The translations under genes were made by a program, and so were the position numbers. The notes below the pieces were generated by a model. That model worked only from the letters and a program-made list of their open reading frames with translations, had not been told where the DNA came from and searched no databases. This document shows positions 1-64,000 of a DNA stretch of 64,000 nt, one piece after another. Source of the stretch: Chthoniobacteraceae bacterium (GTDB taxonomy: Bacteria > Verrucomicrobiota > Verrucomicrobiia > Chthoniobacterales > Chthoniobacteraceae); NCBI GenBank assembly GCA_031409335.1, contig JANNWY010000195.1, positions 47,767-111,766 on the forward strand. Reading direction: 5' to 3'. Positions within the stretch are counted from its first letter, which is position 1; every line of letters begins with the position of its first letter.

Positions 1-1458
1 GGGACCGCCCGATTGCGGGTCGCGAGTGCTGGCATTGATCCCCGTCAAACCCGAGGCACCCGCGCCGGAGATCCGCATGCTTCCAGCAGTGATGTCGATG
101 CTGCCGCCCGCACCTGGGCTGAATGTCGCCGCAGTGATGAGGCCACCGCCAGTGATCGTGAGCGCGTCGCGTACGCGCAGCACGATGTTGCCGCCGCGCC
201 CGTTGAGGCCGGGTTGCGACTCGGTGCTAATCGCGGTGAAGGACGGCAGGCCCTCACCGGCGATGCTCACGCTTTGCGCCGCGATCCCGATGTTCCCTCC
301 CGCACCGCCGCCGCCGAAAGTGTCCGAACTAATCTTCCCGCCACCGCTGATCGAGAGAGATCCTGCAATGTCCAACTGCACGTTGCCGGCGCTAGCGCCG
401 CTAGAGGTGTCGGCGGCGATGCCGGTTTGCGGAGCCCCTTGACCAATAATCGCGACCCGACCGGCTTTGACGAGGATGCTACCACCCGCCCCGGCATCCC
501 CTGCAACGGTTTGAATGAGACTCCCCGTTTGGATGTTAAGTTCGCCAGTCACGTCGAGGCGGATACTCGCGGCACCGGTGCCGGAAGAAGTTGTGCTGAT
601 TCCCGACCCCAGCCCACTGATCGAAATGCTGTCCGCGGATAGATGGAGGTCGCCGCCGCCAGAGGCGGACGCGTTGATAGAGCTGACATCCCGCAGGGTT
701 AAAGCACCGCGAACTTTCACGTCCGCGCCGTGGACGGGCCGACTCGCGGTGACTTCGATTTTCGAGCCTTCCATCGTCAGTCGTCCCCCGCGAATCACAA
801 CCCCAGTGGCGTTCAGAGACGCCCCGTTTTTCATCCGAACATCGCCGCCGACCAGCGACCATTTTCCGAGGGGTGTCGGCAGTCCGGTGTCCGGGTCGGG
901 CGGACCCTGCAACTGGCTGCCATCGACCGTGATCGGCCCGGCTCCCTTGCCAAGAAAACCGAACGCCGCCGGGGCCGCGCTCGTGAGCAGCGCGTCCGAG
1001 GGATCGCTGCGTTGCGCTTTGAAATGGCGACCGTCTTCGAGCGTGATGCGGTCGCCCGTGCTCACGGCGAATGAGCCGGTGACATCGACCGAAGCGCTCG
1101 GTCCGAAGACGACGCCTTTCGGATTCAGGAAGTAAAAATTCGCCCCGGCGATTTCGGATTTCAGCATTCCGTCGATCGTCGAAATGTTTCCGCCGGTGAC
1201 GCGCGAGAGGATGTTCGTCACGTCCGCCGGCCCGGAGAAAGTGGCCGACTGGGTTTGGGCGAGGCTGAATTCGCTGAAGCTGTGGAACAGATTTCCGCCG
1301 ACCTTTTTTCCAAGGCTCGCGGGAATCGCAAAGGCTGGGCCGGGCAGCGCCCCGGCTGCGCCGAAACTGCCGTCGGTGGCGACCTGCGCGCGGCTTGCGG
1401 ACGGGAGGCCGACTGCGAGCAGTAGCAACCATCGGTAGCGAAAATTCACGTAATTCAT
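1..1458 (-). CDS. Filamentous haemagglutinin (TpsA-like) N-terminal secretion-domain protein, runs off the left edge
   Basis: Absent from the ORF track because it has no stop in the window. Manual translation from ATG 1458 gives MNYVNFRYRWLLLLAVGLPSASRAQVATDGS...GGNLFHSFSEF...NILSRVTGGNISTIDG...ANFYFLNPKGVVFGPSASVDVTGSF: signal peptide plus haemagglutination-activity domain motifs. Confidence 0.88.
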   Translation of the reverse strand, partial: MNYVNFRYRWLLLLAVGLPSASRAQVATDGSFGAAGALPGPAFAIPASLGKKVGGNLFHSFSEFSLAQTQSATFSGPADVTNILSRVTGGNISTIDGMLKSEIAGANFYFLNPKGVVFGPSASVDVTGSFAVSTGDRITLEDGRHFKAQRSDPSDALLTSAAPAAFGFLGKGAGPITVDGSQLQGPPDPDTGLPTPLGKWSLVGGDVRMKNGASLNATGVVIRGGRLTMEGSKIEVTASRPVHGADVKVRGALTLRDVSSINASASGGGDLHLSADSISISGLGSGISTTSSGTGAASIRLDVTGELNIQTGSLIQTVAGDAGAGGSILVKAGRVAIIGQGAPQTGIAADTSSGASAGNVQLDIAGSLSISGGGKISSDTFGGGGAGGNIGIAAQSVSIAGEGLPSFTAISTESQPGLNGRGGNIVLRVRDALTITGGGLITAATFSPGAGGSIDITAGSMRISGAGASGLTGINASTRDPQSGGP

Positions 1459-1498
1459 GGTGTCGGGATCGAGGAATTTTCAGCCGGTTCCGATCTCC

Positions 1499-4400
1499 TC
1501 ATGTAAGCGGCTCCCGCTTCCCACGCCGCAGAAGACTCAGCGCTCCGAGCAACAGCAGGCTCAACGAACCGGGCTCCGGCACCGCTGGGCCGGCGGGGAG
1601 CAAGACACCTTCGCCGCTCAGGAAGTCCTCCGGCAAATCAAGCACCCCAGCGTTGTTCATATCGCCGCCGCCGTCGTCCGCGGGTGAAGGTCCCGCAGCG
1701 ACCAACGTGGCCACTGCGCCGACACCGATATTGAGCGCGGTCAGAGTCTGGCTGGCTCCGAAGTTGGTCACTGCACTGACGTTCACCGTCGAGTTGGTGG
1801 CGTTGGCGTTGAGGTTCAAAATGCCGCCGGTGTTGTTGATCGTCGCGCCCGGCAGCGAAGACGTAAGCGTGGTCGTGCCCGCCAGCGTCTGGAGCGTGGC
1901 ATAGCTCTGCGCCCCGCTGATGGTGACGGCACCCGCACCTTGCTTCACCACCGTGCCCGCGCCAGAGATGTCGCGGTTCATATTCCAAGTCCCATCGAGC
2001 CCGAGCGTCGCGCCCGCGGCGATCGAGACCGAAGTGGTCGCGGCGAGCGTGCCGGTCGCGCCGGAGAGGTTGAAGGTGAGCTTGCCAGCGCTGATCGTCG
2101 CCGTTCCAAAAGCGTGCGGTGCTGCGGCCACGTTACGAATTTCCTGCGTGCCGAGACCAGTCTTCACCAGATTCAAGGGGCCACCGACTCGCGTGCGGAT
2201 CAGGCCATTAAAGATGAAGTTGCTCGTGTTGTTGATCGTCAGCGTAGCCGTCGGGGGAGCGCCGCTTTCCTGATTCTGAATGATCGAGAGCGTGTCGTCG
2301 GCGTCGGATTGAATCCCCGCGACCGTCTGGTTAAAACCACGCAACTCGAACTTGTTGTCGCGGCTCGGACCGTTGTTGAAGGTGACCACCGAAGTCGGAC
2401 CAAATTGGTTCGGGGCACCCATAATCAGGAAGATTCCGGCCTGCACGCCGGTCCCGAGCGTCACGTTTCCCGGCAGCGCGGTGCCGCCTGCGGAGCCCAG
2501 CACGAGATTGCCCTGCGAAAGCGTCGTCGTGCCGGTGAAAGTGTTGACGCCGGTGAGCGTCAGCGTGCCCGTCCCAGCCTTGGTGAGCCCACCGATGCCG
2601 GCGATCTGGCCGCCCAACGTCAGCGCGGTGGTGGTCGAGATCGTGCCCGCTCCGGTGAGGGTGAGCGCCCGGTTGGTGCTGCCGCTTGCGCCGGTGAATT
2701 GAAGCGTACCGCCGTTGAAGGTGATGTTGCTCCCCGCTCCGAGTGCGCTGGGCGAGCCGCCGTCTGCGATCGTCGGAATGCTGAGCGTGCCGAAGTTCAG
2801 GGTCATCGGCCCGGTGAAGCTGTTGGTCGTGCTGAGCGTGACGGTCCCGGTGCCGTCTTTGGTAAAGGGCAGGAATCCGGCGATCCCGTTCGATCCGGTG
2901 ACGGTGTAGTTCTTCGTCGTGTTGTTGAAGCGGATCAGCGCGGGGGTCACGTCCGCGCCGTTGATCGCCACCGCGGTGGTGGTCGCGAAGTCGCTGAAGA
3001 GCACGCTGTCGCTGGTGAGGAAGTCGGTCGTGATCCCGTTGTTCGAGGCAAGCACCCAGTTCTTCGGCGGCCCGAGCACAGCGGTGCTCCACGCGCTGCC
3101 CAGCGCGCCGCTCCAGACGGGCGAGTCCACGGCGGTGACGTTGAGATCGATCGAAGTGTTGCCGGCGTTGTTCACCAGCGCCGCTGCGGTCCGCGGAGGA
3201 AGCGTTCCGAGGAGGAATCCGCCAAAGCCCCCGCCGCCAATGGCCCCCGTGTAGTCGATCAAGACCTGCAGGCCGAGCGCGAGCGTGCTGCCGCTCAGGT
3301 TCAATCTCACGGAGTTCGCCCCGCCGTTGGCCGCGAGACCGCCCATCGTGGTAACATTCAACCGCGAAAGCACAGAGCCGGTCGAGGCGAGGGCGACATT
3401 TGAAGGAGAGGCTGCGGCTCCGCCAAAGCTCAGCGTGCCCACGGTCAGAGTTCCCGCGCCGATGTCGCCTACACGCACGATGCTTGACGCCGCCGCGGAC
3501 AATGTGCCGTTGATGGTTCCGGTACCCGCGACGGTGCCACCGACGATGACGGTCGTGAGGCTTCCCGCACCGACAGAACCGTTCACGAGAAAAGTGCCAC
3601 CGTTCACATTGATCGCGCTGTTGTTCGGAAGCGATCCGCTGAGCACGAGCGTGCCCGCGTTGACCGTGGTCGCGCCCGTGTAGGTGTTCGCGCCGGAGAG
3701 CGTCATCGTGCCCGTCCCGGCTTTCGTGACTCCGCCCGCGGCACCGCCATAGGTCACATTGGTTAGTGCAGACGAGACGAGCAGGTCGGTCGCCGCACTG
3801 CCGTCCGCCACCGTGAAGACGATCGGGCTCTGCAAGCCGAAGCTTGGAGCGTTGATCGTGGAGGTCGTTACCGAAGCGTTGGTCGTCACGGTCGATCCCG
3901 AGTTGATCGAATACACGCCGCTCGATCCATCGCCCGTGTTTCCCCCGGCAGAGGTCACGGTGCCACCCGTGAGGTTGAGACTCGGCACGGTCGTGCGGAA
4001 GTTGCCCGCTCCACCAGTGGTAACGGTGCCCCCAAGTACGTTGATGACCGAAGGCGCGCCGCCGAAAAATCCAAACGAATCCCCGATGTCCGACCGGAGC
4101 GTCGTGCTGGCGTTGACGGTCACTGCGCCTTGGCCCAGCCGACCGGTCTGGTCTCCGCCGCCGGCAGCCGCCAAGGTGCCGACCATGATGTTCACGCCTC
4201 CGGTAAACGTGTTCATACCGGCGAGTGTGAGCGTGCCGGCACCGGCTTTGACGAGGTTGGCCGCGTTGCCGGTGAAGCCGTCTTCGACCGTGCCGGACAC
4301 AGTGAGCGTTCCGCCTGTGGCAACGGTGAAGTTGCGGGCCGCACCCGGCGACGACACGGCGAGGTTCACGCGGGCGGCGATCGTTGAGTTCGTCGAGGCA

Positions 4401-7400
4401 TCGGCGGTGACATGGCCGAAAAGCCCCAGAAATCCACTTGCTGACCCGATGACGTTTCCGCCGTTGACGGCCAGCCCGCCAACGGTCTCGCTTTGCCCGT
4501 TGAGGTCGAGCGTGCCGCCGTTGAGCGTTACGACAGCAGCATCGTTAATCTGGCTGCTCGCCGAGAGCCGCACGGTCGCACTGCTGCTGACCGTCAAAGC
4601 TCCGCTGATCGCCCCGCCGAAATTATTCGCGCCCCCCCCTTGCGGCTTGTTGAGCACGAGCGTGCCCGCGTTGACCGTGGTTGCGCCGGTGTAGGTGTTG
4701 TCGGCCGTGCCAGCGATCGTGACGGTGCCCGTGCCCAGCTTCATCACCGACCCCGCGCCGGTGATAGGGCGGTTCATCGTCCATGTGCCGTCAAGTCCGA
4801 GTTGCCCGCCAGCATTGACGAAAATCGTCGTGCCCGCGCCGAGCGAGCCGGTCACCCCGGAGAGGTTGAAAGTGAGCTTGCCGGCGTTGATCGTGGCCGT
4901 GCCAAAGTTGAGGGTGTCGGCGAAAGTGTTGCGGATTTCCTGCGTGCCGGAACCGTTTTTCACGAGGTTCAGGGCCGCGCCACCGCCGCCCGAGAACGAG
5001 CGAATGATGCCGTTGAAAATGTGGTCGCCCGTGTTGTTGATGGTCAGCGTGGCCAGCGTGGGATTGCCGTTTTCCTCGTTCTGAATGATCGAAGCGACAT
5101 CGTCCGCGTCGGAACTCAGGCCCGCGACGGTTTGATTCGAGCCAAGCAACTCGAACTTCGCCGCGGCGTTCCCGTGATTGAAAGTCAGCACCGAGGTCGG
5201 GCCGAACTGATTGGCTGCGCCCATGCGCAAAAAGGCATTGTCCCCCAAGCTCGACCCGAGCGTGACGTTGCCCGGCAGCGCACTGCCGCCAGGGGAAGAC
5301 GCCATGAGCGAGCGCGTCAGGATCAGCGTCGGGCCGGTGTAGCTGTTCACCCCGGTGAGCACGAGCGTGCCAGCGCCCGTCTTGATCAGCGAGCCGCTCC
5401 CGGAGATCGCACCCGTAAGCGTCAGCGTATTACTGATCGAGGGAATCGCCACCGTGCCATCTCCAGTGAGCGTGACCACCCGGTTCGTGGTGCCGCTCGC
5501 GCCGGTGAATTCGAGCGTGCCGCCATTGAAAACAAGGCTGCTTCCATCACCGAGCGGACTGGCCGTGCCGTTGTTCGCCACGGTCGGCACAGCCACGGTC
5601 CCGCTGTTCAACGTCATCGCGCCCGTGAAGGTATTCGCCCCGCTCATGGTCAAAATGCCGGTGCCGGTTTTCGTCAGGCCGAACGCGCCGCCGGATTCCT
5701 GCACGATCGTGGAGATATTGAGCTGGCTGCTCCCTTCGACACGGATTTCGCCACTCGTTTTCAAGCTCAAGGCCAGCGTCCGCCCACCGGCACCCGTGCC
5801 GGCGATGGTGGAAACCACGTTGGCATTCGTCTTGATGAGCGGAATGCCCGTGCCTCGTCCGCCATTGAGGCTCAAGATCATGTTGGTCGTGCCGCTCGCG
5901 TTCGTCAGCGTGGTGTTTGCCGTGCCCGTGAAGGAAATATCCTGGACTTCCGTGCTGCCGCCGAGGCTCGCGCCGTTGATGTCGATCGTCCCGGTCGCTG
6001 CGATCACCGCATTATCCGTGATCGCGGGAATGCCCGGCGTGAACCAGTTCCCGCCCGTCGCCCACGGTCCATTGTTCACGTTCAGCACTTTCGGAGAGAT
6101 CACCCGGAATTCCGCGGCAAACCCACCGACCAGACCCGCCCCAAAGTTGATCGAAGTCGGGACCATTTTATTCAAGGTCACCCCGAAGCCGTCCGGCACC
6201 CTTGCACCGTTGAGCGTGGCGACCACCGCCGCGCCTTGCAGAAATGGCGTCGAGTCCACTGCAGTGAAAAAGCCGCCCAGGAAAGTGAGGCCGTTCGATA
6301 GGCTGCCGAGTTGGAAGTCGAAAGCGATGCGGCTCGTCGCGCAAAGCGGCACGGCAAAAGGAGTGGTAGGATCGGTCAGGCGCAGCAGATCATTGCTCGG
6401 ATCGTAGAGCGCGCCGGTATGACCGACATCGAATCGAAAATCGGTTTCCTGCGTGGCATTGAGGGACACCGCCGTCAGGATGCCCGTGCCGAGCCCCGGC
6501 AGGGCGGTATTCCCGCCGGGCGAAACCGTCCCTCCGCCAGAGATCACGCTGACACTTCCCGTGCCTCCGAGCGTTGCCTCGGGCAAAAGCGCGATCGGCG
6601 AGCTGACGCTGCCCGTGACGAGCAACTTGCCATCGTTCACGATCGTGGGGCCGGTGTAGGCGTTCGTGCCGCTTAGCGTCAGGGTGCCCTGGCCAGATTT
6701 CGTCAAGCCACCGGTGGACGAACTCAGGATGGAAGAGCTGATCGTCAAGTCATCGGTTGGCAGGTCGGTGCGGACGATCAATTCCGTGGAACCGCCGGTC
6801 GTGATGCCGGACCCCGCTCCGCCAAAGATCGTCGAGGCCCCGCCCGCCTTGAGCAGCCCGCCTTCGGTCAGCGTCAGAGTCGCCCCGGCGGTGAGTCCGA
6901 AGGTCGTGTTGCCGCCGAGCCGCAAGGTCCGCCACGAGGTGGAATTGAACACCGGAACAAACGCGAAATTCAGATTCACATGATTGCCGGGCGTCAGGGA
7001 ATTCGTCGCCACGGTATTCGCGTCCGTGCCGTAACTGAGCGCGCGCACAAAGCCGCCGGCATCGCGCGCGGCAAAGTTCGCGCCGTCGGCGAAAAGGCGC
7101 GGGCTCAGGATGCGGTTGACCGTGCCTGGGACGAAAATCTCTGCCCCGTTCAAGCCCGGGACGAAGTTTCCCGTCGCCCCCGCAGACGCGGAAAGGCTGG
7201 TGAAGGAAAGTCCGCTTTCCGTGGTGCCCATGCCGGGACTCGTGGTCAGGGTGGAGCGCACGTTCCCGTCGCCGGCCGTGAAAGCGAGCGCGCCATACGG
7301 CAGACGCAAGACGGCGTCGAAAGGCGTTTGGTTTTCCGCGCGATATTCAAACGCGCCGTTGCCCGCGAGCGTGACGTTCGTACTCGGAGGCGCGTTGAGA

Positions 7401-8506
7401 TAGGCGTCAAGCAGCGCGAAATCGCCCGCGTCCACGAGCACCGCCTCGGTTTGGACCGTGCCGCCTTTGACCGTGACCATCCCCAGAACCGCCCCCACGC
7501 TGGGCCCTGCGATCGTGGCGAGAGTGCCCAGGGTCAGCGCGCCGCGCCCGAGTTTTTGAAAGCTGCCGTTGATCGGGATGTTGACCGTCGCGCTGTTTGC
7601 GCCCGTATCGATCGTCGGGACCGAGGAGGCCGGACGGCTCAGCGTCAACACCGTTCCCGCTCCGATCTCCAGCGCGTAGCCCGAAGAGTCGAACTGCAAT
7701 CCGCCGGCCGAAATGTCCGCGCCAAGCGTCACGATTCCCCCGTTTCCACCGAAGACGGCGATGTCATGCACGTTCACGGTATTGCTCCAGGCAACATCCG
7801 TGCCCACGATTCCCCCCGGCAAATTGTCGAACCGCGCCAAGGTCGTATTCCAAGTCCCCGTGCCTCCGAGCGTCCCATTGTTAAACGCGCCATCGCCATC
7901 CCAAATCATCGGCGAAACGCCGGGTGTGGCGCTGCGGCTCGTCGCGGCGATCTCCGCGGCGGAGAAGCGCGTGCGTGCATTGGGGAACACCGAGTCCCTG
8001 CTCACCAGATAATCGTTGCCGGTGGCGTAGGCGGTGAACTTGATCTCACTGAGATTCTTATCGCTCCCTGCCAGGATCTGATTGCCTGGAGCGGAGCCCG
8101 TTCCCTCGAAAATCACCTCGAAAATATCCACGTCGCCCGGAGTGAATGTCCCGGCGCTCCCGCTGATTTGAAAGGTGTTGCCAACGAGTTCGATTACATA
8201 TCCGGCCGAAAGGAACGGCTCGCGGATGTTAGACATGATGTTCGATAGATTGATCTCGGCGTCATCGACCTGAAAGTGGAGTTGAAACGCTTCCACCTCG
8301 GGTGGATCGACCCGCATCACCCACGTAGCGGTACCCGTGGAGTACGAAAGCGACATCGTCGTCTTCGTGCCGCCGGTCGCGGTCGCGGCGTGGCCGCAAT
8401 CTGGAGCGAGCACGATCAGCCCCATGCAGACAAGCAGCGGGGGGAGGATGGGACGCGCAAGGATCGGCTGGCGAACCAGCCCGGGGGAGGGAGGATTTTT
8501 ACACAT
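1499..8506 (-). CDS. Large PEP-CTERM surface protein with many autotransporter-associated beta-strand repeats
   Basis: ORF 1499..8554 (2351 aa). Recurrent LTKxGxGTLxLxGxNT(Y/F)TGxT repeats and C-terminal VPEPGSLSLLLLGALSLLRRGK. Start is uncertain (8554, 8506 or 8425); 8506 chosen because of the upstream -35 position. Confidence 0.9.
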   Translation of the reverse strand: MCKNPPSPGLVRQPILARPILPPLLVCMGLIVLAPDCGHAATATGGTKTTMSLSYSTGTATWVMRVDPPEVEAFQLHFQVDDAEINLSNIMSNIREPFLSAGYVIELVGNTFQISGSAGTFTPGDVDIFEVIFEGTGSAPGNQILAGSDKNLSEIKFTAYATGNDYLVSRDSVFPNARTRFSAAEIAATSRSATPGVSPMIWDGDGAFNNGTLGGTGTWNTTLARFDNLPGGIVGTDVAWSNTVNVHDIAVFGGNGGIVTLGADISAGGLQFDSSGYALEIGAGTVLTLSRPASSVPTIDTGANSATVNIPINGSFQKLGRGALTLGTLATIAGPSVGAVLGMVTVKGGTVQTEAVLVDAGDFALLDAYLNAPPSTNVTLAGNGAFEYRAENQTPFDAVLRLPYGALAFTAGDGNVRSTLTTSPGMGTTESGLSFTSLSASAGATGNFVPGLNGAEIFVPGTVNRILSPRLFADGANFAARDAGGFVRALSYGTDANTVATNSLTPGNHVNLNFAFVPVFNSTSWRTLRLGGNTTFGLTAGATLTLTEGGLLKAGGASTIFGGAGSGITTGGSTELIVRTDLPTDDLTISSSILSSSTGGLTKSGQGTLTLSGTNAYTGPTIVNDGKLLVTGSVSSPIALLPEATLGGTGSVSVISGGGTVSPGGNTALPGLGTGILTAVSLNATQETDFRFDVGHTGALYDPSNDLLRLTDPTTPFAVPLCATSRIAFDFQLGSLSNGLTFLGGFFTAVDSTPFLQGAAVVATLNGARVPDGFGVTLNKMVPTSINFGAGLVGGFAAEFRVISPKVLNVNNGPWATGGNWFTPGIPAITDNAVIAATGTIDINGASLGGSTEVQDISFTGTANTTLTNASGTTNMILSLNGGRGTGIPLIKTNANVVSTIAGTGAGGRTLALSLKTSGEIRVEGSSQLNISTIVQESGGAFGLTKTGTGILTMSGANTFTGAMTLNSGTVAVPTVANNGTASPLGDGSSLVFNGGTLEFTGASGTTNRVVTLTGDGTVAIPSISNTLTLTGAISGSGSLIKTGAGTLVLTGVNSYTGPTLILTRSLMASSPGGSALPGNVTLGSSLGDNAFLRMGAANQFGPTSVLTFNHGNAAAKFELLGSNQTVAGLSSDADDVASIIQNEENGNPTLATLTINNTGDHIFNGIIRSFSGGGGAALNLVKNGSGTQEIRNTFADTLNFGTATINAGKLTFNLSGVTGSLGAGTTIFVNAGGQLGLDGTWTMNRPITGAGSVMKLGTGTVTIAGTADNTYTGATTVNAGTLVLNKPQGGGANNFGGAISGALTVSSSATVRLSASSQINDAAVVTLNGGTLDLNGQSETVGGLAVNGGNVIGSASGFLGLFGHVTADASTNSTIAARVNLAVSSPGAARNFTVATGGTLTVSGTVEDGFTGNAANLVKAGAGTLTLAGMNTFTGGVNIMVGTLAAAGGGDQTGRLGQGAVTVNASTTLRSDIGDSFGFFGGAPSVINVLGGTVTTGGAGNFRTTVPSLNLTGGTVTSAGGNTGDGSSGVYSINSGSTVTTNASVTTSTINAPSFGLQSPIVFTVADGSAATDLLVSSALTNVTYGGAAGGVTKAGTGTMTLSGANTYTGATTVNAGTLVLSGSLPNNSAINVNGGTFLVNGSVGAGSLTTVIVGGTVAGTGTINGTLSAAASSIVRVGDIGAGTLTVGTLSFGGAAASPSNVALASTGSVLSRLNVTTMGGLAANGGANSVRLNLSGSTLALGLQVLIDYTGAIGGGGFGGFLLGTLPPRTAAALVNNAGNTSIDLNVTAVDSPVWSGALGSAWSTAVLGPPKNWVLASNNGITTDFLTSDSVLFSDFATTTAVAINGADVTPALIRFNNTTKNYTVTGSNGIAGFLPFTKDGTGTVTLSTTNSFTGPMTLNFGTLSIPTIADGGSPSALGAGSNITFNGGTLQFTGASGSTNRALTLTGAGTISTTTALTLGGQIAGIGGLTKAGTGTLTLTGVNTFTGTTTLSQGNLVLGSAGGTALPGNVTLGTGVQAGIFLIMGAPNQFGPTSVVTFNNGPSRDNKFELRGFNQTVAGIQSDADDTLSIIQNQESGAPPTATLTINNTSNFIFNGLIRTRVGGPLNLVKTGLGTQEIRNVAAAPHAFGTATISAGKLTFNLSGATGTLAATTSVSIAAGATLGLDGTWNMNRDISGAGTVVKQGAGAVTISGAQSYATLQTLAGTTTLTSSLPGATINNTGGILNLNANATNSTVNVSAVTNFGASQTLTALNIGVGAVATLVAAGPSPADDGGGDMNNAGVLDLPEDFLSGEGVLLPAGPAVPEPGSLSLLLLGALSLLRRGKREPLT

Positions 8507-8557
8507 AGCTTTATCGACCGCCTCGCCTTTCGTCACGAAAGACGAATTACACATGGG

Positions 8558-8586
8558 ATTGCGACCACTTCGCTACGAATTGTCAA
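8558..8586 (-). promoter_or_regulatory. Possible sigma70-type promoter (TTGACA-N17-CGCAAT)
   Basis: Perfect TTGACA on minus at 8586..8581 with a weak -10. The paralogous gene also has a perfect TTGACA (11377..11372) 75 nt before its likely start. Confidence 0.35.
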
Positions 8587-8785
8587 TCACGGAATTCGCA
8601 TATTTTCAGCAGCTCACTCACAAACAACGGACGTGTTTGCGAAGATGCCGCGCGCTGGTCTCCCGAAACGAATTGTGGCGGCTGGATTTGCCGGATTTCG
8701 GACGCGCCGCCTCCGCTCGGGCGGGTGTTTTCCAATCGATCAACTCAATCGCCCCCTTCGGCAAGCTCAGGGCCTTCGGCAAATC

Positions 8786-11302
8786 TCAAAATCTCTGCCT
8801 CACCCGCCGCAGCAATCCGAGCGTTCCCAACAGCAGCAGACTCAGCGTGCCCGGCTCCGGAACGATGCGGATTTGCAGCGCGCGACCGGCGACCGGGCCT
8901 GCGCCAAAGTCGGCGATCTGGGGGATCATTTGGTCGAACACGATGCCGAAGTCGCCAGGCATCGGGGTGCCGTTGAATGTGGAAACATAGGCGGCGTCGC
9001 GGACGTAATCCGAAAAATCGGTGAGTGAATCGGTGAAGAAGCCCACGATGAAGAGGTCGCCGAGCGTAAGGAACGGCACGCCGAGATCGAAGAGCAGCCG
9101 GTTCGTGGCGCACAGGCCCGTGGTGAATGGAGTGGCGCCCGTGAGGTGCAACACATCGTTCCCGCTGGCGGAAGCGAAGAGGTAGTCCGGCCCGAACTGG
9201 CTGACCTCGAAGTGGAAACCCATGTCGAGCGAGGGATCGACGGAGGTCGCGGTGAGAATGCCCGCGCTCGCGCCGGGCGAGACGGTGCCCGCGCCGGAGA
9301 GCGCGCCCACCGTTCCAGTCCCACCGAGCGTCGCGCTGCCACTGAGGTTGACCGCGGAGGAGGTCGCGATCGAGCCGTTGACGATCAACGTGCCTTCCAG
9401 CACGTCGGTGGGGCCGGTGAAGGTATTGGTGCCCGTGAGAGTCAGCGTGCCCGCACCGGATTTCAGCAGGCCAGCGGTGTTGAAGATCGGACTCGCGATG
9501 GTGAGCGCATCGGCGACGGTGTCGGTGCGGACGACGAGCGTGGGACCGGCGGTGGTGAGTCCGCCAGTCAAGTTGCCGGGAGCGTGACTAATCATTCCCG
9601 GTGCGCCGCCGCCGGATTTGATCAAGCCGCCTTCCGAGAGCGTGAGCGTTTGGTCCGCGCCAAATGTGCCTCCCGCGGCGTTGCCGCCGAGATTCAAGGT
9701 GCGGAACGAAAAGCCGGGGAGTGTGCCGGGCGCGGGGCCGGTGATTTTCACATGCGTGTTGGGAGCGGCCGTGTCGATCGGGGAAGTGTTCGCGTCACTG
9801 CCATAATTAAGCGCCCTCACAAATCTCTCGAAGGCACCGGCACCGGGATTGACTGCGGCGTAATCGGCGCCGTTAAAAAAGAGCGTCGGGCTCAAAAGCT
9901 GGGCGGTTGGAGGACTGACGACGAAAAAGATGCCCGTACTAAGTGCGTTGGCGACCACGAAATTTCCCGTCGCAACACCGCTCGGAACGACCAGTGAATT
10001 AAAGACGAGGAAGGTGGCTCCGAAGCCGCCGGAGACGATTTCCACCGTGCCGTCACCCGAGCCAAAGGTCAGCGCGCCAACGTTCTCAGCACGTAAATCG
10101 GTGCTTCCGTTGAGATACCGCAGCGTGCCCTTTCCCGTAAAGAGGATCGCGGAGTTATCGCTCAACTGATTTTGCCCGCCCGGAAAGACATTGGTCGCGT
10201 CGAGTGCCACGGTGCCGCCTTTAATCGTGGTCGCGCCCGTGTAGGTGTTTGCGCCACCGAGGGTGAGCGTGCCTTTGCCGATTTTTTGGAGTCCGCTGGA
10301 ACCCACGATCGGCGAGTTGATCGTCGCATCGTTTCCGCCGGTATCGATCGTCCCCGCCGCACCGCCGGGCTTGCTAAGATTGAGGCTGCCGCCTTGGAAA
10401 GTGTAACCCGGCATGTCAAAGCGCAGTCCTCCCGCCGAGATCGGCTCCGCGAGCGTGACGATCCCCGTGCCCGGATTGCCGCCGAAGATCGCCTCGTCGT
10501 TGACGTTGATTGAGTTGCCCCAGAAGACGTTCGGAAACTCCTGCACCGGCCCCAAAACGTTAGTGTTCAGGTTGTCCCAACTGACGCCCGTCGTATTCCA
10601 AGTCCCCGGCCCGCCCATCGTCCCGTTGTCGTTCACGGCATCGGGATCCCAGACCATGGGATTCACCCCCGGCGTGACAGTGCGGCTGGTTGTGCCGATC
10701 TCCGCCGCAGTGATTCTCCTCGACACGGATCCCGGCACGTTTGGATCCCGCGCCATGATGAAATCGTTGCCTTTGGCAAACATGGTGAACTTGATCTGGT
10801 CGAGCGGCTTGTTGTTTCCCGTCCCGACCGCTCCCAAGCCGCCACCCGCCGGAGCGGGTGCCGGAGAAGGCGGAATAGGCGGAGTCGCGGTAAATCGCCC
10901 CTCAAAAATGTCCACATCGCCAGGGGTGAGCGAGAGCGCCGTCCCGGACACTTGATACCCGTTGGCTCCGTCCGGCACCACGGAAATCATCATGAACGGA
11001 TTCCGCCCATCGACACCCATCTCCGGCGAGAAAGTGAGGTCCGGCACGGCTTCGCCCGGATCGAACTGGATGTGGAGTTGGAAAGATTCCACATCCTCGG
11101 GATCGCAGCGCATGACCCACTTGGAGCCCGTTGCGTAATACTTGAGCGACATCGTGGTCGTCGTGCCGCCGGTCGCGGTCGCGGCCTGACTGGCTTCAGG
11201 GAGGACAGCAAGCCACCCGAGACCAGCCAGCATCGGCAGGATTAGTGTGCGTACGAGGATTGACCGGGAAACCGGCCAGTGGGGGGAGTGGCTAGAGTTC
11301 AT
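8786..11302 (-). CDS. PEP-CTERM surface protein with autotransporter-associated beta-strand repeats, paralogue of the N-terminal third of 1499..8506
   Basis: ORF 8786..11377, likely ATG 11302 (MNSSHSPH, then a signal peptide ending EASQA). C-terminal VPEPGTLSLLLLGTLGLLRRVRQRF. Confidence 0.9.
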   Translation of the reverse strand: MNSSHSPHWPVSRSILVRTLILPMLAGLGWLAVLPEASQAATATGGTTTTMSLKYYATGSKWVMRCDPEDVESFQLHIQFDPGEAVPDLTFSPEMGVDGRNPFMMISVVPDGANGYQVSGTALSLTPGDVDIFEGRFTATPPIPPSPAPAPAGGGLGAVGTGNNKPLDQIKFTMFAKGNDFIMARDPNVPGSVSRRITAAEIGTTSRTVTPGVNPMVWDPDAVNDNGTMGGPGTWNTTGVSWDNLNTNVLGPVQEFPNVFWGNSINVNDEAIFGGNPGTGIVTLAEPISAGGLRFDMPGYTFQGGSLNLSKPGGAAGTIDTGGNDATINSPIVGSSGLQKIGKGTLTLGGANTYTGATTIKGGTVALDATNVFPGGQNQLSDNSAILFTGKGTLRYLNGSTDLRAENVGALTFGSGDGTVEIVSGGFGATFLVFNSLVVPSGVATGNFVVANALSTGIFFVVSPPTAQLLSPTLFFNGADYAAVNPGAGAFERFVRALNYGSDANTSPIDTAAPNTHVKITGPAPGTLPGFSFRTLNLGGNAAGGTFGADQTLTLSEGGLIKSGGGAPGMISHAPGNLTGGLTTAGPTLVVRTDTVADALTIASPIFNTAGLLKSGAGTLTLTGTNTFTGPTDVLEGTLIVNGSIATSSAVNLSGSATLGGTGTVGALSGAGTVSPGASAGILTATSVDPSLDMGFHFEVSQFGPDYLFASASGNDVLHLTGATPFTTGLCATNRLLFDLGVPFLTLGDLFIVGFFTDSLTDFSDYVRDAAYVSTFNGTPMPGDFGIVFDQMIPQIADFGAGPVAGRALQIRIVPEPGTLSLLLLGTLGLLRRVRQRF

Positions 11303-11638
11303 AAATGACCTCGTCGGCCCCGTTAATGGACAGCCGAAGGGATGGATAGATGGCGCGCATGGCCGACTACTTGTCAAGGGTTCATTTCGCCCGAATGGCT
11401 CAGTGCTCAGCCATCTTCCGAGCCTTTAATACGTTACGCGTTTCCGGCACGCTGGCAGCCCGTGCTACGGCGCGATTGCCGACGTTTGATCCAAAACTCC
11501 GCGATGGGGTTGACCGCGGATTCCGATCCCGATCTCAGGTTCAAAAAGTAAAAGCTCGCAGCCGCCGAGAGTCCGCAAAACTTCGGCATCGGCAGCAGAT
11601 CGCGGCGATCCTGCCGAAACTTGGAAAGGCGTGCGCGG

Positions 11639-12706
11639 CTAGTAAACCCCTTCGACGATCTTGTTCTCCATCGCGCCGAACGGACGCACTTCGGCGACGC
11701 CGTCCCACGCATACGGTGCGCGGGGTTTGCGGCGGAGGGCTTCGTCCCGCTCGAGGAAGCGGGGCATGAAAAACTCTTTCGTGAGCGTGGTCAGCTCGAC
11801 CCGGCCCCAGGTGTCGTATGGGACCGTATTCGTCGTATCTTTCGGATCGACCACGCGCAGCACGGCGCGCGGTTGCGGGGCGTAGTAGGTGATCGAGAAA
11901 TTGTCCTCCGGCAAAAGCGGGACGCTGGCGGCTAGGCCCATGAGCGTGTTGCCGTAGGTCGGGTAGAAACCGATGCGGCCTTCCAGCACTTCCTCGACGA
12001 TGAAACGCACGTATTGCGGGAGCATCGTGGTGCCGCCGCAGAAGACGCCGCGAATGCCAGCCTCGTAGATGTCCACCTTCTCTGCGAGTGCTTCGAGCAG
12101 CTTTGGCGTGGTGAAGAGGCCGCTGACTTTGCGGTGCTTCAGGATCACCGCGGCCTGATCGGCGACGTGTTCCATGTATTGTTTCGCCACGTCGAATTGC
12201 TTCGCGGAAATCAGCTTTTTCACGAAGCGTGGGTCGAGGTCGATGAAGTAACACGACGATCCGCGGACGTGCGCGAGGTGCTCGATCGCGAGCCGCAGAC
12301 GGCGCGGCCCGGTCGGTCCCATCATCAGCCAGGCACCGCCGCGCGGGAAATGTTCGTCGGAAATTTTTTCGCTGAACTCGCTGTAATCCACTTTGTAGTC
12401 GGTCCAGCCGATGCGCTGTTTCGGCATCCCGGTCGTGCCCCCGGTCTCGAAAATGTTAAACGGTTTGCCTTTGAACTCCGCGGGCACCCACACTTCCGGC
12501 TGCAAGTCGCGCAGCCATTCATCCTCGAAATGCGGGAATTTTTTCACGTCGTCGATCGTCTTGATCTCCGCGTGCGGATCGAAGTTTTTCTTTGCCCAAT
12601 CGAGCCAGAACGGGCAGCCGGTTTCCGGCGAGAAATGCCACGCGATGATCTCGCGCAGGTGGGTGTCGAGTTGAGCTTGGGCCTGTTCGGAAGTGAGTTG
12701 GGTCAT
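11639..12706 (-). CDS. EhpF-like atypical ANL-superfamily adenylating enzyme (large domain only)
   Basis: WHFSPETGCPFWL, FDP..EIKTIDD, P-loop-like FETGGTTGMPK, YGNT and LERD motifs resemble the phenazine-modifying EhpF family. Likely ATG 12706; the ORF track start 12730 is TTG. Confidence 0.75.
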   Translation of the reverse strand: MTQLTSEQAQAQLDTHLREIIAWHFSPETGCPFWLDWAKKNFDPHAEIKTIDDVKKFPHFEDEWLRDLQPEVWVPAEFKGKPFNIFETGGTTGMPKQRIGWTDYKVDYSEFSEKISDEHFPRGGAWLMMGPTGPRRLRLAIEHLAHVRGSSCYFIDLDPRFVKKLISAKQFDVAKQYMEHVADQAAVILKHRKVSGLFTTPKLLEALAEKVDIYEAGIRGVFCGGTTMLPQYVRFIVEEVLEGRIGFYPTYGNTLMGLAASVPLLPEDNFSITYYAPQPRAVLRVVDPKDTTNTVPYDTWGRVELTTLTKEFFMPRFLERDEALRRKPRAPYAWDGVAEVRPFGAMENKIVEGVY

Positions 12707-12805
12707 GTGCGGGAAAAATACGTAAGCCAACGCATATCGGGACGCGGCCCCGGCGCAAATGGCAAACTCTCGGCTTTTGCCGCCAAAGCGACGACCATCT
12801 GCGCC

Positions 12806-12837
12806 AGTGAATAGCCTGTGAATAACTCTGTGGAATG
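12806..12837. promoter_or_regulatory. Cluster of DnaA-box-like 9-mers
   Basis: TGTGAATAA at 12817-12825 is the reverse complement of TTATTCACA (fits TTWTNCACA). Degenerate co-oriented AGTGAATAG (12806) and TGTGGAATG (12829) flank it. Confidence 0.3.
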
Positions 12838-12923
12838 GCTTGAACTTTCAGCAGGGCGACGGATTGAATATGGCTTCCCTCATTTTTGCGGTGAATGAGG
12901 CCGTACTAAACCGAACTGTGACT

Positions 12924-15900
12924 ATGCTTAAACAGGCTGAAATTATCGTCAGGGAGGGCTCGAAAGCTCTCGCTGAATATCTCTTTGACCCCGGCAACTA
13001 CGTCATCGGTCGCGATCCCTCTTGCGACATTTTGGTGAACAGTCTCGGCATTTCGCGCAAACACGCGCAACTTACGGTCACCGCTGACCGCCTCATCGTT
13101 CGGGATCTCGGCAGCACCAATGGCACCTATCTCGGCGAAGATCTCGTCGTCGGCGAGCAACCCGTGCTCCCGGGAAGTGCGATCCGCATCGGCACGCTGG
13201 GCAGCGTGGAAGTGCGGCTCGTGGATGCAAAAGTGCAGCCGCAAAATGGCAACGGGAACGGCAACGGGAACGGCCACGCGCAGGGCAATGGGAATGGCAA
13301 CGGCAACGGCAGCGATCACGGGCAGTCGCGGATCGGGCAGTTGGAAAAGGCGATGGCTGAAGCGCAAAGCGAACGCGTCTCCGCGATCGGGCAAGTGGCG
13401 GAACTGCGCGCGCAATTGGACGCGGCCACACAGGAATTGGCCGCCGCGCGTTCCGAGACGCAGATGGGCTTTGAGAGTTCGGGGAAACTCGCGCGCGAAA
13501 TGGAAGCGCAGACGGAAGAACTGGCCGCGCTGAAAACGACACACCGCGCGTTCACCGAAAAATATGAGATGGCGCTCGCCGAAAGCGATCACCTACGCGC
13601 CACTCACGAGAATCAGCGTCGAGAATGGGAAGAGCAGCGCGGCGTGCTCACGTCCCGCGTCCAGACTCTCGAGGCGGGTCAACGAGAGAGCGCCGTCGCG
13701 GCGCAGGCGCAACTCGGCGCGCTCCGGCAGGAATCCGCCGACGTCCTGAAAGCGCGCGACGCGGCGCTGGCCGACGCGAGCCAGGAGCGCGAGGCGCATC
13801 GGACTTACCGGCAGCAAATGGCTGCGGAAATGGCGGAACTCCGCGAAAAAAATCAACGCCAGCTCGAAGTGCTCAATGCCGACTGGGAGCAAGTCATCAC
13901 CGAGCGCGACGACGCGCTGCACCGCCTCGCGGAAAGCGGTGGCGAACTGCAAACTCGCATCGCCGCACTGCTCCGGGAGCGCGACGAAGCCAGGAAACTC
14001 GCGCAGGATCGGGAACAGAATCTCGCGGTTTCCACCAAAGCGATCGAGGCGCTGAAACGCGAAGGGTCCGCGCTCACCCAGCAACGCGACGAGGCAGAGA
14101 AGGCGAAGGCGGCGCTCGGTGCCGAAGCCCAAGCAGCTCGACAGCAGCTTGCGGAAAGCGAGACGAACCATTCGCGGAAGATCGCGTCGCTGCAATGGGA
14201 GCGCGACGAACTCGAGAAGATGGCCCGCGCCGTCCAGGAGGAATTTGACCAGCATCGCGCCGCGATCACCCGCGAAAAATCCACGCTGAACGTCGAGGTG
14301 GCCACGCTCACCGATTCGCACAAGGCGCAGCTCGACCAGATTTCCGCAGAACTCCAAGCTGCGGCGAAGGAGCGGGACGAAACCGCGCGCCAGTTTGCGG
14401 AATTCAAATCCGCCAGCCAAAAGCGGATGGCTGCAGTCACGAGTGAACGCGATGAGCTGACGAAAGCCGCGGGCGAACAACACGCCGAACTCCAGCGCCT
14501 CCGCGAAGAAGCCGCCCAAACCAAAACCGCGCTCTCCGGCGAAATGGCGGCGCTGGCCCAAACGCGCGACACGCAAATCGAGCAACTCACCAGCGAACGC
14601 GCCGAGGCCTTGCGCAAGTTTGCGGAACTCAAAACGAGCAGCGAGCAGCAGTGCAATCTGCTGCGCACACAGCGCGATGAGTTTGAAAAAATCGCCAAAG
14701 CCGCCAAAGCCGAACGCGACCAGGCGGTGCAGGCGAAGGCCGAACTTTCCGGCGAAGTGACGACGCTCGCCGAAACGCGCACCGCGCAGCTCGCTCAACT
14801 CAAGAGCAGCAGCGAACAGCAACTCGCCGCGCTGCGGAAGGAGCGCGACGGATTTGAAAAAGCCGCCAAAGCGGCGCAGGCGGAACTCGTCCGCGACCGC
14901 GACGAAGCAGCGGGGATCAAGGCCGCACTTTCCGGCGAGATGGCAAATCGCTCGGCGCAAATCGAAAAAGTAGTCGGCGAGCGTGCCGCGGCTTTGCGCG
15001 AGATCGAGGAACTCAAGACCAGCAGCGGGCAGCAACTCGCCGCGCTGCGAGAAGAGCGCGATGAATTTCAAAAGAACGCCAAAGCGGCGCAGGCAGAACT
15101 CGTCCGCGACCGCGATGAAGCAGCGGGGATCAAGGCCGCACTTTCCGGCGAGATGGCAAATCGCTCGGCGCAAATCGAAAAAGTAGTCGGCGAGCGTGCC
15201 GCAGCTTTGCGCGAGATCGAGGAACTCAAGGCGAGCCGCGAGCAACAACTCGCCGCCTTGCGCAACGAGCGCGATGAATTTGAAAAAGCCGCCCAAGCCC
15301 TGCGCTCGGAACTCGATCGCGAGCGTGGCGAGGCCGCGCAGACCAAAGCCGCGCTTTCCGGCGAGATGGCGACACTCAGCGAAACGCGCACGACGGAGCT
15401 CGAACGGCTCACCCAAGAACGTCAGGCCGCGCTCGAAGCGCGCGCGGAAACTCTGCTGCGGATCGAAGGGCTCAAGGCAGACAGCGAGCGACAATTCGCC
15501 GCGCTGCGCACGGAGCGCAGTGAGTTTGAAAAGATCGCGAAGGCTGCGCAGGCGGAACTCAGCCGCGAACGCGAACAAGCAGCGCTGGCGCAGGCCACGC
15601 TTTCCGGCGAGATGACGACGCTCGTCGAAACGCGCACGGCGCAATTCGACGAATTGAAAAAGAGCAGCGGGCAGCACATCGCTGCACTGCAAAAGGAGCG
15701 CGATGAATTTCAAAAAACCGCCAAAGCCGCGCGGGCAGAACTCGATCGCGAACGCAGTCTGGCCGCTCAGGCGAAGGCTGCGCTTTCCGGCGAGATGGCG
15801 ACACTCAGCGAAACGCGCACGATGGAGATCGAACGGCTCACCCAAGAACGTCAGGCCGCGCTCGAAGCGCGCGCGGAAACTCTGCTGCGGATCGAAGGGC

Positions 15901-18900
15901 TCAAGGCGGACAGCGAGCGACAATTCGCCGCGCTGCGCACGGAGCGCAATGAGTTTGAAAAGAACGCGAATGCCGCGCAGGCGGAACTCAGCCGCGAACG
16001 CGAACAAGCTGCACAGGCGAAGGCGGCGCTCTCGGGCGAAGTGGCGACGCTGATCGAAACGCACACCGCGCAGATCCAGCAGCTCACCAACGAGCGGGCC
16101 GAAACGCTGCGCCGAATCGAGGAACTGAAGACGAACAGCGAGCGGGAACTCGCTGCGTTGCGCGCGGAGCGGGATGAACTCGGCGCGCGTGAACGCGATG
16201 CTCAGGGCAAAATCGCCGCGATGGCGCGTGCGGTCGAGAGTGGCGAACGCGAGATCGCGGCGCTCACCCGGCAGCGTGGGGAGATCGAGAGCGACCGGGC
16301 CGCGACATCCGATCAACTCGCGAAGCTCGCCGATGCGCACAAGGCGCAATTGGAGTCGATCGCCGCCGAGCGCGTGGCGCTCATTGCCGAACGCGACAAG
16401 GCCGTCGCGCGCATCGCCACGATCTCCGAAGTCCACCAGCGCAATCTCGATGAACATCACAAGGGACGCCTCGCGCTGACCGCCGAGCGCGACCGGGCTT
16501 TTGCGCAATTCGGGGACCTGCGCACGGCGCTGGAGAACGAAATCTCGAGCATCAAGGAAGATCGCTCCGCGGCCATCCGCGAACTCGAGCAGGGCCTCGC
16601 GCGGCTCACGGATCTCAATGCCGCGCAGAATATCCAGATCGAAGCGCTGACCATCGAACGCGACAACGCGCTCTCCACGGGCACGCTCGAAGTCGCCGCC
16701 GTGGCGCGGGCGAACGAAGCGCGCAAAAAGGAAATTGCCGCGCTCGAAGCGCAGCGCGACGCCCTTGCGAAGGAAAAAGAGGAGGCGGTGCGGCAGTTCA
16801 CGCGGCAGATCGCCGGACTCGAAGCGCGGGCGAAAGGCGCGGCGAATGAAGCCGCGAAACAACTCGCAGCGAAAGAAACGGAACTCGCGGAATGGCGCGA
16901 ATCCGTCACCTCGCTCGGCGCGCAAATCGCGGCGGTGAGCCATCAGCGGGACGAAGCGAATACGGCTTTGAGCAAAGCCACGGACGATCGGGCGAAGCAG
17001 GCGGAAGCGTTCGACGCCGAGCGCCAGACTGCGCGCCGCGAGTCGGACGAGACGGCGGCGCGATTCGCGGCGGGCCGCGAGGATTTGCAAAAACAAATCG
17101 CCGCGCTGAACGAGCAGAGCGCCGTGATCGCGCGGGAACGTGACGAAGCGCGGAACCGGATCGCCGAACTCGCGAATACGCACGCGACCCGGATCGCCAC
17201 CTTTGAAGCGGAACGCGCCGCCGTGCGACAGGAGCGAGATCAAGCTGCCGCGCAGGCTGCGGAACTCGCCGCGGAGCAGCGTCGGCAAATCGAGGCGCTG
17301 ACCGATCAACGCGAGCGGCTCATTGGCGAACGCGACCGGGCGCTCGCGCATTTTTCCGAAATCTCCGACAGCCATCGGCAGCAACTCGTGGCGGGTGAAA
17401 CCGAACGGCTCAGCCTCATCGGGTCGCGCGACCAGACCGTTTCGCAGATCGAACAAATCCGCGCGAATCACGAAGGGCAGATCGCAGCGCTCGACGAGAC
17501 GCATCGCGCGGCGATTCGTGAACACGACGCGGCGCTGGGGCGGATGTCGGAATTAAGCGAAGCGCAGCAGCGGCAAATCGAATCGCTGATCGGCGAGCGG
17601 AATCTCCTCGTCAGCAGGCTGGAAGAAGCGGAGCGCCGCTCGGCGACCGAGGCGCAATCGCTGCGGCAAAATCTGAAAGCGATCGATGTCGAGCGTGGTC
17701 GCGTGGTCGGCGAGCGCACGGCGACGGCGAAGGAACTTGGCCGGGTCATCGACGAGCAAAAAGCGCGCATCGAGCAGCTCACGCAGCAGGGCGCTTTTCT
17801 CACCAAAGAGCGCGACGAAGCGCTGGCCCGCATCGAAACGCTGACCGCCGACCGGCGGCGCGAAGCCGAGGAAAGTGCCGCGCAACACGCCGACGCCCTG
17901 CGCGACCGCGACGAGACGCTCGCGCGATTCACGGCGCTCTGCGAAGAGCACGCGAGCACCGCGGCCAATCTCGGCCAGCAGCGCGAGGCAGTCGTCGCCG
18001 AGCGGGATCACGCGCTGGCGCAATCGCTCCAGCAGCGCGAGGAGCATTTCCGCGAAATCGAAACGCTACGGGGCGAGCATCGTGGCGCGCTGGAAAAACG
18101 CGACGCGGCGGTCAGCCGGTTGCAGGGAATCATCGACGCGCAAAAGCGGCAGATGGACGGGCTCGCGGCCGATGGCGCGAGCATTCGCACCGATCGCGAT
18201 GCGCAAATGACGAGCGTGCGCGCCGAGCTTTCCGCCGCGATCAAGGATCGCGACCAGACCATCGCCGAAATGCTCCGCGCGAATGAATCGCAGAGCGAAC
18301 GCATCGCGCTGCTGAACACGCAGATCGACGGCTTGAATCGCGGCAAGGAAGAGTCCGCCGCCGGCCTGCAACAACTCCGGCAAACGCACAAGGAGCAGAC
18401 GGAATTTTTCGAGAACGAACGCGCCGGCCTGCTCAAGGCGCGCGGCGAAGCGATCGAGCGGCTCACTGCCGTCGTCACCGCGCAGCAGGAGCAAATCGCC
18501 GCCGCGCAGCAGCAGCGGGAGATGCTGCTGGGCGAGCGGGATGAAATGCGCGGGCAGTTCGCGGAAGTCAGCGCCGCGCACACGCGGCAGATCGAAACGC
18601 TGCTCGCGGAGAAGGATCAGCCGCAGGCGCTTTTCGCGCAGCTCAGCGGCTCGCACCGCGAGCATGTCGAGACGCTTTCGCTGAACGTGGACGCGCTGCG
18701 CAAGGAGCGGGATCAGGCGTTTGCGCAGTTTGAAAAAATCAACGAGGCGCAGAAAACGCAGATCGAAACGCTCGTGCGGCAGCGGGATTACACGCTCGCG
18801 GAAGGCGAGGAGGCGCGGGCGCAACTCACCGGCGTCAACACCGCGCAAGCGAAGCAGATCAAATCGCTGGAGCGCGAACGCGCCGCAGTGATCCGGGAGA

Positions 18901-21680
18901 AAGATCAGGCGCTGGCGCGGCTGGCGGAGGTGAACAAGGCGCAGACCGCGCAGATCGCTTCGCTCACGCGGCAACACGCTGATTTTGTCAAAGAGAAGGA
19001 CGCCGCCCTGAAACGCGCGGCGCAGACGGCGGACGCGCAAAAGCGGCAGATCGAGTCGCTCGAAACCGCGCACGCTGTCGCCGCGCGAGAAAGCGAACAA
19101 GCCCTCGCGCGACTGACCACGCTCGGTGAATCGCACACACTCCAAATCACCTCCGCCGAGACAGAACGCGCGTCGGCGATTCAGGCCCGCGACGAAGCCG
19201 CCGCCGAACTGGCGCGCGTGAACGAAGCGCAGCTCCGGCAGTTGGAGTCGCTGAAAAAACAAAGCGAACAAATCGCGAAGGAACGCGATGGCCTCGCCGC
19301 AAAACTCGCGAAGGATCAAAAAACAAAGCAGGCGGCAGTCGCAAAATTTGCCGTGGAGAAGACCGCTCTTTTCGCCGATCGCGATGCGGCGATTGCAAAG
19401 TTCAAGGAGGCGAACGCAGCGCAGAAAAAGCTGAACGAATCGCTCACGATCGAGCGCGAAAACGTGCGCCAGGAGCGCGACCAACTTCGCGCGGAACTCG
19501 CGCAAGCGGTCGATGCCCACAAGACGCAGCTCGACGCGCTGGCGGAACAGCGGAACGCCGCGCTGAAAGATCACGAGGCGGTCCTCGCGCGCTTTACCGA
19601 GATGAATGCGGCGCAGGCGAAGCAGATCGAATCGCTCCAGCTTCACCGCGCCTCCGTTTCCAAAGAGCAGGCGGCTGACGCGCCACGGCTGCAGGAAATC
19701 GCCAAAGCGCAGCAGACCCAGATCGAATCACTGGGCAAGGAGCGCGATGCGGTCGTGCGGGAGAAAGAAGCGTCCATCGCGGAGATCAGTCGCGTGAATG
19801 CGGCGCAGCAACAGCAGCTCGGCGCCCTCGTCGAAGACCGCGCCAGCCTCATCACCGCACGCGATGCGGCGCAGGCGAAGTGGAAGGAAATGCAGACCGC
19901 GCAGGTGGCGCAGATCGCTTCGCTCACGGGCCAGCTCACCGAGTCGAATGCGGAGCGCACGAAGGCGCTCGACCAACTCGCGCAGGTGAACGCCGTGCAG
20001 CAAAAGCGCATCGAAACGCTGAGCACCGAACGCGAGGCGGCGAGGGCGGAGATCGCGCGCCTTCAGGAAACCCATCGCGGCGAAATCGAAAGCATCCATG
20101 CCCGGCACTCCGGCGCGGCCAAGGCACTGATCGAACTTCAAGCCGACCGGGAAAAGGCGCTGCGCGACCGGGACGAAGCCAACGCCCTGAGTGTCCGCGC
20201 GAAAGAGAATCACCTCAAGCAACTCAACGCGCTCACCAGCGAACGCGACACGCTGCTGCACGAGCGCGACCGCGCCCTCGTCCGCCTCGAGAGCCTGGCG
20301 GAAACGCACAAGGGCGACGTGGGAGCGGTTGCGCTGCGCACCGATTCGCTGCGCTCCGAAATCGCGGCGCTCACGGAAAAACACCGGCACACGGTCGCCG
20401 AACGGGACGAGCTGCAGGAGCGGATCGAACGACTGAAAGACGCCAACTTAAAACAAGTGGCAGAACTCGGGCAGGAACGCCTCACCATCGTGGAAGAGCG
20501 CGACCGGGCGCTGATCCATCTCGAAAATTCCGAGCAAAAAGTTGCCGATGTTTCAGCCACGCTGGAGAAGGAGCGTGACTACTTTAACAAGGAGCGGGAA
20601 AAAGCGTTCACCCTGCTCGACGAGGCCAGGAATGCGCGGCATCGCGTGGAGCAAATCCTCGATGAGAAATCCGCTTTTGCCCAGGAACTCACCCACGCTC
20701 AGGAAGCGCTGCACAGCCTCGCGGCGGCAACACCGGAGAAATCCGAAACCACGGTGAAGCTCGAAAAACTGCTCGCGGGTTTGAAAGCAAAACTCGCCGG
20801 CGCACGCCAGACCACCAGTGAAACCGCGAACCTCGCGGCCTTCCAACTGTCCCCCGCCGAGAAACTGCTCTCGCGGCACAAATACAAAATCGAGCGCGGC
20901 CAGTCGGACGAACAGACGCCCGGCGTCTGCCGTGCGCGCGACGTGAATATCGACCGCACCGTCGCGATGAAACTCGCCGGTGAAAAACCCGAAACACGCG
21001 ACCAGTCCATCGCGGAACTCATCGCCGAAGCGCGGATCATCGGGCAGTTGGAACACCCGAACATCCAATCCATCCATGAACTGAGCGTGAATGAAAACGG
21101 GAACGCCTTTTACACCGCCCGGCCAATGAAGGGCACGAGTCTCGCGAAGATTCTCGACGATCTCGCCGCGAAGAAAAACAGCGCGATCGTGCGCTACAAT
21201 CTCAAGCGCCTGCTCGCCATCTTCGACCGGGTCTGCGACGCGCTGGCGTTCGCCCATTCCGAAGGCATCGCCCACGGCCTGCTCAGCGCGCAGACCATCG
21301 TGGTCGGCGACTTCGGCGAAGTTCTCGTGACCGGCTGGGAACGGGCCAAAAAAATCCGCCAGGAAAACGTCGGCACGTATGAAGCCGACATCCGCGCCGA
21401 CATCGCCGCGCTCGCCGATTTACTCCTCCACATGCTCACGCTCACCCCGCCGGTGCCCGGCGAGAAGAAGCCAAAAGTGAAGCTCGCCGCGAGTTGGAAA
21501 GTTCCGAAAGGTCTCTTGAAACTGACGCTGCGCATCCTGCGCGACCGCGGTGCGACGGCGTATCCGAGAGTCACGCAATTGCAGACGGACGTGGAAGATT
21601 TCCGCGACGACCTCGGGCCGCGCGGCGGCCGGGCGTCCGCGTTCGATCGGGTCAAACAATCGCTGCAACGCTGGCAGTAA
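12924..21680 (+). CDS. Giant FHA domain / coiled-coil / Ser-Thr pseudokinase protein (~2,900 aa)
   Basis: ORF 12840..21680, start ATG 12870 or 12924. FHA motifs IGRDPSCD, ISRKHA and DLGSTNGT; about 2,500 aa of A/E/Q/R-rich helical repeats; C-terminal kinase fold with VAMK, EARIIGQLEHPNI and VCDALAFAHSEG but degenerate catalytic motifs. Confidence 0.9.
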   Translation: MLKQAEIIVREGSKALAEYLFDPGNYVIGRDPSCDILVNSLGISRKHAQLTVTADRLIVRDLGSTNGTYLGEDLVVGEQPVLPGSAIRIGTLGSVEVRLVDAKVQPQNGNGNGNGNGHAQGNGNGNGNGSDHGQSRIGQLEKAMAEAQSERVSAIGQVAELRAQLDAATQELAAARSETQMGFESSGKLAREMEAQTEELAALKTTHRAFTEKYEMALAESDHLRATHENQRREWEEQRGVLTSRVQTLEAGQRESAVAAQAQLGALRQESADVLKARDAALADASQEREAHRTYRQQMAAEMAELREKNQRQLEVLNADWEQVITERDDALHRLAESGGELQTRIAALLRERDEARKLAQDREQNLAVSTKAIEALKREGSALTQQRDEAEKAKAALGAEAQAARQQLAESETNHSRKIASLQWERDELEKMARAVQEEFDQHRAAITREKSTLNVEVATLTDSHKAQLDQISAELQAAAKERDETARQFAEFKSASQKRMAAVTSERDELTKAAGEQHAELQRLREEAAQTKTALSGEMAALAQTRDTQIEQLTSERAEALRKFAELKTSSEQQCNLLRTQRDEFEKIAKAAKAERDQAVQAKAELSGEVTTLAETRTAQLAQLKSSSEQQLAALRKERDGFEKAAKAAQAELVRDRDEAAGIKAALSGEMANRSAQIEKVVGERAAALREIEELKTSSGQQLAALREERDEFQKNAKAAQAELVRDRDEAAGIKAALSGEMANRSAQIEKVVGERAAALREIEELKASREQQLAALRNERDEFEKAAQALRSELDRERGEAAQTKAALSGEMATLSETRTTELERLTQERQAALEARAETLLRIEGLKADSERQFAALRTERSEFEKIAKAAQAELSREREQAALAQATLSGEMTTLVETRTAQFDELKKSSGQHIAALQKERDEFQKTAKAARAELDRERSLAAQAKAALSGEMATLSETRTMEIERLTQERQAALEARAETLLRIEGLKADSERQFAALRTERNEFEKNANAAQAELSREREQAAQAKAALSGEVATLIETHTAQIQQLTNERAETLRRIEELKTNSERELAALRAERDELGARERDAQGKIAAMARAVESGEREIAALTRQRGEIESDRAATSDQLAKLADAHKAQLESIAAERVALIAERDKAVARIATISEVHQRNLDEHHKGRLALTAERDRAFAQFGDLRTALENEISSIKEDRSAAIRELEQGLARLTDLNAAQNIQIEALTIERDNALSTGTLEVAAVARANEARKKEIAALEAQRDALAKEKEEAVRQFTRQIAGLEARAKGAANEAAKQLAAKETELAEWRESVTSLGAQIAAVSHQRDEANTALSKATDDRAKQAEAFDAERQTARRESDETAARFAAGREDLQKQIAALNEQSAVIARERDEARNRIAELANTHATRIATFEAERAAVRQERDQAAAQAAELAAEQRRQIEALTDQRERLIGERDRALAHFSEISDSHRQQLVAGETERLSLIGSRDQTVSQIEQIRANHEGQIAALDETHRAAIREHDAALGRMSELSEAQQRQIESLIGERNLLVSRLEEAERRSATEAQSLRQNLKAIDVERGRVVGERTATAKELGRVIDEQKARIEQLTQQGAFLTKERDEALARIETLTADRRREAEESAAQHADALRDRDETLARFTALCEEHASTAANLGQQREAVVAERDHALAQSLQQREEHFREIETLRGEHRGALEKRDAAVSRLQGIIDAQKRQMDGLAADGASIRTDRDAQMTSVRAELSAAIKDRDQTIAEMLRANESQSERIALLNTQIDGLNRGKEESAAGLQQLRQTHKEQTEFFENERAGLLKARGEAIERLTAVVTAQQEQIAAAQQQREMLLGERDEMRGQFAEVSAAHTRQIETLLAEKDQPQALFAQLSGSHREHVETLSLNVDALRKERDQAFAQFEKINEAQKTQIETLVRQRDYTLAEGEEARAQLTGVNTAQAKQIKSLERERAAVIREKDQALARLAEVNKAQTAQIASLTRQHADFVKEKDAALKRAAQTADAQKRQIESLETAHAVAARESEQALARLTTLGESHTLQITSAETERASAIQARDEAAAELARVNEAQLRQLESLKKQSEQIAKERDGLAAKLAKDQKTKQAAVAKFAVEKTALFADRDAAIAKFKEANAAQKKLNESLTIERENVRQERDQLRAELAQAVDAHKTQLDALAEQRNAALKDHEAVLARFTEMNAAQAKQIESLQLHRASVSKEQAADAPRLQEIAKAQQTQIESLGKERDAVVREKEASIAEISRVNAAQQQQLGALVEDRASLITARDAAQAKWKEMQTAQVAQIASLTGQLTESNAERTKALDQLAQVNAVQQKRIETLSTEREAARAEIARLQETHRGEIESIHARHSGAAKALIELQADREKALRDRDEANALSVRAKENHLKQLNALTSERDTLLHERDRALVRLESLAETHKGDVGAVALRTDSLRSEIAALTEKHRHTVAERDELQERIERLKDANLKQVAELGQERLTIVEERDRALIHLENSEQKVADVSATLEKERDYFNKEREKAFTLLDEARNARHRVEQILDEKSAFAQELTHAQEALHSLAAATPEKSETTVKLEKLLAGLKAKLAGARQTTSETANLAAFQLSPAEKLLSRHKYKIERGQSDEQTPGVCRARDVNIDRTVAMKLAGEKPETRDQSIAELIAEARIIGQLEHPNIQSIHELSVNENGNAFYTARPMKGTSLAKILDDLAAKKNSAIVRYNLKRLLAIFDRVCDALAFAHSEGIAHGLLSAQTIVVGDFGEVLVTGWERAKKIRQENVGTYEADIRADIAALADLLLHMLTLTPPVPGEKKPKVKLAASWKVPKGLLKLTLRILRDRGATAYPRVTQLQTDVEDFRDDLGPRGGRASAFDRVKQSLQRWQ
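14865..15290 (+). repeat. Intragenic near-identical tandem duplication, 213-nt (71-aa) period
   Basis: AKAAQAELVRDRDEAAGIKAALSGEMANRSAQIEKVVGERAAALREIEELK begins at 14865 and again at 15078. Confidence 0.9.
15351..16060 (+). repeat. Intragenic duplication, 429-nt (143-aa) period
   Basis: gcgctttccggcgagatggcgacactcagcgaaacgcgcacg occurs at 15351 and 15780, each followed by near-identical ERLTQERQAALEARAETLLRIEGLKADSERQFAALRTER. Confidence 0.9.
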
Positions 21681-21748
21681 GCGGAAGCGCCGGAGGATTC
21701 ACCGCCAAAAAAATTGCGATCCGTGCCGCTTGCACGTTCGGAGTGATC

Positions 21749-21965
21749 CGATTTCCACAGACTCTCTGCGTGGAGGGAGAACGTCCAAGCATGAAAGCCG
21801 AAGGCCTTGGACTGCGGTGATTCCTTCACCGCTCTCGCAGAGCACGGCGCGTCATCGTCCGGTGACGCTTTTTCCCAAAGCGGTGAAGGAATCACCGCAG
21901 TCCAAGAGCCTTCGGCTTTCATGCTTGGGCGCTCCACTTTCAAACAGAAGAGTCCGTGGAAATCG
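21749..21965. repeat. Long imperfect palindrome (REP/MITE-like, family A copy 1) between convergent genes
   Basis: Arms about 21749-21833 and 21879-21965 are reverse complements with a few mismatches. Each holds the inner hairpin GCGGTGA-TTCCT-TCACCGC. Confidence 0.85.
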
Positions 21966-21967
21966 TG

Positions 21968-22936
21968 TTACGGACGCTGGAATTTGAAAGTCGGCTTCGT
22001 CATCGTGGAAACGTAAACAATGTCGGCGCGCGGGTCCCACGCGAAGTTTGGCCCGACGCGGGCAATGGCGAATCCTGCGGGCAGCGGAGCAGCCAAACTG
22101 AACGACATACCGCCGTCTTTCGTTTCAAGAAATCCAGCCTGGCCGACCACGACGTAGTGCTGCTCCGACTCCCCGAACATTGGGCCGTAGATCATGCTGT
22201 ATGGCTTGTCCTGACTACCGGGTGCGCTTCGGTTCCATGTCGCACCTTGGTCCCTGCTGGTAAGGATGCCCGTGCCATCGCACCAATAGACGATGCCTTT
22301 GAATACGACGGGCACGGCGGAGGAGGGCGTCTCGGCGAAAACTTGCGCCCATGTCACGCCAGCGTCGGTGCTGCGAAAGATTCCCGGTTCTTTTTCCTTT
22401 GTGGCGACGAACGTGGTCCGATCAAAAATGCCGCAACCGCTGAAACCCTTGGCGAGGTCCTTCCACGTCGCGCCGCCATCGTCGCTCGTCGTGAGCAGCC
22501 CGCCGCTTTCGTGACGAATCGCGAGGAGTCGCCGGCCCGTGTCCGCCCAATCCACCGCCCCAAAATCGAGGTGCGATGTTTTGAATTTCGCCCACGTCTT
22601 TCCGCCATCGGTCGTAATCGCGCTGTCGCCGTAGATCATGAAACACGCGAGCCGCTTTCCCGCCGGATCAGCCTGCAAGGCCCAGCCAGTCTCGCAGCGT
22701 CCTCCGATGGCCTTGTCGTCGCATCGCGCGAACGTCCCGCCGTGATCGCCGCTGCGCCAGAGCCCGAGATCGCTGATGACCATGAAGACATCGCCGCTCA
22801 CGCGATCGGCAACCACGCCCGCAGTCGGTCCGCCATAGCCAGGTTTCAATGGACTCGTGACGGGATCGGAAATGTTCACCCATTCGCCCGCGAAAGCGCT
22901 GGCAGTCAGTGCGAGCAGGAGGGAAAGCGTCTTCAT
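21968..22936 (-). CDS. Secreted BNR/Asp-box repeat (sialidase-fold-like) beta-propeller protein
   Basis: Signal peptide MKTLSLLLALTASAFA (ATG 22936 overlaps the upstream TGA). Asp boxes SGDHGGTF, TTDGGKTW, SDDGGATW, STDAGVTW, SRDQGATW. Confidence 0.85.
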   Translation of the reverse strand: MKTLSLLLALTASAFAGEWVNISDPVTSPLKPGYGGPTAGVVADRVSGDVFMVISDLGLWRSGDHGGTFARCDDKAIGGRCETGWALQADPAGKRLACFMIYGDSAITTDGGKTWAKFKTSHLDFGAVDWADTGRRLLAIRHESGGLLTTSDDGGATWKDLAKGFSGCGIFDRTTFVATKEKEPGIFRSTDAGVTWAQVFAETPSSAVPVVFKGIVYWCDGTGILTSRDQGATWNRSAPGSQDKPYSMIYGPMFGESEQHYVVVGQAGFLETKDGGMSFSLAAPLPAGFAIARVGPNFAWDPRADIVYVSTMTKPTFKFQRP

Positions 22937-24144
22937 TTCTTTTGGATGCAATAGAGCGTCTTGTCGCCGCGCAGGAAAATTCTTCCATCGCTGATGGCGG
23001 CACTCGCCCGATTCTCCTCGCCGATTTCATTCGTCGCGAGCACTTCGAGTTTCTCGCCGACCTTGAGCACGTAACTCTTCCCCGCGCTCGCAAAGTAGAT
23101 GCGCCCATCGCCCGTCGCGACCGGGCTCGCCCATGTGGAAACGCCGGGCAACCGTTCGGAGAAGGCAAGTTCACCGGTGGCCAGCTTGAAGCATTTCAGG
23201 ATCTCCGGACTGTGCGTGCGCCAGACCAAATCGCCCGCGATGATCGCCGAAGACAAGCCTTCGGAGATTTGCGGGATCGTCCATTTCAGATGCGTCTTCG
23301 TCACATTGCCCGCGCCGCCCGGATCGACGCAGACCCCTTTTCCGCCGCGCCCGCTGTCACTGAAAACAACCCCGCCGCCGAACGCCGGCGACGACGCATC
23401 GCCCTGCGCCGCGCACCACCACAGGATCTTCCCGCTCGCGGGATCGACGCCCTGCAACGCTCCCGATGCGCTCACGAGCATCTGCGACTTTCCCGCGACA
23501 TTCACGATCACCGGCGTGCTATGCGCAAAACCGGTTTCCGGGCGCTTCGCCTCCCATTTGATTTCGCCCGTGGCCTTGTCGAACGCGACGATGCTCGAAG
23601 TCTTGCCCGTCTGATCGCAGTCGAGAATGACGGTATCGCCATAAAGGATCGGGCTGCTGCCGAGCGCCACGTCGAATGCGGTATTCGCGAGTTCTTTTCG
23701 CCACACAAGTCTGCCGTTGAAGTCGAGCGCGGCGACCACCGCCGAGCCAAAGACGACATACACGCGCTGTCCGTCGGTGCATGGCGTCGGAGCGCCGTAG
23801 CCGCCGCGCAGGTCTTTTAGAATCAAGGCTCCCGGCTCCACCGCCGTCTCCCATAGCGGCTTGCCGTCCGCTATTGCGAAGCAAAGGACGCGATGCGCGA
23901 GCGGCTGATTTTGCGCGGACGTTACGAATACGCGGTCGCCAAACACGATCGGCGACGACCACGGATTGTCGCTCTTCGGCAACGCCGCGCGCCACGCGAT
24001 ATTCTCGCCGGTCTTCGCATTCCATGTGAGCGGCAAGTCACGTTCGTCCGTGAGACCCAAGCCGCTTTCACCACGAAACTGCGGCCAGTTTGCCGCATGC
24101 GCCGCGACTGCGAAAGCAAACAGCAACAGCGCGCAAATCCTCAT
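22933..24144 (-). CDS. PQQ-binding-like (BamB-like) beta-propeller repeat protein
   Basis: Signal peptide, NWPQFRG start, WSSP/ASP strands and A.D..TGE..W repeats typical of PVC-phylum propellers. Confidence 0.88.
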   Translation of the reverse strand: MRICALLLFAFAVAAHAANWPQFRGESGLGLTDERDLPLTWNAKTGENIAWRAALPKSDNPWSSPIVFGDRVFVTSAQNQPLAHRVLCFAIADGKPLWETAVEPGALILKDLRGGYGAPTPCTDGQRVYVVFGSAVVAALDFNGRLVWRKELANTAFDVALGSSPILYGDTVILDCDQTGKTSSIVAFDKATGEIKWEAKRPETGFAHSTPVIVNVAGKSQMLVSASGALQGVDPASGKILWWCAAQGDASSPAFGGGVVFSDSGRGGKGVCVDPGGAGNVTKTHLKWTIPQISEGLSSAIIAGDLVWRTHSPEILKCFKLATGELAFSERLPGVSTWASPVATGDGRIYFASAGKSYVLKVGEKLEVLATNEIGEENRASAAISDGRIFLRGDKTLYCIQKK

Positions 24145-24221
24145 GGCATCTTACTCCGCTGCCGGCTCGGCCTTTTGCTCAGGCAGCAGGAAAGTGAGGG
24201 TTTGCGTGGCTGGTAAAATGG

Positions 24222-25724
24222 TCAGTGTTCGATTTCGGGTTTGGGTTCGGGGAGCCAGTGCGTGAGGACTGCGCCGATCAGCGCATAGACGCCGGCGACG
24301 ATGGCACCCATCACCGCGATCTTCGCGGCACTCGGCGGATTGGATTCGGAAAGGGTGATGGTGAACCATGCGGCGGCGGTCCCGATCACGCGCCCGCCGA
24401 TGTTCGCGGCGAAACTTTCCCCCGTGCCGCGCAGGTGCAGCGGGAAGACGAGCGGGATGTAGTTTCCCCAAAACGAGAACTGCGCGACGACGAAGAGCCC
24501 AGCGAGAAAAATGCCCGCTTTCACCAGGCCGAGCGAGTCGCCGCCGAGATTGCCGGAGAGCCACCAGAAAAAGAACGGCACGAAAAGGAGCGCGGGAATT
24601 TGGAAGACGCGGAGCAGCGCGCGGCGGCTGACGATGACGGTGGCGAGCAGCGCAAAAATCACGCGCCCGGCGAGGCCGCCGAGTTCCTGCGCGCTGGAGA
24701 TTTTCGCCACCGCTTCGTCGCTGGCATTCGCGCCAATCTGGCGTTTCTGCGCGGGCGTGAGTTCGGGTTTGCCCGCGGCTTTGGCCTCGGCCACGGCTTT
24801 GCCCACCGCCGCTTTTGCCGTGGCGATGATTTCCTTGTGCCCACGCTCGCCGGGCGTCCCGATACCGGCCGCGCCGATGATTTGCGGGAGCTGCTGGATC
24901 GCGCCAAAAGCGAGCCCGTAGCTGGCGGCGAAAACGAGCGTGGTGACGACCGTGGTGCGGATGAGGCCAGGGCTGAAAAGTTCCGCGATGCTCGGGCGCT
25001 TGAGCTGACCGCTTGCGCGCTTTTGCGCCCACGCGGGCGACTCGGGCAGGAAGGGCCGGATGAGGATGAGCGGCAGCGCCGGGATGACGCCGGAGATGAG
25101 CGTGTAGCGCCACGCCTCGTTCCCGCCCTGGATCGCGGGAAGACTGAGCGCCCATTTCGCGGCGGCGATATTCGCGAGGGCGACGAGGATGCCGCCGAGC
25201 GAGGAAAATGCCTGCGTGTAGCCGAGCACTTTTTCGCGCTGGCGCGGGTCGGTGAAAAGTTCGGCGAGCCACGCGACGGCGGCGACGAATTCCACGCACA
25301 CGCCAATGAAAACGAGGCAGCGGAAGAGGAGCAATTGCGGAAGCGTGGTCGCGAAGCCCGCGGCGCAGGCCGCGCCCGCGTAGAGTAGTATGCTGAACGT
25401 GAGCACGCGGCGGCGACCGAGCAGATCGGTGAGGTAGCCGCCGAGCAGCCCGAAGACGCCGCCCGCGATGGCGGGCACGAAGAACAGCGTGCGCGCCCAC
25501 TTCACATACATTTCACCGCCCGGCAGCCACTTCGCCATCGCCTCCGGGCGCGGCATCCCGCCCGCGACCATTTGCTCGACGAGCGGCGCGCTGAGCGCGG
25601 CCATCGCGGGCTTGATGATGAGCGGGAGCATCAGCAGCTCGTAGATGTCGAAGGCAAACCCGATCGACGCGATGATGCAGATGAGCCATTGCGTGCGGGA
25701 TAGACCGCCGGTGGAAGTGGACAT
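24222..25724 (-). CDS. MFS transporter
   Basis: About 12 hydrophobic segments, motif A GYLTDLLGRRR, AELF, LPESP, and C-terminal LPEP. Confidence 0.92.
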   Translation of the reverse strand: MSTSTGGLSRTQWLICIIASIGFAFDIYELLMLPLIIKPAMAALSAPLVEQMVAGGMPRPEAMAKWLPGGEMYVKWARTLFFVPAIAGGVFGLLGGYLTDLLGRRRVLTFSILLYAGAACAAGFATTLPQLLLFRCLVFIGVCVEFVAAVAWLAELFTDPRQREKVLGYTQAFSSLGGILVALANIAAAKWALSLPAIQGGNEAWRYTLISGVIPALPLILIRPFLPESPAWAQKRASGQLKRPSIAELFSPGLIRTTVVTTLVFAASYGLAFGAIQQLPQIIGAAGIGTPGERGHKEIIATAKAAVGKAVAEAKAAGKPELTPAQKRQIGANASDEAVAKISSAQELGGLAGRVIFALLATVIVSRRALLRVFQIPALLFVPFFFWWLSGNLGGDSLGLVKAGIFLAGLFVVAQFSFWGNYIPLVFPLHLRGTGESFAANIGGRVIGTAAAWFTITLSESNPPSAAKIAVMGAIVAGVYALIGAVLTHWLPEPKPEIEH

Positions 25725-25742
25725 GCGAAAAATTGCGCGAAG

Positions 25743-27323
25743 CTACTTTTTCTCCGCGGGCTTGTCCGCCGCGACCGGCTTCGCGCCTTCCGCGATCGCG
25801 TAGAGATGCGTCTGCGTGCCGACGTACATCGTGCCATTCGCCACGATCGGCGTGGAGTACACGGGCGCACCCATGTTCACTTCGCTCAGCACCTTCTTCA
25901 CCTTGTCGTCCGCGAGCACCACTACGTCGCCGTCCTCGTCGCCGATATACACCTTCCCATCGACGCAAAAGGTCGAGCCCCAGATGTGCGCCTGCATGTC
26001 GTGCTCCCAATATTTTTTCCCCGTCTCCGCATCAAGGCAAAAGACGAAGCCGCTAAAGTCCGCGATGAAGAGCAGTCCTTTCTCCGGGTCGATCGAGACG
26101 GTGCTGATGGTGCGATGGATTTCTTTGAAATCCCAAATCAGTCCGGTCTTCGTGATGTCACCCTTCTTCGTCGCATCCACGCACACCAGCCGCCCGACAC
26201 CTTCGCCGTGCTCCGGGTCCTGGCCGATCGCGACATACACGCGGTTTTTGTAAAAAACGGGCGTCGAGTTGATCTCGCTCGGGCCTTCCGCGGCGGGATA
26301 TTTGATCGGCTTGCCGGTCTTGTCCTTCTTGTATTCCTCGGGCACGGCGTCGAACCACCAGACCTTCTTCATGATCGCATCCTCGCCCTCTTTCACCGGC
26401 TGGGAATCGAACGCGTAAAGGATGCCGTCGCCACCGCCAAAATAGACGTGATCCTTCCCGCCGACCTTCCCGCTCGAAGGCGAAGTCCACTGGCCGTGCT
26501 TGATGTTTGTCCCGAGTTTCGCGTCGTCTTCGCCGAGAAACGCCCCCGTGTTTTTATCGAGCATGATGAAGCTCGGCGACATCGGCGAAGGGATGTTCAC
26601 ATGCGTCCAGTCCTGCCCGTTCGAGGTGCAGGTGAAAAGGTGGTCGCCGACATTGATGACGGAGGAGTTCGTCGCGTTGTGCGGGAAAACGCCGAGTTCA
26701 TCCATCATGTCGTATTTCCAAAGCATGTCCGCGTCGGTCGGCGTCACTTCCACTTTCGGCTTGCCCGGCCCGACCATGTATTGCCCTTCATCCATGAATG
26801 GACCTTGATTCCCGTTCGCCTGGCCTTGCAGATCGAGACACACAACTTCACACCGGCTCGTCGTCAGCCACACCTTGTCGCCCTCCACCGTCGGCGAACT
26901 CAGCAGCCCGAGATACTCCCAATCATTCACCTTCCCCGAAGCCAGCTTCGGCACCGTGAACTGCCAGATAAATTTCCCCGTGTATTCGTCGAAACAATAC
27001 AGCACCGACTTGTCATCCTTGAACCGCGCATCGCGCGGCGTCGCGTTATTCGTCCCCACGAGCACCTTCCCCGCCGACACCACCGGATTCCCATAAGTCT
27101 GCGACCCGAGCTTCACGACCCACTTCACATTGCTCGTCGTGGAAAGATCCACGTCCTCCGAGTTTGGCTTAAACTTACCCGGCTCAAACTTCGCCGGAAA
27201 CCCCTTCGCCTTGGAATACATATTCCGCCCTGGATCAGCCCCGCCCCATTGAGTCCAGTCGTCGGCCTGAACGCTGGCGGCGAGCGAGGTGAAAGCGAGG
27301 GCGGAGAGGAGACGATGATTCAT
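25743..27323 (-). CDS. PQQ-binding-like beta-propeller repeat protein
   Basis: Signal peptide, DWTQWGG, KWVVKLGSQTYGNPVV, CLDAETGKKYW, VYSTPIVANG. Confidence 0.88.
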   Translation of the reverse strand: MNHRLLSALAFTSLAASVQADDWTQWGGADPGRNMYSKAKGFPAKFEPGKFKPNSEDVDLSTTSNVKWVVKLGSQTYGNPVVSAGKVLVGTNNATPRDARFKDDKSVLYCFDEYTGKFIWQFTVPKLASGKVNDWEYLGLLSSPTVEGDKVWLTTSRCEVVCLDLQGQANGNQGPFMDEGQYMVGPGKPKVEVTPTDADMLWKYDMMDELGVFPHNATNSSVINVGDHLFTCTSNGQDWTHVNIPSPMSPSFIMLDKNTGAFLGEDDAKLGTNIKHGQWTSPSSGKVGGKDHVYFGGGDGILYAFDSQPVKEGEDAIMKKVWWFDAVPEEYKKDKTGKPIKYPAAEGPSEINSTPVFYKNRVYVAIGQDPEHGEGVGRLVCVDATKKGDITKTGLIWDFKEIHRTISTVSIDPEKGLLFIADFSGFVFCLDAETGKKYWEHDMQAHIWGSTFCVDGKVYIGDEDGDVVVLADDKVKKVLSEVNMGAPVYSTPIVANGTMYVGTQTHLYAIAEGAKPVAADKPAEKK

Positions 27324-27462
27324 GGAATTCGGCAGTGAGGGTGATCGGGTAACTCTTTACGCATACGTATCATTTCCCGCCAAGCGGATTCTTTGGCGGA
27401 AAACGCTGCGAGGCGGACTGCAAAATGGGAGCAGGTGCGAAATGCGACGGCCCTGTGGGCGG

Positions 27463-27492
27463 CTCAACGTCCAACTTTCAACGCTCAACATT
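27463..27492. repeat. Degenerate heptamer tandem array (CAACnnn x4)
   Basis: ctcaacgtccaactttcaacgctcaacatt: CAAC recurs every 7 nt. Confidence 0.55.
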
Positions 27493-27666
27493 CGGTCGTG
27501 TCCTAATTTGGATTTTGAGCAGGAAGAATCGTTTTGCGGGAGGAAAAAGCCAGAAGTCTGGCGACGCGCGCTAACAAAAGAGGCGGTGCGTCGGCGAAGT
27601 CGGATGTGAGACAGGCCCTGTGTCACGGCCTGGAAAGCTCGTGCCACTTTGCTGACTTCGCTGCAA

Positions 27667-27918
27667 TTATTGCCAGATGACCGTGTAAATCGAATCAGGA
27701 ACTGCTTCACCATGTTCCTCCTTGCGGACGCAGCGGAACCCGAATTCATCAGGGCGGATGGTTGGCGCACAGAAGGAGCGGCTGGCAACGCGACATAAAG
27801 CCGAGTCGTTCCAACTGCCACCGCGGACGACCCGGTTTGTTCCGGTGCTCGGGCCCCACGGGTCGGTCACGGCAGAACTGCTGTAAGCACCGCACCGATC
27901 CTAACGCAGTTCCCGCGC
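27667..27918 (-). pseudogene. Decayed C-terminal fragment of a formylglycine-generating-enzyme (SUMF1/FGE-sulfatase) domain gene
   Basis: Reads ARELR*DRCGAYSSSAVTDPWGPSTGTNRVVRGGSW...FGFRCVR. RVVRGGSW and GFRC are FGE hallmarks; the expected WEWCxDWY is corrupted and contains a TAG. Confidence 0.75.
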
Positions 27919-28074
27919 GGTGAGGGTGATGCGCTTTATTGATCACGGAGTGGGCTTGAATCTCTTCCAAATCCCCCCAGCGCCCGTTCCCCCGCAGGTA
28001 TCCGTCCAGTAGAGCCAGGACGAATCGACGGCAATGGTGGTGACAGTGCCCGCAGTCACCGGAGCCAGGTTCGC

Positions 28075-28261
28075 CGGAGAGTTCCGCCTCATCTCGCTCG
28101 CAGCGCTGGTGCGCATGAGACTCGCCGCCTTCCGCGACAAAGACCGTGTCCACCTGCGCGATCTCGTCTCCGTCGGCCTCGTCGATGAATCATGGCTTCC
28201 CGGCCTTTCCACCGCCATGCGCGAACGTCTCGCTCTCATCCTCTCCTCGCCCGAGGGATGA
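28075..28261 (+). pseudogene. C-terminal fragment of a putative nucleotidyltransferase-like hypothetical protein
   Basis: FRLISLAALVRMRLAAFRDKDRVHLRDLVSVGLVDESW...RLALILSSPEG resembles the L..MKL...R.KD..(D/H)L tail of such proteins. No N-terminal part is present. Confidence 0.45.
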
Positions 28262-28485
28262 TTCGCCCCTCGATTTCAATTTGGTGATCAGGTCGAAGAC
28301 TGGACCCAAAGCGCGAGGAGCGAGTCTAAAGAAGCGACCCTTTTTCTTTCGTTGGGAACGGATGGAAGAAACATTACGGTTGCTCGGGGAGGGCTGCGGA
28401 GCGTAAACCTAAGCACATGTTCCGGGGCACCTTATGCCCGAGTGCGGAACGCGACCGTTCGCCTGTATTATCTCCCCCTGAAAAT

Positions 28486-29064
28486 ATGAAACTGATGAGT
28501 GGACTCATTTCCAGCACACCGCGAAGGCGGAACGCATCTTCCTTCGCGTCTGTGGCCATCGTCGCTGCGATTCTGTCGCTGATCTGCGGAGGGTTGCTTT
28601 GGGCAAACCCTTCGGCACAGCCAGGCGTCGTCGTTTCGTGGGGCAGTCAAAGTATTCCGCTTTCGTTTTACGACGGCCAACGAATCCTGAAGGTCGCCGG
28701 TGGAGGCAGCTATAGCCTAGCGTTAAAAAGCGACGGTTCGGTCGTCGTTTGGGGAAATAACATTAGCGCAGGCCCAGCCGGTCATAGCAATGTCGTTCAG
28801 ATCGCGGCGGGTGATTCCCACTGTTTGGCACTCAAGAGCGACGGCTCGGTCGTTGCTTGGGGGAGCAACACATATGGCATGAGTACGGTCCCGGCAGGCC
28901 TAGAGCCTGTCATTCAGATTGCTGCCGGTTCTCGTCACAGCCTCGCACTTAAAAGTGATCGCTCGGTCGTCGCTTGGGGCGACAACTCAAATGGCCAAAG
29001 CACTGTACCCGCTGGCCTAGGCCCGCGCGTTCGGCTGCGGTCAGCTTGGGAAGTTCAGCTTTGA
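28486..29064 (+). pseudogene. Truncated RCC1-repeat secreted protein
   Basis: Signal-like N-terminus and three (Q/K)(I/V)A(A/G)GxxxxLALKSDxSVVxWG repeats, then unrelated sequence after VPAGLG. Too few blades for a propeller; visibly more AT-rich codon usage. Confidence 0.7.
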
Positions 29065-29221
29065 TTTCGGCGAGGCTAGTGATCGCGAGCATCGCGAATG
29101 GTTTTGGCGGGCGCAAGACGCGACAATTACCGATGCCGGGCGGTGGCGTGTTTGGGAGTTTGTGCTAAAGCAAAAGTCGTCGCGCAAACTGCGATATCCC
29201 CCCTCGACACTGACTTTCATC

Positions 29222-31834
29222 GTGACTCGCTGGTCTTCTTCCATCGCAAAAAAATGCGCGCCGTTTTTCTTGTGCGGTATCGCCGCTGTGCGCGCGCAGT
29301 ATGTGAATTTCGAGTCGCATCAGACGCGGCCGATCTGTCTCTCGCCGGATGGCACGCGGCTGTTCGCGGTGAATACGCCGGACGGGCGGCTCTCGGTTTT
29401 CGATGTGTCGAATCCTGCGAATCCCGCGCCGGTTTTGATCCGTGAGATTCCGGTCGGGATCGAGCCGGTTTCGGTGAACGCGATCTCGAACGATGAGGCA
29501 TGGGTGGTGAACGAGGTGTCCGATTCGGTGAGTATCGTGTCGGTGTCGGCGGGTGCGGTTTTGGAGACGCTGGCGTGCGTGGATGAGCCGGCGGATGTCG
29601 TGTTCGCGAGTGGTCGCGCGTTTGTTTCGTGTTCGCAGAGTAATCTGGTGCGCGTGTTTGACATCGCGACGCGTGCGGCGGTCGCGACGATTCCGCTCGA
29701 AGGATTGAATCCGCAGTCGCTGGCGGTGAGCGGCGACGGGTCGAAAGTGTACGGCGCTTTCAAACTTTCCGGCAATCGGACGACGCTGCTTCCGGCGAAT
29801 CTCGCGCCGGCGCAGCCGCTGCCGACGAACATCACGAACTCGCCGCCGCAGGTCGGGCTGATCGTGAGCGCGAACGATCCGCGTCTGAGCCCGATGCCGA
29901 ACCTGCCGGACAACGACGTGGTGGAGATCGACGCGGCGACCAATGGGATCACACGCTATTTCAATGGCACCGGGACGATCAACTTTTTCGTGGCGGTGCG
30001 TCCGGCGAGCAATGAAATCTGGATCGCGAACACGGAGGCGCTGAATCTCACGCGCTTTGAGTCGAATCTGAAAGGGCGCTCGGTGGACAATCGGGTGACG
30101 CGGGTGACGACGACGGGGGCGGTGATCGTCACGCCGTTCGATCTGAATCCCGGCGTGAACTACGCGCTTTTTCCAAACGACGCGGCGCGGACGACGGCTC
30201 TGGCGCAGCCGACTGCGATCGCGTTCACGGCGGATGGCGCGGCGTTTTGGCTGGCGAGTTTCGGCACGGATCGCGTGGCGAAAATCGACGCGGCGACGGG
30301 CGCGGTGGCGGCGCGGATCGAGACGGGGCCGACCACCGGCGCGGCGTTCGATCCGCGCAACAAACGCGGCCCGCGCGGCCTCGCGCTCCAATCCGCGAAT
30401 GGCCGCCTTTACGTGCTCAATCGCATCTCGAACACGATCACCGTGATTTCCACCACGAGCGAAACAGTGCTGACGGAAATCGCGACGGGCAGTTTTGATC
30501 CCACGCCCGCCACGATCCGGCAGGGGCGCGGATTTCTTTACGATGCGCGGATTTCTGGAAATGGCACGCAGTCGTGCGCTTCGTGCCACATCGATGGCGA
30601 TCGCGATGAACTGGCGTGGGATTTGGGCGATCCGGCCGGTGCGATGCAAAACGTGAACACGCAGTTCGGCTCATTTTCCATGCACCCGATGAAAGGCCCG
30701 ATGACGACGCAGACGCTGCGCGGCCTGCGGAACATGAACCCGCTGCACTGGCGCGGCGACAAGGCGAGTTTCACGGATTTCAATGGCGCGTTCGCTTCGT
30801 TGCTCGGCGGCTCGCAGCTCAATGCGGCAGACATGACTGCGTTCAGCGATTTCATCAATACGATCGTCTTCGAGCCAAATCCGAATCAAAACCTCGATCG
30901 CTCGATGCCCGCGCTCTTTCCACCCGGCGATCCGAATGCGGGCGATCCAAATGCCGGACGCAGCACGTTCACCAACGAAAACTACCAGTCGAATCTGCGC
31001 TGCAACACCTGCCACGCGCTGCCGACCGGGACGAATCGGATCCTCATCAGCGCCGCTGCCTTGCAGGAGAGCCAGAATTTCAAAGTGCCGCAGCTCCGCA
31101 ATATGTATCAGAAGCGCCATTTTGTGAGCAGCGCGACCGCCGTGTCGCTCAGCGGATTCGGCTATGTTCACGATGGGCAGGACCCGGATATTTTTACATT
31201 TCTAAGTCGGCCAGTATTTGGAGCGTTTGCCGCCGACACGACGCGCAAACGGAATCTGTCCGCGTTTATGCAATGCTTCGACACTGGCACCGCGCCGGTT
31301 GTCGGTTTCACGCGCACGCTCACTGCGGGAACGCTGGCTGCGGGCGGCGCGGATTGGTCGGTGCTGGAATCGCAGGCCACGACCGGCGGCACAAATTTGG
31401 TCGTCCGCCTTTTGGAAAACGGGGAACGGCACGGCTTCGTCTATCGCGCCCCGACCAATGATTATTTGAGTGATCAGACCGGACTCGGGCCGCTCACGCG
31501 GGCTGCGCTCTATGCGCGAATCGCCGCCGGTGCGATCGCAACCGTGATGGGTGCGCCTTTCGCCACCGGTCAGCGGCTGGGCGTGGATCGCGATGGCGAC
31601 TCGATTCTCGATGCGGACGAGGTGATGCCCCGCTTGGAGATCTCGCCTTCCTCGGGCGCGCCGCTTCTTTCCTGGCCCGCCGCCGACGCTGCGCTGGTGC
31701 TCGAATGTGCGGACAGCCTCGGGCCGGCGGAATGGCTGCCGGTCACGCATCCGCGCGTGCCGGTCGGAGCTGCAGTTCAAGTGATCGATACATCAGCCGC
31801 GGCGCAGCGCTTCTACCGTCTTCGCAAGCCGTAG
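29222..31834 (+). CDS. Secreted YVTN-type beta-propeller fused to a dihaem cytochrome c (peroxidase/MauG-like) domain
   Basis: ORF 29162..31834, likely GTG 29222. LSPDGTRLFAVNTPD and IPVGIEPV propeller strands; CASCH (30575) and CNTCH (31001); FKVPQLRN; C-terminal RFYRLRKP. Confidence 0.85.
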   Translation: MTRWSSSIAKKCAPFFLCGIAAVRAQYVNFESHQTRPICLSPDGTRLFAVNTPDGRLSVFDVSNPANPAPVLIREIPVGIEPVSVNAISNDEAWVVNEVSDSVSIVSVSAGAVLETLACVDEPADVVFASGRAFVSCSQSNLVRVFDIATRAAVATIPLEGLNPQSLAVSGDGSKVYGAFKLSGNRTTLLPANLAPAQPLPTNITNSPPQVGLIVSANDPRLSPMPNLPDNDVVEIDAATNGITRYFNGTGTINFFVAVRPASNEIWIANTEALNLTRFESNLKGRSVDNRVTRVTTTGAVIVTPFDLNPGVNYALFPNDAARTTALAQPTAIAFTADGAAFWLASFGTDRVAKIDAATGAVAARIETGPTTGAAFDPRNKRGPRGLALQSANGRLYVLNRISNTITVISTTSETVLTEIATGSFDPTPATIRQGRGFLYDARISGNGTQSCASCHIDGDRDELAWDLGDPAGAMQNVNTQFGSFSMHPMKGPMTTQTLRGLRNMNPLHWRGDKASFTDFNGAFASLLGGSQLNAADMTAFSDFINTIVFEPNPNQNLDRSMPALFPPGDPNAGDPNAGRSTFTNENYQSNLRCNTCHALPTGTNRILISAAALQESQNFKVPQLRNMYQKRHFVSSATAVSLSGFGYVHDGQDPDIFTFLSRPVFGAFAADTTRKRNLSAFMQCFDTGTAPVVGFTRTLTAGTLAAGGADWSVLESQATTGGTNLVVRLLENGERHGFVYRAPTNDYLSDQTGLGPLTRAALYARIAAGAIATVMGAPFATGQRLGVDRDGDSILDADEVMPRLEISPSSGAPLLSWPAADAALVLECADSLGPAEWLPVTHPRVPVGAAVQVIDTSAAAQRFYRLRKP

Positions 31835-31990
31835 TGAGGCTTCGCGGACATCGGCAGCGCAAGGAAAACTCGGTTGCCTGCCATTTTTTGATGGACAAAA
31901 TCCGATGTTTTATCGCAGTTTCGTCGGGTTGGCATTCATTCGAGTCGCCAACACCCCCCTGAACGATAACAAACCAACCATTAGTACTTT

Positions 31991-32914
31991 ATGACCATAA
32001 AACCACCAAAACCAATCCTTGCAGGCGTAATCGCCGCCACCGCGATTTTCGCGCTCTCAGCAACAAGCTCCGCGCAAAATAACGGAATCAGCATTCACCC
32101 AATCACGATCGACGGCGCGTTCACCAACACGCCTGAGTGGTCGGACGTGACGCCAGCTCACTTTTTCTCCGCACCAGGCACCACCGCGACGCCGGTGTCG
32201 GCGGGTGATCCGAGCGCAAACACCGCGCTCTACGCTGCCATCGGTCGTCGTACGCCGACCGATGCTCCGAGCCTCCACCTGCTGTATGATTTCGTCCCAC
32301 GAACGAATCCGTTTGTAGCATCCGGGGAAATTTTTGCCGCGATCACATTCCCGATCCACCTTCCAGAGCGGTTTCATCCTCAAGGCACCCCGGTGGGTTC
32401 GGATATCGAGCAGAATGTTTCGGTGATCTTCCAAGGCGGACTAAGTGATGTTGCCGGTTTGGGCGCAGTTGGGGTTGGCGGTTTCTTCGATATTTTCGTG
32501 GACTTCCTCGACGGGAGACCCCTCGTCCGGGCGGAAGAAGTCGGACTGTTTGGAGCTGCCGACTTTGGGCCTTCGCCACTCTCCACCACGGATCACCTAA
32601 TCGTTGAATTGGGCGTCGGCCTTCGCATTCCGCAGAATTTTGGCGTCGAAGGTCCGCTGAATCCCGGCGGTGCTGGCATCAACCCCGCGACCGGCCTCTA
32701 TGATCCCGATCCCGCATTCTGGGGCGCGGCTGCCGGAGGCGGAGGTCTCGCGCAGGACACTGGCGGTGGAACAAACAACCTCCAGTCCGCAAGCGCGGCA
32801 CTCTTCACGATCAACCCGAATGGTTCGACCACGGTCACGCCGGTCCCCGAGCCGACGAGCGCGGCCTTGCTGCTAGGCAGCCTCGGCCTCATCGCGGCAC
32901 GCCGGCGCCGGTAA
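31991..32914 (+). CDS. PEP-CTERM protein of unknown function
   Basis: Signal peptide ending ATSSA; ITIDGAFT..EWSD; C-terminal VPEPTSAALLLGSLGLIAARRRR. Confidence 0.9.
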   Translation: MTIKPPKPILAGVIAATAIFALSATSSAQNNGISIHPITIDGAFTNTPEWSDVTPAHFFSAPGTTATPVSAGDPSANTALYAAIGRRTPTDAPSLHLLYDFVPRTNPFVASGEIFAAITFPIHLPERFHPQGTPVGSDIEQNVSVIFQGGLSDVAGLGAVGVGGFFDIFVDFLDGRPLVRAEEVGLFGAADFGPSPLSTTDHLIVELGVGLRIPQNFGVEGPLNPGGAGINPATGLYDPDPAFWGAAAGGGGLAQDTGGGTNNLQSASAALFTINPNGSTTVTPVPEPTSAALLLGSLGLIAARRRR

Positions 32915-32949
32915 CCGCACTTTCGGCGGAGTGCCGCTGAAATAATCCG

Positions 32950-32994
32950 CGACTGCAGGGATGGCCCGAAGCCTCCCTGCAGTCGTTTTATTTT
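32950..32994 (+). terminator. Rho-independent terminator
   Basis: CGACTGCAGGGA...TCCCTGCAGTCG 12-bp stem followed by TTTTATTTT. Confidence 0.85.
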
Positions 32995-33082
32995 CGGGTG
33001 TTTCCCCGTGCAAATCGCCCCGGCATTTTCCGTCGCACAGAATGTTTGTGCGTTTTCAAATCGACCCCTACAAAGACCCGCG

Positions 33083-33763
33083 ATGACGTTCCCACCACAC
33101 GATTTTCTCGATCTGAATCACACCGAGCATCGCATGCTCTTTGAGAATGGCGTGCATGTCTGGGACGCGCTGAAGCAGATCACCAGCTACCTGCAATTTC
33201 GCCTGAAACCGGCGATCAATGGGCGCTTGATCGGCAAGCCGTTTGTCAGCGGCGCGGTTTTTGTCGGGAAAGGCACCGTCATCGAGCAGGGCGCGATGAT
33301 CAAAGGCCCAGCGTGGATTGGCGAAGGCTGCGAGATTCGCAATGGCTGTTACATCCGCGAGAATGTGATCGTCGGCTCCGGCTGCGTGCTGGGAAATTCG
33401 TGCGAATTCAAAAACACGATCATCTTTGACGAGGCAAAAATCCCGCACTTCAGCTATGCGGGGGATTCGATCATCGGCTATCGCGCGCATCTCGGCGCGG
33501 GCGTCGTGCTTTCCAATGTGAAACTCGACCACGGCGAGATCACCATTCGCACGGAAGAGGGCCTCATCCCCACGGGCCTGAAAAAATTCGGCGCGATCAT
33601 CGGCGATCATGCGGAGATCGGGTGCAACGCGATCATCAATCCCGGCTCGATCATCGGGCGCAACAGCATCGTGTATCCGGGCACGGTTTGGCGCGGCGTC
33701 GTCGCGGAGAATTCGATCGTGAAGACCACGCAGACGCACACGGTCATGGCCCGCCGCGATTGA
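33083..33763 (+). CDS. Hexapeptide-repeat (LbH) GlmU-like acetyltransferase domain protein
   Basis: IKGPAWIGEGCEIR, GNSCEFKN, PHFSYAGDSIIG, HLGAG, KFGAIIGD match the C-terminal half of archaeal-type GlmU. No nucleotidyltransferase domain. ATG 33083. Confidence 0.85.
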   Translation: MTFPPHDFLDLNHTEHRMLFENGVHVWDALKQITSYLQFRLKPAINGRLIGKPFVSGAVFVGKGTVIEQGAMIKGPAWIGEGCEIRNGCYIRENVIVGSGCVLGNSCEFKNTIIFDEAKIPHFSYAGDSIIGYRAHLGAGVVLSNVKLDHGEITIRTEEGLIPTGLKKFGAIIGDHAEIGCNAIINPGSIIGRNSIVYPGTVWRGVVAENSIVKTTQTHTVMARRD

Positions 33764-33814
33764 TCGGCGAAAGACTTGCGCGGTTGCCCTTTGTCTGAAA
33801 CCTTTCCCGCCCCT

Positions 33815-34432
33815 ATGGCCAGCCCTACCGAAACCAAGCCCGTCGTCGAAGAAGAATTCGACTTTCTGGCGTTCTGGATTCAGCACAAACGCACGGTGCT
33901 CTTTCTCTCGCTGCTGCTGGTCATCGGCCTGCTGATCTTCGCGATTTTTCAATTCACCCAGCATCGGGCGCGCGAGGCCGCGGCACGCGATTTCGCAAAT
34001 GCGAAGACGGTTGAGGAATTGCGGAACGTGGTGACTGGGCACGGCAGCTCCGCGGTCGCGGGAAACGCACTGCTCCTGATTGCGGAGAAGTTGCGCGGCG
34101 AAAACAAGCTGGATGAATCGAGCGCCGCGCTAAAGCAATTGATCGAAAAACATCCGAATCATCCGCTCATCAGCGGCGCATGGATGAGTCTCGCCGTGAA
34201 CCTGGAATCGCAGGAGAAAACCGACGAAGCGCTGGCGAACTACCAGAAAATCGTCGCGACGTATCCCACCAGCTTCTGCGCTCCATCCGCGCTGATGGCG
34301 CAGGCGCGGATTTACGCTGCAAAGGGCAAGGTGGATGAGGCCAAACGCGCTTACGAATCCGTGATCTCGCAATATGGCGACAGTATTCTGGCGAGGATGG
34401 CGATGCAGGAAAACACGCGGCTGAAGAAGTAA
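33815..34432 (+). CDS. Membrane-anchored tetratricopeptide repeat protein (YfgM-like)
   Basis: One N-terminal TM helix followed by TPR-like helices (EALANYQKIVATYPTS, EAKRAYESVISQYGDS). ATG 33815. Confidence 0.8.
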   Translation: MASPTETKPVVEEEFDFLAFWIQHKRTVLFLSLLLVIGLLIFAIFQFTQHRAREAAARDFANAKTVEELRNVVTGHGSSAVAGNALLLIAEKLRGENKLDESSAALKQLIEKHPNHPLISGAWMSLAVNLESQEKTDEALANYQKIVATYPTSFCAPSALMAQARIYAAKGKVDEAKRAYESVISQYGDSILARMAMQENTRLKK

Positions 34433-34502
34433 CGGGCCGATCTCCGAAGCGGCAGTTCACACGGATCACCAGCGTCGCGAGCGCGGATGGCCCGCTCACG
34501 AT

Positions 34503-35309
34503 CTACGCTGGCTGCAATCCCTCGTCGCCAAAAAGTCCGCGCTGCCGCCCCTTCCCGGTCAACTCCGACTGCGCCTGCTCCTGCTGCCCGATGAATAATT
34601 CGCCGCTGAACACACCGCCTTTTTCCACGTTGATCGCCTTCGCGTAAACGGTCCCCTCGAGGATGCCGCCCTTGTTGATCGTCACCATGCCATCGCAGAC
34701 GATCCTCGCCGACGTCTTGCCATTGATCTCGATCGTGTGCCCCTTCAGCGGCCGCACGAATTCCACGTCCGCCTTCTTCTCGATGATGACGTGGTGCCCC
34801 TCGATCGTCCCCACGATTTTCCCCCGCAATCTCACGCGCACCACGCCAGTGCAGCACAGGGTGCCGCGCACCTGCCCCTCGACCAGCGCCTCGCGACACA
34901 CCGCGCGCGAACTGCTCAAGTCACCCTTCGACGTGACGACGACTTCGCCCTGCGTCTGAATGCTGCGCCCAAACGGCCCCGCGATCTTGAAATCGCGCAG
35001 GTCGATGTAACTGCCGCACGACGGGCACAGCGACGATTGCGCGGCGCTGCTCACCTGCTGCTTGTGGCTGCAGCTCAGGCACGCGATTTCGCGCACCGTT
35101 TCGCGCGCCAACATTTTCCCGACTTTGTCGAAAAAGGACGGCCCCTTGAGACTCGTCGCCTCCTTCAGCAGCAGCTTTTCGATGCTGTAATGCTCGCCGC
35201 ACTTCCGGCAAAACGTAGTCTTCGCAAACGCGGACTCGAGCTGCGTAAAGCCGCAATGCGGACAGTCCGCGCTGATTTTCTCCTGAGGCTTGGGCGTGTT
35301 TTTCGCCAC
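34503..35309 (-). CDS. Bactofilin-domain protein with two N-terminal Zn-ribbon-like CxxC pairs
   Basis: CPHC..CRKC and CLSC..CPSC, then an extended beta-helical bactofilin region ending LEGTVYAKAINVEKGGVFSGELFI. Confidence 0.82.
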   Translation of the reverse strand: MAKNTPKPQEKISADCPHCGFTQLESAFAKTTFCRKCGEHYSIEKLLLKEATSLKGPSFFDKVGKMLARETVREIACLSCSHKQQVSSAAQSSLCPSCGSYIDLRDFKIAGPFGRSIQTQGEVVVTSKGDLSSSRAVCREALVEGQVRGTLCCTGVVRVRLRGKIVGTIEGHHVIIEKKADVEFVRPLKGHTIEINGKTSARIVCDGMVTINKGGILEGTVYAKAINVEKGGVFSGELFIGQQEQAQSELTGKGRQRGLFGDEGLQPA

Positions 35310-35318
35310 AAAGCGCGG

Positions 35319-35726
35319 TTATCGGCCGGGGAGCGGCGCTTTCGGAATCTCCGCCGGGCGCGGCGCTTCCGCCGGACGCGACGCCCCCTTCACCGGCGTG
35401 ACCTCCGACTTGCCGACAAACGTCGCGCCTTCCTCGATCACGAGACGCGCTGCCTTCAGATCGCCCTGCAGCACCGCGCGCGACTTGAGTTCGCAGCGTT
35501 CCTCCACGGTGATGTTGCCGTGAACCTTGCCATAAACCGTCGCTGATTTCGTTCTGATCTCGCCGCGAATCTCCGCATTTTCGCCCACCGTCAGGACGCC
35601 CGATGAGGTAATTTCACCCTCAACTTTTCCATCCACGATCAAGTCGTTTTGGAATTTGATGGAGCCTTTGATTTCGACGTCGGCAGAGAGAATGTTCTTG
35701 GAAGTGGAAGTGGAGATGTCGGCCAT
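35319..35726 (-). CDS. Bactofilin (polymer-forming cytoskeletal protein)
   Basis: ILSADVEIKGSIKF...IVDGKVEGEI...VYGKVHGNI...GDLKAARLVIEEGATFVG. Start ATG 35726 or GTG 35858. Confidence 0.92.
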   Translation of the reverse strand: MADISTSTSKNILSADVEIKGSIKFQNDLIVDGKVEGEITSSGVLTVGENAEIRGEIRTKSATVYGKVHGNITVEERCELKSRAVLQGDLKAARLVIEEGATFVGKSEVTPVKGASRPAEAPRPAEIPKAPLPGR

Positions 35727-35864
35727 GACTGGTTTTTTCGTGATAGGAGATTGCGGAATGAGCGGGATTTCCAATTGCGGAGAGACCGGTTTTTCCTCGA
35801 TGGAATTGACGTGCTCCGCCGAAACTTGCGGCTTTTGAGACGGGTCGTGGTGGAGCACGGGCCA

Positions 35865-35893
35865 GTTATCGGGGCGTGGAAACGGAGTGTCAA
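35865..35893 (-). promoter_or_regulatory. Probable sigma70 promoter of the bactofilin pair (TTGACA-N17-GATAAC)
   Basis: Perfect -35 at 35893..35888, 17-nt spacer, 4/6 match to -10. Confidence 0.5.
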
Positions 35894-36017
35894 CGATCGC
35901 GTGCGAAAGCGCTCAAGATTCCGCGAATCTCCCCGCAAAACCCTGCGACGCGACGCGCATGGTGTGTTCGCCAGTGTGGCTGCTAAACTGCCCGTCGTTG
36001 AAGGCCGGGGCGCTCGG

Positions 36018-36122
36018 CGCGTGAATGCCGGCTACGGCGAAATGATGCAGCGCCCCTCGCGTTACCTCGGCGAAATCCCCAAGGCATTGATCGAGGAATG
36101 GCAGATTCGCGGCGCGGATTGA
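36018..36122 (+). pseudogene. Possible 3' remnant of a UvrD/PcrA-family helicase gene
   Basis: RVNAGYGEMMQRPSRYLGEIPKALIEEW* carries the PSR(F/Y)LxEIP motif that follows motif VI of UvrD/PcrA. No upstream helicase sequence. Confidence 0.5.
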
Positions 36123-36134
36123 ACCGCGCCGGAT

Positions 36135-38474
36135 TCACACGACCGCGGCCAGCGTGCGGTCGAGATTTTCGCGGACGATGCGGATTAGATCCTCGGGCGG
36201 ATACGGCTTCTGGAGAAAATTCGCGCCCGGAATGAGCACGATTTTCCGTCCCATAAATCCGACGCTGTAGCCGCTCGTGTAAACGATCGTCAGTTGCGGA
36301 TTGTCTTCGCGCAAAGCCATCCCCAAATCGCTCCCGGACACACCGCCGGGCATGATCATGTCGGTCAGGAGCATGTCGATGTGGTCGCGCTTTTCGCGCC
36401 ACACGACGAGCGCCTCCGCGCCCGATGCGCTCGTCAGCACTTCGTATCCCGCCTGCTGCAAAATGCGCGAAACAAATTCCCGCACCGACGCTTCATCATC
36501 GACGACGAGGATCGTCTCCGTGCCGCCGCGCGCGGGCGCAGCAACCGGATCGACGTCGGCCAAATCGTTCGCATTCGTCAGCGCGGGAAAATGGATGCGA
36601 AACATCGTGCCGCGACCCGGCTCACTCTCCACCGCGATCCAGCCGTGATGCTGCTGCACGATCCCATACACCGTCGCGAGACCGAGCCCGGTGCCGCGGC
36701 CGACTTCTTTTGTCGTGAAAAATGGATCGTAGATTCGCGGCAAATGTTCCTGCGAGATTCCGGATCCACTGTCCGCGAAACCAAGGCAGACAAATGGACC
36801 CGCGACGACATTGGAATGCCGCGCGGCCTCTTCTTCATTCACGAGCCGCACGCTCGTGGAAACGATGATGCGCCCGCCGTTCGGCATCGCGTCGCGCGAG
36901 TTGACGGCGAGATTCACCAGCGCCTGCTCGATCATTCCCGCATCCGCGTGGATCTCCGGCAGCTTGTGGCTCAAGTCCGCCACGACATCCACATCGCGGC
37001 CCACCACACGCCCGATCATTTTCGACACGTCGAGGACGACGTCGTTGAGATCGAGATTCACGGGTTGAAAAATCTGCCGCTGGCTGAACGTGAGCAACTG
37101 CCGCGTGAGCGCGGCGGCGCGGTCGGCGCTGCTCGCGACTTGATCCAAATCCGCGATCGCATCCGCGGGCACATCCGAGCGTGTCCGCACGATGTCCGTG
37201 AAGCCGGTGATGGCGCAGAGCATGTTGTTAAAATCATGCGCGATGCCGCCCGCGAGCTGGCCGAACGCTTCCAGCTTTTGCGCCTGGCGCACCTGCTCAT
37301 CGAGGATGCGGCGCTCCGTGATGTCCTCGCAGAGCGAAGTGACGCCGATCACCCGTCCGCCATCCACGAGCGCGGCATTGAACCAGTGGCAGACGATGCG
37401 GCGGCCATCTTTGGAAAATGGTCCGTCGAGACACGGCTCGACGATTTTCTGTTTCCGCGCCCCATCGCGCAGCGCCGCGATCTGCACGCGCACGGATTCG
37501 GGAGCGATCATTTCCAGCATCGGCGCGCCCACCGCCTCGCCGCGTCCGTAGCCGAACAGCCGTTCCGCCGCCGCGTTCCAATCGACCACGCGCAAATCCA
37601 AATCCCACTCGATCACCGCGAGCGGGGTTTGCTCCGAACGCAGCGCCAGCCTGCCCTGCGAGCGCCGCAGGTCCGCCTCGGTCCGCCGGTATTTTTCGAC
37701 CTCGCTGCGCAGCGCGCCATTCATGAAAACCGAACTCCCGAGCAGCAAGAGCAACACTGCCAGTTGCGCGATGCGCATCCCGCGCGCCGCGGCGATCCCG
37801 TGGCTCCACTCTTTCGCGGAGTAATCGACGCCCAGCACGGCCTCGACTGCACCGTCCTCATCGTAAAGCGGCGTCCACGTGCTGACCCACGTGCCCCAGC
37901 GATCCGTCACCGGATCCGCGCCGAAATTTGCCTGCCCCAGAAACGCCCGCTCCAATCCGGGGACATTCTTGTCATAAACCTCACCGATCTTCGTCCGCGC
38001 CTCGATCCCACCGTTGAAATTTCCATTCCGGTCGTAGTCCGTTTCGGAGTCAACGATGAACACGTTGCTTCCGTCCGGCTGCTTTCGCATGGTGTAAATA
38101 TCCTGCGCGGCGGGATTCACGCGAAGCCACGTCTTCAGCGTTTCGATCATCCCGAGATACGTCGGATCGTCCGGCAGCGTGTCCACGGTGATCTTCGCAT
38201 GGCCCATCGTCTGAAGCATCCTCGCATACGTCGGCGCCATGCCGCCCACCATTTCCTGGATGCGATGGCGCTCTTCGCGTCCCGCTTCCTCCACCAGCCA
38301 CCAGCCCACGCCCAGAATCGCAGCAACCAGCATCCAGACCACCGAGCGCATCCGCACCTGCCTCCGATGCATGAGCCAATGCACCAGCGCGAACGCGGCA
38401 ACCGCGACAATCGCAAGCGTCAGGAAATCGAGATGTTTCGTCAGAGGGTTCAGAAAAAGGGTCCCGTTCAGCAT
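36135..38474 (-). CDS. Membrane-bound hybrid sensor histidine kinase (periplasmic sensor, PAS, HisKA, HATPase, REC)
   Basis: TM helices, PAS ([23 protein letters not shown]), [49 protein letters not shown]. Confidence 0.95.
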
Positions 38475-38588
38475 TGAGAGAAGCGGGTTCCGTGCGCGGC
38501 AACGGGGAAGTTTTGGAGAGCGCGCGGACGCGGGTGTGATTCAAAGTGGTGCAAACACGGAAGGTGGGCAGCGGCCCAGCGCGTCTCC

Positions 38589-41327
38589 TCACGGCATACG
38601 CCAGATCAGCCGCACCGAGTCCAGCCGCAGCCGCGCGGAGGTCAGCGCGGCCTGCAAATCGGTCTTCTGCTGCCGGACCGCCGCAATTTCCCCAGGACGC
38701 ACGTGGTCATTGATCGCCCGCAAATCCTCCAGTCGGTCGATCTCATCCTGAAGCTGCTCCGCCATCGTCGCGCTCGCTGCCGCCACCACGTTTTTCATCC
38801 GTACTTCGGCGAGCGCCTGCGCCTTTTCCAGCATCGCCGGGATCAGCTTTTTCTTCACCACCGGACGATCGAGCAGCTTGAAAATATCGCCTTTCTCCAG
38901 CACCGCGTTCGCGACAATTTCATCTTCCGTGTGATCGGCGGTGGCGTGATCCACCACGACGCGGATCGGCGTCGCCGGGAGGAAACGATCGGCGTGCAGA
39001 GCTGCGGGAGCGATGCATTCGGCGACGGCGCAAATCTCCAGCAGGATTCCCTCGGAGCCGGAATCCTTCCACACGCCGAACGCCGAATTGCCCGACTCCA
39101 GCCCGAGCAAAAGATCGAGCGCGCCGCGCACCAGCGGATGATCCTGCCCCATGAATCCGAGATCCTCGCGGCTCAGCGCGCGCGCGCGGTCGAACGTCAC
39201 GGTCATCCCATCCGGCGGCAGCGCGGGAAACGCATCGGTGAGCAAATGGCCCGGCAGCAGCAGATGGCTGCGGTTCCCGAGTTCCTCCACGTGGACTCCG
39301 AAATGATCGAGCATCCGAATGAAGAATGCCTCAAATCCATCGTCCGAATCCTGCGCGCGAATCTGCGCGATAATCTCCGCCGCGCGTCCCGGCTTGCACG
39401 AGTTCAGTTCCAGTAGGCGGTCGTGTCCGCGCTCCAGTTTCTTCGCGACTTGCGCGTGGCGTTCGCGGGTTTTTTTGATGAAAGCAGTGAGCGCCTTCGC
39501 GTCGAAATTCTCCCGCAACGCCGTGAGATCGTCTCCCAGTTCGCGCGCGATTTCCGCCGCGCCGTGCGGATTTTTTTCAAACGCGCCGAGCCCCTCGTGA
39601 TACCACCGCGCCAGCACTTCCGATTCGCCGCCGCGCAGATACGGCGCGTAGATTTCGATCGTCGCGGTCTGCCCGATTCGGTCGAGGCGTCCGATGCGTT
39701 GTTCGAGCAATTCCGGGTTCGTCGGCAGATCGAAAAGCACGAGCCGGTGCGCGAACTGAAAGTTGCGCCCTTCGCTCCCAATCTCTGAACAGATCAGCAC
39801 GCGCGCGCCCTCGGGCTCCGAGAAAAACGCCGCATTGCGATCGCGCTGGAGCAGCGTCAGGCCCTCGTGAAAGAGGCCGACTTTCATGTTCACCTCGTGC
39901 TGAAGGCGCGCGGAGATTTCTTCGGCGAGTTCGCGCGCGCGGCAGATGAGCAGCACTTTTTCATCGCCGGAATCCTTCAGGAAACCGACCAGCCATTTCA
40001 CCTTCGCCGTCATTTCATCCGCGCCCGCGTCGAGCGGCACGAGCTTCGCGCGGCGCTCGGGAAAGCCGGACAGCGCAGCGCGCGTGTTGCGAAACATCAC
40101 GCGGCCCGTGCCGAATTCATCGAGCAACTCCGCGACGAGATGCGCGCGCGCGCTTTCATCGCCGCCCGCCAGCGCCTCCGCGTGCTTCCGCACACGCGCC
40201 GATTTTTCGCCGAACAGCTTGCGATCCGCGGTGGTCAGCGGCTTCCCGCCGATCACGCGGTCGATCGCTTTCGCGACTTGCTCGTAGTGTTCGGCCTCTT
40301 CGAGAAAAAGTGCGAGATCCGTGTAGCGATCGGGATCGAGCAGGCGCAGCCGGGCGAAGTGGCCTTCCGGGCCGAGCTGCTGCGGCGTCGCGGTGAGCAG
40401 CAGCAGGCTCGTCGTTTTCTGCGCGAGGGCTTCGACCAACAGATACTGCGGGCTCGCGGCTTCGTGCGTCCACTCGAGGTGATGCGCCTCATCGACGACC
40501 AGCAAATCCCAGCCCGCGGCGATCGCCTGCGCCGTGCGAGGCTCGCTTTCCGAAAGAAATGCGACGCTGCAAATCACGAGCTGGCTGTCGAGGAACGGGT
40601 TCTCGTCGGGATCGTTCGCCTGGATCGAGCGGCAGCGCTCCTCGTCGAAAATGCTGAACAGCAAATTGAAGCGCCGCAGCAACTCGACGAACCACTGGTG
40701 GATGAGCGGCTCCGGCACCAGCACGAGCACGCGATCCGCGCGACCGGTGAGGTGCAGCCGATGCAGAATCAGCCCCGCCTCGATCGTCTTCCCGAGCCCC
40801 ACTTCATCCGCGAGCAGCACGCGCGGAGCAAGGCGGGAAGCCACTTCCGCGGCGATGAACATCTGGTGCGGGATCAAATCCACGCGCCCGCCCGCAAATC
40901 CGCGCACAGCCGATTTCCGCATCCGGCAGCGGCGCGAGAGCGCATCCGCGCGCAGATCGAACGTCCGCAAATCATCCACCTGCCCCGCCATCAGCCGCGC
41001 TTCCGGCGTGCTGAAACTGATCGTGTCGGAAAGCTCCGCCTCCTTCACCTCGCGCCCGCCCGCCGAATAAACGAGCAGCCCATCGCGCTCCTCCGCCGAA
41101 TCCACGACCAGGTTCGTTCCGTCGTGCAGCTTGATGCGGTCGCCCGCGGTGAATTCCACGCGGCGCAGCGGCGCGGTTTTCAGCGCGTACTGGCGGTGCC
41201 CATTTGCCGCCGGAAAGAAAAGCTCCACGCGCCCAAACTCCGCGCGCAGCACGATCCCGAGCCCGAGTTCCGGCTCGCTGTCACTGACCCATCGTTGCCC
41301 TGCGCGTGGTGCATTCATGCCATTCAT
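38589..41327 (-). CDS. rapA: RNA polymerase-associated SNF2-like ATPase RapA (HepA)
   Basis: GQRWVSDSEPELGLG start, PRVLLADEVGLGKT, DEAHHL, CSEIGSEGRNFQFA, EQRIGRLDRIGQ. Confidence 0.95.
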   Translation of the reverse strand: MNGMNAPRAGQRWVSDSEPELGLGIVLRAEFGRVELFFPAANGHRQYALKTAPLRRVEFTAGDRIKLHDGTNLVVDSAEERDGLLVYSAGGREVKEAELSDTISFSTPEARLMAGQVDDLRTFDLRADALSRRCRMRKSAVRGFAGGRVDLIPHQMFIAAEVASRLAPRVLLADEVGLGKTIEAGLILHRLHLTGRADRVLVLVPEPLIHQWFVELLRRFNLLFSIFDEERCRSIQANDPDENPFLDSQLVICSVAFLSESEPRTAQAIAAGWDLLVVDEAHHLEWTHEAASPQYLLVEALAQKTTSLLLLTATPQQLGPEGHFARLRLLDPDRYTDLALFLEEAEHYEQVAKAIDRVIGGKPLTTADRKLFGEKSARVRKHAEALAGGDESARAHLVAELLDEFGTGRVMFRNTRAALSGFPERRAKLVPLDAGADEMTAKVKWLVGFLKDSGDEKVLLICRARELAEEISARLQHEVNMKVGLFHEGLTLLQRDRNAAFFSEPEGARVLICSEIGSEGRNFQFAHRLVLFDLPTNPELLEQRIGRLDRIGQTATIEIYAPYLRGGESEVLARWYHEGLGAFEKNPHGAAEIARELGDDLTALRENFDAKALTAFIKKTRERHAQVAKKLERGHDRLLELNSCKPGRAAEIIAQIRAQDSDDGFEAFFIRMLDHFGVHVEELGNRSHLLLPGHLLTDAFPALPPDGMTVTFDRARALSREDLGFMGQDHPLVRGALDLLLGLESGNSAFGVWKDSGSEGILLEICAVAECIAPAALHADRFLPATPIRVVVDHATADHTEDEIVANAVLEKGDIFKLLDRPVVKKKLIPAMLEKAQALAEVRMKNVVAAASATMAEQLQDEIDRLEDLRAINDHVRPGEIAAVRQQKTDLQAALTSARLRLDSVRLIWRMP

Positions 41328-41373
41328 TTAGCGGCACCGCGCGGCGATTGCCAATTCGGGAATCGCGCGACCG

Positions 41374-42027
41374 CTACGACCGCAACGCGACCGCGACCGC
41401 GCGAATGCAGCGCTTTTCCAAAATGAGCGACGGATGCAGCGACGCCCACACCCGGACATTTCGCGCCTGCGGCATCGTCGAGCTGCTCGCGGGCACCACC
41501 ACGAGATCGAGTGGCGTGTGAAAAGTCGTGAACTTCACCCGCGACAGTTTCGCGTTGTCGGTCGCCAGCTCGCGCAGGAACGCGCTGTCGCGCCACATCT
41601 CCGCCGCACCCGCGCCGGGATGCAGCCGCGCGAAAACGGTGCCGTGATGCGGTGCGGCGATGGTGATGAGATGCGCGACGTGTTTCTCTCCGCCAAGACG
41701 CTGCACGTAGTACCGGCTCACGAGTCCGCCCATGCTGAAGCCGACGAGATCAAACTTCCGCCCGCGCCCGACATGCTTCGTCGTGAAATCCGCGAGCTGT
41801 TTCCCCAACTCCTCGATCGTCGCCTGGCCGCCATTCGGCGAAAGATCGGGAGTGAAAACTTCGCGGCCCTCAGCCCGAAAATGCCGCGCCATCCGCGTCA
41901 TATCGCGCGAGCTGGAGTGAATGCCGTGGACGAGCACGACGGGGTTGTATTCAGGATTTGCGGGAACGGGCGCAGCATCGAAAAAAGCGAGCGCGGAACT
42001 GAGCAGGGCGACGATTTGCACGCGCAC
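41374..42027 (-). CDS. Secreted small alpha/beta-hydrolase (lipase/esterase)
   Basis: NPVVLVHG, nucleophile elbow GFSMGG, APHHGT, D.VV.P and catalytic His region. Confidence 0.88.
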   Translation of the reverse strand: MRVQIVALLSSALAFFDAAPVPANPEYNPVVLVHGIHSSSRDMTRMARHFRAEGREVFTPDLSPNGGQATIEELGKQLADFTTKHVGRGRKFDLVGFSMGGLVSRYYVQRLGGEKHVAHLITIAAPHHGTVFARLHPGAGAAEMWRDSAFLRELATDNAKLSRVKFTTFHTPLDLVVVPASSSTMPQARNVRVWASLHPSLILEKRCIRAVAVALRS

Positions 42028-42058
42028 AAGCTAGCCGGGAAAATCGCGCGGGCAATGC

Positions 42059-42167
42059 CGCCGAAGGCTCTGGACTGCGGTGATTCCTTCACCGCTTTCC
42101 AACGAGGGCCGCGCTCCCGCCATTCGGAAAGCGGCGGAGGAACCGCAGCAGTCCAGAGCCTTCGGCG
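42059..42167. repeat. REP/MITE-like palindrome, family A copy 2
   Basis: Perfect 20-bp inverted repeat CGCCGAAGGCTCTGGACTGC / GCAGTCCAGAGCCTTCGGCG. Shares TGGACTGCGGTGATTCCTTCACCGCT with the 21749 element. Confidence 0.85.
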
Positions 42168-42629
42168 TCACGGCTCGGGACGGGTTCTGCGAAAGTGGCG
42201 AACCTCGAAATCCGCCGTGCGCAGCGGCACATCGACCTGCTCGAACGCCTGCTCTAGCGGCGGGAAAAACGCGTCCCCATCCACCTCGCGCTGCACGACA
42301 CTGAGATACAAGTCGGTGCAACGCAGTAGCAATTGCGCGTAAATTTCCGCGCCGCCAATGATGAACAATTCACCGGGCCATCGCGCGGGATCGAACGCGG
42401 CCAGATCGCGAACGATTTCGACTCCCGGAATGTCCGGCCCGCGCGTCACCACCACATTGGTGCGTCCCGGTAGCGGCTTGCCGAGCGACTCAAAAGTTTT
42501 CCGACCCATCAGCACCGTGTGGCCGAGCGTGGTACGTTTGAACCATTTGAAATCCTCCGGCAGATGCCACGGGATCTGCCCATCGCGCCCAATCACGCGG
42601 TTCAGGGACATGGCGGCGATGGCCTTCAT
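42168..42629 (-). CDS. folA: Dihydrofolate reductase
   Basis: AAMSLNRVIG...IPWHLPEDFKWFK..T.GH..LMGRKTFES...LPGR.N, IIGGAEIY, GDAFFP. Confidence 0.97.
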   Translation of the reverse strand: MKAIAAMSLNRVIGRDGQIPWHLPEDFKWFKRTTLGHTVLMGRKTFESLGKPLPGRTNVVVTRGPDIPGVEIVRDLAAFDPARWPGELFIIGGAEIYAQLLLRCTDLYLSVVQREVDGDAFFPPLEQAFEQVDVPLRTADFEVRHFRRTRPEP

Positions 42630-42662
42630 CGCGCGATGGCTATGACGCTCGCGCCGCGTGTT

Positions 42663-42826
42663 CCGGGTAGCACGCTCGTCCCGCGCGTTGGTTTTGGCGT
42701 CCCGCCAAAACGAACTTCCCTGCCAGGTCGCTTCAAAGTGCGTGAACGAAATCGGGGACGAGACGTTTTGAAAGTTCGCGAAGGCGGGACGCCTTCGCCA
42801 ACGCTCGGGACGAGCGTGCTACCGGG
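42663..42826. repeat. REP-like long palindrome, family B, between thyA and folA
   Basis: GGTAGCACGCTCGTCCCG pairs with CGGGACGAGCGTGCTACC; inner GGCGTCCCGCC pairs with GGCGGGACGCC and CGAACTT with AAGTTCG. Confidence 0.85.
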
Positions 42827-42843
42827 ATTCCGCAGTCGCGCAC

Positions 42844-43638
42844 TCATACCGCAATCGGTGCCTTGATCGCCGGATGCGGGTCGTAGCCTTCCAGCGTGAA
42901 ATCCTCGTAGCAGAACGCATGGATGTCGCGGATCGCCGGGTTCAGCCTCATCACCGGCAAAGCGCGCGGTTCGCGCGTGAGTTGCAGCCGCGCCTGCTCA
43001 AGGTGATTCGCGTAAAGATGCAGGTCGCCAAACGTGTGGACGAACGTGTCCGCGCGCAGCCCGCAGACCTGCGCGACCATGTGCGTGAGCAGCGCATAGC
43101 TCGCGATATTGAAAGGGACGCCGAGGAAAAGATCCGCGCTGCGCTGGTAAAGCTGGCAGCTCAACGCGCCCTCGTGGACGTAAAATTGAAACAGCGCGTG
43201 ACACGGCGGCAGCGCCATTCCTTCCACCTCGCCCGGATTCCACGCCGTCACGATGTGCCGCCGCGAATCCGGGTTCTTTTTGATCTGCGAAATGACCGCG
43301 TCGATCTGATGGATGGAACGCCCGTCGGCCGTCCGCCAGTCGCACCACTGCGCGCCGTAAACGCGCCCGAGATTTCCCTCCGCATCCGCCCACTCATCCC
43401 AGATCGTCACGCCATTTTCGCGCAGATAATTCACATTCGTCTCCCCGCGCAGGAACCACAGCAGCTCGTGAATGATCGAGCGCAGATGCAGCTTCTTCGT
43501 CGTCAGCACGGGAAAACCGCGCGTCAGATCGAACCGCGCCTGCGCACCGAAAACCGAGTACGTGCCCGTCCCGGTGCGATCGGGTTTGAATTTCCCGTGA
43601 TCGAGGACGAGGCGGAGCAGGTCGTGGTATTCGCGCAT
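42844..43638 (-). CDS. thyA: Thymidylate synthase
   Basis: [58 protein letters not shown]. Confidence 0.98.
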
Positions 43639-43656
43639 TCGGCGGAGACTGGCGGA

Positions 43657-43691
43657 AAATCTGAAATCTGAAATCTGAAATCTGAAATTCG
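43657..43691. repeat. Heptamer tandem array (AAATCTG)x4 plus one degenerate unit
   Basis: Directly visible in the 80-nt divergent thyA/folE2 spacer. Confidence 0.9.
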
Positions 43692-43718
43692 GATTTCTGT
43701 GCTAAACAACCCGCTCCC

Positions 43719-44513
43719 ATGGAGCCCACCTCGCTTGCCAATCTCACCGACACGCAATCCCAGCGCGACTCGCGCAAGATCCCGATCGACCGCGTCGGCA
43801 TCAAGGGCCTGCGCTACCCGATGCAGGTGCGCGACAAAGCCCACGTCATCCAACACACGATCGCGACCGTCACGCTCACCGTCGATCTTCCGCACCAATT
43901 CAAGGGCACGCACATGAGCCGCTTCGTGGAAGTGCTCAACGAATTCGGCCCCGAACTGCACGTCGATAACATCCACACCATCCTCCGCGAACTCGTCACC
44001 CGACTCGACTCCGAGAAGGCGCACGTCGAATTCGACTTCCCCTATTTTCTCGAAAAACGCGCGCCCGTCTCCGGCGCGGTCGGGCTCATGGATTACGGCG
44101 TGCGCTTCTCCGCCACGATCGAAAACGGCACGATCGATTTCATCGTCACCGTCCTCGTGCCAGTGACGACGCTGTGCCCGTGCTCGAAAGCGATCAGCGA
44201 CCAGGGCGCGCACAATCAGCGCGGGCTCGTCACGTTTTCCATCCGCAGCACCACGCCCGTCTGGATCGAGGAACTCACGCGCCTGGTGGAAGACTGCGCC
44301 TCCAGCGAACTCTACAGCTTGCTCAAACGCCCCGACGAAAAAGCCGTCACGGAACGCGCCTACGCCAATCCCGTTTTCGTGGAAGACCTCGTCCGCGCCG
44401 TCGCCGCGCACGCGAATCGCGAGCCGCGCATCACCTGGTATCGGGTGGAAGCGGAAAACTTCGAGAGCATCCACAATCACTCCGCCTACGCGCTGATCGA
44501 GAAGGCGAAGTGA
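43719..44513 (+). CDS. folE2: GTP cyclohydrolase I, type IB
   Basis: IPIDRVGIKGLRYP, KGTHMSRF, VTTLCPCSKAIS..GAHNQR, LLKRPDEK.VTERAY.NP.FVED, ESIHNHSAYA. Confidence 0.96.
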   Translation: MEPTSLANLTDTQSQRDSRKIPIDRVGIKGLRYPMQVRDKAHVIQHTIATVTLTVDLPHQFKGTHMSRFVEVLNEFGPELHVDNIHTILRELVTRLDSEKAHVEFDFPYFLEKRAPVSGAVGLMDYGVRFSATIENGTIDFIVTVLVPVTTLCPCSKAISDQGAHNQRGLVTFSIRSTTPVWIEELTRLVEDCASSELYSLLKRPDEKAVTERAYANPVFVEDLVRAVAAHANREPRITWYRVEAENFESIHNHSAYALIEKAK

Positions 44514-44550
44514 GGGCGGAATAGGTGGAATGCGCTCGTCCTCCTCTTCC

Positions 44551-44640
44551 TCAACGCCAAACGCCAAACGTGAAAGAAAAGCCAAGCGCGTGGCGAAATC
44601 GTTTGGAGTTTATCGTTTGAAGTTTGGCGTTTGGCGTTGA
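44551..44640. repeat. Inverted heptamer array (AAACGCC / GGCGTTT)
   Basis: Perfect 19-bp inverted repeat TCAACGCCAAACGCCAAAC (44551-44569) and GTTTGGCGTTTGGCGTTGA (44622-44640), with further degenerate GTTT units at 7-nt spacing. Confidence 0.85.
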
Positions 44641-44739
44641 GCCGCGCGCAGAGCCCGTCGATCGCGTCCTTCCGCGTAGGCCCCAAGTTGAATCGCACTC
44701 CCCTTTTGAGACTTTTCGCAGCCATCTTCGGCAAAGAAA

Positions 44740-44761
44740 AAAGTGTTCATTTGAACACTTT
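44740..44761. promoter_or_regulatory. LexA (SOS) operator, Verrucomicrobia type TGTTC-N4-GAACA
   Basis: AAAGTGTTC-ATTT-GAACACTTT palindrome with core at 44744-44757, 30 nt upstream of imuA. Overlaps TTGAAC (44751) -N17- TACGGT (44774). Confidence 0.9.
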
Positions 44762-44787
44762 CATTCCTTCCTGTACGGTCCCCGGCG

Positions 44788-45450
44788 ATGTCGTCCAACC
44801 GCACCATCATTCACCTCCGCGAGCTCATCCAGCGGCACCAAACCGCCCCGCCCCCGCGTGCCGCGGCGCGTCTGGAAACCGGCATCGCCAGCGTCGATGA
44901 AACCCTCGCAGGTGGCCTCCCAAAAGGCGCGCTCGTGGAAATCGTCAGCGCCCTCCCCGGCTGCGGCGCGTCGTCGCTGCTCGTCTCGCTCCTTCGCAAA
45001 AACGCCGCCGCCTCCCGCTGGTCCGCGCTGATCGACGGCCACGACAATTTCGACCCCGCCTCTGCTGGCGAGGCCGTCCTCTCCTGCCTGCTCTGGATTC
45101 GCTGCCGCACCGCCGACGAAGCCCTGCGCAGCGCCGATCTCCTCCTGCGCGATGGCAATCTCCCGCTCGTCATCCTCGACCTCCGCGGCAATCCCGACGC
45201 CGAACTCCGCCGCATCCCCACGCCGCAATGGTATCGCCTCCAGCGCACCATAGAGCCCACTGGCATCGCCGGCCTCATCCTCACCCCGCGCCCGATGATC
45301 CCCTGCGCGCAAGCCCGTCTCCTTTTACAAAATCGCCTCAGCCTCGAAGCGCTCGACGACGAGCAGGAAACCATCGTGCGCACGCTGCGGATGGAGCTGA
45401 CCCGAAATCGCGCGGCGATGAGCCACGAAGATTTGGCGCAGGCCGGGTGA
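44788..45450 (+). CDS. imuA: ImuA-like RecA-fold mutasome protein
   Basis: TGIASVDETLAGGLPKGALVEI, degenerate P-loop GCGAS, ALIDGHDNFDP, LVILD; first gene of the imuB-dnaE2 cassette. Confidence 0.85.
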   Translation: MSSNRTIIHLRELIQRHQTAPPPRAAARLETGIASVDETLAGGLPKGALVEIVSALPGCGASSLLVSLLRKNAAASRWSALIDGHDNFDPASAGEAVLSCLLWIRCRTADEALRSADLLLRDGNLPLVILDLRGNPDAELRRIPTPQWYRLQRTIEPTGIAGLILTPRPMIPCAQARLLLQNRLSLEALDDEQETIVRTLRMELTRNRAAMSHEDLAQAG

Positions 45451-45467
45451 AGCATTTAGGAAAATGA

Positions 45468-45576
<109 letters not shown>

Positions 45577-45613
45577 ATCCCCCCCGCCCCCCCGCAGTTA
45601 AGCGCCGCCCCCC

Positions 45614-47062
45614 ATGTTCGCCGCGCTCCTCCTCCCCGATTTCGCCCTGCAAGCCGCGCTCCGCCACGAGCCCGCCCTCCGCGCGCGTCCCATCATCCTC
45701 CTCGCCGAAAAAGCCGCAAAATCGCCCATCCTCCAAAGCACCGCCGCCGCCCGCGCGCTCGGCATCGTGCCCGGCCTCACCGCCACCCAGGCGCAATCGC
45801 GCTGCCCGAGCGTCCTCGTAAAAATCCGCTCGCCCGAAGCCGAACGCACCGCCAGCCGCGCCCTGCTCGACACCGCGTTCAGCGCCTCGCCCTTCATCGA
45901 AGACACCGCGCCCGGCCTCTGCACCATCGAGTGCAAAGGCGCGCGCCTGCCCGACCCGCGCGAGCTTTCGCAAAACCTCCGCGCTCGCCTTACCGCGCTC
46001 GATCTCGACGCCAAAATCGGCATCGCGCCCACCGCCGATCTCGCCCTCCTCGCCGCGCAAAGCACGCCCGACTGGCGCGCCGTCCTTTGCGCCAGCGAAC
46101 TCGCCGACCTGCCCATCGCGCAGCTCGATCCCTCGCCCGCCGTCCTCGGCGTTTTGGGAAAATGGGGCATCCGCACGCTCGGCGAATTCGTCGGGCTCGG
46201 ACAGCGCGCCCTCGTCGAGCGACTCGGCGCGGAGGCGATCCCACTTTTCGCCCGCGCCACTGGCCGCGTCACGCGACCACTTCGCTGCCTGCCACCGCCG
46301 GAAGTCTTCGAGGAAAGCATCGAATTTGAGCAGGAAATCGAAACACTCGAACCGCTGCTCTTCATCCTCCGCCGCTTCATCGACGCCCTCGCGCTGCGCC
46401 TCGAAAGCGTGTGGCTCGTCGCCGCCGAACTCACGCTCCGCCTCGGTCTCGCCGACGGCACCGAAACCGCGCGCACCTTCAAAATCCCATCACCGACGCG
46501 CCAGATCCCCGTGCTTTTTGGAATGCTCGAAACGCATCTCGAAAAGCTCACCGCCGCGCATCCCATCGTGCGACTGCACCTCGCCGCCACGCCCGCGCAC
46601 GGCGCGCGGCAGCAGTTCGGACTTTTTGAAAGCGCCCTGCGCGACCCGAATCAATTTTACGAAACCCTCGCCCGCCTCACCGCGCTCGTCGGCCACGACC
46701 GCGTCGGCGTCCCCATCCTCGAACCCACCCATCGCCCCGAATCCTTCCGCCTCATCCCCGCCGATTTCACCGCCCCGCCGCGCGCCGCCGACGCCGCCGC
46801 GCTCCCGCTCGGCCTCGCGCTCCACCGCTTCCGCCCACCCATCCCCGCCAACGTGCAAATCGACGGACGCCCGACTTTTCTCCACACCGAAAAACTGCGC
46901 GGCCCGATCACCGCCGCGCATGGCCCCATGCTGCTTTCCGGCGATTGGTGGGAAGGCCGCGCCTGGAGCCGCGCCGAGTGGGATGTGCAAATCGACGGTG
47001 GGCCGCTGTGCCGGATTTATGAGCAGGAAGGCGCTTGGGCGTTGGAGGGAGTTTATGACTAG
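45614..47062 (+). CDS. imuB: ImuB, catalytically inactive Y-family polymerase
   Basis: AARALGIVPGLTATQAQSRCP, SPFIE, WGIRTLGEF, clamp-binding-like QFGLF, C-terminal GDWW...EWDV...W.LEGVYD. Confidence 0.92.
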   Translation: MFAALLLPDFALQAALRHEPALRARPIILLAEKAAKSPILQSTAAARALGIVPGLTATQAQSRCPSVLVKIRSPEAERTASRALLDTAFSASPFIEDTAPGLCTIECKGARLPDPRELSQNLRARLTALDLDAKIGIAPTADLALLAAQSTPDWRAVLCASELADLPIAQLDPSPAVLGVLGKWGIRTLGEFVGLGQRALVERLGAEAIPLFARATGRVTRPLRCLPPPEVFEESIEFEQEIETLEPLLFILRRFIDALALRLESVWLVAAELTLRLGLADGTETARTFKIPSPTRQIPVLFGMLETHLEKLTAAHPIVRLHLAATPAHGARQQFGLFESALRDPNQFYETLARLTALVGHDRVGVPILEPTHRPESFRLIPADFTAPPRAADAAALPLGLALHRFRPPIPANVQIDGRPTFLHTEKLRGPITAAHGPMLLSGDWWEGRAWSRAEWDVQIDGGPLCRIYEQEGAWALEGVYD

Positions 47063-47083
47063 CGCGGGGATGCCTGCGGCGCT

Positions 47084-47170
47084 GAACATCGAACATCGAA
47101 CGTCGAACGTCGAACATCGAAGTTCGGATGACGCGTCGCACGGGCTTTCCGACTTCGATGTTCGATGTTC
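47084..47170. repeat. Inverted heptamer element (GAACRTC)5 ... (GATGTTC)2, copy 2
   Basis: Directly visible between imuB and dnaE2. Confidence 0.95.
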
Positions 47171-47185
47171 AGCCGCGCAGCGCCC

Positions 47186-50350
<3,165 letters not shown>

Positions 50351-50541
50351 GAGCGCCCGACGCAATCCGGGAGAACAAGAAATTCGCGGTCAGAAGATCA
50401 CTCTCGTCTCCGCACCGGGGATCGGGTAGTGATGCGTTGTCTTCCCGGTGAATCCAAATGCTTGCGACCTTCCATGACACGCCTTCCCCTTACCTGACGC
50501 GACACGGCAAGGCCGGACCCGCGAACTTCTCGCGATAACCC

Positions 50542-52494
50542 ATGCCCGAACCTCTCCGCATCCTGATGCTCGAAGACTCGGCCACCGATGCCGAGTTGAT
50601 CGAGGCAGCACTGCACTCCGCGGGCATCGCGTTCGCGGCGCAGCGCGTCGAGACCGAGGCCGACTTCCGCGCGGCGCTCGCGCGGATGCAGCCGCAGATC
50701 GTGCTGATGGATTACAACGTGCCGGGCTTTCCTGGAGATGCCGCCCTCGCGATGGCGCGCGCCCTTTCCTATGACCAACCGATCATCTTCGTCGCCGGCA
50801 CGATCGGCGGCGAACTTGCCGTCGAGCTGGTGCGGGCCGGGGCGACGGACTACGTGCTGAAGGACCGTCTCGGGCGGCTGCCATTTGCCATCCGCCGCGC
50901 GCTCGAAGAGGCGGAGCAGCGCGCGCTGCGCCGGAGAGCCGAGGAGGCGGAGCGGCGCAGCAATGAAACACTTTCCGTCGCGCTCGAAGCCTCGCAGATG
51001 GGGACGTGGGACTGGAACGTGACCACGGGCGGCCTCGAATGGTCGGACCAGTGCAAGGCGATCTTCGGCATTCCGGCGGGCGAACCGATGAACTATGGGC
51101 GCTTCCTCCGCGCCCTCCATCCGGACGACCGCAGCCGCACGGATTCCGCCATCACTCGCTCGCTGGCGGCAAAGGAGCGGCACGACATCGAATACCGCAC
51201 GGTCTGGCCGGACGGCTCGATCCACTGGATCGCTTCGAAAGGCCGCGCTTTTCATGACGCAGCGAGCGGCGAGCCGGTGCGGATGGCGGGCACCGCGCTG
51301 GACATCACCGCGCGGAAGCAGGCCGAGCTGGACCGCGAGCGGATGGAAAAGAAGCTCCAGGAAACGCAGAAGCTGGAAAGCCTCGGGGTGCTCGCGGGTG
51401 GGATCGCGCATGACTTCAACAACCTGCTCACCGGCGTGCTCGGCAACGCTTCGCTCGCGCGGATGGATCTGCCCGGGGGCTCGCCCGTGCTCCATTTCGT
51501 CGATCAGATCGAGGTGGCCGCGCAGCGCGCCGCCGAACTTTGCCGGCAGATGCTCGCCTACGCGGGCAAGGGCCGATTCGTCGTCCACGAGCTCGACCTC
51601 AGTGCTCTGGTGAAGGAGACGGCGCATCTGCTGGAATGCTCAATCGCCACGGAAGTGGCGCTCGAATTCCACCTCGCCGACGACCTCCCTGCCGTGAAAG
51701 CCGACGCCACGCAACTCCGGCAGATCGTGATGAACCTGGTGCTCAACGCCTCGGAGGCCATCGGCGACAAGAGCGGCATCGTGAGCATCACCACCGGTTT
51801 CGTGTCGGCGGATCGGGCGGGCGGGGATGGCACAATGATTGAGATGGAATTGCCCGCGGGCGACCACGTTTACTTTCAAGTCGCCGATACCGGCCGCGGC
51901 ATGACGCCGGAGACGCTCGCGAAGATTTTCGATCCGTTCTTCACCACCAAATTCGCCGGTCGCGGACTCGGACTCGCCGCCGTGCAGGGCATCGTCCGCG
52001 GGCACGGGGGCACCCTCAAAGTCTCGAGTGAACCGGGCCGGGGCACGACGTTCCAGGTTTTCCTGCCATGCACTGGCGAGCGGATGAAACCGGCGGCGGC
52101 ACCGGAAAGCGGGAGCGAACTCTGGCGCGGCGCGGGCACGGTGCTGGTGGTCGATGATGAAGCGGTCGTGCGTGAGACCGCCGGGCGAATGCTCGAAGCC
52201 ATGGGCTTCCGCGTGCTCATCGCGAAAAACGGCCTCGAAGCCGTGGAGTGCTTCCGCGCGGAGGGAAAAAACATCCAGGCCGTGCTCCTCGATCTCACCA
52301 TGCCGCACCTCGACGGCGAAGGCACTTTTCGCAAACTAAGCCAACTCGACCCGGAAGTCCGCGTGGTGCTCATGAGCGGCTTCAACGAGCAGGACGCCGT
52401 CCGCCGCTTCATCGGCGTGGGCCTCGCCGGTTTCCTGCAAAAGCCATTCACCACGGAAGATCTCCGCGCGCGCTTGAAAGCGATTCTCCGCTGA
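50542..52494 (+). CDS. Cytoplasmic hybrid histidine kinase (REC-PAS-HisKA-HATPase-REC)
   Basis: [62 protein letters not shown]. Confidence 0.95.
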   Translation: MPEPLRILMLEDSATDAELIEAALHSAGIAFAAQRVETEADFRAALARMQPQIVLMDYNVPGFPGDAALAMARALSYDQPIIFVAGTIGGELAVELVRAGATDYVLKDRLGRLPFAIRRALEEAEQRALRRRAEEAERRSNETLSVALEASQMGTWDWNVTTGGLEWSDQCKAIFGIPAGEPMNYGRFLRALHPDDRSRTDSAITRSLAAKERHDIEYRTVWPDGSIHWIASKGRAFHDAASGEPVRMAGTALDITARKQAELDRERMEKKLQETQKLESLGVLAGGIAHDFNNLLTGVLGNASLARMDLPGGSPVLHFVDQIEVAAQRAAELCRQMLAYAGKGRFVVHELDLSALVKETAHLLECSIATEVALEFHLADDLPAVKADATQLRQIVMNLVLNASEAIGDKSGIVSITTGFVSADRAGGDGTMIEMELPAGDHVYFQVADTGRGMTPETLAKIFDPFFTTKFAGRGLGLAAVQGIVRGHGGTLKVSSEPGRGTTFQVFLPCTGERMKPAAAPESGSELWRGAGTVLVVDDEAVVRETAGRMLEAMGFRVLIAKNGLEAVECFRAEGKNIQAVLLDLTMPHLDGEGTFRKLSQLDPEVRVVLMSGFNEQDAVRRFIGVGLAGFLQKPFTTEDLRARLKAILR

Positions 52495-52504
52495 AGCGGA
52501 GGGA

Positions 52505-53788
52505 CTACGCGGTACCAGATTCCAGATGCGCGATCTCCATGCCGACGAGGCAGACATCGTCGGTGAAAGCGTGGCCTTCCGCGAAGTCCTCGATCTCGTT
52601 GAAAATATCCTGCACGAGCTGAGCACGGGGCTGGCCCGCGCGCTGGCGAACCGATTCGCGCAGACGGCTTTCGCTGAAGGCTTCGGCGTTCGCATTCTCC
52701 ACCTCGAAGAGTCCGTCGGTGAAAAAGAGGATGAGATCGTCGGTGGCCACCGAGCGTTCGTGGGTGCGGTATTTTTCGCCATCGAAAATGCCGAGCGCCG
52801 GGCCCGCGGTGCGCGGGGCGATGATGGGCTCGACTCCGCGAGGTGTGCCGCGCACGAGCAGCGGACTCGGGTGGCCCGCGCTGGCAAAGGCGATGCGCGA
52901 AGTGGCGACATCCGCCACGAGATAGCAGGCGGTGGCGAAAAGCGTGGTGCCCGACTGCCGGAGGATGCCGCACAGCGCGCGATTGATCTCCGTGAGCAGC
53001 GCGCCGGGATCGGCGGCCGCCTCGCCGCGCTGCTCGCCGAGCGCGCGCATCATCGCCGTCACGAGCGCCGCGCGCACGCCGTGGCCCATCACGTCACAGA
53101 TGAAGACGCCGACGGCGGTGTCCGACACGCGGACGACATCAAAAAAATCGCCGCTCATCGCCGCCGTCGGGCGAAAGATGCTGGAAAACCTCACGGCGCT
53201 CGCGGACTGCGCCGCACCGCGCGGGAGCGTGGGATACACATGCGGCAGCAGCGCCATCTGAAGTTCACGCGCCATCTCCAGATCTTCCTCCATCTGCGCG
53301 TTTTTTTCGCAGAGTTCCCGGGTGCGCTCGGCGACGCGCTGTTCGAGCTGTTCATTGAGCGCGCGCAGGTCGGCCTCGGCCTGCCGGCGCGCATTCCGCT
53401 CGGCGACTTCCCGCAGCGCCCGGCGGACTGTCGGCACGAGGCGCGTGAGCCGCCTTTTCAGGACGAAATCCGTCGCGCCATTCTTGAGCAACTCGACCGC
53501 GGTCTCCTCGCCGACATGACCCGAGATCACGATCACCGGGACATCCACGCAGCGCTCCTTCGCGATCGCGAGTGCCTGCGCCCCGTCGAAGGTCGGCAGG
53601 TTGTAGTCCGCGAGGATAATCTCGGGTTGAAATTCCGCGATGCCTTGCTCGAAATCGGCGCGGGTCAGCACGCGGCGCGAGACGAACTCGATCCCGCCCT
53701 GTCGGAGTTCACGCTCTATCAATTCCGCATCGAGTTCCGAGTCCTCGAGGGAGAGGATGCGCAGGCTGGTGATTTCGGGCGCGCTCAT
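52505..53788 (-). CDS. Response regulator with SpoIIE/PP2C (RsbU-like) phosphatase domain
   Basis: N-terminal REC ([15 protein letters not shown]); SGDFFD, CDVMGHG, SAGHP, FTDGLFE, DDVCL. Confidence 0.93.
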
Positions 53789-54231
53789 AGTGTCCGGACC
53801 GGGGCCTCATTCAGCACGAGCCAGTATAAACCCAGATTGCTGATCGCTTCGGAGAAGTTTTCAAACTCCACTGGCTTCACGATGTAGCTGTTGGCACCGA
53901 GCTTGTAGCTCTCCACGATATCGCGTTCCTCGCGCGAGGAAGTCAGCACCACGACCGGCAGCAGCTTCGTGCGGTCGTCGGCCCGGAGCTGGCGCAGAAC
54001 TTCGATCCCGTCCACTTTCGGCAGCTTCAAGTCGAGCAGCACCACCTTTGGCTGATGATGGTCATCGCGCCCTGCGTAGGTGCCGGTGCCAAACAGGAAA
54101 TCGAGCGCCGTCTGGCCGTCCGACACATGCACGAGGTTGTTCGCGAGGTTGCGTTTCTTTAGCGCCCGGATCGCGAGTTCCGCGTCATGGGGATTGTCTT
54201 CGACGAGGAGGATTTCGAGTGGTTTGCTCAT
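53785..54231 (-). CDS. Single-domain response regulator (Rcp1-like)
   Basis: [16 protein letters not shown]...[11 protein letters not shown]...LTSS...[10 protein letters not shown]. True ATG 54231 overlaps the kinase TGA; the ORF-track extension to 54549 is spurious. Confidence 0.95.
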
Positions 54232-57200
54232 GGTTTCGGACGGGCGAGTGTGAAGGAAAATATGGCGCCTCGATCGACCTCGGCCTCGGCCCATACGCGA
54301 CCCCCATGACGCTGCACGATGCGCTGGACGAGCGCAAGGCCGACGCCAGTCCCGGAAAACTCCTGCTGGGAGTGCAGGCGCTGGAAGACGCCAAACAGCT
54401 TGCCCGCATAACGCACGTCGAATCCCGCGCCGTTGTCTTTCACATAGTAAACCGTCCCATCGGCCCCGCCATCCCGCGCGCCGATCTCGATCTCGCCGAC
54501 CGCGCGTCCTCGGGTGAACTTGATGGCGTTGCTGATCAGGTTCACCCACACCTGCCGGATCATCGCCTCCGCGCCGGAGGCGGCCGGGAGCGGTTGAAGA
54601 TCGAGGTGCAGCGTGCGCTCCGGCTCGAGCGCCATCAGTTCGTCAAAGACCGACTTTGCCAGTGCGTGCATGTCGATCTGCGCGGGCTCGATCTGCTGCC
54701 GGCCGAGCCGGGAAAAAGCGAGCAAGTCGTCGATGAGCCGCCCCATCCGCTGCGTCTCACCGCGGATCACGCCGAGCATTCGCCGACCCTCGTCGTCGAG
54801 CCGCGCCGCATGGTCTTCCAGCACCATGCGCGAAAAGCCATCCACCGCGCGCAGCGGCGCGCGCAGATCGTGCGAGACGGAATACGAGAACGCATCCAGT
54901 TCCTTCGCCGCCAGCTCGAGCTGGGCGGTGCGCTCGCGGACGCGCCGCTCCAGCGAGGCGTTCAACTCGCGGATTTCCTCCTCCGCGTGTTTGCGCTCGA
55001 TGGCCAGACGCGTGACGTGGACCGCCCGCGCGATCAAGTCCAGCTCGGCATGAACCGGATGGCGCGGCTCGCGATAGTAGATGGCAAAGGTGCCGAGGAT
55101 TTTACCCTCGCTCCCGTGGATCGGCGTGGACCAGCACGCGCGCAGGCCGTGGCTGAAAGCGAGCTCGCGGTAATCCGCCCACAGCGGATCGCTGGCGATG
55201 TCCGAGACGATCACCTGCCGGTCGTCATGAGCCGCCGTCCCGCACGAGCCGACCGCGGGGCCGATCGCCACGCCGTCGATGAGTCGGTTGTAGGCGTCGG
55301 GCAGGCTGGGTCCCGCCCCATGCCGCAGATGCAGGCCATCCGCGTCGAGCAGCAGGACCGAGCACAGCGCGCCCGGCGACTGTTTTTCCAAATCGAGCAT
55401 CAATCCATCCAGCACGCCATGCAGCGACGCCGCGCTGCCGATCAGTTCCAGGGCGCTCTTTTCCCACGCCAACAACTGCTGCACATGGGTGCGCTCGGTG
55501 ATGTCCATCACCACGGAAGCAGCCCCGGTGGATATTCCCCGCTCGTCGATGAGTGGCGTGTTGTACCATTCGCAGAGGATCCTGCTGCCATCCTTGCGCA
55601 CATTCTCATTCGAGCTCCTTTCCCCGCCGGTTTGTTTCAGCAAGCCCTGCCAGACCGCATCCACATGCGAGCGAAACGCCTCCGGGACGATGAACGAGGC
55701 ATGTTGCCCGACCGCCTCCGCCTGGCTGAAACCGAAAATCGTCCGGGCCGCGGGATTCCACCGAGTCACCCGAAAATCCATATCCCACTCGATGACCGCC
55801 ATCGGGGTTTGCTCGAAAAACAGCCGCATTTTTTGGTTGGCCGCCCGCAGCCCTTCCTCCGCCTGCTTGCGCACGGTGATGTCGCGGACGAACGCTTGCA
55901 GCAGCAACCTGCCTCCCATCTCCACCTTGTTCAGACTCACCTCGGCGGGGAACGGCGTGCCATCGAGTTTCGTGTGCGTCCATTCGAAGAACTGTGGCCG
56001 ACCGGCCAGGGCGGCGGTGATCTTTTCGATCGCGGACTCGCGTGAATCCCGGCCGCTGACCTGCAAAGGCGGTGAGAATTCGTAGGGCGGATGTCCCACG
56101 AACTGGTCGCGCGCCTGGCAGCCGAACATCTCCAAAGCCCGCGAGTTGCAGTCCATAAACCGCTCGCCTTCCAGGATGAAAATCGCATCGCCCGCATTCT
56201 CAAAAAGCATCCGGAACTTCTCTTCGCTCTCCAGCAGCGCATCGGTTCCTCGCCCGCGTGCAGCCATCTCACCATTCAGCCGCAGCAAACCAAAGATGAG
56301 TAGCAGCGTCCCCAGCAGCACGCCGGTCGGAAGGATGGCAAATGTCCGGACGGTGATCGCGCCCGCCTCGGCCTCGCGCGCGACGAGCAGTCGCTCCTCT
56401 GCCGCCTCCACCTCGCTCAGGTCCGCGCGAATCCGCGCCATCAAGGTCTTGCCGCGGCCCGCGGCGATCCGCTGCGCTGCCGCGTCGAATCCGTTTGCAC
56501 TGCGCTCAGCGGTCGTTTGCCGGGAAAACTCCACCTGCTCGGCGATCGGCCCCGACAGCGCGGCGAGTCGCGCCTGCTGGCTGGCATTGTCCGCGGTCAG
56601 CTCCCGCAGTTCCATCTCCGCCTTGGCGATGGCTTTCTCGGAGAGCGGGAGAAAGGGCTCCTCTCCCGTGATCACGAATCCGCGCACAGCGCTCTGCGAC
56701 TCATCGAGGCCACTCCGCAATTCGCGAATACTGCCGACGACTTCATGCGTGTGTTTCACCCACTTCGCAGCCTCGACCAGCTCCTTTGTGCCGCGGTAAG
56801 AGTAGGCTGCCAAAGCGACGAGCAGTGCCAGCCCGCACGCAAAACTGGCGGTAAGCCACGAGCCGATCATCCAGCGCTTTCCCGCCTCCCTCCACGCAAA
56901 GTGCAGCACGGCTGCGCCAAGCAGCACGAAAAGCAGCGCCGTATGCACCGCCATCCCCGTCAAACTCCCCCAGCCATAACCGAGGCTGAACTCCGCCGCG
57001 CAACCCAGCAGCGCAAACATCCCAATCCCAGCCACGAGTGCGCCGAGCCAGCCGAGGATCAAAGGCCCGCGCGCCATCCGGGACGGCTGGCTCATGAGCC
57101 AGACCGCGACCGCCATGAGCACAAAGCTGAACGCAGTATTCGGCCCCATGCGACCCGGATGCGAGGTCGCGACTGGGGAACCGGAGTCGCGGATGAGGAA

Positions 57201-57527
57201 CTCGTCGATGCCCGCATCCCAGCCGGTCGCGTATTCGGCCAGCGTGAGCAGCGCGATCCCGCCCGTCACCAGCGCGCAGAGTCGCGCCGCATGCCGCGCC
57301 CACGCGCCGGGCATTTGCAAAAGCACGAGCGCACCGCCGCCGAGGATGAAGCACAGCGCCGCGTTCGCCTTCATCGTCACCTCACCAGGAATCAGATTGG
57401 TCAGCGGATGAATCCCGAACGCCCAGCCCGCCAGCACCAGACATCCGACCACCGCCACCACCCTGCCGGTAATCCGCGGAAAGGCGCTGCCCGCCGGGCG
57501 GCTTGTGGAGATGGATGGCGCATTCAC
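54228..57527 (-). CDS. Membrane sensor histidine kinase (multi-TM, CHASE3, 2xPAS, GAF, HisKA, HATPase)
   Basis: Several TM helices, WVKHTHEV...RGFVITGEE (CHASE3), PAS repeats, [46 protein letters not shown]. Confidence 0.95.
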
Positions 57528-57780
57528 AGATCGTCTGCTGACGGAACGATCGAAGAATCAGGCCGTCCCCCCGGAAAGCCAAGCCCGCATCCGCCCCCGC
57601 ACGGACCATCCAAACGCGACCAAAAGCAGGAAGATCGTCAGGAAGATTGGGTCAATCGCGGAGAGGGAAATGGTTTCGCCACCGGGCAGACGTTCGTTCT
57701 GTTGCCAGAGCGCGACTTTGGCCTTCGCGGACGCTGGAAAAACAATCACCGGCTGCCCGGTCCCGAGGCTCACGAAACCA

Positions 57781-58284
57781 ATGCAGCCGGAGAAAGAAGC
57801 CGACACGAATACAGTATCGAAATGGAGCCCTTTCCGCACCACCAGATGGGATCTGATCCAGCAGCAACTCGCCAACTTCGAACGCGGGATCGAGCGCTTC
57901 TTCGGGCACGCGCCAGGGTTGGCGGGGAACGGCGATGAGCCGATCACCGAGCGGCTGTGGGAACTGCTCACCGACATCACGGAGGACGTGAAGGAATTCG
58001 TCGTGAAGGTGGAGTTGCCCGAGATGAAAAAGGATGACGTGAAAGTGACGGTCGAGAACGGCACGCTGCGGATCAGCGGCGAGCGCAAGGCCAAGAAGGA
58101 GGAAAAGAACAAGAGGGTTCACCGCATCGAGCGCAGCGACGGCTCATTCCTGCGCGCCTTCACCCTGCCTGATGGAGCGGACGGCGCAAAGATCAGCGCC
58201 GACTACAAGGACGGTATGCTGACGGTGCGCCTGCCAAAGACCGCCGAGGCCAAGCCCAAGGCCATCGACGTAAAGGTGGCGTAA
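57781..58284 (+). CDS. Hsp20/alpha-crystallin small heat-shock protein (possibly degenerating)
   Basis: DITED..EFVVKVELPEMKKDDVKVTVENGTLRISGER, RIERS.GSFLRAFTLP, ISADYKDGMLTVRLPK. Start uncertain. Confidence 0.88.
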   Translation: MQPEKEADTNTVSKWSPFRTTRWDLIQQQLANFERGIERFFGHAPGLAGNGDEPITERLWELLTDITEDVKEFVVKVELPEMKKDDVKVTVENGTLRISGERKAKKEEKNKRVHRIERSDGSFLRAFTLPDGADGAKISADYKDGMLTVRLPKTAEAKPKAIDVKVA

Positions 58285-58339
58285 CGCGCGAGCGGTGCGG
58301 GCGTGCAATTCCGTCCGCCCCGCGATACGTTCGCGGCCT

Positions 58340-58639
58340 ATGTCCATCAACGAAATCCTCGGCACCATCGAAGACGGCAATCTCCATGTCTGTGCCACAG
58401 CGAATGCTGAGTACGACCAGGCGGCGGAGAAAGTGTCGGTCGCGCTCGAAGCCTTCACGCGGCGCGCATCCGCGACCGGTGACGACGCGCATCTTCCACA
58501 GTCGTGGCTGCCACAGGGTGAGCGAGTCAGCGAGCATCTGCCCCGCGAGGAGGCGGACGATTTCGTGAAGGATGTCTTTCACAGTTGGGTCAAAAAAGTG
58601 CGCGCCTCGGTTCCCGGCACCACGCCTTTGCGGCCCTGA
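58340..58639 (+). CDS. Hypothetical protein (99 aa)
   Basis: ATG 58340, protein-like composition, co-oriented just after Hsp20. No motif recognised. Confidence 0.55.
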   Translation: MSINEILGTIEDGNLHVCATANAEYDQAAEKVSVALEAFTRRASATGDDAHLPQSWLPQGERVSEHLPREEADDFVKDVFHSWVKKVRASVPGTTPLRP

Positions 58640-58865
58640 TCTGCGCCACGATTCTCCGGCGTTTCCCTGCCAGGCACCTTACTCCCGAGGAACGCCAGAC
58701 CGACTGTGGCAACATCAGCGTCCGAGCACGCATCGTGGATTTTTTGGCAACGCCGTGCATGTCGAACGCCCTGCGGTTTTTCTCGCCGTCGCCACGGATG
58801 CTGGATCCCGACGCCGGCAGATAAGAGTTGAACGATTCCGCGCCGCAGCCACTCTCACGTCCCAA

Positions 58866-59279
58866 GTGAAAGCGCTTCGCCAACATCTCGTGCTCCGTGC
58901 CGATCTGGTCGCGCTGCTGCTGGTCTCGTGGTTTGTTTTCACGAATTGCTGCGCGCTCGGGATGATGCCGCCAGCGGCGCAGGCTGCGACCGAACCGGCA
59001 CCGTGTTGCAACGGAAAAGCGCCGCCGAAGCAGGATGTGCCAGGCGGCCCTTGCGCGTGCTGCAAGGTCAAGATCACGTCATCGTCGGCCAAAGACGGTC
59101 TGAAGGTGCCCGACGCAGCAAAGCTTGAGAGTCAACGCTGCGCCATCTTTCAGGTGCCCGCCGCGCGGCCAGCGCCCGCAGTCTTCATTTTGGATCACGG
59201 CCCGCCGGGATGGAGTTCCTTCGCGGAAACCGTCCTCCAGCGCAGCCTCCTCAGTCACGCTCCGCCACGCGCGGTCTGA
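58866..59279 (+). CDS. Cys-rich exported leader-like protein ending in SHAPP (DUF2946/CruR/CutF-like)
   Basis: GTG 58866; hydrophobic N-terminal segment ending TNCCAL; PCC and CACC clusters; HGPP and terminal SHAPPRAV. Confidence 0.6.
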   Translation: MKALRQHLVLRADLVALLLVSWFVFTNCCALGMMPPAAQAATEPAPCCNGKAPPKQDVPGGPCACCKVKITSSSAKDGLKVPDAAKLESQRCAIFQVPAARPAPAVFILDHGPPGWSSFAETVLQRSLLSHAPPRAV

Positions 59280-59430
59280 CGGCGTGCCGCCCGCGTTCGC
59301 GGGTTCTCGTGCTGTCGTTTGCAGTCCTCTCCAGGTCGCGATTGCTCGTGCCCTGAAATCCCCTGCCTTGCGCTCCCTGCAAGCTTCGCCGGTCCACTCG
59401 CAGGGAAAAATAACCAGCCATCACCTCAAC

Positions 59431-59703
59431 ATGAAATCACTAAAACTCACCATTCTGCTCACTACCGCTGCCATGCTCGGGGGCATCGCCACGGTTCACG
59501 CCGACAGTGCCATCCCGAAATCGTATCCGCTCAAGAAATGCGTCGTCTCCGACGACAAACTCGGCGGACACGGCAAGCCCGTGAAAGTCACCGCGCCCGA
59601 CGGCACCGACGTCTGGCTGTGCTGCAAGGGCTGCCTGAAGGACTTCAAAAAAGACCCGGCGAAATACGCCAAGATGGTCAAGGACGCGGCTCCAAAAAAG
59701 TAA
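59431..59703 (+). CDS. Small secreted YHS/TRASH-like metal-binding protein
   Basis: Signal peptide ending VHA; YPLKKCVVSDDKLG...LCCKGCLKDFKKDPAKY. Confidence 0.8.
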   Translation: MKSLKLTILLTTAAMLGGIATVHADSAIPKSYPLKKCVVSDDKLGGHGKPVKVTAPDGTDVWLCCKGCLKDFKKDPAKYAKMVKDAAPKK

Positions 59704-59714
59704 CGCGCACGCAC

Positions 59715-59743
59715 GCCGCAGCGCGTCCGATCCGCGCTGCGGC
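59715..59743 (+). terminator. GC-rich hairpin after the YHS-like gene (no clear U-tract)
   Basis: GCCGCAGCGCG-N7-CGCGCTGCGGC 11-bp stem. Confidence 0.4.
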
Positions 59744-59777
59744 CTGCTGCTTCTCTCGCCAAGGGACACCCAACAGA

Positions 59778-60662
59778 ATGACCAACCCATCAGACCACAC
59801 TTTCCTTGCGGCGCTTTCCGAGTCGCAGATGTATCGCGACTACGCAGATGCTTTCACGCGCGGCACCGGCCTGCCGCTCAGCCTCCATGCGCCGGAGAGC
59901 ATGCAGGTCATCCATCATGGGCGAAAGCAGGAGAATCCATTTTGCGCCCTCATGGCGAAGACGAATCAATCGTGCGCCGGGTGTTACGCGCTGCAATGCA
60001 GGCTGGAGCAGGAAGCGCAGCTTGAGCCGAAGACGTTGAAATGCTTCGCGGGTCTGTGTGAGACGGCCGTGCCGGTGCGTGTGGGCGACAAGCTGATCGC
60101 GTTTCTCCAGACCGGGCAAATCCTGCTCCACCGGCCGGACCGCGCGCAGTTCAACAAGATCGCGCAGCAGCTCATCGAGTGGGGCGCGCAGGTCGATCTC
60201 AAGCGAGTCGAGGAGGCGTTTTTCAACACGCGCGTGCTCACCAAGGATCAATATGAATCGCTGATCCGGCTGCTCACGATTTTCGCGGAGCATCTGTCGG
60301 CGTGCGGCAATGCGCTGATGCTGGCGCAAGGGCCGACGGAAGCGCCTGCGATCGGGCAGGCGCGGCGCTACATCGTGGATCACTCCGACGATGAGCTTTC
60401 GCTCGGCGCTGTCGCGCGGGTGGTGAACATGAGCGCGAGTTACTTCAGCGGGAAATTCAAGGAGGCGACCGGGATCAACTTCGTGGAGTTCGTCGCGCGC
60501 ACGCGCATCGAGAAGGCGCGGAACCTTCTTCAAAATCCAAACCTGCGCGTCAGCGAGATCGCGTTCGATGTCGGTTTCCAATCGCTCTCGCAATTCAACC
60601 GCTCCTTTAAGAAAGTCACCGGCCAGGCGCCGGGCGAATACCGCCAGTCGCCCGCCGGGTAA
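59778..60662 (+). CDS. AraC-family regulator with PocR ligand-binding domain
   Basis: NPFCALM...C..C, CFAGLCETAVPV..G...FLQTGQ (PocR); C-terminal HTH with SEIAFDVGFQSLSQFNRSFKK.TG..P.EYR. ATG 59778. Confidence 0.93.
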   Translation: MTNPSDHTFLAALSESQMYRDYADAFTRGTGLPLSLHAPESMQVIHHGRKQENPFCALMAKTNQSCAGCYALQCRLEQEAQLEPKTLKCFAGLCETAVPVRVGDKLIAFLQTGQILLHRPDRAQFNKIAQQLIEWGAQVDLKRVEEAFFNTRVLTKDQYESLIRLLTIFAEHLSACGNALMLAQGPTEAPAIGQARRYIVDHSDDELSLGAVARVVNMSASYFSGKFKEATGINFVEFVARTRIEKARNLLQNPNLRVSEIAFDVGFQSLSQFNRSFKKVTGQAPGEYRQSPAG

Positions 60663-60673
60663 GTCGCAAAGCA

Positions 60674-61429
60674 ATGCCGGGTGCCATCACCGCGCTTTGC
60701 GGATTGCTCTTTGGGATCGCCTTTGGCCTCACCGGCGTGGGCTCGATCTTCGCGGTGCCGCTGCTGGTGTATGCGCTTGGCCTGCCGCCGCACCAGGCGG
60801 TGTGTGTCTCGATGGTCGCGGTAAATATGCTCGCGCTCGTGTCGAGCGTGCAGCGGCTCAAGGCGCACGAAGTGGCGGTCGGCGACGGTCTGCGGCTCGC
60901 GATTCCCGGCTTCCTCGGCGCACCGCTGGGAGCGTGGATCGGCACCTATCTCACCAGTTACGCACTGATGATCGTCTTCGGCATTTTCGTCGGGGTGCTC
61001 GCCGTGCGGATGCTCGTGACCGGCGAGCCAAAGCCGTCGGCGGGAGTCGATGTGCAGCATCCGCGCGTTCGTTCCGCCAAGTTGATCGCGGCGGGACTGA
61101 GCACCGGTCTCCTCGCGGGTTTGCTCGGTGCGGGCGGTGTCTTGATCGTGCCCTCGCTCGTACTGCTCGGCGGCCTCGCGATTCATCGTGCCATCGCCAC
61201 TTCGCTGCCGGTCATTTATGCCATCAGCGTCGCGGCAATCTCTTCCCATTGGATCGGTGGCCAGACTGTTCCGATCGTCGTGGCGGCGCAGTTTGTCGCG
61301 GGTGGTGGAGCGGGACTGTTCGCCGGGAAGGCGCTTGGGCAAAGGCTTTCCGGGCCGCGTCTGCAAAAGGTCTTCGCGTTCGCGCTGCTGGCTGTGGCCG
61401 GGTTCATTCTCACGCGGACAGTCCTCTAA
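60674..61429 (+). CDS. TauE/SafE (sulfite exporter-like) membrane protein
   Basis: Two repeats, GLTGVGSIFAVPLL and GLLGAGGVLIVPSL, with AIATSL; about 8 TM helices. Confidence 0.88.
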   Translation: MPGAITALCGLLFGIAFGLTGVGSIFAVPLLVYALGLPPHQAVCVSMVAVNMLALVSSVQRLKAHEVAVGDGLRLAIPGFLGAPLGAWIGTYLTSYALMIVFGIFVGVLAVRMLVTGEPKPSAGVDVQHPRVRSAKLIAAGLSTGLLAGLLGAGGVLIVPSLVLLGGLAIHRAIATSLPVIYAISVAAISSHWIGGQTVPIVVAAQFVAGGGAGLFAGKALGQRLSGPRLQKVFAFALLAVAGFILTRTVL

Positions 61430-61589
61430 TCCGCGAAAACTCGGCGTCTTGGGGCACTCGGGCATCCCAAGAAATGCGCAGCTTTTCCGATAGGACGCGC
61501 AGCCAGGATGCCAGGGAGGCACGATACTTCCATCGTGAACGGCACTCCGCCGCTCACGGACAAACGAAACTCAAAAAGAAAGACACGAT

Positions 61590-61985
61590 ATGAAACTAAC
61601 TAGACTCCACCTCACGCTCGCCCTTGCGGCGGGCATGTTCACCACCTCAGTGATCGCTGGACCCGGACCGGGTGGCGGATGGCCAACGGGCTTCCCGACC
61701 CATGTGAAAACCAAGGAGCAAGCCATGAAGTGCTGCCTGCCGAAGGAGAAAGTCGCCCTTGCCTGCAAGGACTGCAAAACGGTCAGCGAGAAGCCGGGTG
61801 AGGAGAAAAAAGGGATCGCCGCTTGGTTCAAGCCCGACTCGATGCACGACTGCTCCGGCTGCAAGGGAAAGGTCACTTTCAAGCAGCACGGTGCCGGGAA
61901 AGCAACCGGTCACGCAGACTACAAACATGTGTGCAGCAAGTGCGGCCCGGACTCCGCGTTCTCCTGCGCTACGCACAAGGGGTAA
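61590..61985 (+). CDS. Secreted Cys/His-rich small protein
   Basis: Signal peptide then AGPGP; CC, CKDC, HDCSGC, HVCSKC, terminal CATHKG. Confidence 0.8.
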   Translation: MKLTRLHLTLALAAGMFTTSVIAGPGPGGGWPTGFPTHVKTKEQAMKCCLPKEKVALACKDCKTVSEKPGEEKKGIAAWFKPDSMHDCSGCKGKVTFKQHGAGKATGHADYKHVCSKCGPDSAFSCATHKG

Positions 61986-62015
61986 ACGGAAAAGCAACGA
62001 TCCAAGACTACGAAT

Positions 62016-62372
62016 ATGAAATCACTCAAAATGACTCTGCTGCTCGGCGCAGCGCTCGCAGCGATGAACCTGGCGGCATTCGCAGGTCCCGGCCCGCAAG
62101 TGTTCCGGCCACTTAGCTCCAAACACGAACTGAGCGTCCTGACTCCTGGCACCCAAGTCGCGCACGAATGTCCACACTGCGGGGCGATCACAATCTCCAA
62201 AGTCGGGAAGGACCAGTCCCATGCTGAAGGCCACACCTGCCCTGTGTGCAAAATGAAAGTCACCTATCGCGTTTCGGGCAGTGGCAAGGCGCCCAGCACA
62301 CGATTGATCGACTGTGTGGACGTAAAGACTGGCAAGAAAATGTCGGCGCGCGTTTGCGCGGCTCACAAGTAA
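62016..62372 (+). CDS. Secreted Cys/His-rich small protein, paralogue of 61590..61985
   Basis: Signal peptide then AGPGP; HECPHC, HTCPVC, terminal CAAHK. Confidence 0.8.
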   Translation: MKSLKMTLLLGAALAAMNLAAFAGPGPQVFRPLSSKHELSVLTPGTQVAHECPHCGAITISKVGKDQSHAEGHTCPVCKMKVTYRVSGSGKAPSTRLIDCVDVKTGKKMSARVCAAHK

Positions 62373-62451
62373 TTCAGATCCACGGAAATCTGAATTCCGG
62401 GACGGGGCCGCCTGGCAGCAGCCGCGCCGGGCGACTCCTCCGCCCCCCGCT

Positions 62452-62769
62452 ATGTTCCGCAAACTCAAGTGCGTCATGGTCGAGTTGAACACGCCGCAAG
62501 GCAGCGTCTTCTCAGGTCAGGCGGGAGGCGTGGAACTGCGGACGACGGACGGCGTGATTGCGATCAATCCGCAGGAGGAGAGTTATCTCAACCTGACCGA
62601 GACGACGCAGATCACACTGCGCGTCGGCGCGGAATTTCTCAGCTTCGTGCTCAAGAACGCCGCCGCGAGCCTGCGCGACGGACAGCTCACCGTGCTCGCG
62701 GAGGAGGTCCAGCCTATGCCCGCAGCGTCGGTCTCCGACGCATCTCGGAACGGAGGTCTCGCGCCGTGA
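62452..62769 (+). CDS. ATP synthase epsilon-subunit N-terminal beta-sandwich-like protein (orphan, divergent)
   Basis: VELNTPQGSVFSGQAGGVELRTTDGVIAINP...LTVLAEE follows the AtpC N-domain pattern. The conserved His of GILPxH and the C-terminal helical hairpin are missing. Confidence 0.65.
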   Translation: MFRKLKCVMVELNTPQGSVFSGQAGGVELRTTDGVIAINPQEESYLNLTETTQITLRVGAEFLSFVLKNAAASLRDGQLTVLAEEVQPMPAASVSDASRNGGLAP

Positions 62770-64000
62770 AACTCATCCTGTTGCTCGGGCTAGCCTGTCT
62801 GCCGCTCCTTTCATCCCTCGCCGGCGGGACTGAGGGAAAGCTCGCTGTGGCGGAGGTCGTGAGCCGCGCGCTCGCGGCCAATCCGCTGCTCAAGGCATCG
62901 GCGGCAAAGTGGGAGTCGATGAAGGAGCGGGTGCCGCAGGCGAAGGCGTGGGAAGATCCGATGGTCGGCGTGGATTTTGAGCGGATGGGCACGACGCGGT
63001 TCAGCACGTATTCCGATTCGGAGTGGATGGCCTCGCAGTCGCTGCCGATCAGCGGCAAGAATCTCAGCCGTGGCCGCGCGGCGGAGGCGGAGGCGCGGGC
63101 TGCTTACGAGGACGTGCGGCGGCTGCGTCTCGAAGTCACCGCGAAGGCGAAGGTCGCTTACCACCGGCTCGCCAACGCCTACGCGCAACTCGTGATCAAT
63201 CGGCAGAACCGCGAGCTTTTCGAGAGCGTGCTGGCCATCGGCAATGCGAAGCTTTCCGTCGGCAAAAGCGCGCAAGGCGATGTGCTCGCGACGGAGACGG
63301 ATATTCAGCGGCTCGACATCGAGCGTGAGAGTCTGGAGCAGGCGCTCTCCGATCAGCAGACCGCGCTCAATGTCCTGATGAACCGCCCGGCGGGCGCGCC
63401 GCTCGGACAACCGGCGTCGCTGGCGTTTCGTCCGATGCGCGCCGATCCCGACCAGCTCGAAGCCCGGCTGCTCGCGCGGAGGCCGGAGATCGCGGCGGCG
63501 GAACAGCGGCTCAAGGCCGAGGAGGCGCGGCTCCAGCTCGCGCACCGCGAGTGGATTCCCGATCCGCAGGTGCGCGTGGAAGCGCGGCAATTTCGCGGCA
63601 GCGGCGACACTTTCACCGAATACGACACCGGCATTTTCTTCAGCGTTCCTTGGGTGAATCCGCGCAAATATTCCGCCGGCGTGCGGGAAGCGCAGCAGAT
63701 GGTGGAAGCGATGCGGCGCGAGATCGAAGGCGAGCGCGCCTCGGCGCTCGGGATGTTGCGCGATCAACTCCGCAAGATCGGCACGGCCCGCCGCCAGTAC
63801 GAACTCTCGCGCGACAAGCTCCTGCCGCTCGCGCGCAAGACGACGGAGACGCTGCGGATCAATTACCAGACGGATACGGCGACGTTCATCGAGATGCTGA
63901 CCGTGCAGCGGATGCTCCGCGACGCGGAGGCCACGACTTCGACGCAGCTCACCGATTACCTCGCCGCGCTCGCGGAGTTGGAGGCGATCGTCGGCTCCGA
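62766..64000 (+). CDS. TolC-family outer-membrane efflux protein (heavy-metal CusC/CzcC-like), runs off the right edge
   Basis: Absent from the ORF track (no stop). GTG 62766 gives MKLILLLGLACLPLLSSLA...ALAANPLLKA...VPQAKAWEDPMVG...SQSLPISGK...ALAELEAIVG. Confidence 0.88.
   Translation, partial: MKLILLLGLACLPLLSSLAGGTEGKLAVAEVVSRALAANPLLKASAAKWESMKERVPQAKAWEDPMVGVDFERMGTTRFSTYSDSEWMASQSLPISGKNLSRGRAAEAEARAAYEDVRRLRLEVTAKAKVAYHRLANAYAQLVINRQNRELFESVLAIGNAKLSVGKSAQGDVLATETDIQRLDIERESLEQALSDQQTALNVLMNRPAGAPLGQPASLAFRPMRADPDQLEARLLARRPEIAAAEQRLKAEEARLQLAHREWIPDPQVRVEARQFRGSGDTFTEYDTGIFFSVPWVNPRKYSAGVREAQQMVEAMRREIEGERASALGMLRDQLRKIGTARRQYELSRDKLLPLARKTTETLRINYQTDTATFIEMLTVQRMLRDAEATTSTQLTDYLAALAELEAIVGS

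Follow-up and report, generated by a model that had tools for sequence, protein, structure and literature searches.

A giant FHA, coiled-coil and pseudokinase protein of the Chthoniobacteraceae as a candidate membrane-docked phosphothreonine tether

Here, we propose that a 2,918-residue protein encoded by a Chthoniobacteraceae bacterium is a membrane-docked, phosphothreonine-triggered long-range tether or scaffold, cytoplasmic and spanning 260-410 nm in most members of its family, a reading that we would put at a probability of roughly 0.45. This is based on the giant having an N-terminal FHA domain with intact binding residues, a helical rod built of a 32-residue repeat, and a C-terminal dead kinase whose close kin carry a membrane anchor at that end. 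The gene lies in a window of 64,000 nucleotides (contig JANNWY010000195.1, positions 47,767 to 111,766), which is the whole stretch of DNA that was analysed. We found no description of the family in the open-access literature, in agreement with the initial annotation, which knew of no described protein with this architecture; we would place it among the coiled-coil scaffolds, with a predicted role. The features of the gene are as follows.

12924..21680, + strand: whole gene, 2,918 aa, comprising FHA, 32-residue-repeat coiled coil, predicted pseudokinase and amphipathic tail (ORF list, Pfam, ortholog alignment)
12924..13223, + strand: FHA domain, residues 1-100, with G29-R30, S44-x-x-H47 and N66-G67 (Pfam PF00498, E 1.4e-14; motif counts)
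13248..13311, + strand: flexible Gly-Asn low-complexity linker, its length varying across orthologs (tandem repeat; alignment)
13329..20648, + strand: net acidic helical rod, with some 76 coiled-coil repeats of 32 residues each and a hydrophobic period of 3.555 = 32/9 (Fourier and autocorrelation, 12/12 proteins)
14797..15370, + strand: recent 213-bp (71-residue) tandem duplications in the length-variable N-terminal half of the rod (tandem repeats; ortholog comparison)
20649..20852, + strand: hinge from rod to pseudokinase, containing a candidate Thr peptide that is not conserved (alignment; low model confidence)
20853..21614, + strand: predicted pseudokinase, K2683 and E2702 retained; Gly loop, HRD Arg/Asp, DFG Asp (now T2803) and activation segment/APE lost (motifs, model, Foldseek)
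21624..21677, + strand: conserved basic amphipathic C-terminal helix ending Trp-x, a candidate membrane or partner dock (hydrophobic moment, charge, 22/22)

The initial annotation had described an FHA domain with intact binding residues at one end, a dead kinase fold at the other, a helical middle of about 370 nm and no transmembrane segment, and had suggested a scaffold or tether with reader and pseudokinase held apart. The architecture supports each of these points; the 32-residue repeat, a membrane-anchored sister family and the C-terminal amphipathic helix are new here.

The single open frame extends over 12840-21680 in the ORF list of the window. The N-termini of the orthologs, M-x(1-2)-[TK]-Q-A-E, match the ATG at 12924, so the start is placed there, the chain opening straight into an FHA strand, and these same N-termini rule out the starts further upstream at 12840 and 12870. 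An assembly chimera, a danger raised at the outset, is rejected because contigs of a possible source run tile the gene with 0 differing letters, three gaps in the repeat region excepted, and because the same architecture recurs in other genomes. One 213-bp unit is missing from one contig of a second run, so the copy number of this unit is variable or uncertain. Pfam places an FHA domain at the N-terminus, a weak kinase match at the C-terminus and no domain in the middle.

At the N-terminus, the phosphothreonine-binding motifs Gly-Arg, Ser-x-x-His and Asn-Gly are all present in the sequence, and the closest relatives of solved structure are OdhI and GarA (E 6e-13). FHA domains are generally Thr-specific. 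Among 17 FHA copies, Ser, His and Asn-Gly are each kept in 17/17 and Arg30 in 15/17, one of the two copies that lack the Arg being in the single-contig genome G023. By contrast, 2 of the 4 FHA-kinase paralogs of the source genome lack the Arg.

At 0.1485 nm per residue, the rod of about 2,440 residues would measure about 362 nm; it contains 3 prolines and is rich in Ala, Glu, Arg, Leu and Gln. In 12 of 12 giants tested, the main hydrophobic period is 3.55-3.56 by Fourier analysis and the strongest regular self-similarity by autocorrelation falls at lags 32, 64, 96 and 128; identity at lag 32 is 0.186 in the giant vs 0.099 +/- 0.006 over 200 shuffles. A trained repeat profile, from which the register was read, gives nine core layers at intervals of 3-4-3-4-4-3-4-3-4, equivalent to three heptads and one hendecad, with Arg within E-R-D motifs at two layers and Gln or His at a third. 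The rule given in PMC9858780, applied to a period of 3.555, points to a loosened left-handed supercoil. Since dimers tolerate long polar core residues best, according to PMC13580157, the Arg, Gln or His at 3 of 9 layers suggest that the rod is probably a two-stranded parallel coiled-coil dimer. Searching the ESM Atlas with the rod returned generic coiled coils at low recognition. The family offers structural study a natural, strictly phased 32-residue coiled-coil repeat.

At the other end, the giant matches the kinase fold (Pfam E 7e-8), and an AlphaFold2 model of this region (mean pLDDT 78) matches PknA, PknB and Src by Foldseek at E ~1e-11. Of the residues that define an active Hanks-type Ser/Thr kinase, the beta-3 Lys and alphaC Glu are retained in 22/22 giant sequences; the HRD Arg/Asp of the catalytic loop and the Mg-binding Asp at the DFG/DWG position are missing in 22/22, and the glycine loop is degenerate. 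Only ~20 residues separate the DWG-position Trp from the alphaF Asp vs ~60 in an active paralog, hence the activation segment and APE motif appear to be gone. By these motifs the kinase end is a pseudokinase, its fold kept and its catalytic residues lost. Its best-kept part is the N-lobe with the Lys-Glu pair and alphaC, and 54 of the last 275 residues are invariant in 22 sequences. The best NCBIfam match is PRK13184, the chlamydial PknD (E 4e-17, 61.5 bits vs a cut-off of 839), and an ESM Atlas search with the tail returned generic kinases. The helix that ends the chain has a hydrophobic moment of 0.42-0.61 over its last 13 residues and a net charge of +1 to +3 over its last 18 in 22/22 giants; it is low in confidence in both models (pLDDT ~50). 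The conserved Thr residues near the tail are all inside the kinase fold, with no conserved exposed Thr in the tail. A complex prediction of the FHA domain with the last 310 residues, modelled without phosphate, scored 0.00 (mark 0.32) and so carries no weight for or against their binding.

A link between the kinase end and the membrane is suggested by sister proteins that also combine a rod with a pseudokinase. They appeared, alongside fragments of the giant, among the best 150 matches when 1.8 billion representatives were searched with a profile, and they share the giant's 32-residue period and shortened kinase. A C-terminal transmembrane helix is present in 7/7 sisters examined (hydropathy 2.23-3.36), and the C-terminal helix of the giant is the counterpart of the helix that precedes this anchor. 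The giant itself has no transmembrane segment (best 19-residue hydropathy 1.36 vs 2.23-3.36 in the seven anchored sisters), nor was a C-terminal anchor found in 13 giants (best 1.04-1.66). Five genomic copies of the sister gene show no FHA at their start, and Pfam found none in 7 stored sister proteins. Sister loci, with rod, pseudokinase and C-terminal membrane anchor, are L024:2489-7432, L004:148-2451 and L096-L098; of the 151 family genomes, 7 have sisters, accompanied by the giant in 3 cases, and the source genome yielded none.

In a quick, midpoint-rooted tree of 61 kinase cores, which included 12 of the 22 giants and left out sister P0088, a protein with no anchor motif, giants and sisters form one branch (SH-aLRT 98). 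The grouping with the anchored sisters suggests that, in close kin of the giant, the kinase end lies at the membrane. The adjoining branch (SH-aLRT 97) holds a dead kinase with a full C-lobe preceded by an apparent FHA end, and the 448-residue FHA-pseudokinase of L084 is similar to it; L084:9515-10861 and P0086 are short FHA-pseudokinases that keep the full C-lobe and are a candidate intermediate form. In addition, the source genome has four proteins in which a short linker (~40 residues) joins an FHA domain to a kinase with intact HRD; two of these continue into a membrane helix and repeat domains. On this evidence we assign the pseudokinase by descent to the local FHA-kinase family. The likely path starts from an active FHA-kinase that became an FHA-pseudokinase; a rod would then have been inserted and the activation segment lost, after which two forms would have parted, one anchored and lacking the FHA, the other bearing the FHA and lacking the anchor. 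This order is tentative, since the tree is midpoint-rooted and long dead branches may attract each other. The family thereby shows a plausible route from an active FHA-kinase to a structural protein.

The source genome also has three paralogs in tandem (G000:C176:52076-58869). One is a soluble FHA-kinase and another an FHA-kinase that carries a membrane helix and repeat domains; the third, a dead kinase that has a membrane helix, also lacks the activation segment and groups in the tree with its active neighbour, so its loss looks independent. In the membrane proteins P0056, P0058, P0059 and P0063, an active kinase domain is followed in tandem by a dead one whose activation segment is shortened; these form a separate branch of the tree.

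The giant was detected by kinase C-lobe search in 24 of 151 genomes of the family Chthoniobacteraceae, the source genome included (orthologs called at E 2e-50 or better; next match 1e-14). With the source genome excluded, carriers by genus number 1/4, 18/29, 2/2 and 2/4, and the remaining 25 genera have 0. Searches of 329 genomes from 15 other families of the same order, and of 400 further genomes sampled across the phylum, did not find it. A scan of a species collection gave 24 loci at 53-75% identity followed by a fall to 34%, all of them metagenome-assembled and labelled Chthoniobacter, Chthoniobacteraceae, Chthoniobacterales, Spartobacteria or Verrucomicrobiae. Protein collections seem to contain the family mostly as fragments (top matches 184-487 aa): a word-indexed search with the tail gave 49 matches among 3,234 candidates, the 6 examined including no ortholog, and one with the rod gave 0 of 7,999.

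Ortholog loci were examined at 22 of the 24 other places, six of them cut by contig ends. The FHA domain lies upstream in 16/16 other loci with both ends visible; 12 of these are intact (1,521-3,237 aa) and 4 interrupted, which with the source makes 13/17 intact and 4/17 interrupted (2 frameshifts, 2 in-frame stops). The two single in-frame stops fall at different rod sites (L041:8777-8779 and L045:5505-5507) and could reflect nonsense alleles, split proteins or errors in the consensus. Over 8 ortholog pairs, dN/dS is 0.08-0.21 in the FHA domain and 0.09-0.25 in the pseudokinase; the C-terminal rod gives 0.21-0.48 and the N-terminal rod, which aligns poorly, 0.21-0.60. Every part of the giant is under purifying selection. 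Of the 29 genomes of the best-sampled genus, 11 gave no match to the gene, some of these being >90% complete, and it is thus dispensable; together with the interrupted loci, this speaks against a vital role.

In light of these ends, what might the giant do? In the reading that we prefer, the pseudokinase would be a structural head capping the rod, and the C-terminal amphipathic helix would dock it at the inner membrane or a membrane complex, much as the sisters would dock through their transmembrane anchor. At the far end, the pair of FHA domains would capture a phosphothreonine of another protein, either a target of one of the many Ser/Thr kinases in the cell or such a kinase itself, and the rod would keep the captured partner at a distance of up to a few hundred nanometres from its anchor. 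The sisters' anchor at the same end and the amphipathic helix of the giant make docking by the kinase end the best reading, and a giant that ends at the pre-anchor helix, amphipathic and basic in 22/22, is suggestive of it. The selection on FHA domain, pseudokinase and C-terminal rod points the same way, as do the 6-58 kinase-domain matches per carrier genome (five genomes searched), the polar core layers suited to a dimer and the lack of a conserved exposed Thr in the tail. Against docking, the tail helix could merely pack on the kinase domain, its pLDDT being ~50. Against the tether more generally stand the two FHA copies without Arg, the interrupted loci and the lack of any conserved neighbourhood indicating a partner; in addition, a simple tether has no need of a strict axial repeat.

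That repeat is better explained by an intermediate-filament-like cytoskeletal protein, in which dimers would pack laterally, offset according to the 32-residue repeat, possibly together with other 32/9 rods of the cell, and in which the end domains would only place or regulate the polymer. We regard lateral assembly of this kind as possible, if on the doubtful side, and it does not exclude a tether. The repeat phase is held over >1,000 residues, the E-R-D motifs are conserved and the charge period is near 32/3; rod lengths differ in steps of a whole repeat or heptad, and a polymer can accommodate such steps. The membrane-anchored sisters are more tether-like. A second giant rod family also bears on the filament. 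Its gene in the source genome shows lag-32 similarity, and its 85-residue head, which has no Pfam match, occurs in 116/151 family genomes, often in frames of 1,200-3,000 aa. Of nine long members chosen, 6/9 have a period of 3.545-3.555, and 8/9 carry a short amphipathic basic N-terminal peptide, which resembles membrane-targeting sequences, as 8/9 do a conserved Pro-rich C-terminal peptide. Homology of this rod to that of the giant is unsupported, the repeat profiles correlating 0.38 in register vs 0.33 off register. As kinship of the repeat sequences is not demonstrable, co-assembly is only a lead. In the source genome, the gene of this second family is split at a repeat between contigs C116 (3669 to end, + strand) and C177 (start to 1808, + strand); further loci are L094, L095 and L105-L113.

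A broader version, which we consider improbable, holds that the Chthoniobacteraceae own a kinase-controlled fibrous cytoskeleton in which at least three kinds of 32/9 rod would co-assemble by their common axial period. These would be the widespread rod with the membrane-targeting-like N-terminus, the membrane-anchored rod with pseudokinase, and the FHA-pseudokinase giant, which would read threonine phosphorylation.

The initial annotation had raised, among other options, a head-to-tail arrangement, in which the FHA domain would bind a phosphothreonine beside the pseudokinase of the next molecule to form phospho-switched chains or rings. The intact FHA residues would allow it, FHA and kinase domain lie ~40 residues apart in the parent family, and FhaA binds the phosphorylated tail of the MviN pseudokinase, as related in the main text of PMC12599244. 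The tail peptide that had been singled out fares poorly, its three Thr being found in 2, 9 and 3 of the 22 ortholog sequences. Residue 2643, the closest hydroxyl site that is conserved, is Thr in 6/13 and Ser in 7/13. The activation loop, the usual phosphothreonine site, is deleted, and the sisters retain rod and pseudokinase without any FHA. Self-recognition is thus unlikely to be general, and we count this arrangement a long shot.

A still more distant prospect is that the giant is a non-catalytic regulator of active PknD-like paralogs, its pseudokinase pairing with an active kinase and its rod positioning the pair. The well-kept N-lobe with its Lys-Glu pair and alphaC would suit such pairing, and active paralogs are numerous in the source genome. 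Genome G023, however, has the giant and no close paralog: its next-best match is E 7.6e-9, unlike the 1e-25 to 1e-40 of paralog-bearing genomes.

A molecular ruler fixing a cellular distance, also raised initially, is very unlikely. The rod is continuous and proline-poor, and its C-terminal 1,200 residues stay in register across orthologs, as a ruler would have it; its length, however, ranges over 1,044-2,761 residues (155-410 nm) in 13 intact members, or 259-410 nm once the shortest, perhaps a collapsed assembly, is set aside. This range argues against a ruler, the variation lying mostly in the N-terminal half of the rod through recent duplications, and the giants of two near-identical genomes (dS ~0.05) differ by 96 residues. 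Hardly credible, finally, is a decaying, functionless kinase gene inflated by repeat slippage, for which the lost catalysis, the patchy distribution and the 4/17 interrupted loci might be cited, against dN/dS well below 1 in all parts, 13/17 loci intact across 1.5-3.2 thousand codons and the 54 invariant tail positions.

Among known proteins, the nearest in layout to the proposed tether is SLMAP, a subunit of the eukaryotic STRIPAK complex with an N-terminal FHA domain binding phosphorylated kinases and a long coiled coil (PMC6323126), and with a C-terminal membrane attachment. SLMAP has a true tail anchor and no pseudokinase, whereas here an anchor is found only in the FHA-less sisters. The similarity is one of layout, homology being unsupported. 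SLMAP is also far shorter than the giant. Scy and FilP of Streptomyces are, like the giant, very long, Ala-rich, dimeric bacterial coiled coils with a non-heptad repeat; Scy consists almost wholly of hendecads (period 3.67), bears a DivIVA-like motif at its N-terminus and has a rod of >1,000 residues (PMC9858780). The giant differs in its period of 3.555, its ~2,400-residue rod and the signalling domains at both ends. Members of the DivIVA-like superfamily (Scy/FilP) have an N-terminal GYD-x-x-EVD motif and a hendecad rod; the giant begins with FHA, has no Pfam DivIVA match and lacks the 3.67 period. Nor does the giant fit the SMC proteins, which have a split ABC ATPase head and a central hinge: Pfam places no ATPase or hinge domain in it, and its SMC matches are compositional and far below cut-off.

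Turning to the pseudokinases, the analogy with MviN (ActPs3) and FhaA drawn initially stands in functional terms, a dead kinase serving as scaffold alongside an FHA reader; it does not extend to descent. As described in the main text of PMC12599244, MviN and FhaA are separate actinobacterial proteins in a membrane flippase context, and ActPs3 has all three motifs degraded, including the beta-3 Lys (VALT); the giant keeps Lys and Glu, carries its FHA in the same chain, has its activation segment deleted and belongs to a different kinase group. By comparison of motifs, the retained Lys places it outside ActPs3. None of ActPs1, ActPs2, GLW, CP1, DYD and DLHK, as the descriptions in that review give their motif, partner domain and taxon, appears to fit the giant; GLW is loosely similar in that the giant's catalytic loop starts His-Gly, and differs in being without the Lys. 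The main text of this 2025 review contains no occurrence of Verrucomicrob-, Planctomycet- or coiled, and names no pseudokinase in the phylum or on a coiled coil, among the few bacterial ones with a known job. The PknD-like DWG-motif kinases, including the FHA-kinase(-TM-TPR/LRR) paralogs, have the sequence of FHA and kinase in common with the giant and differ in their ~40-residue linker and intact HRD, DWG and activation segments. Myxococcus AglZ and FrzS likewise fuse a degenerate signalling domain to a long coiled coil and act as localised scaffolds; unlike the giant, they have receiver-like heads, shorter rods and no FHA or kinase fold. The family connects Ser/Thr phospho-signalling with a rod whose length is a considerable part of a cell's width, in a bacterial group with a barely studied cell biology.

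The gene stands isolated, the flanking genes on either side both being on the minus strand. A promoter/terminator scan of 12600-13000 gave 0 sites, and no neighbour is conserved at the 22 ortholog loci, the commonest other family occurring at 4 loci only. The divergent neighbour (11639-12730, - strand) encodes an AMP-binding ligase of 363 aa that resembles coenzyme F390 synthetase; its matches lie below family cut-offs, and it is not conserved beside the giant in orthologs. Beyond it (1499-11377, - strand) lie two large proteins of 2,351 and 863 aa with passenger-associated (PATR) repeats by Pfam, the 863-aa one carrying a PEP-CTERM tail. Immediately after the stop codon is a near-perfect long inverted repeat (21776-21940; fold z -14.9) that gives 77 BLAST pieces over 31 contigs, 52 of them >=100 bp; it is a REP- or MITE-like element that could serve as a terminator for the converging genes.
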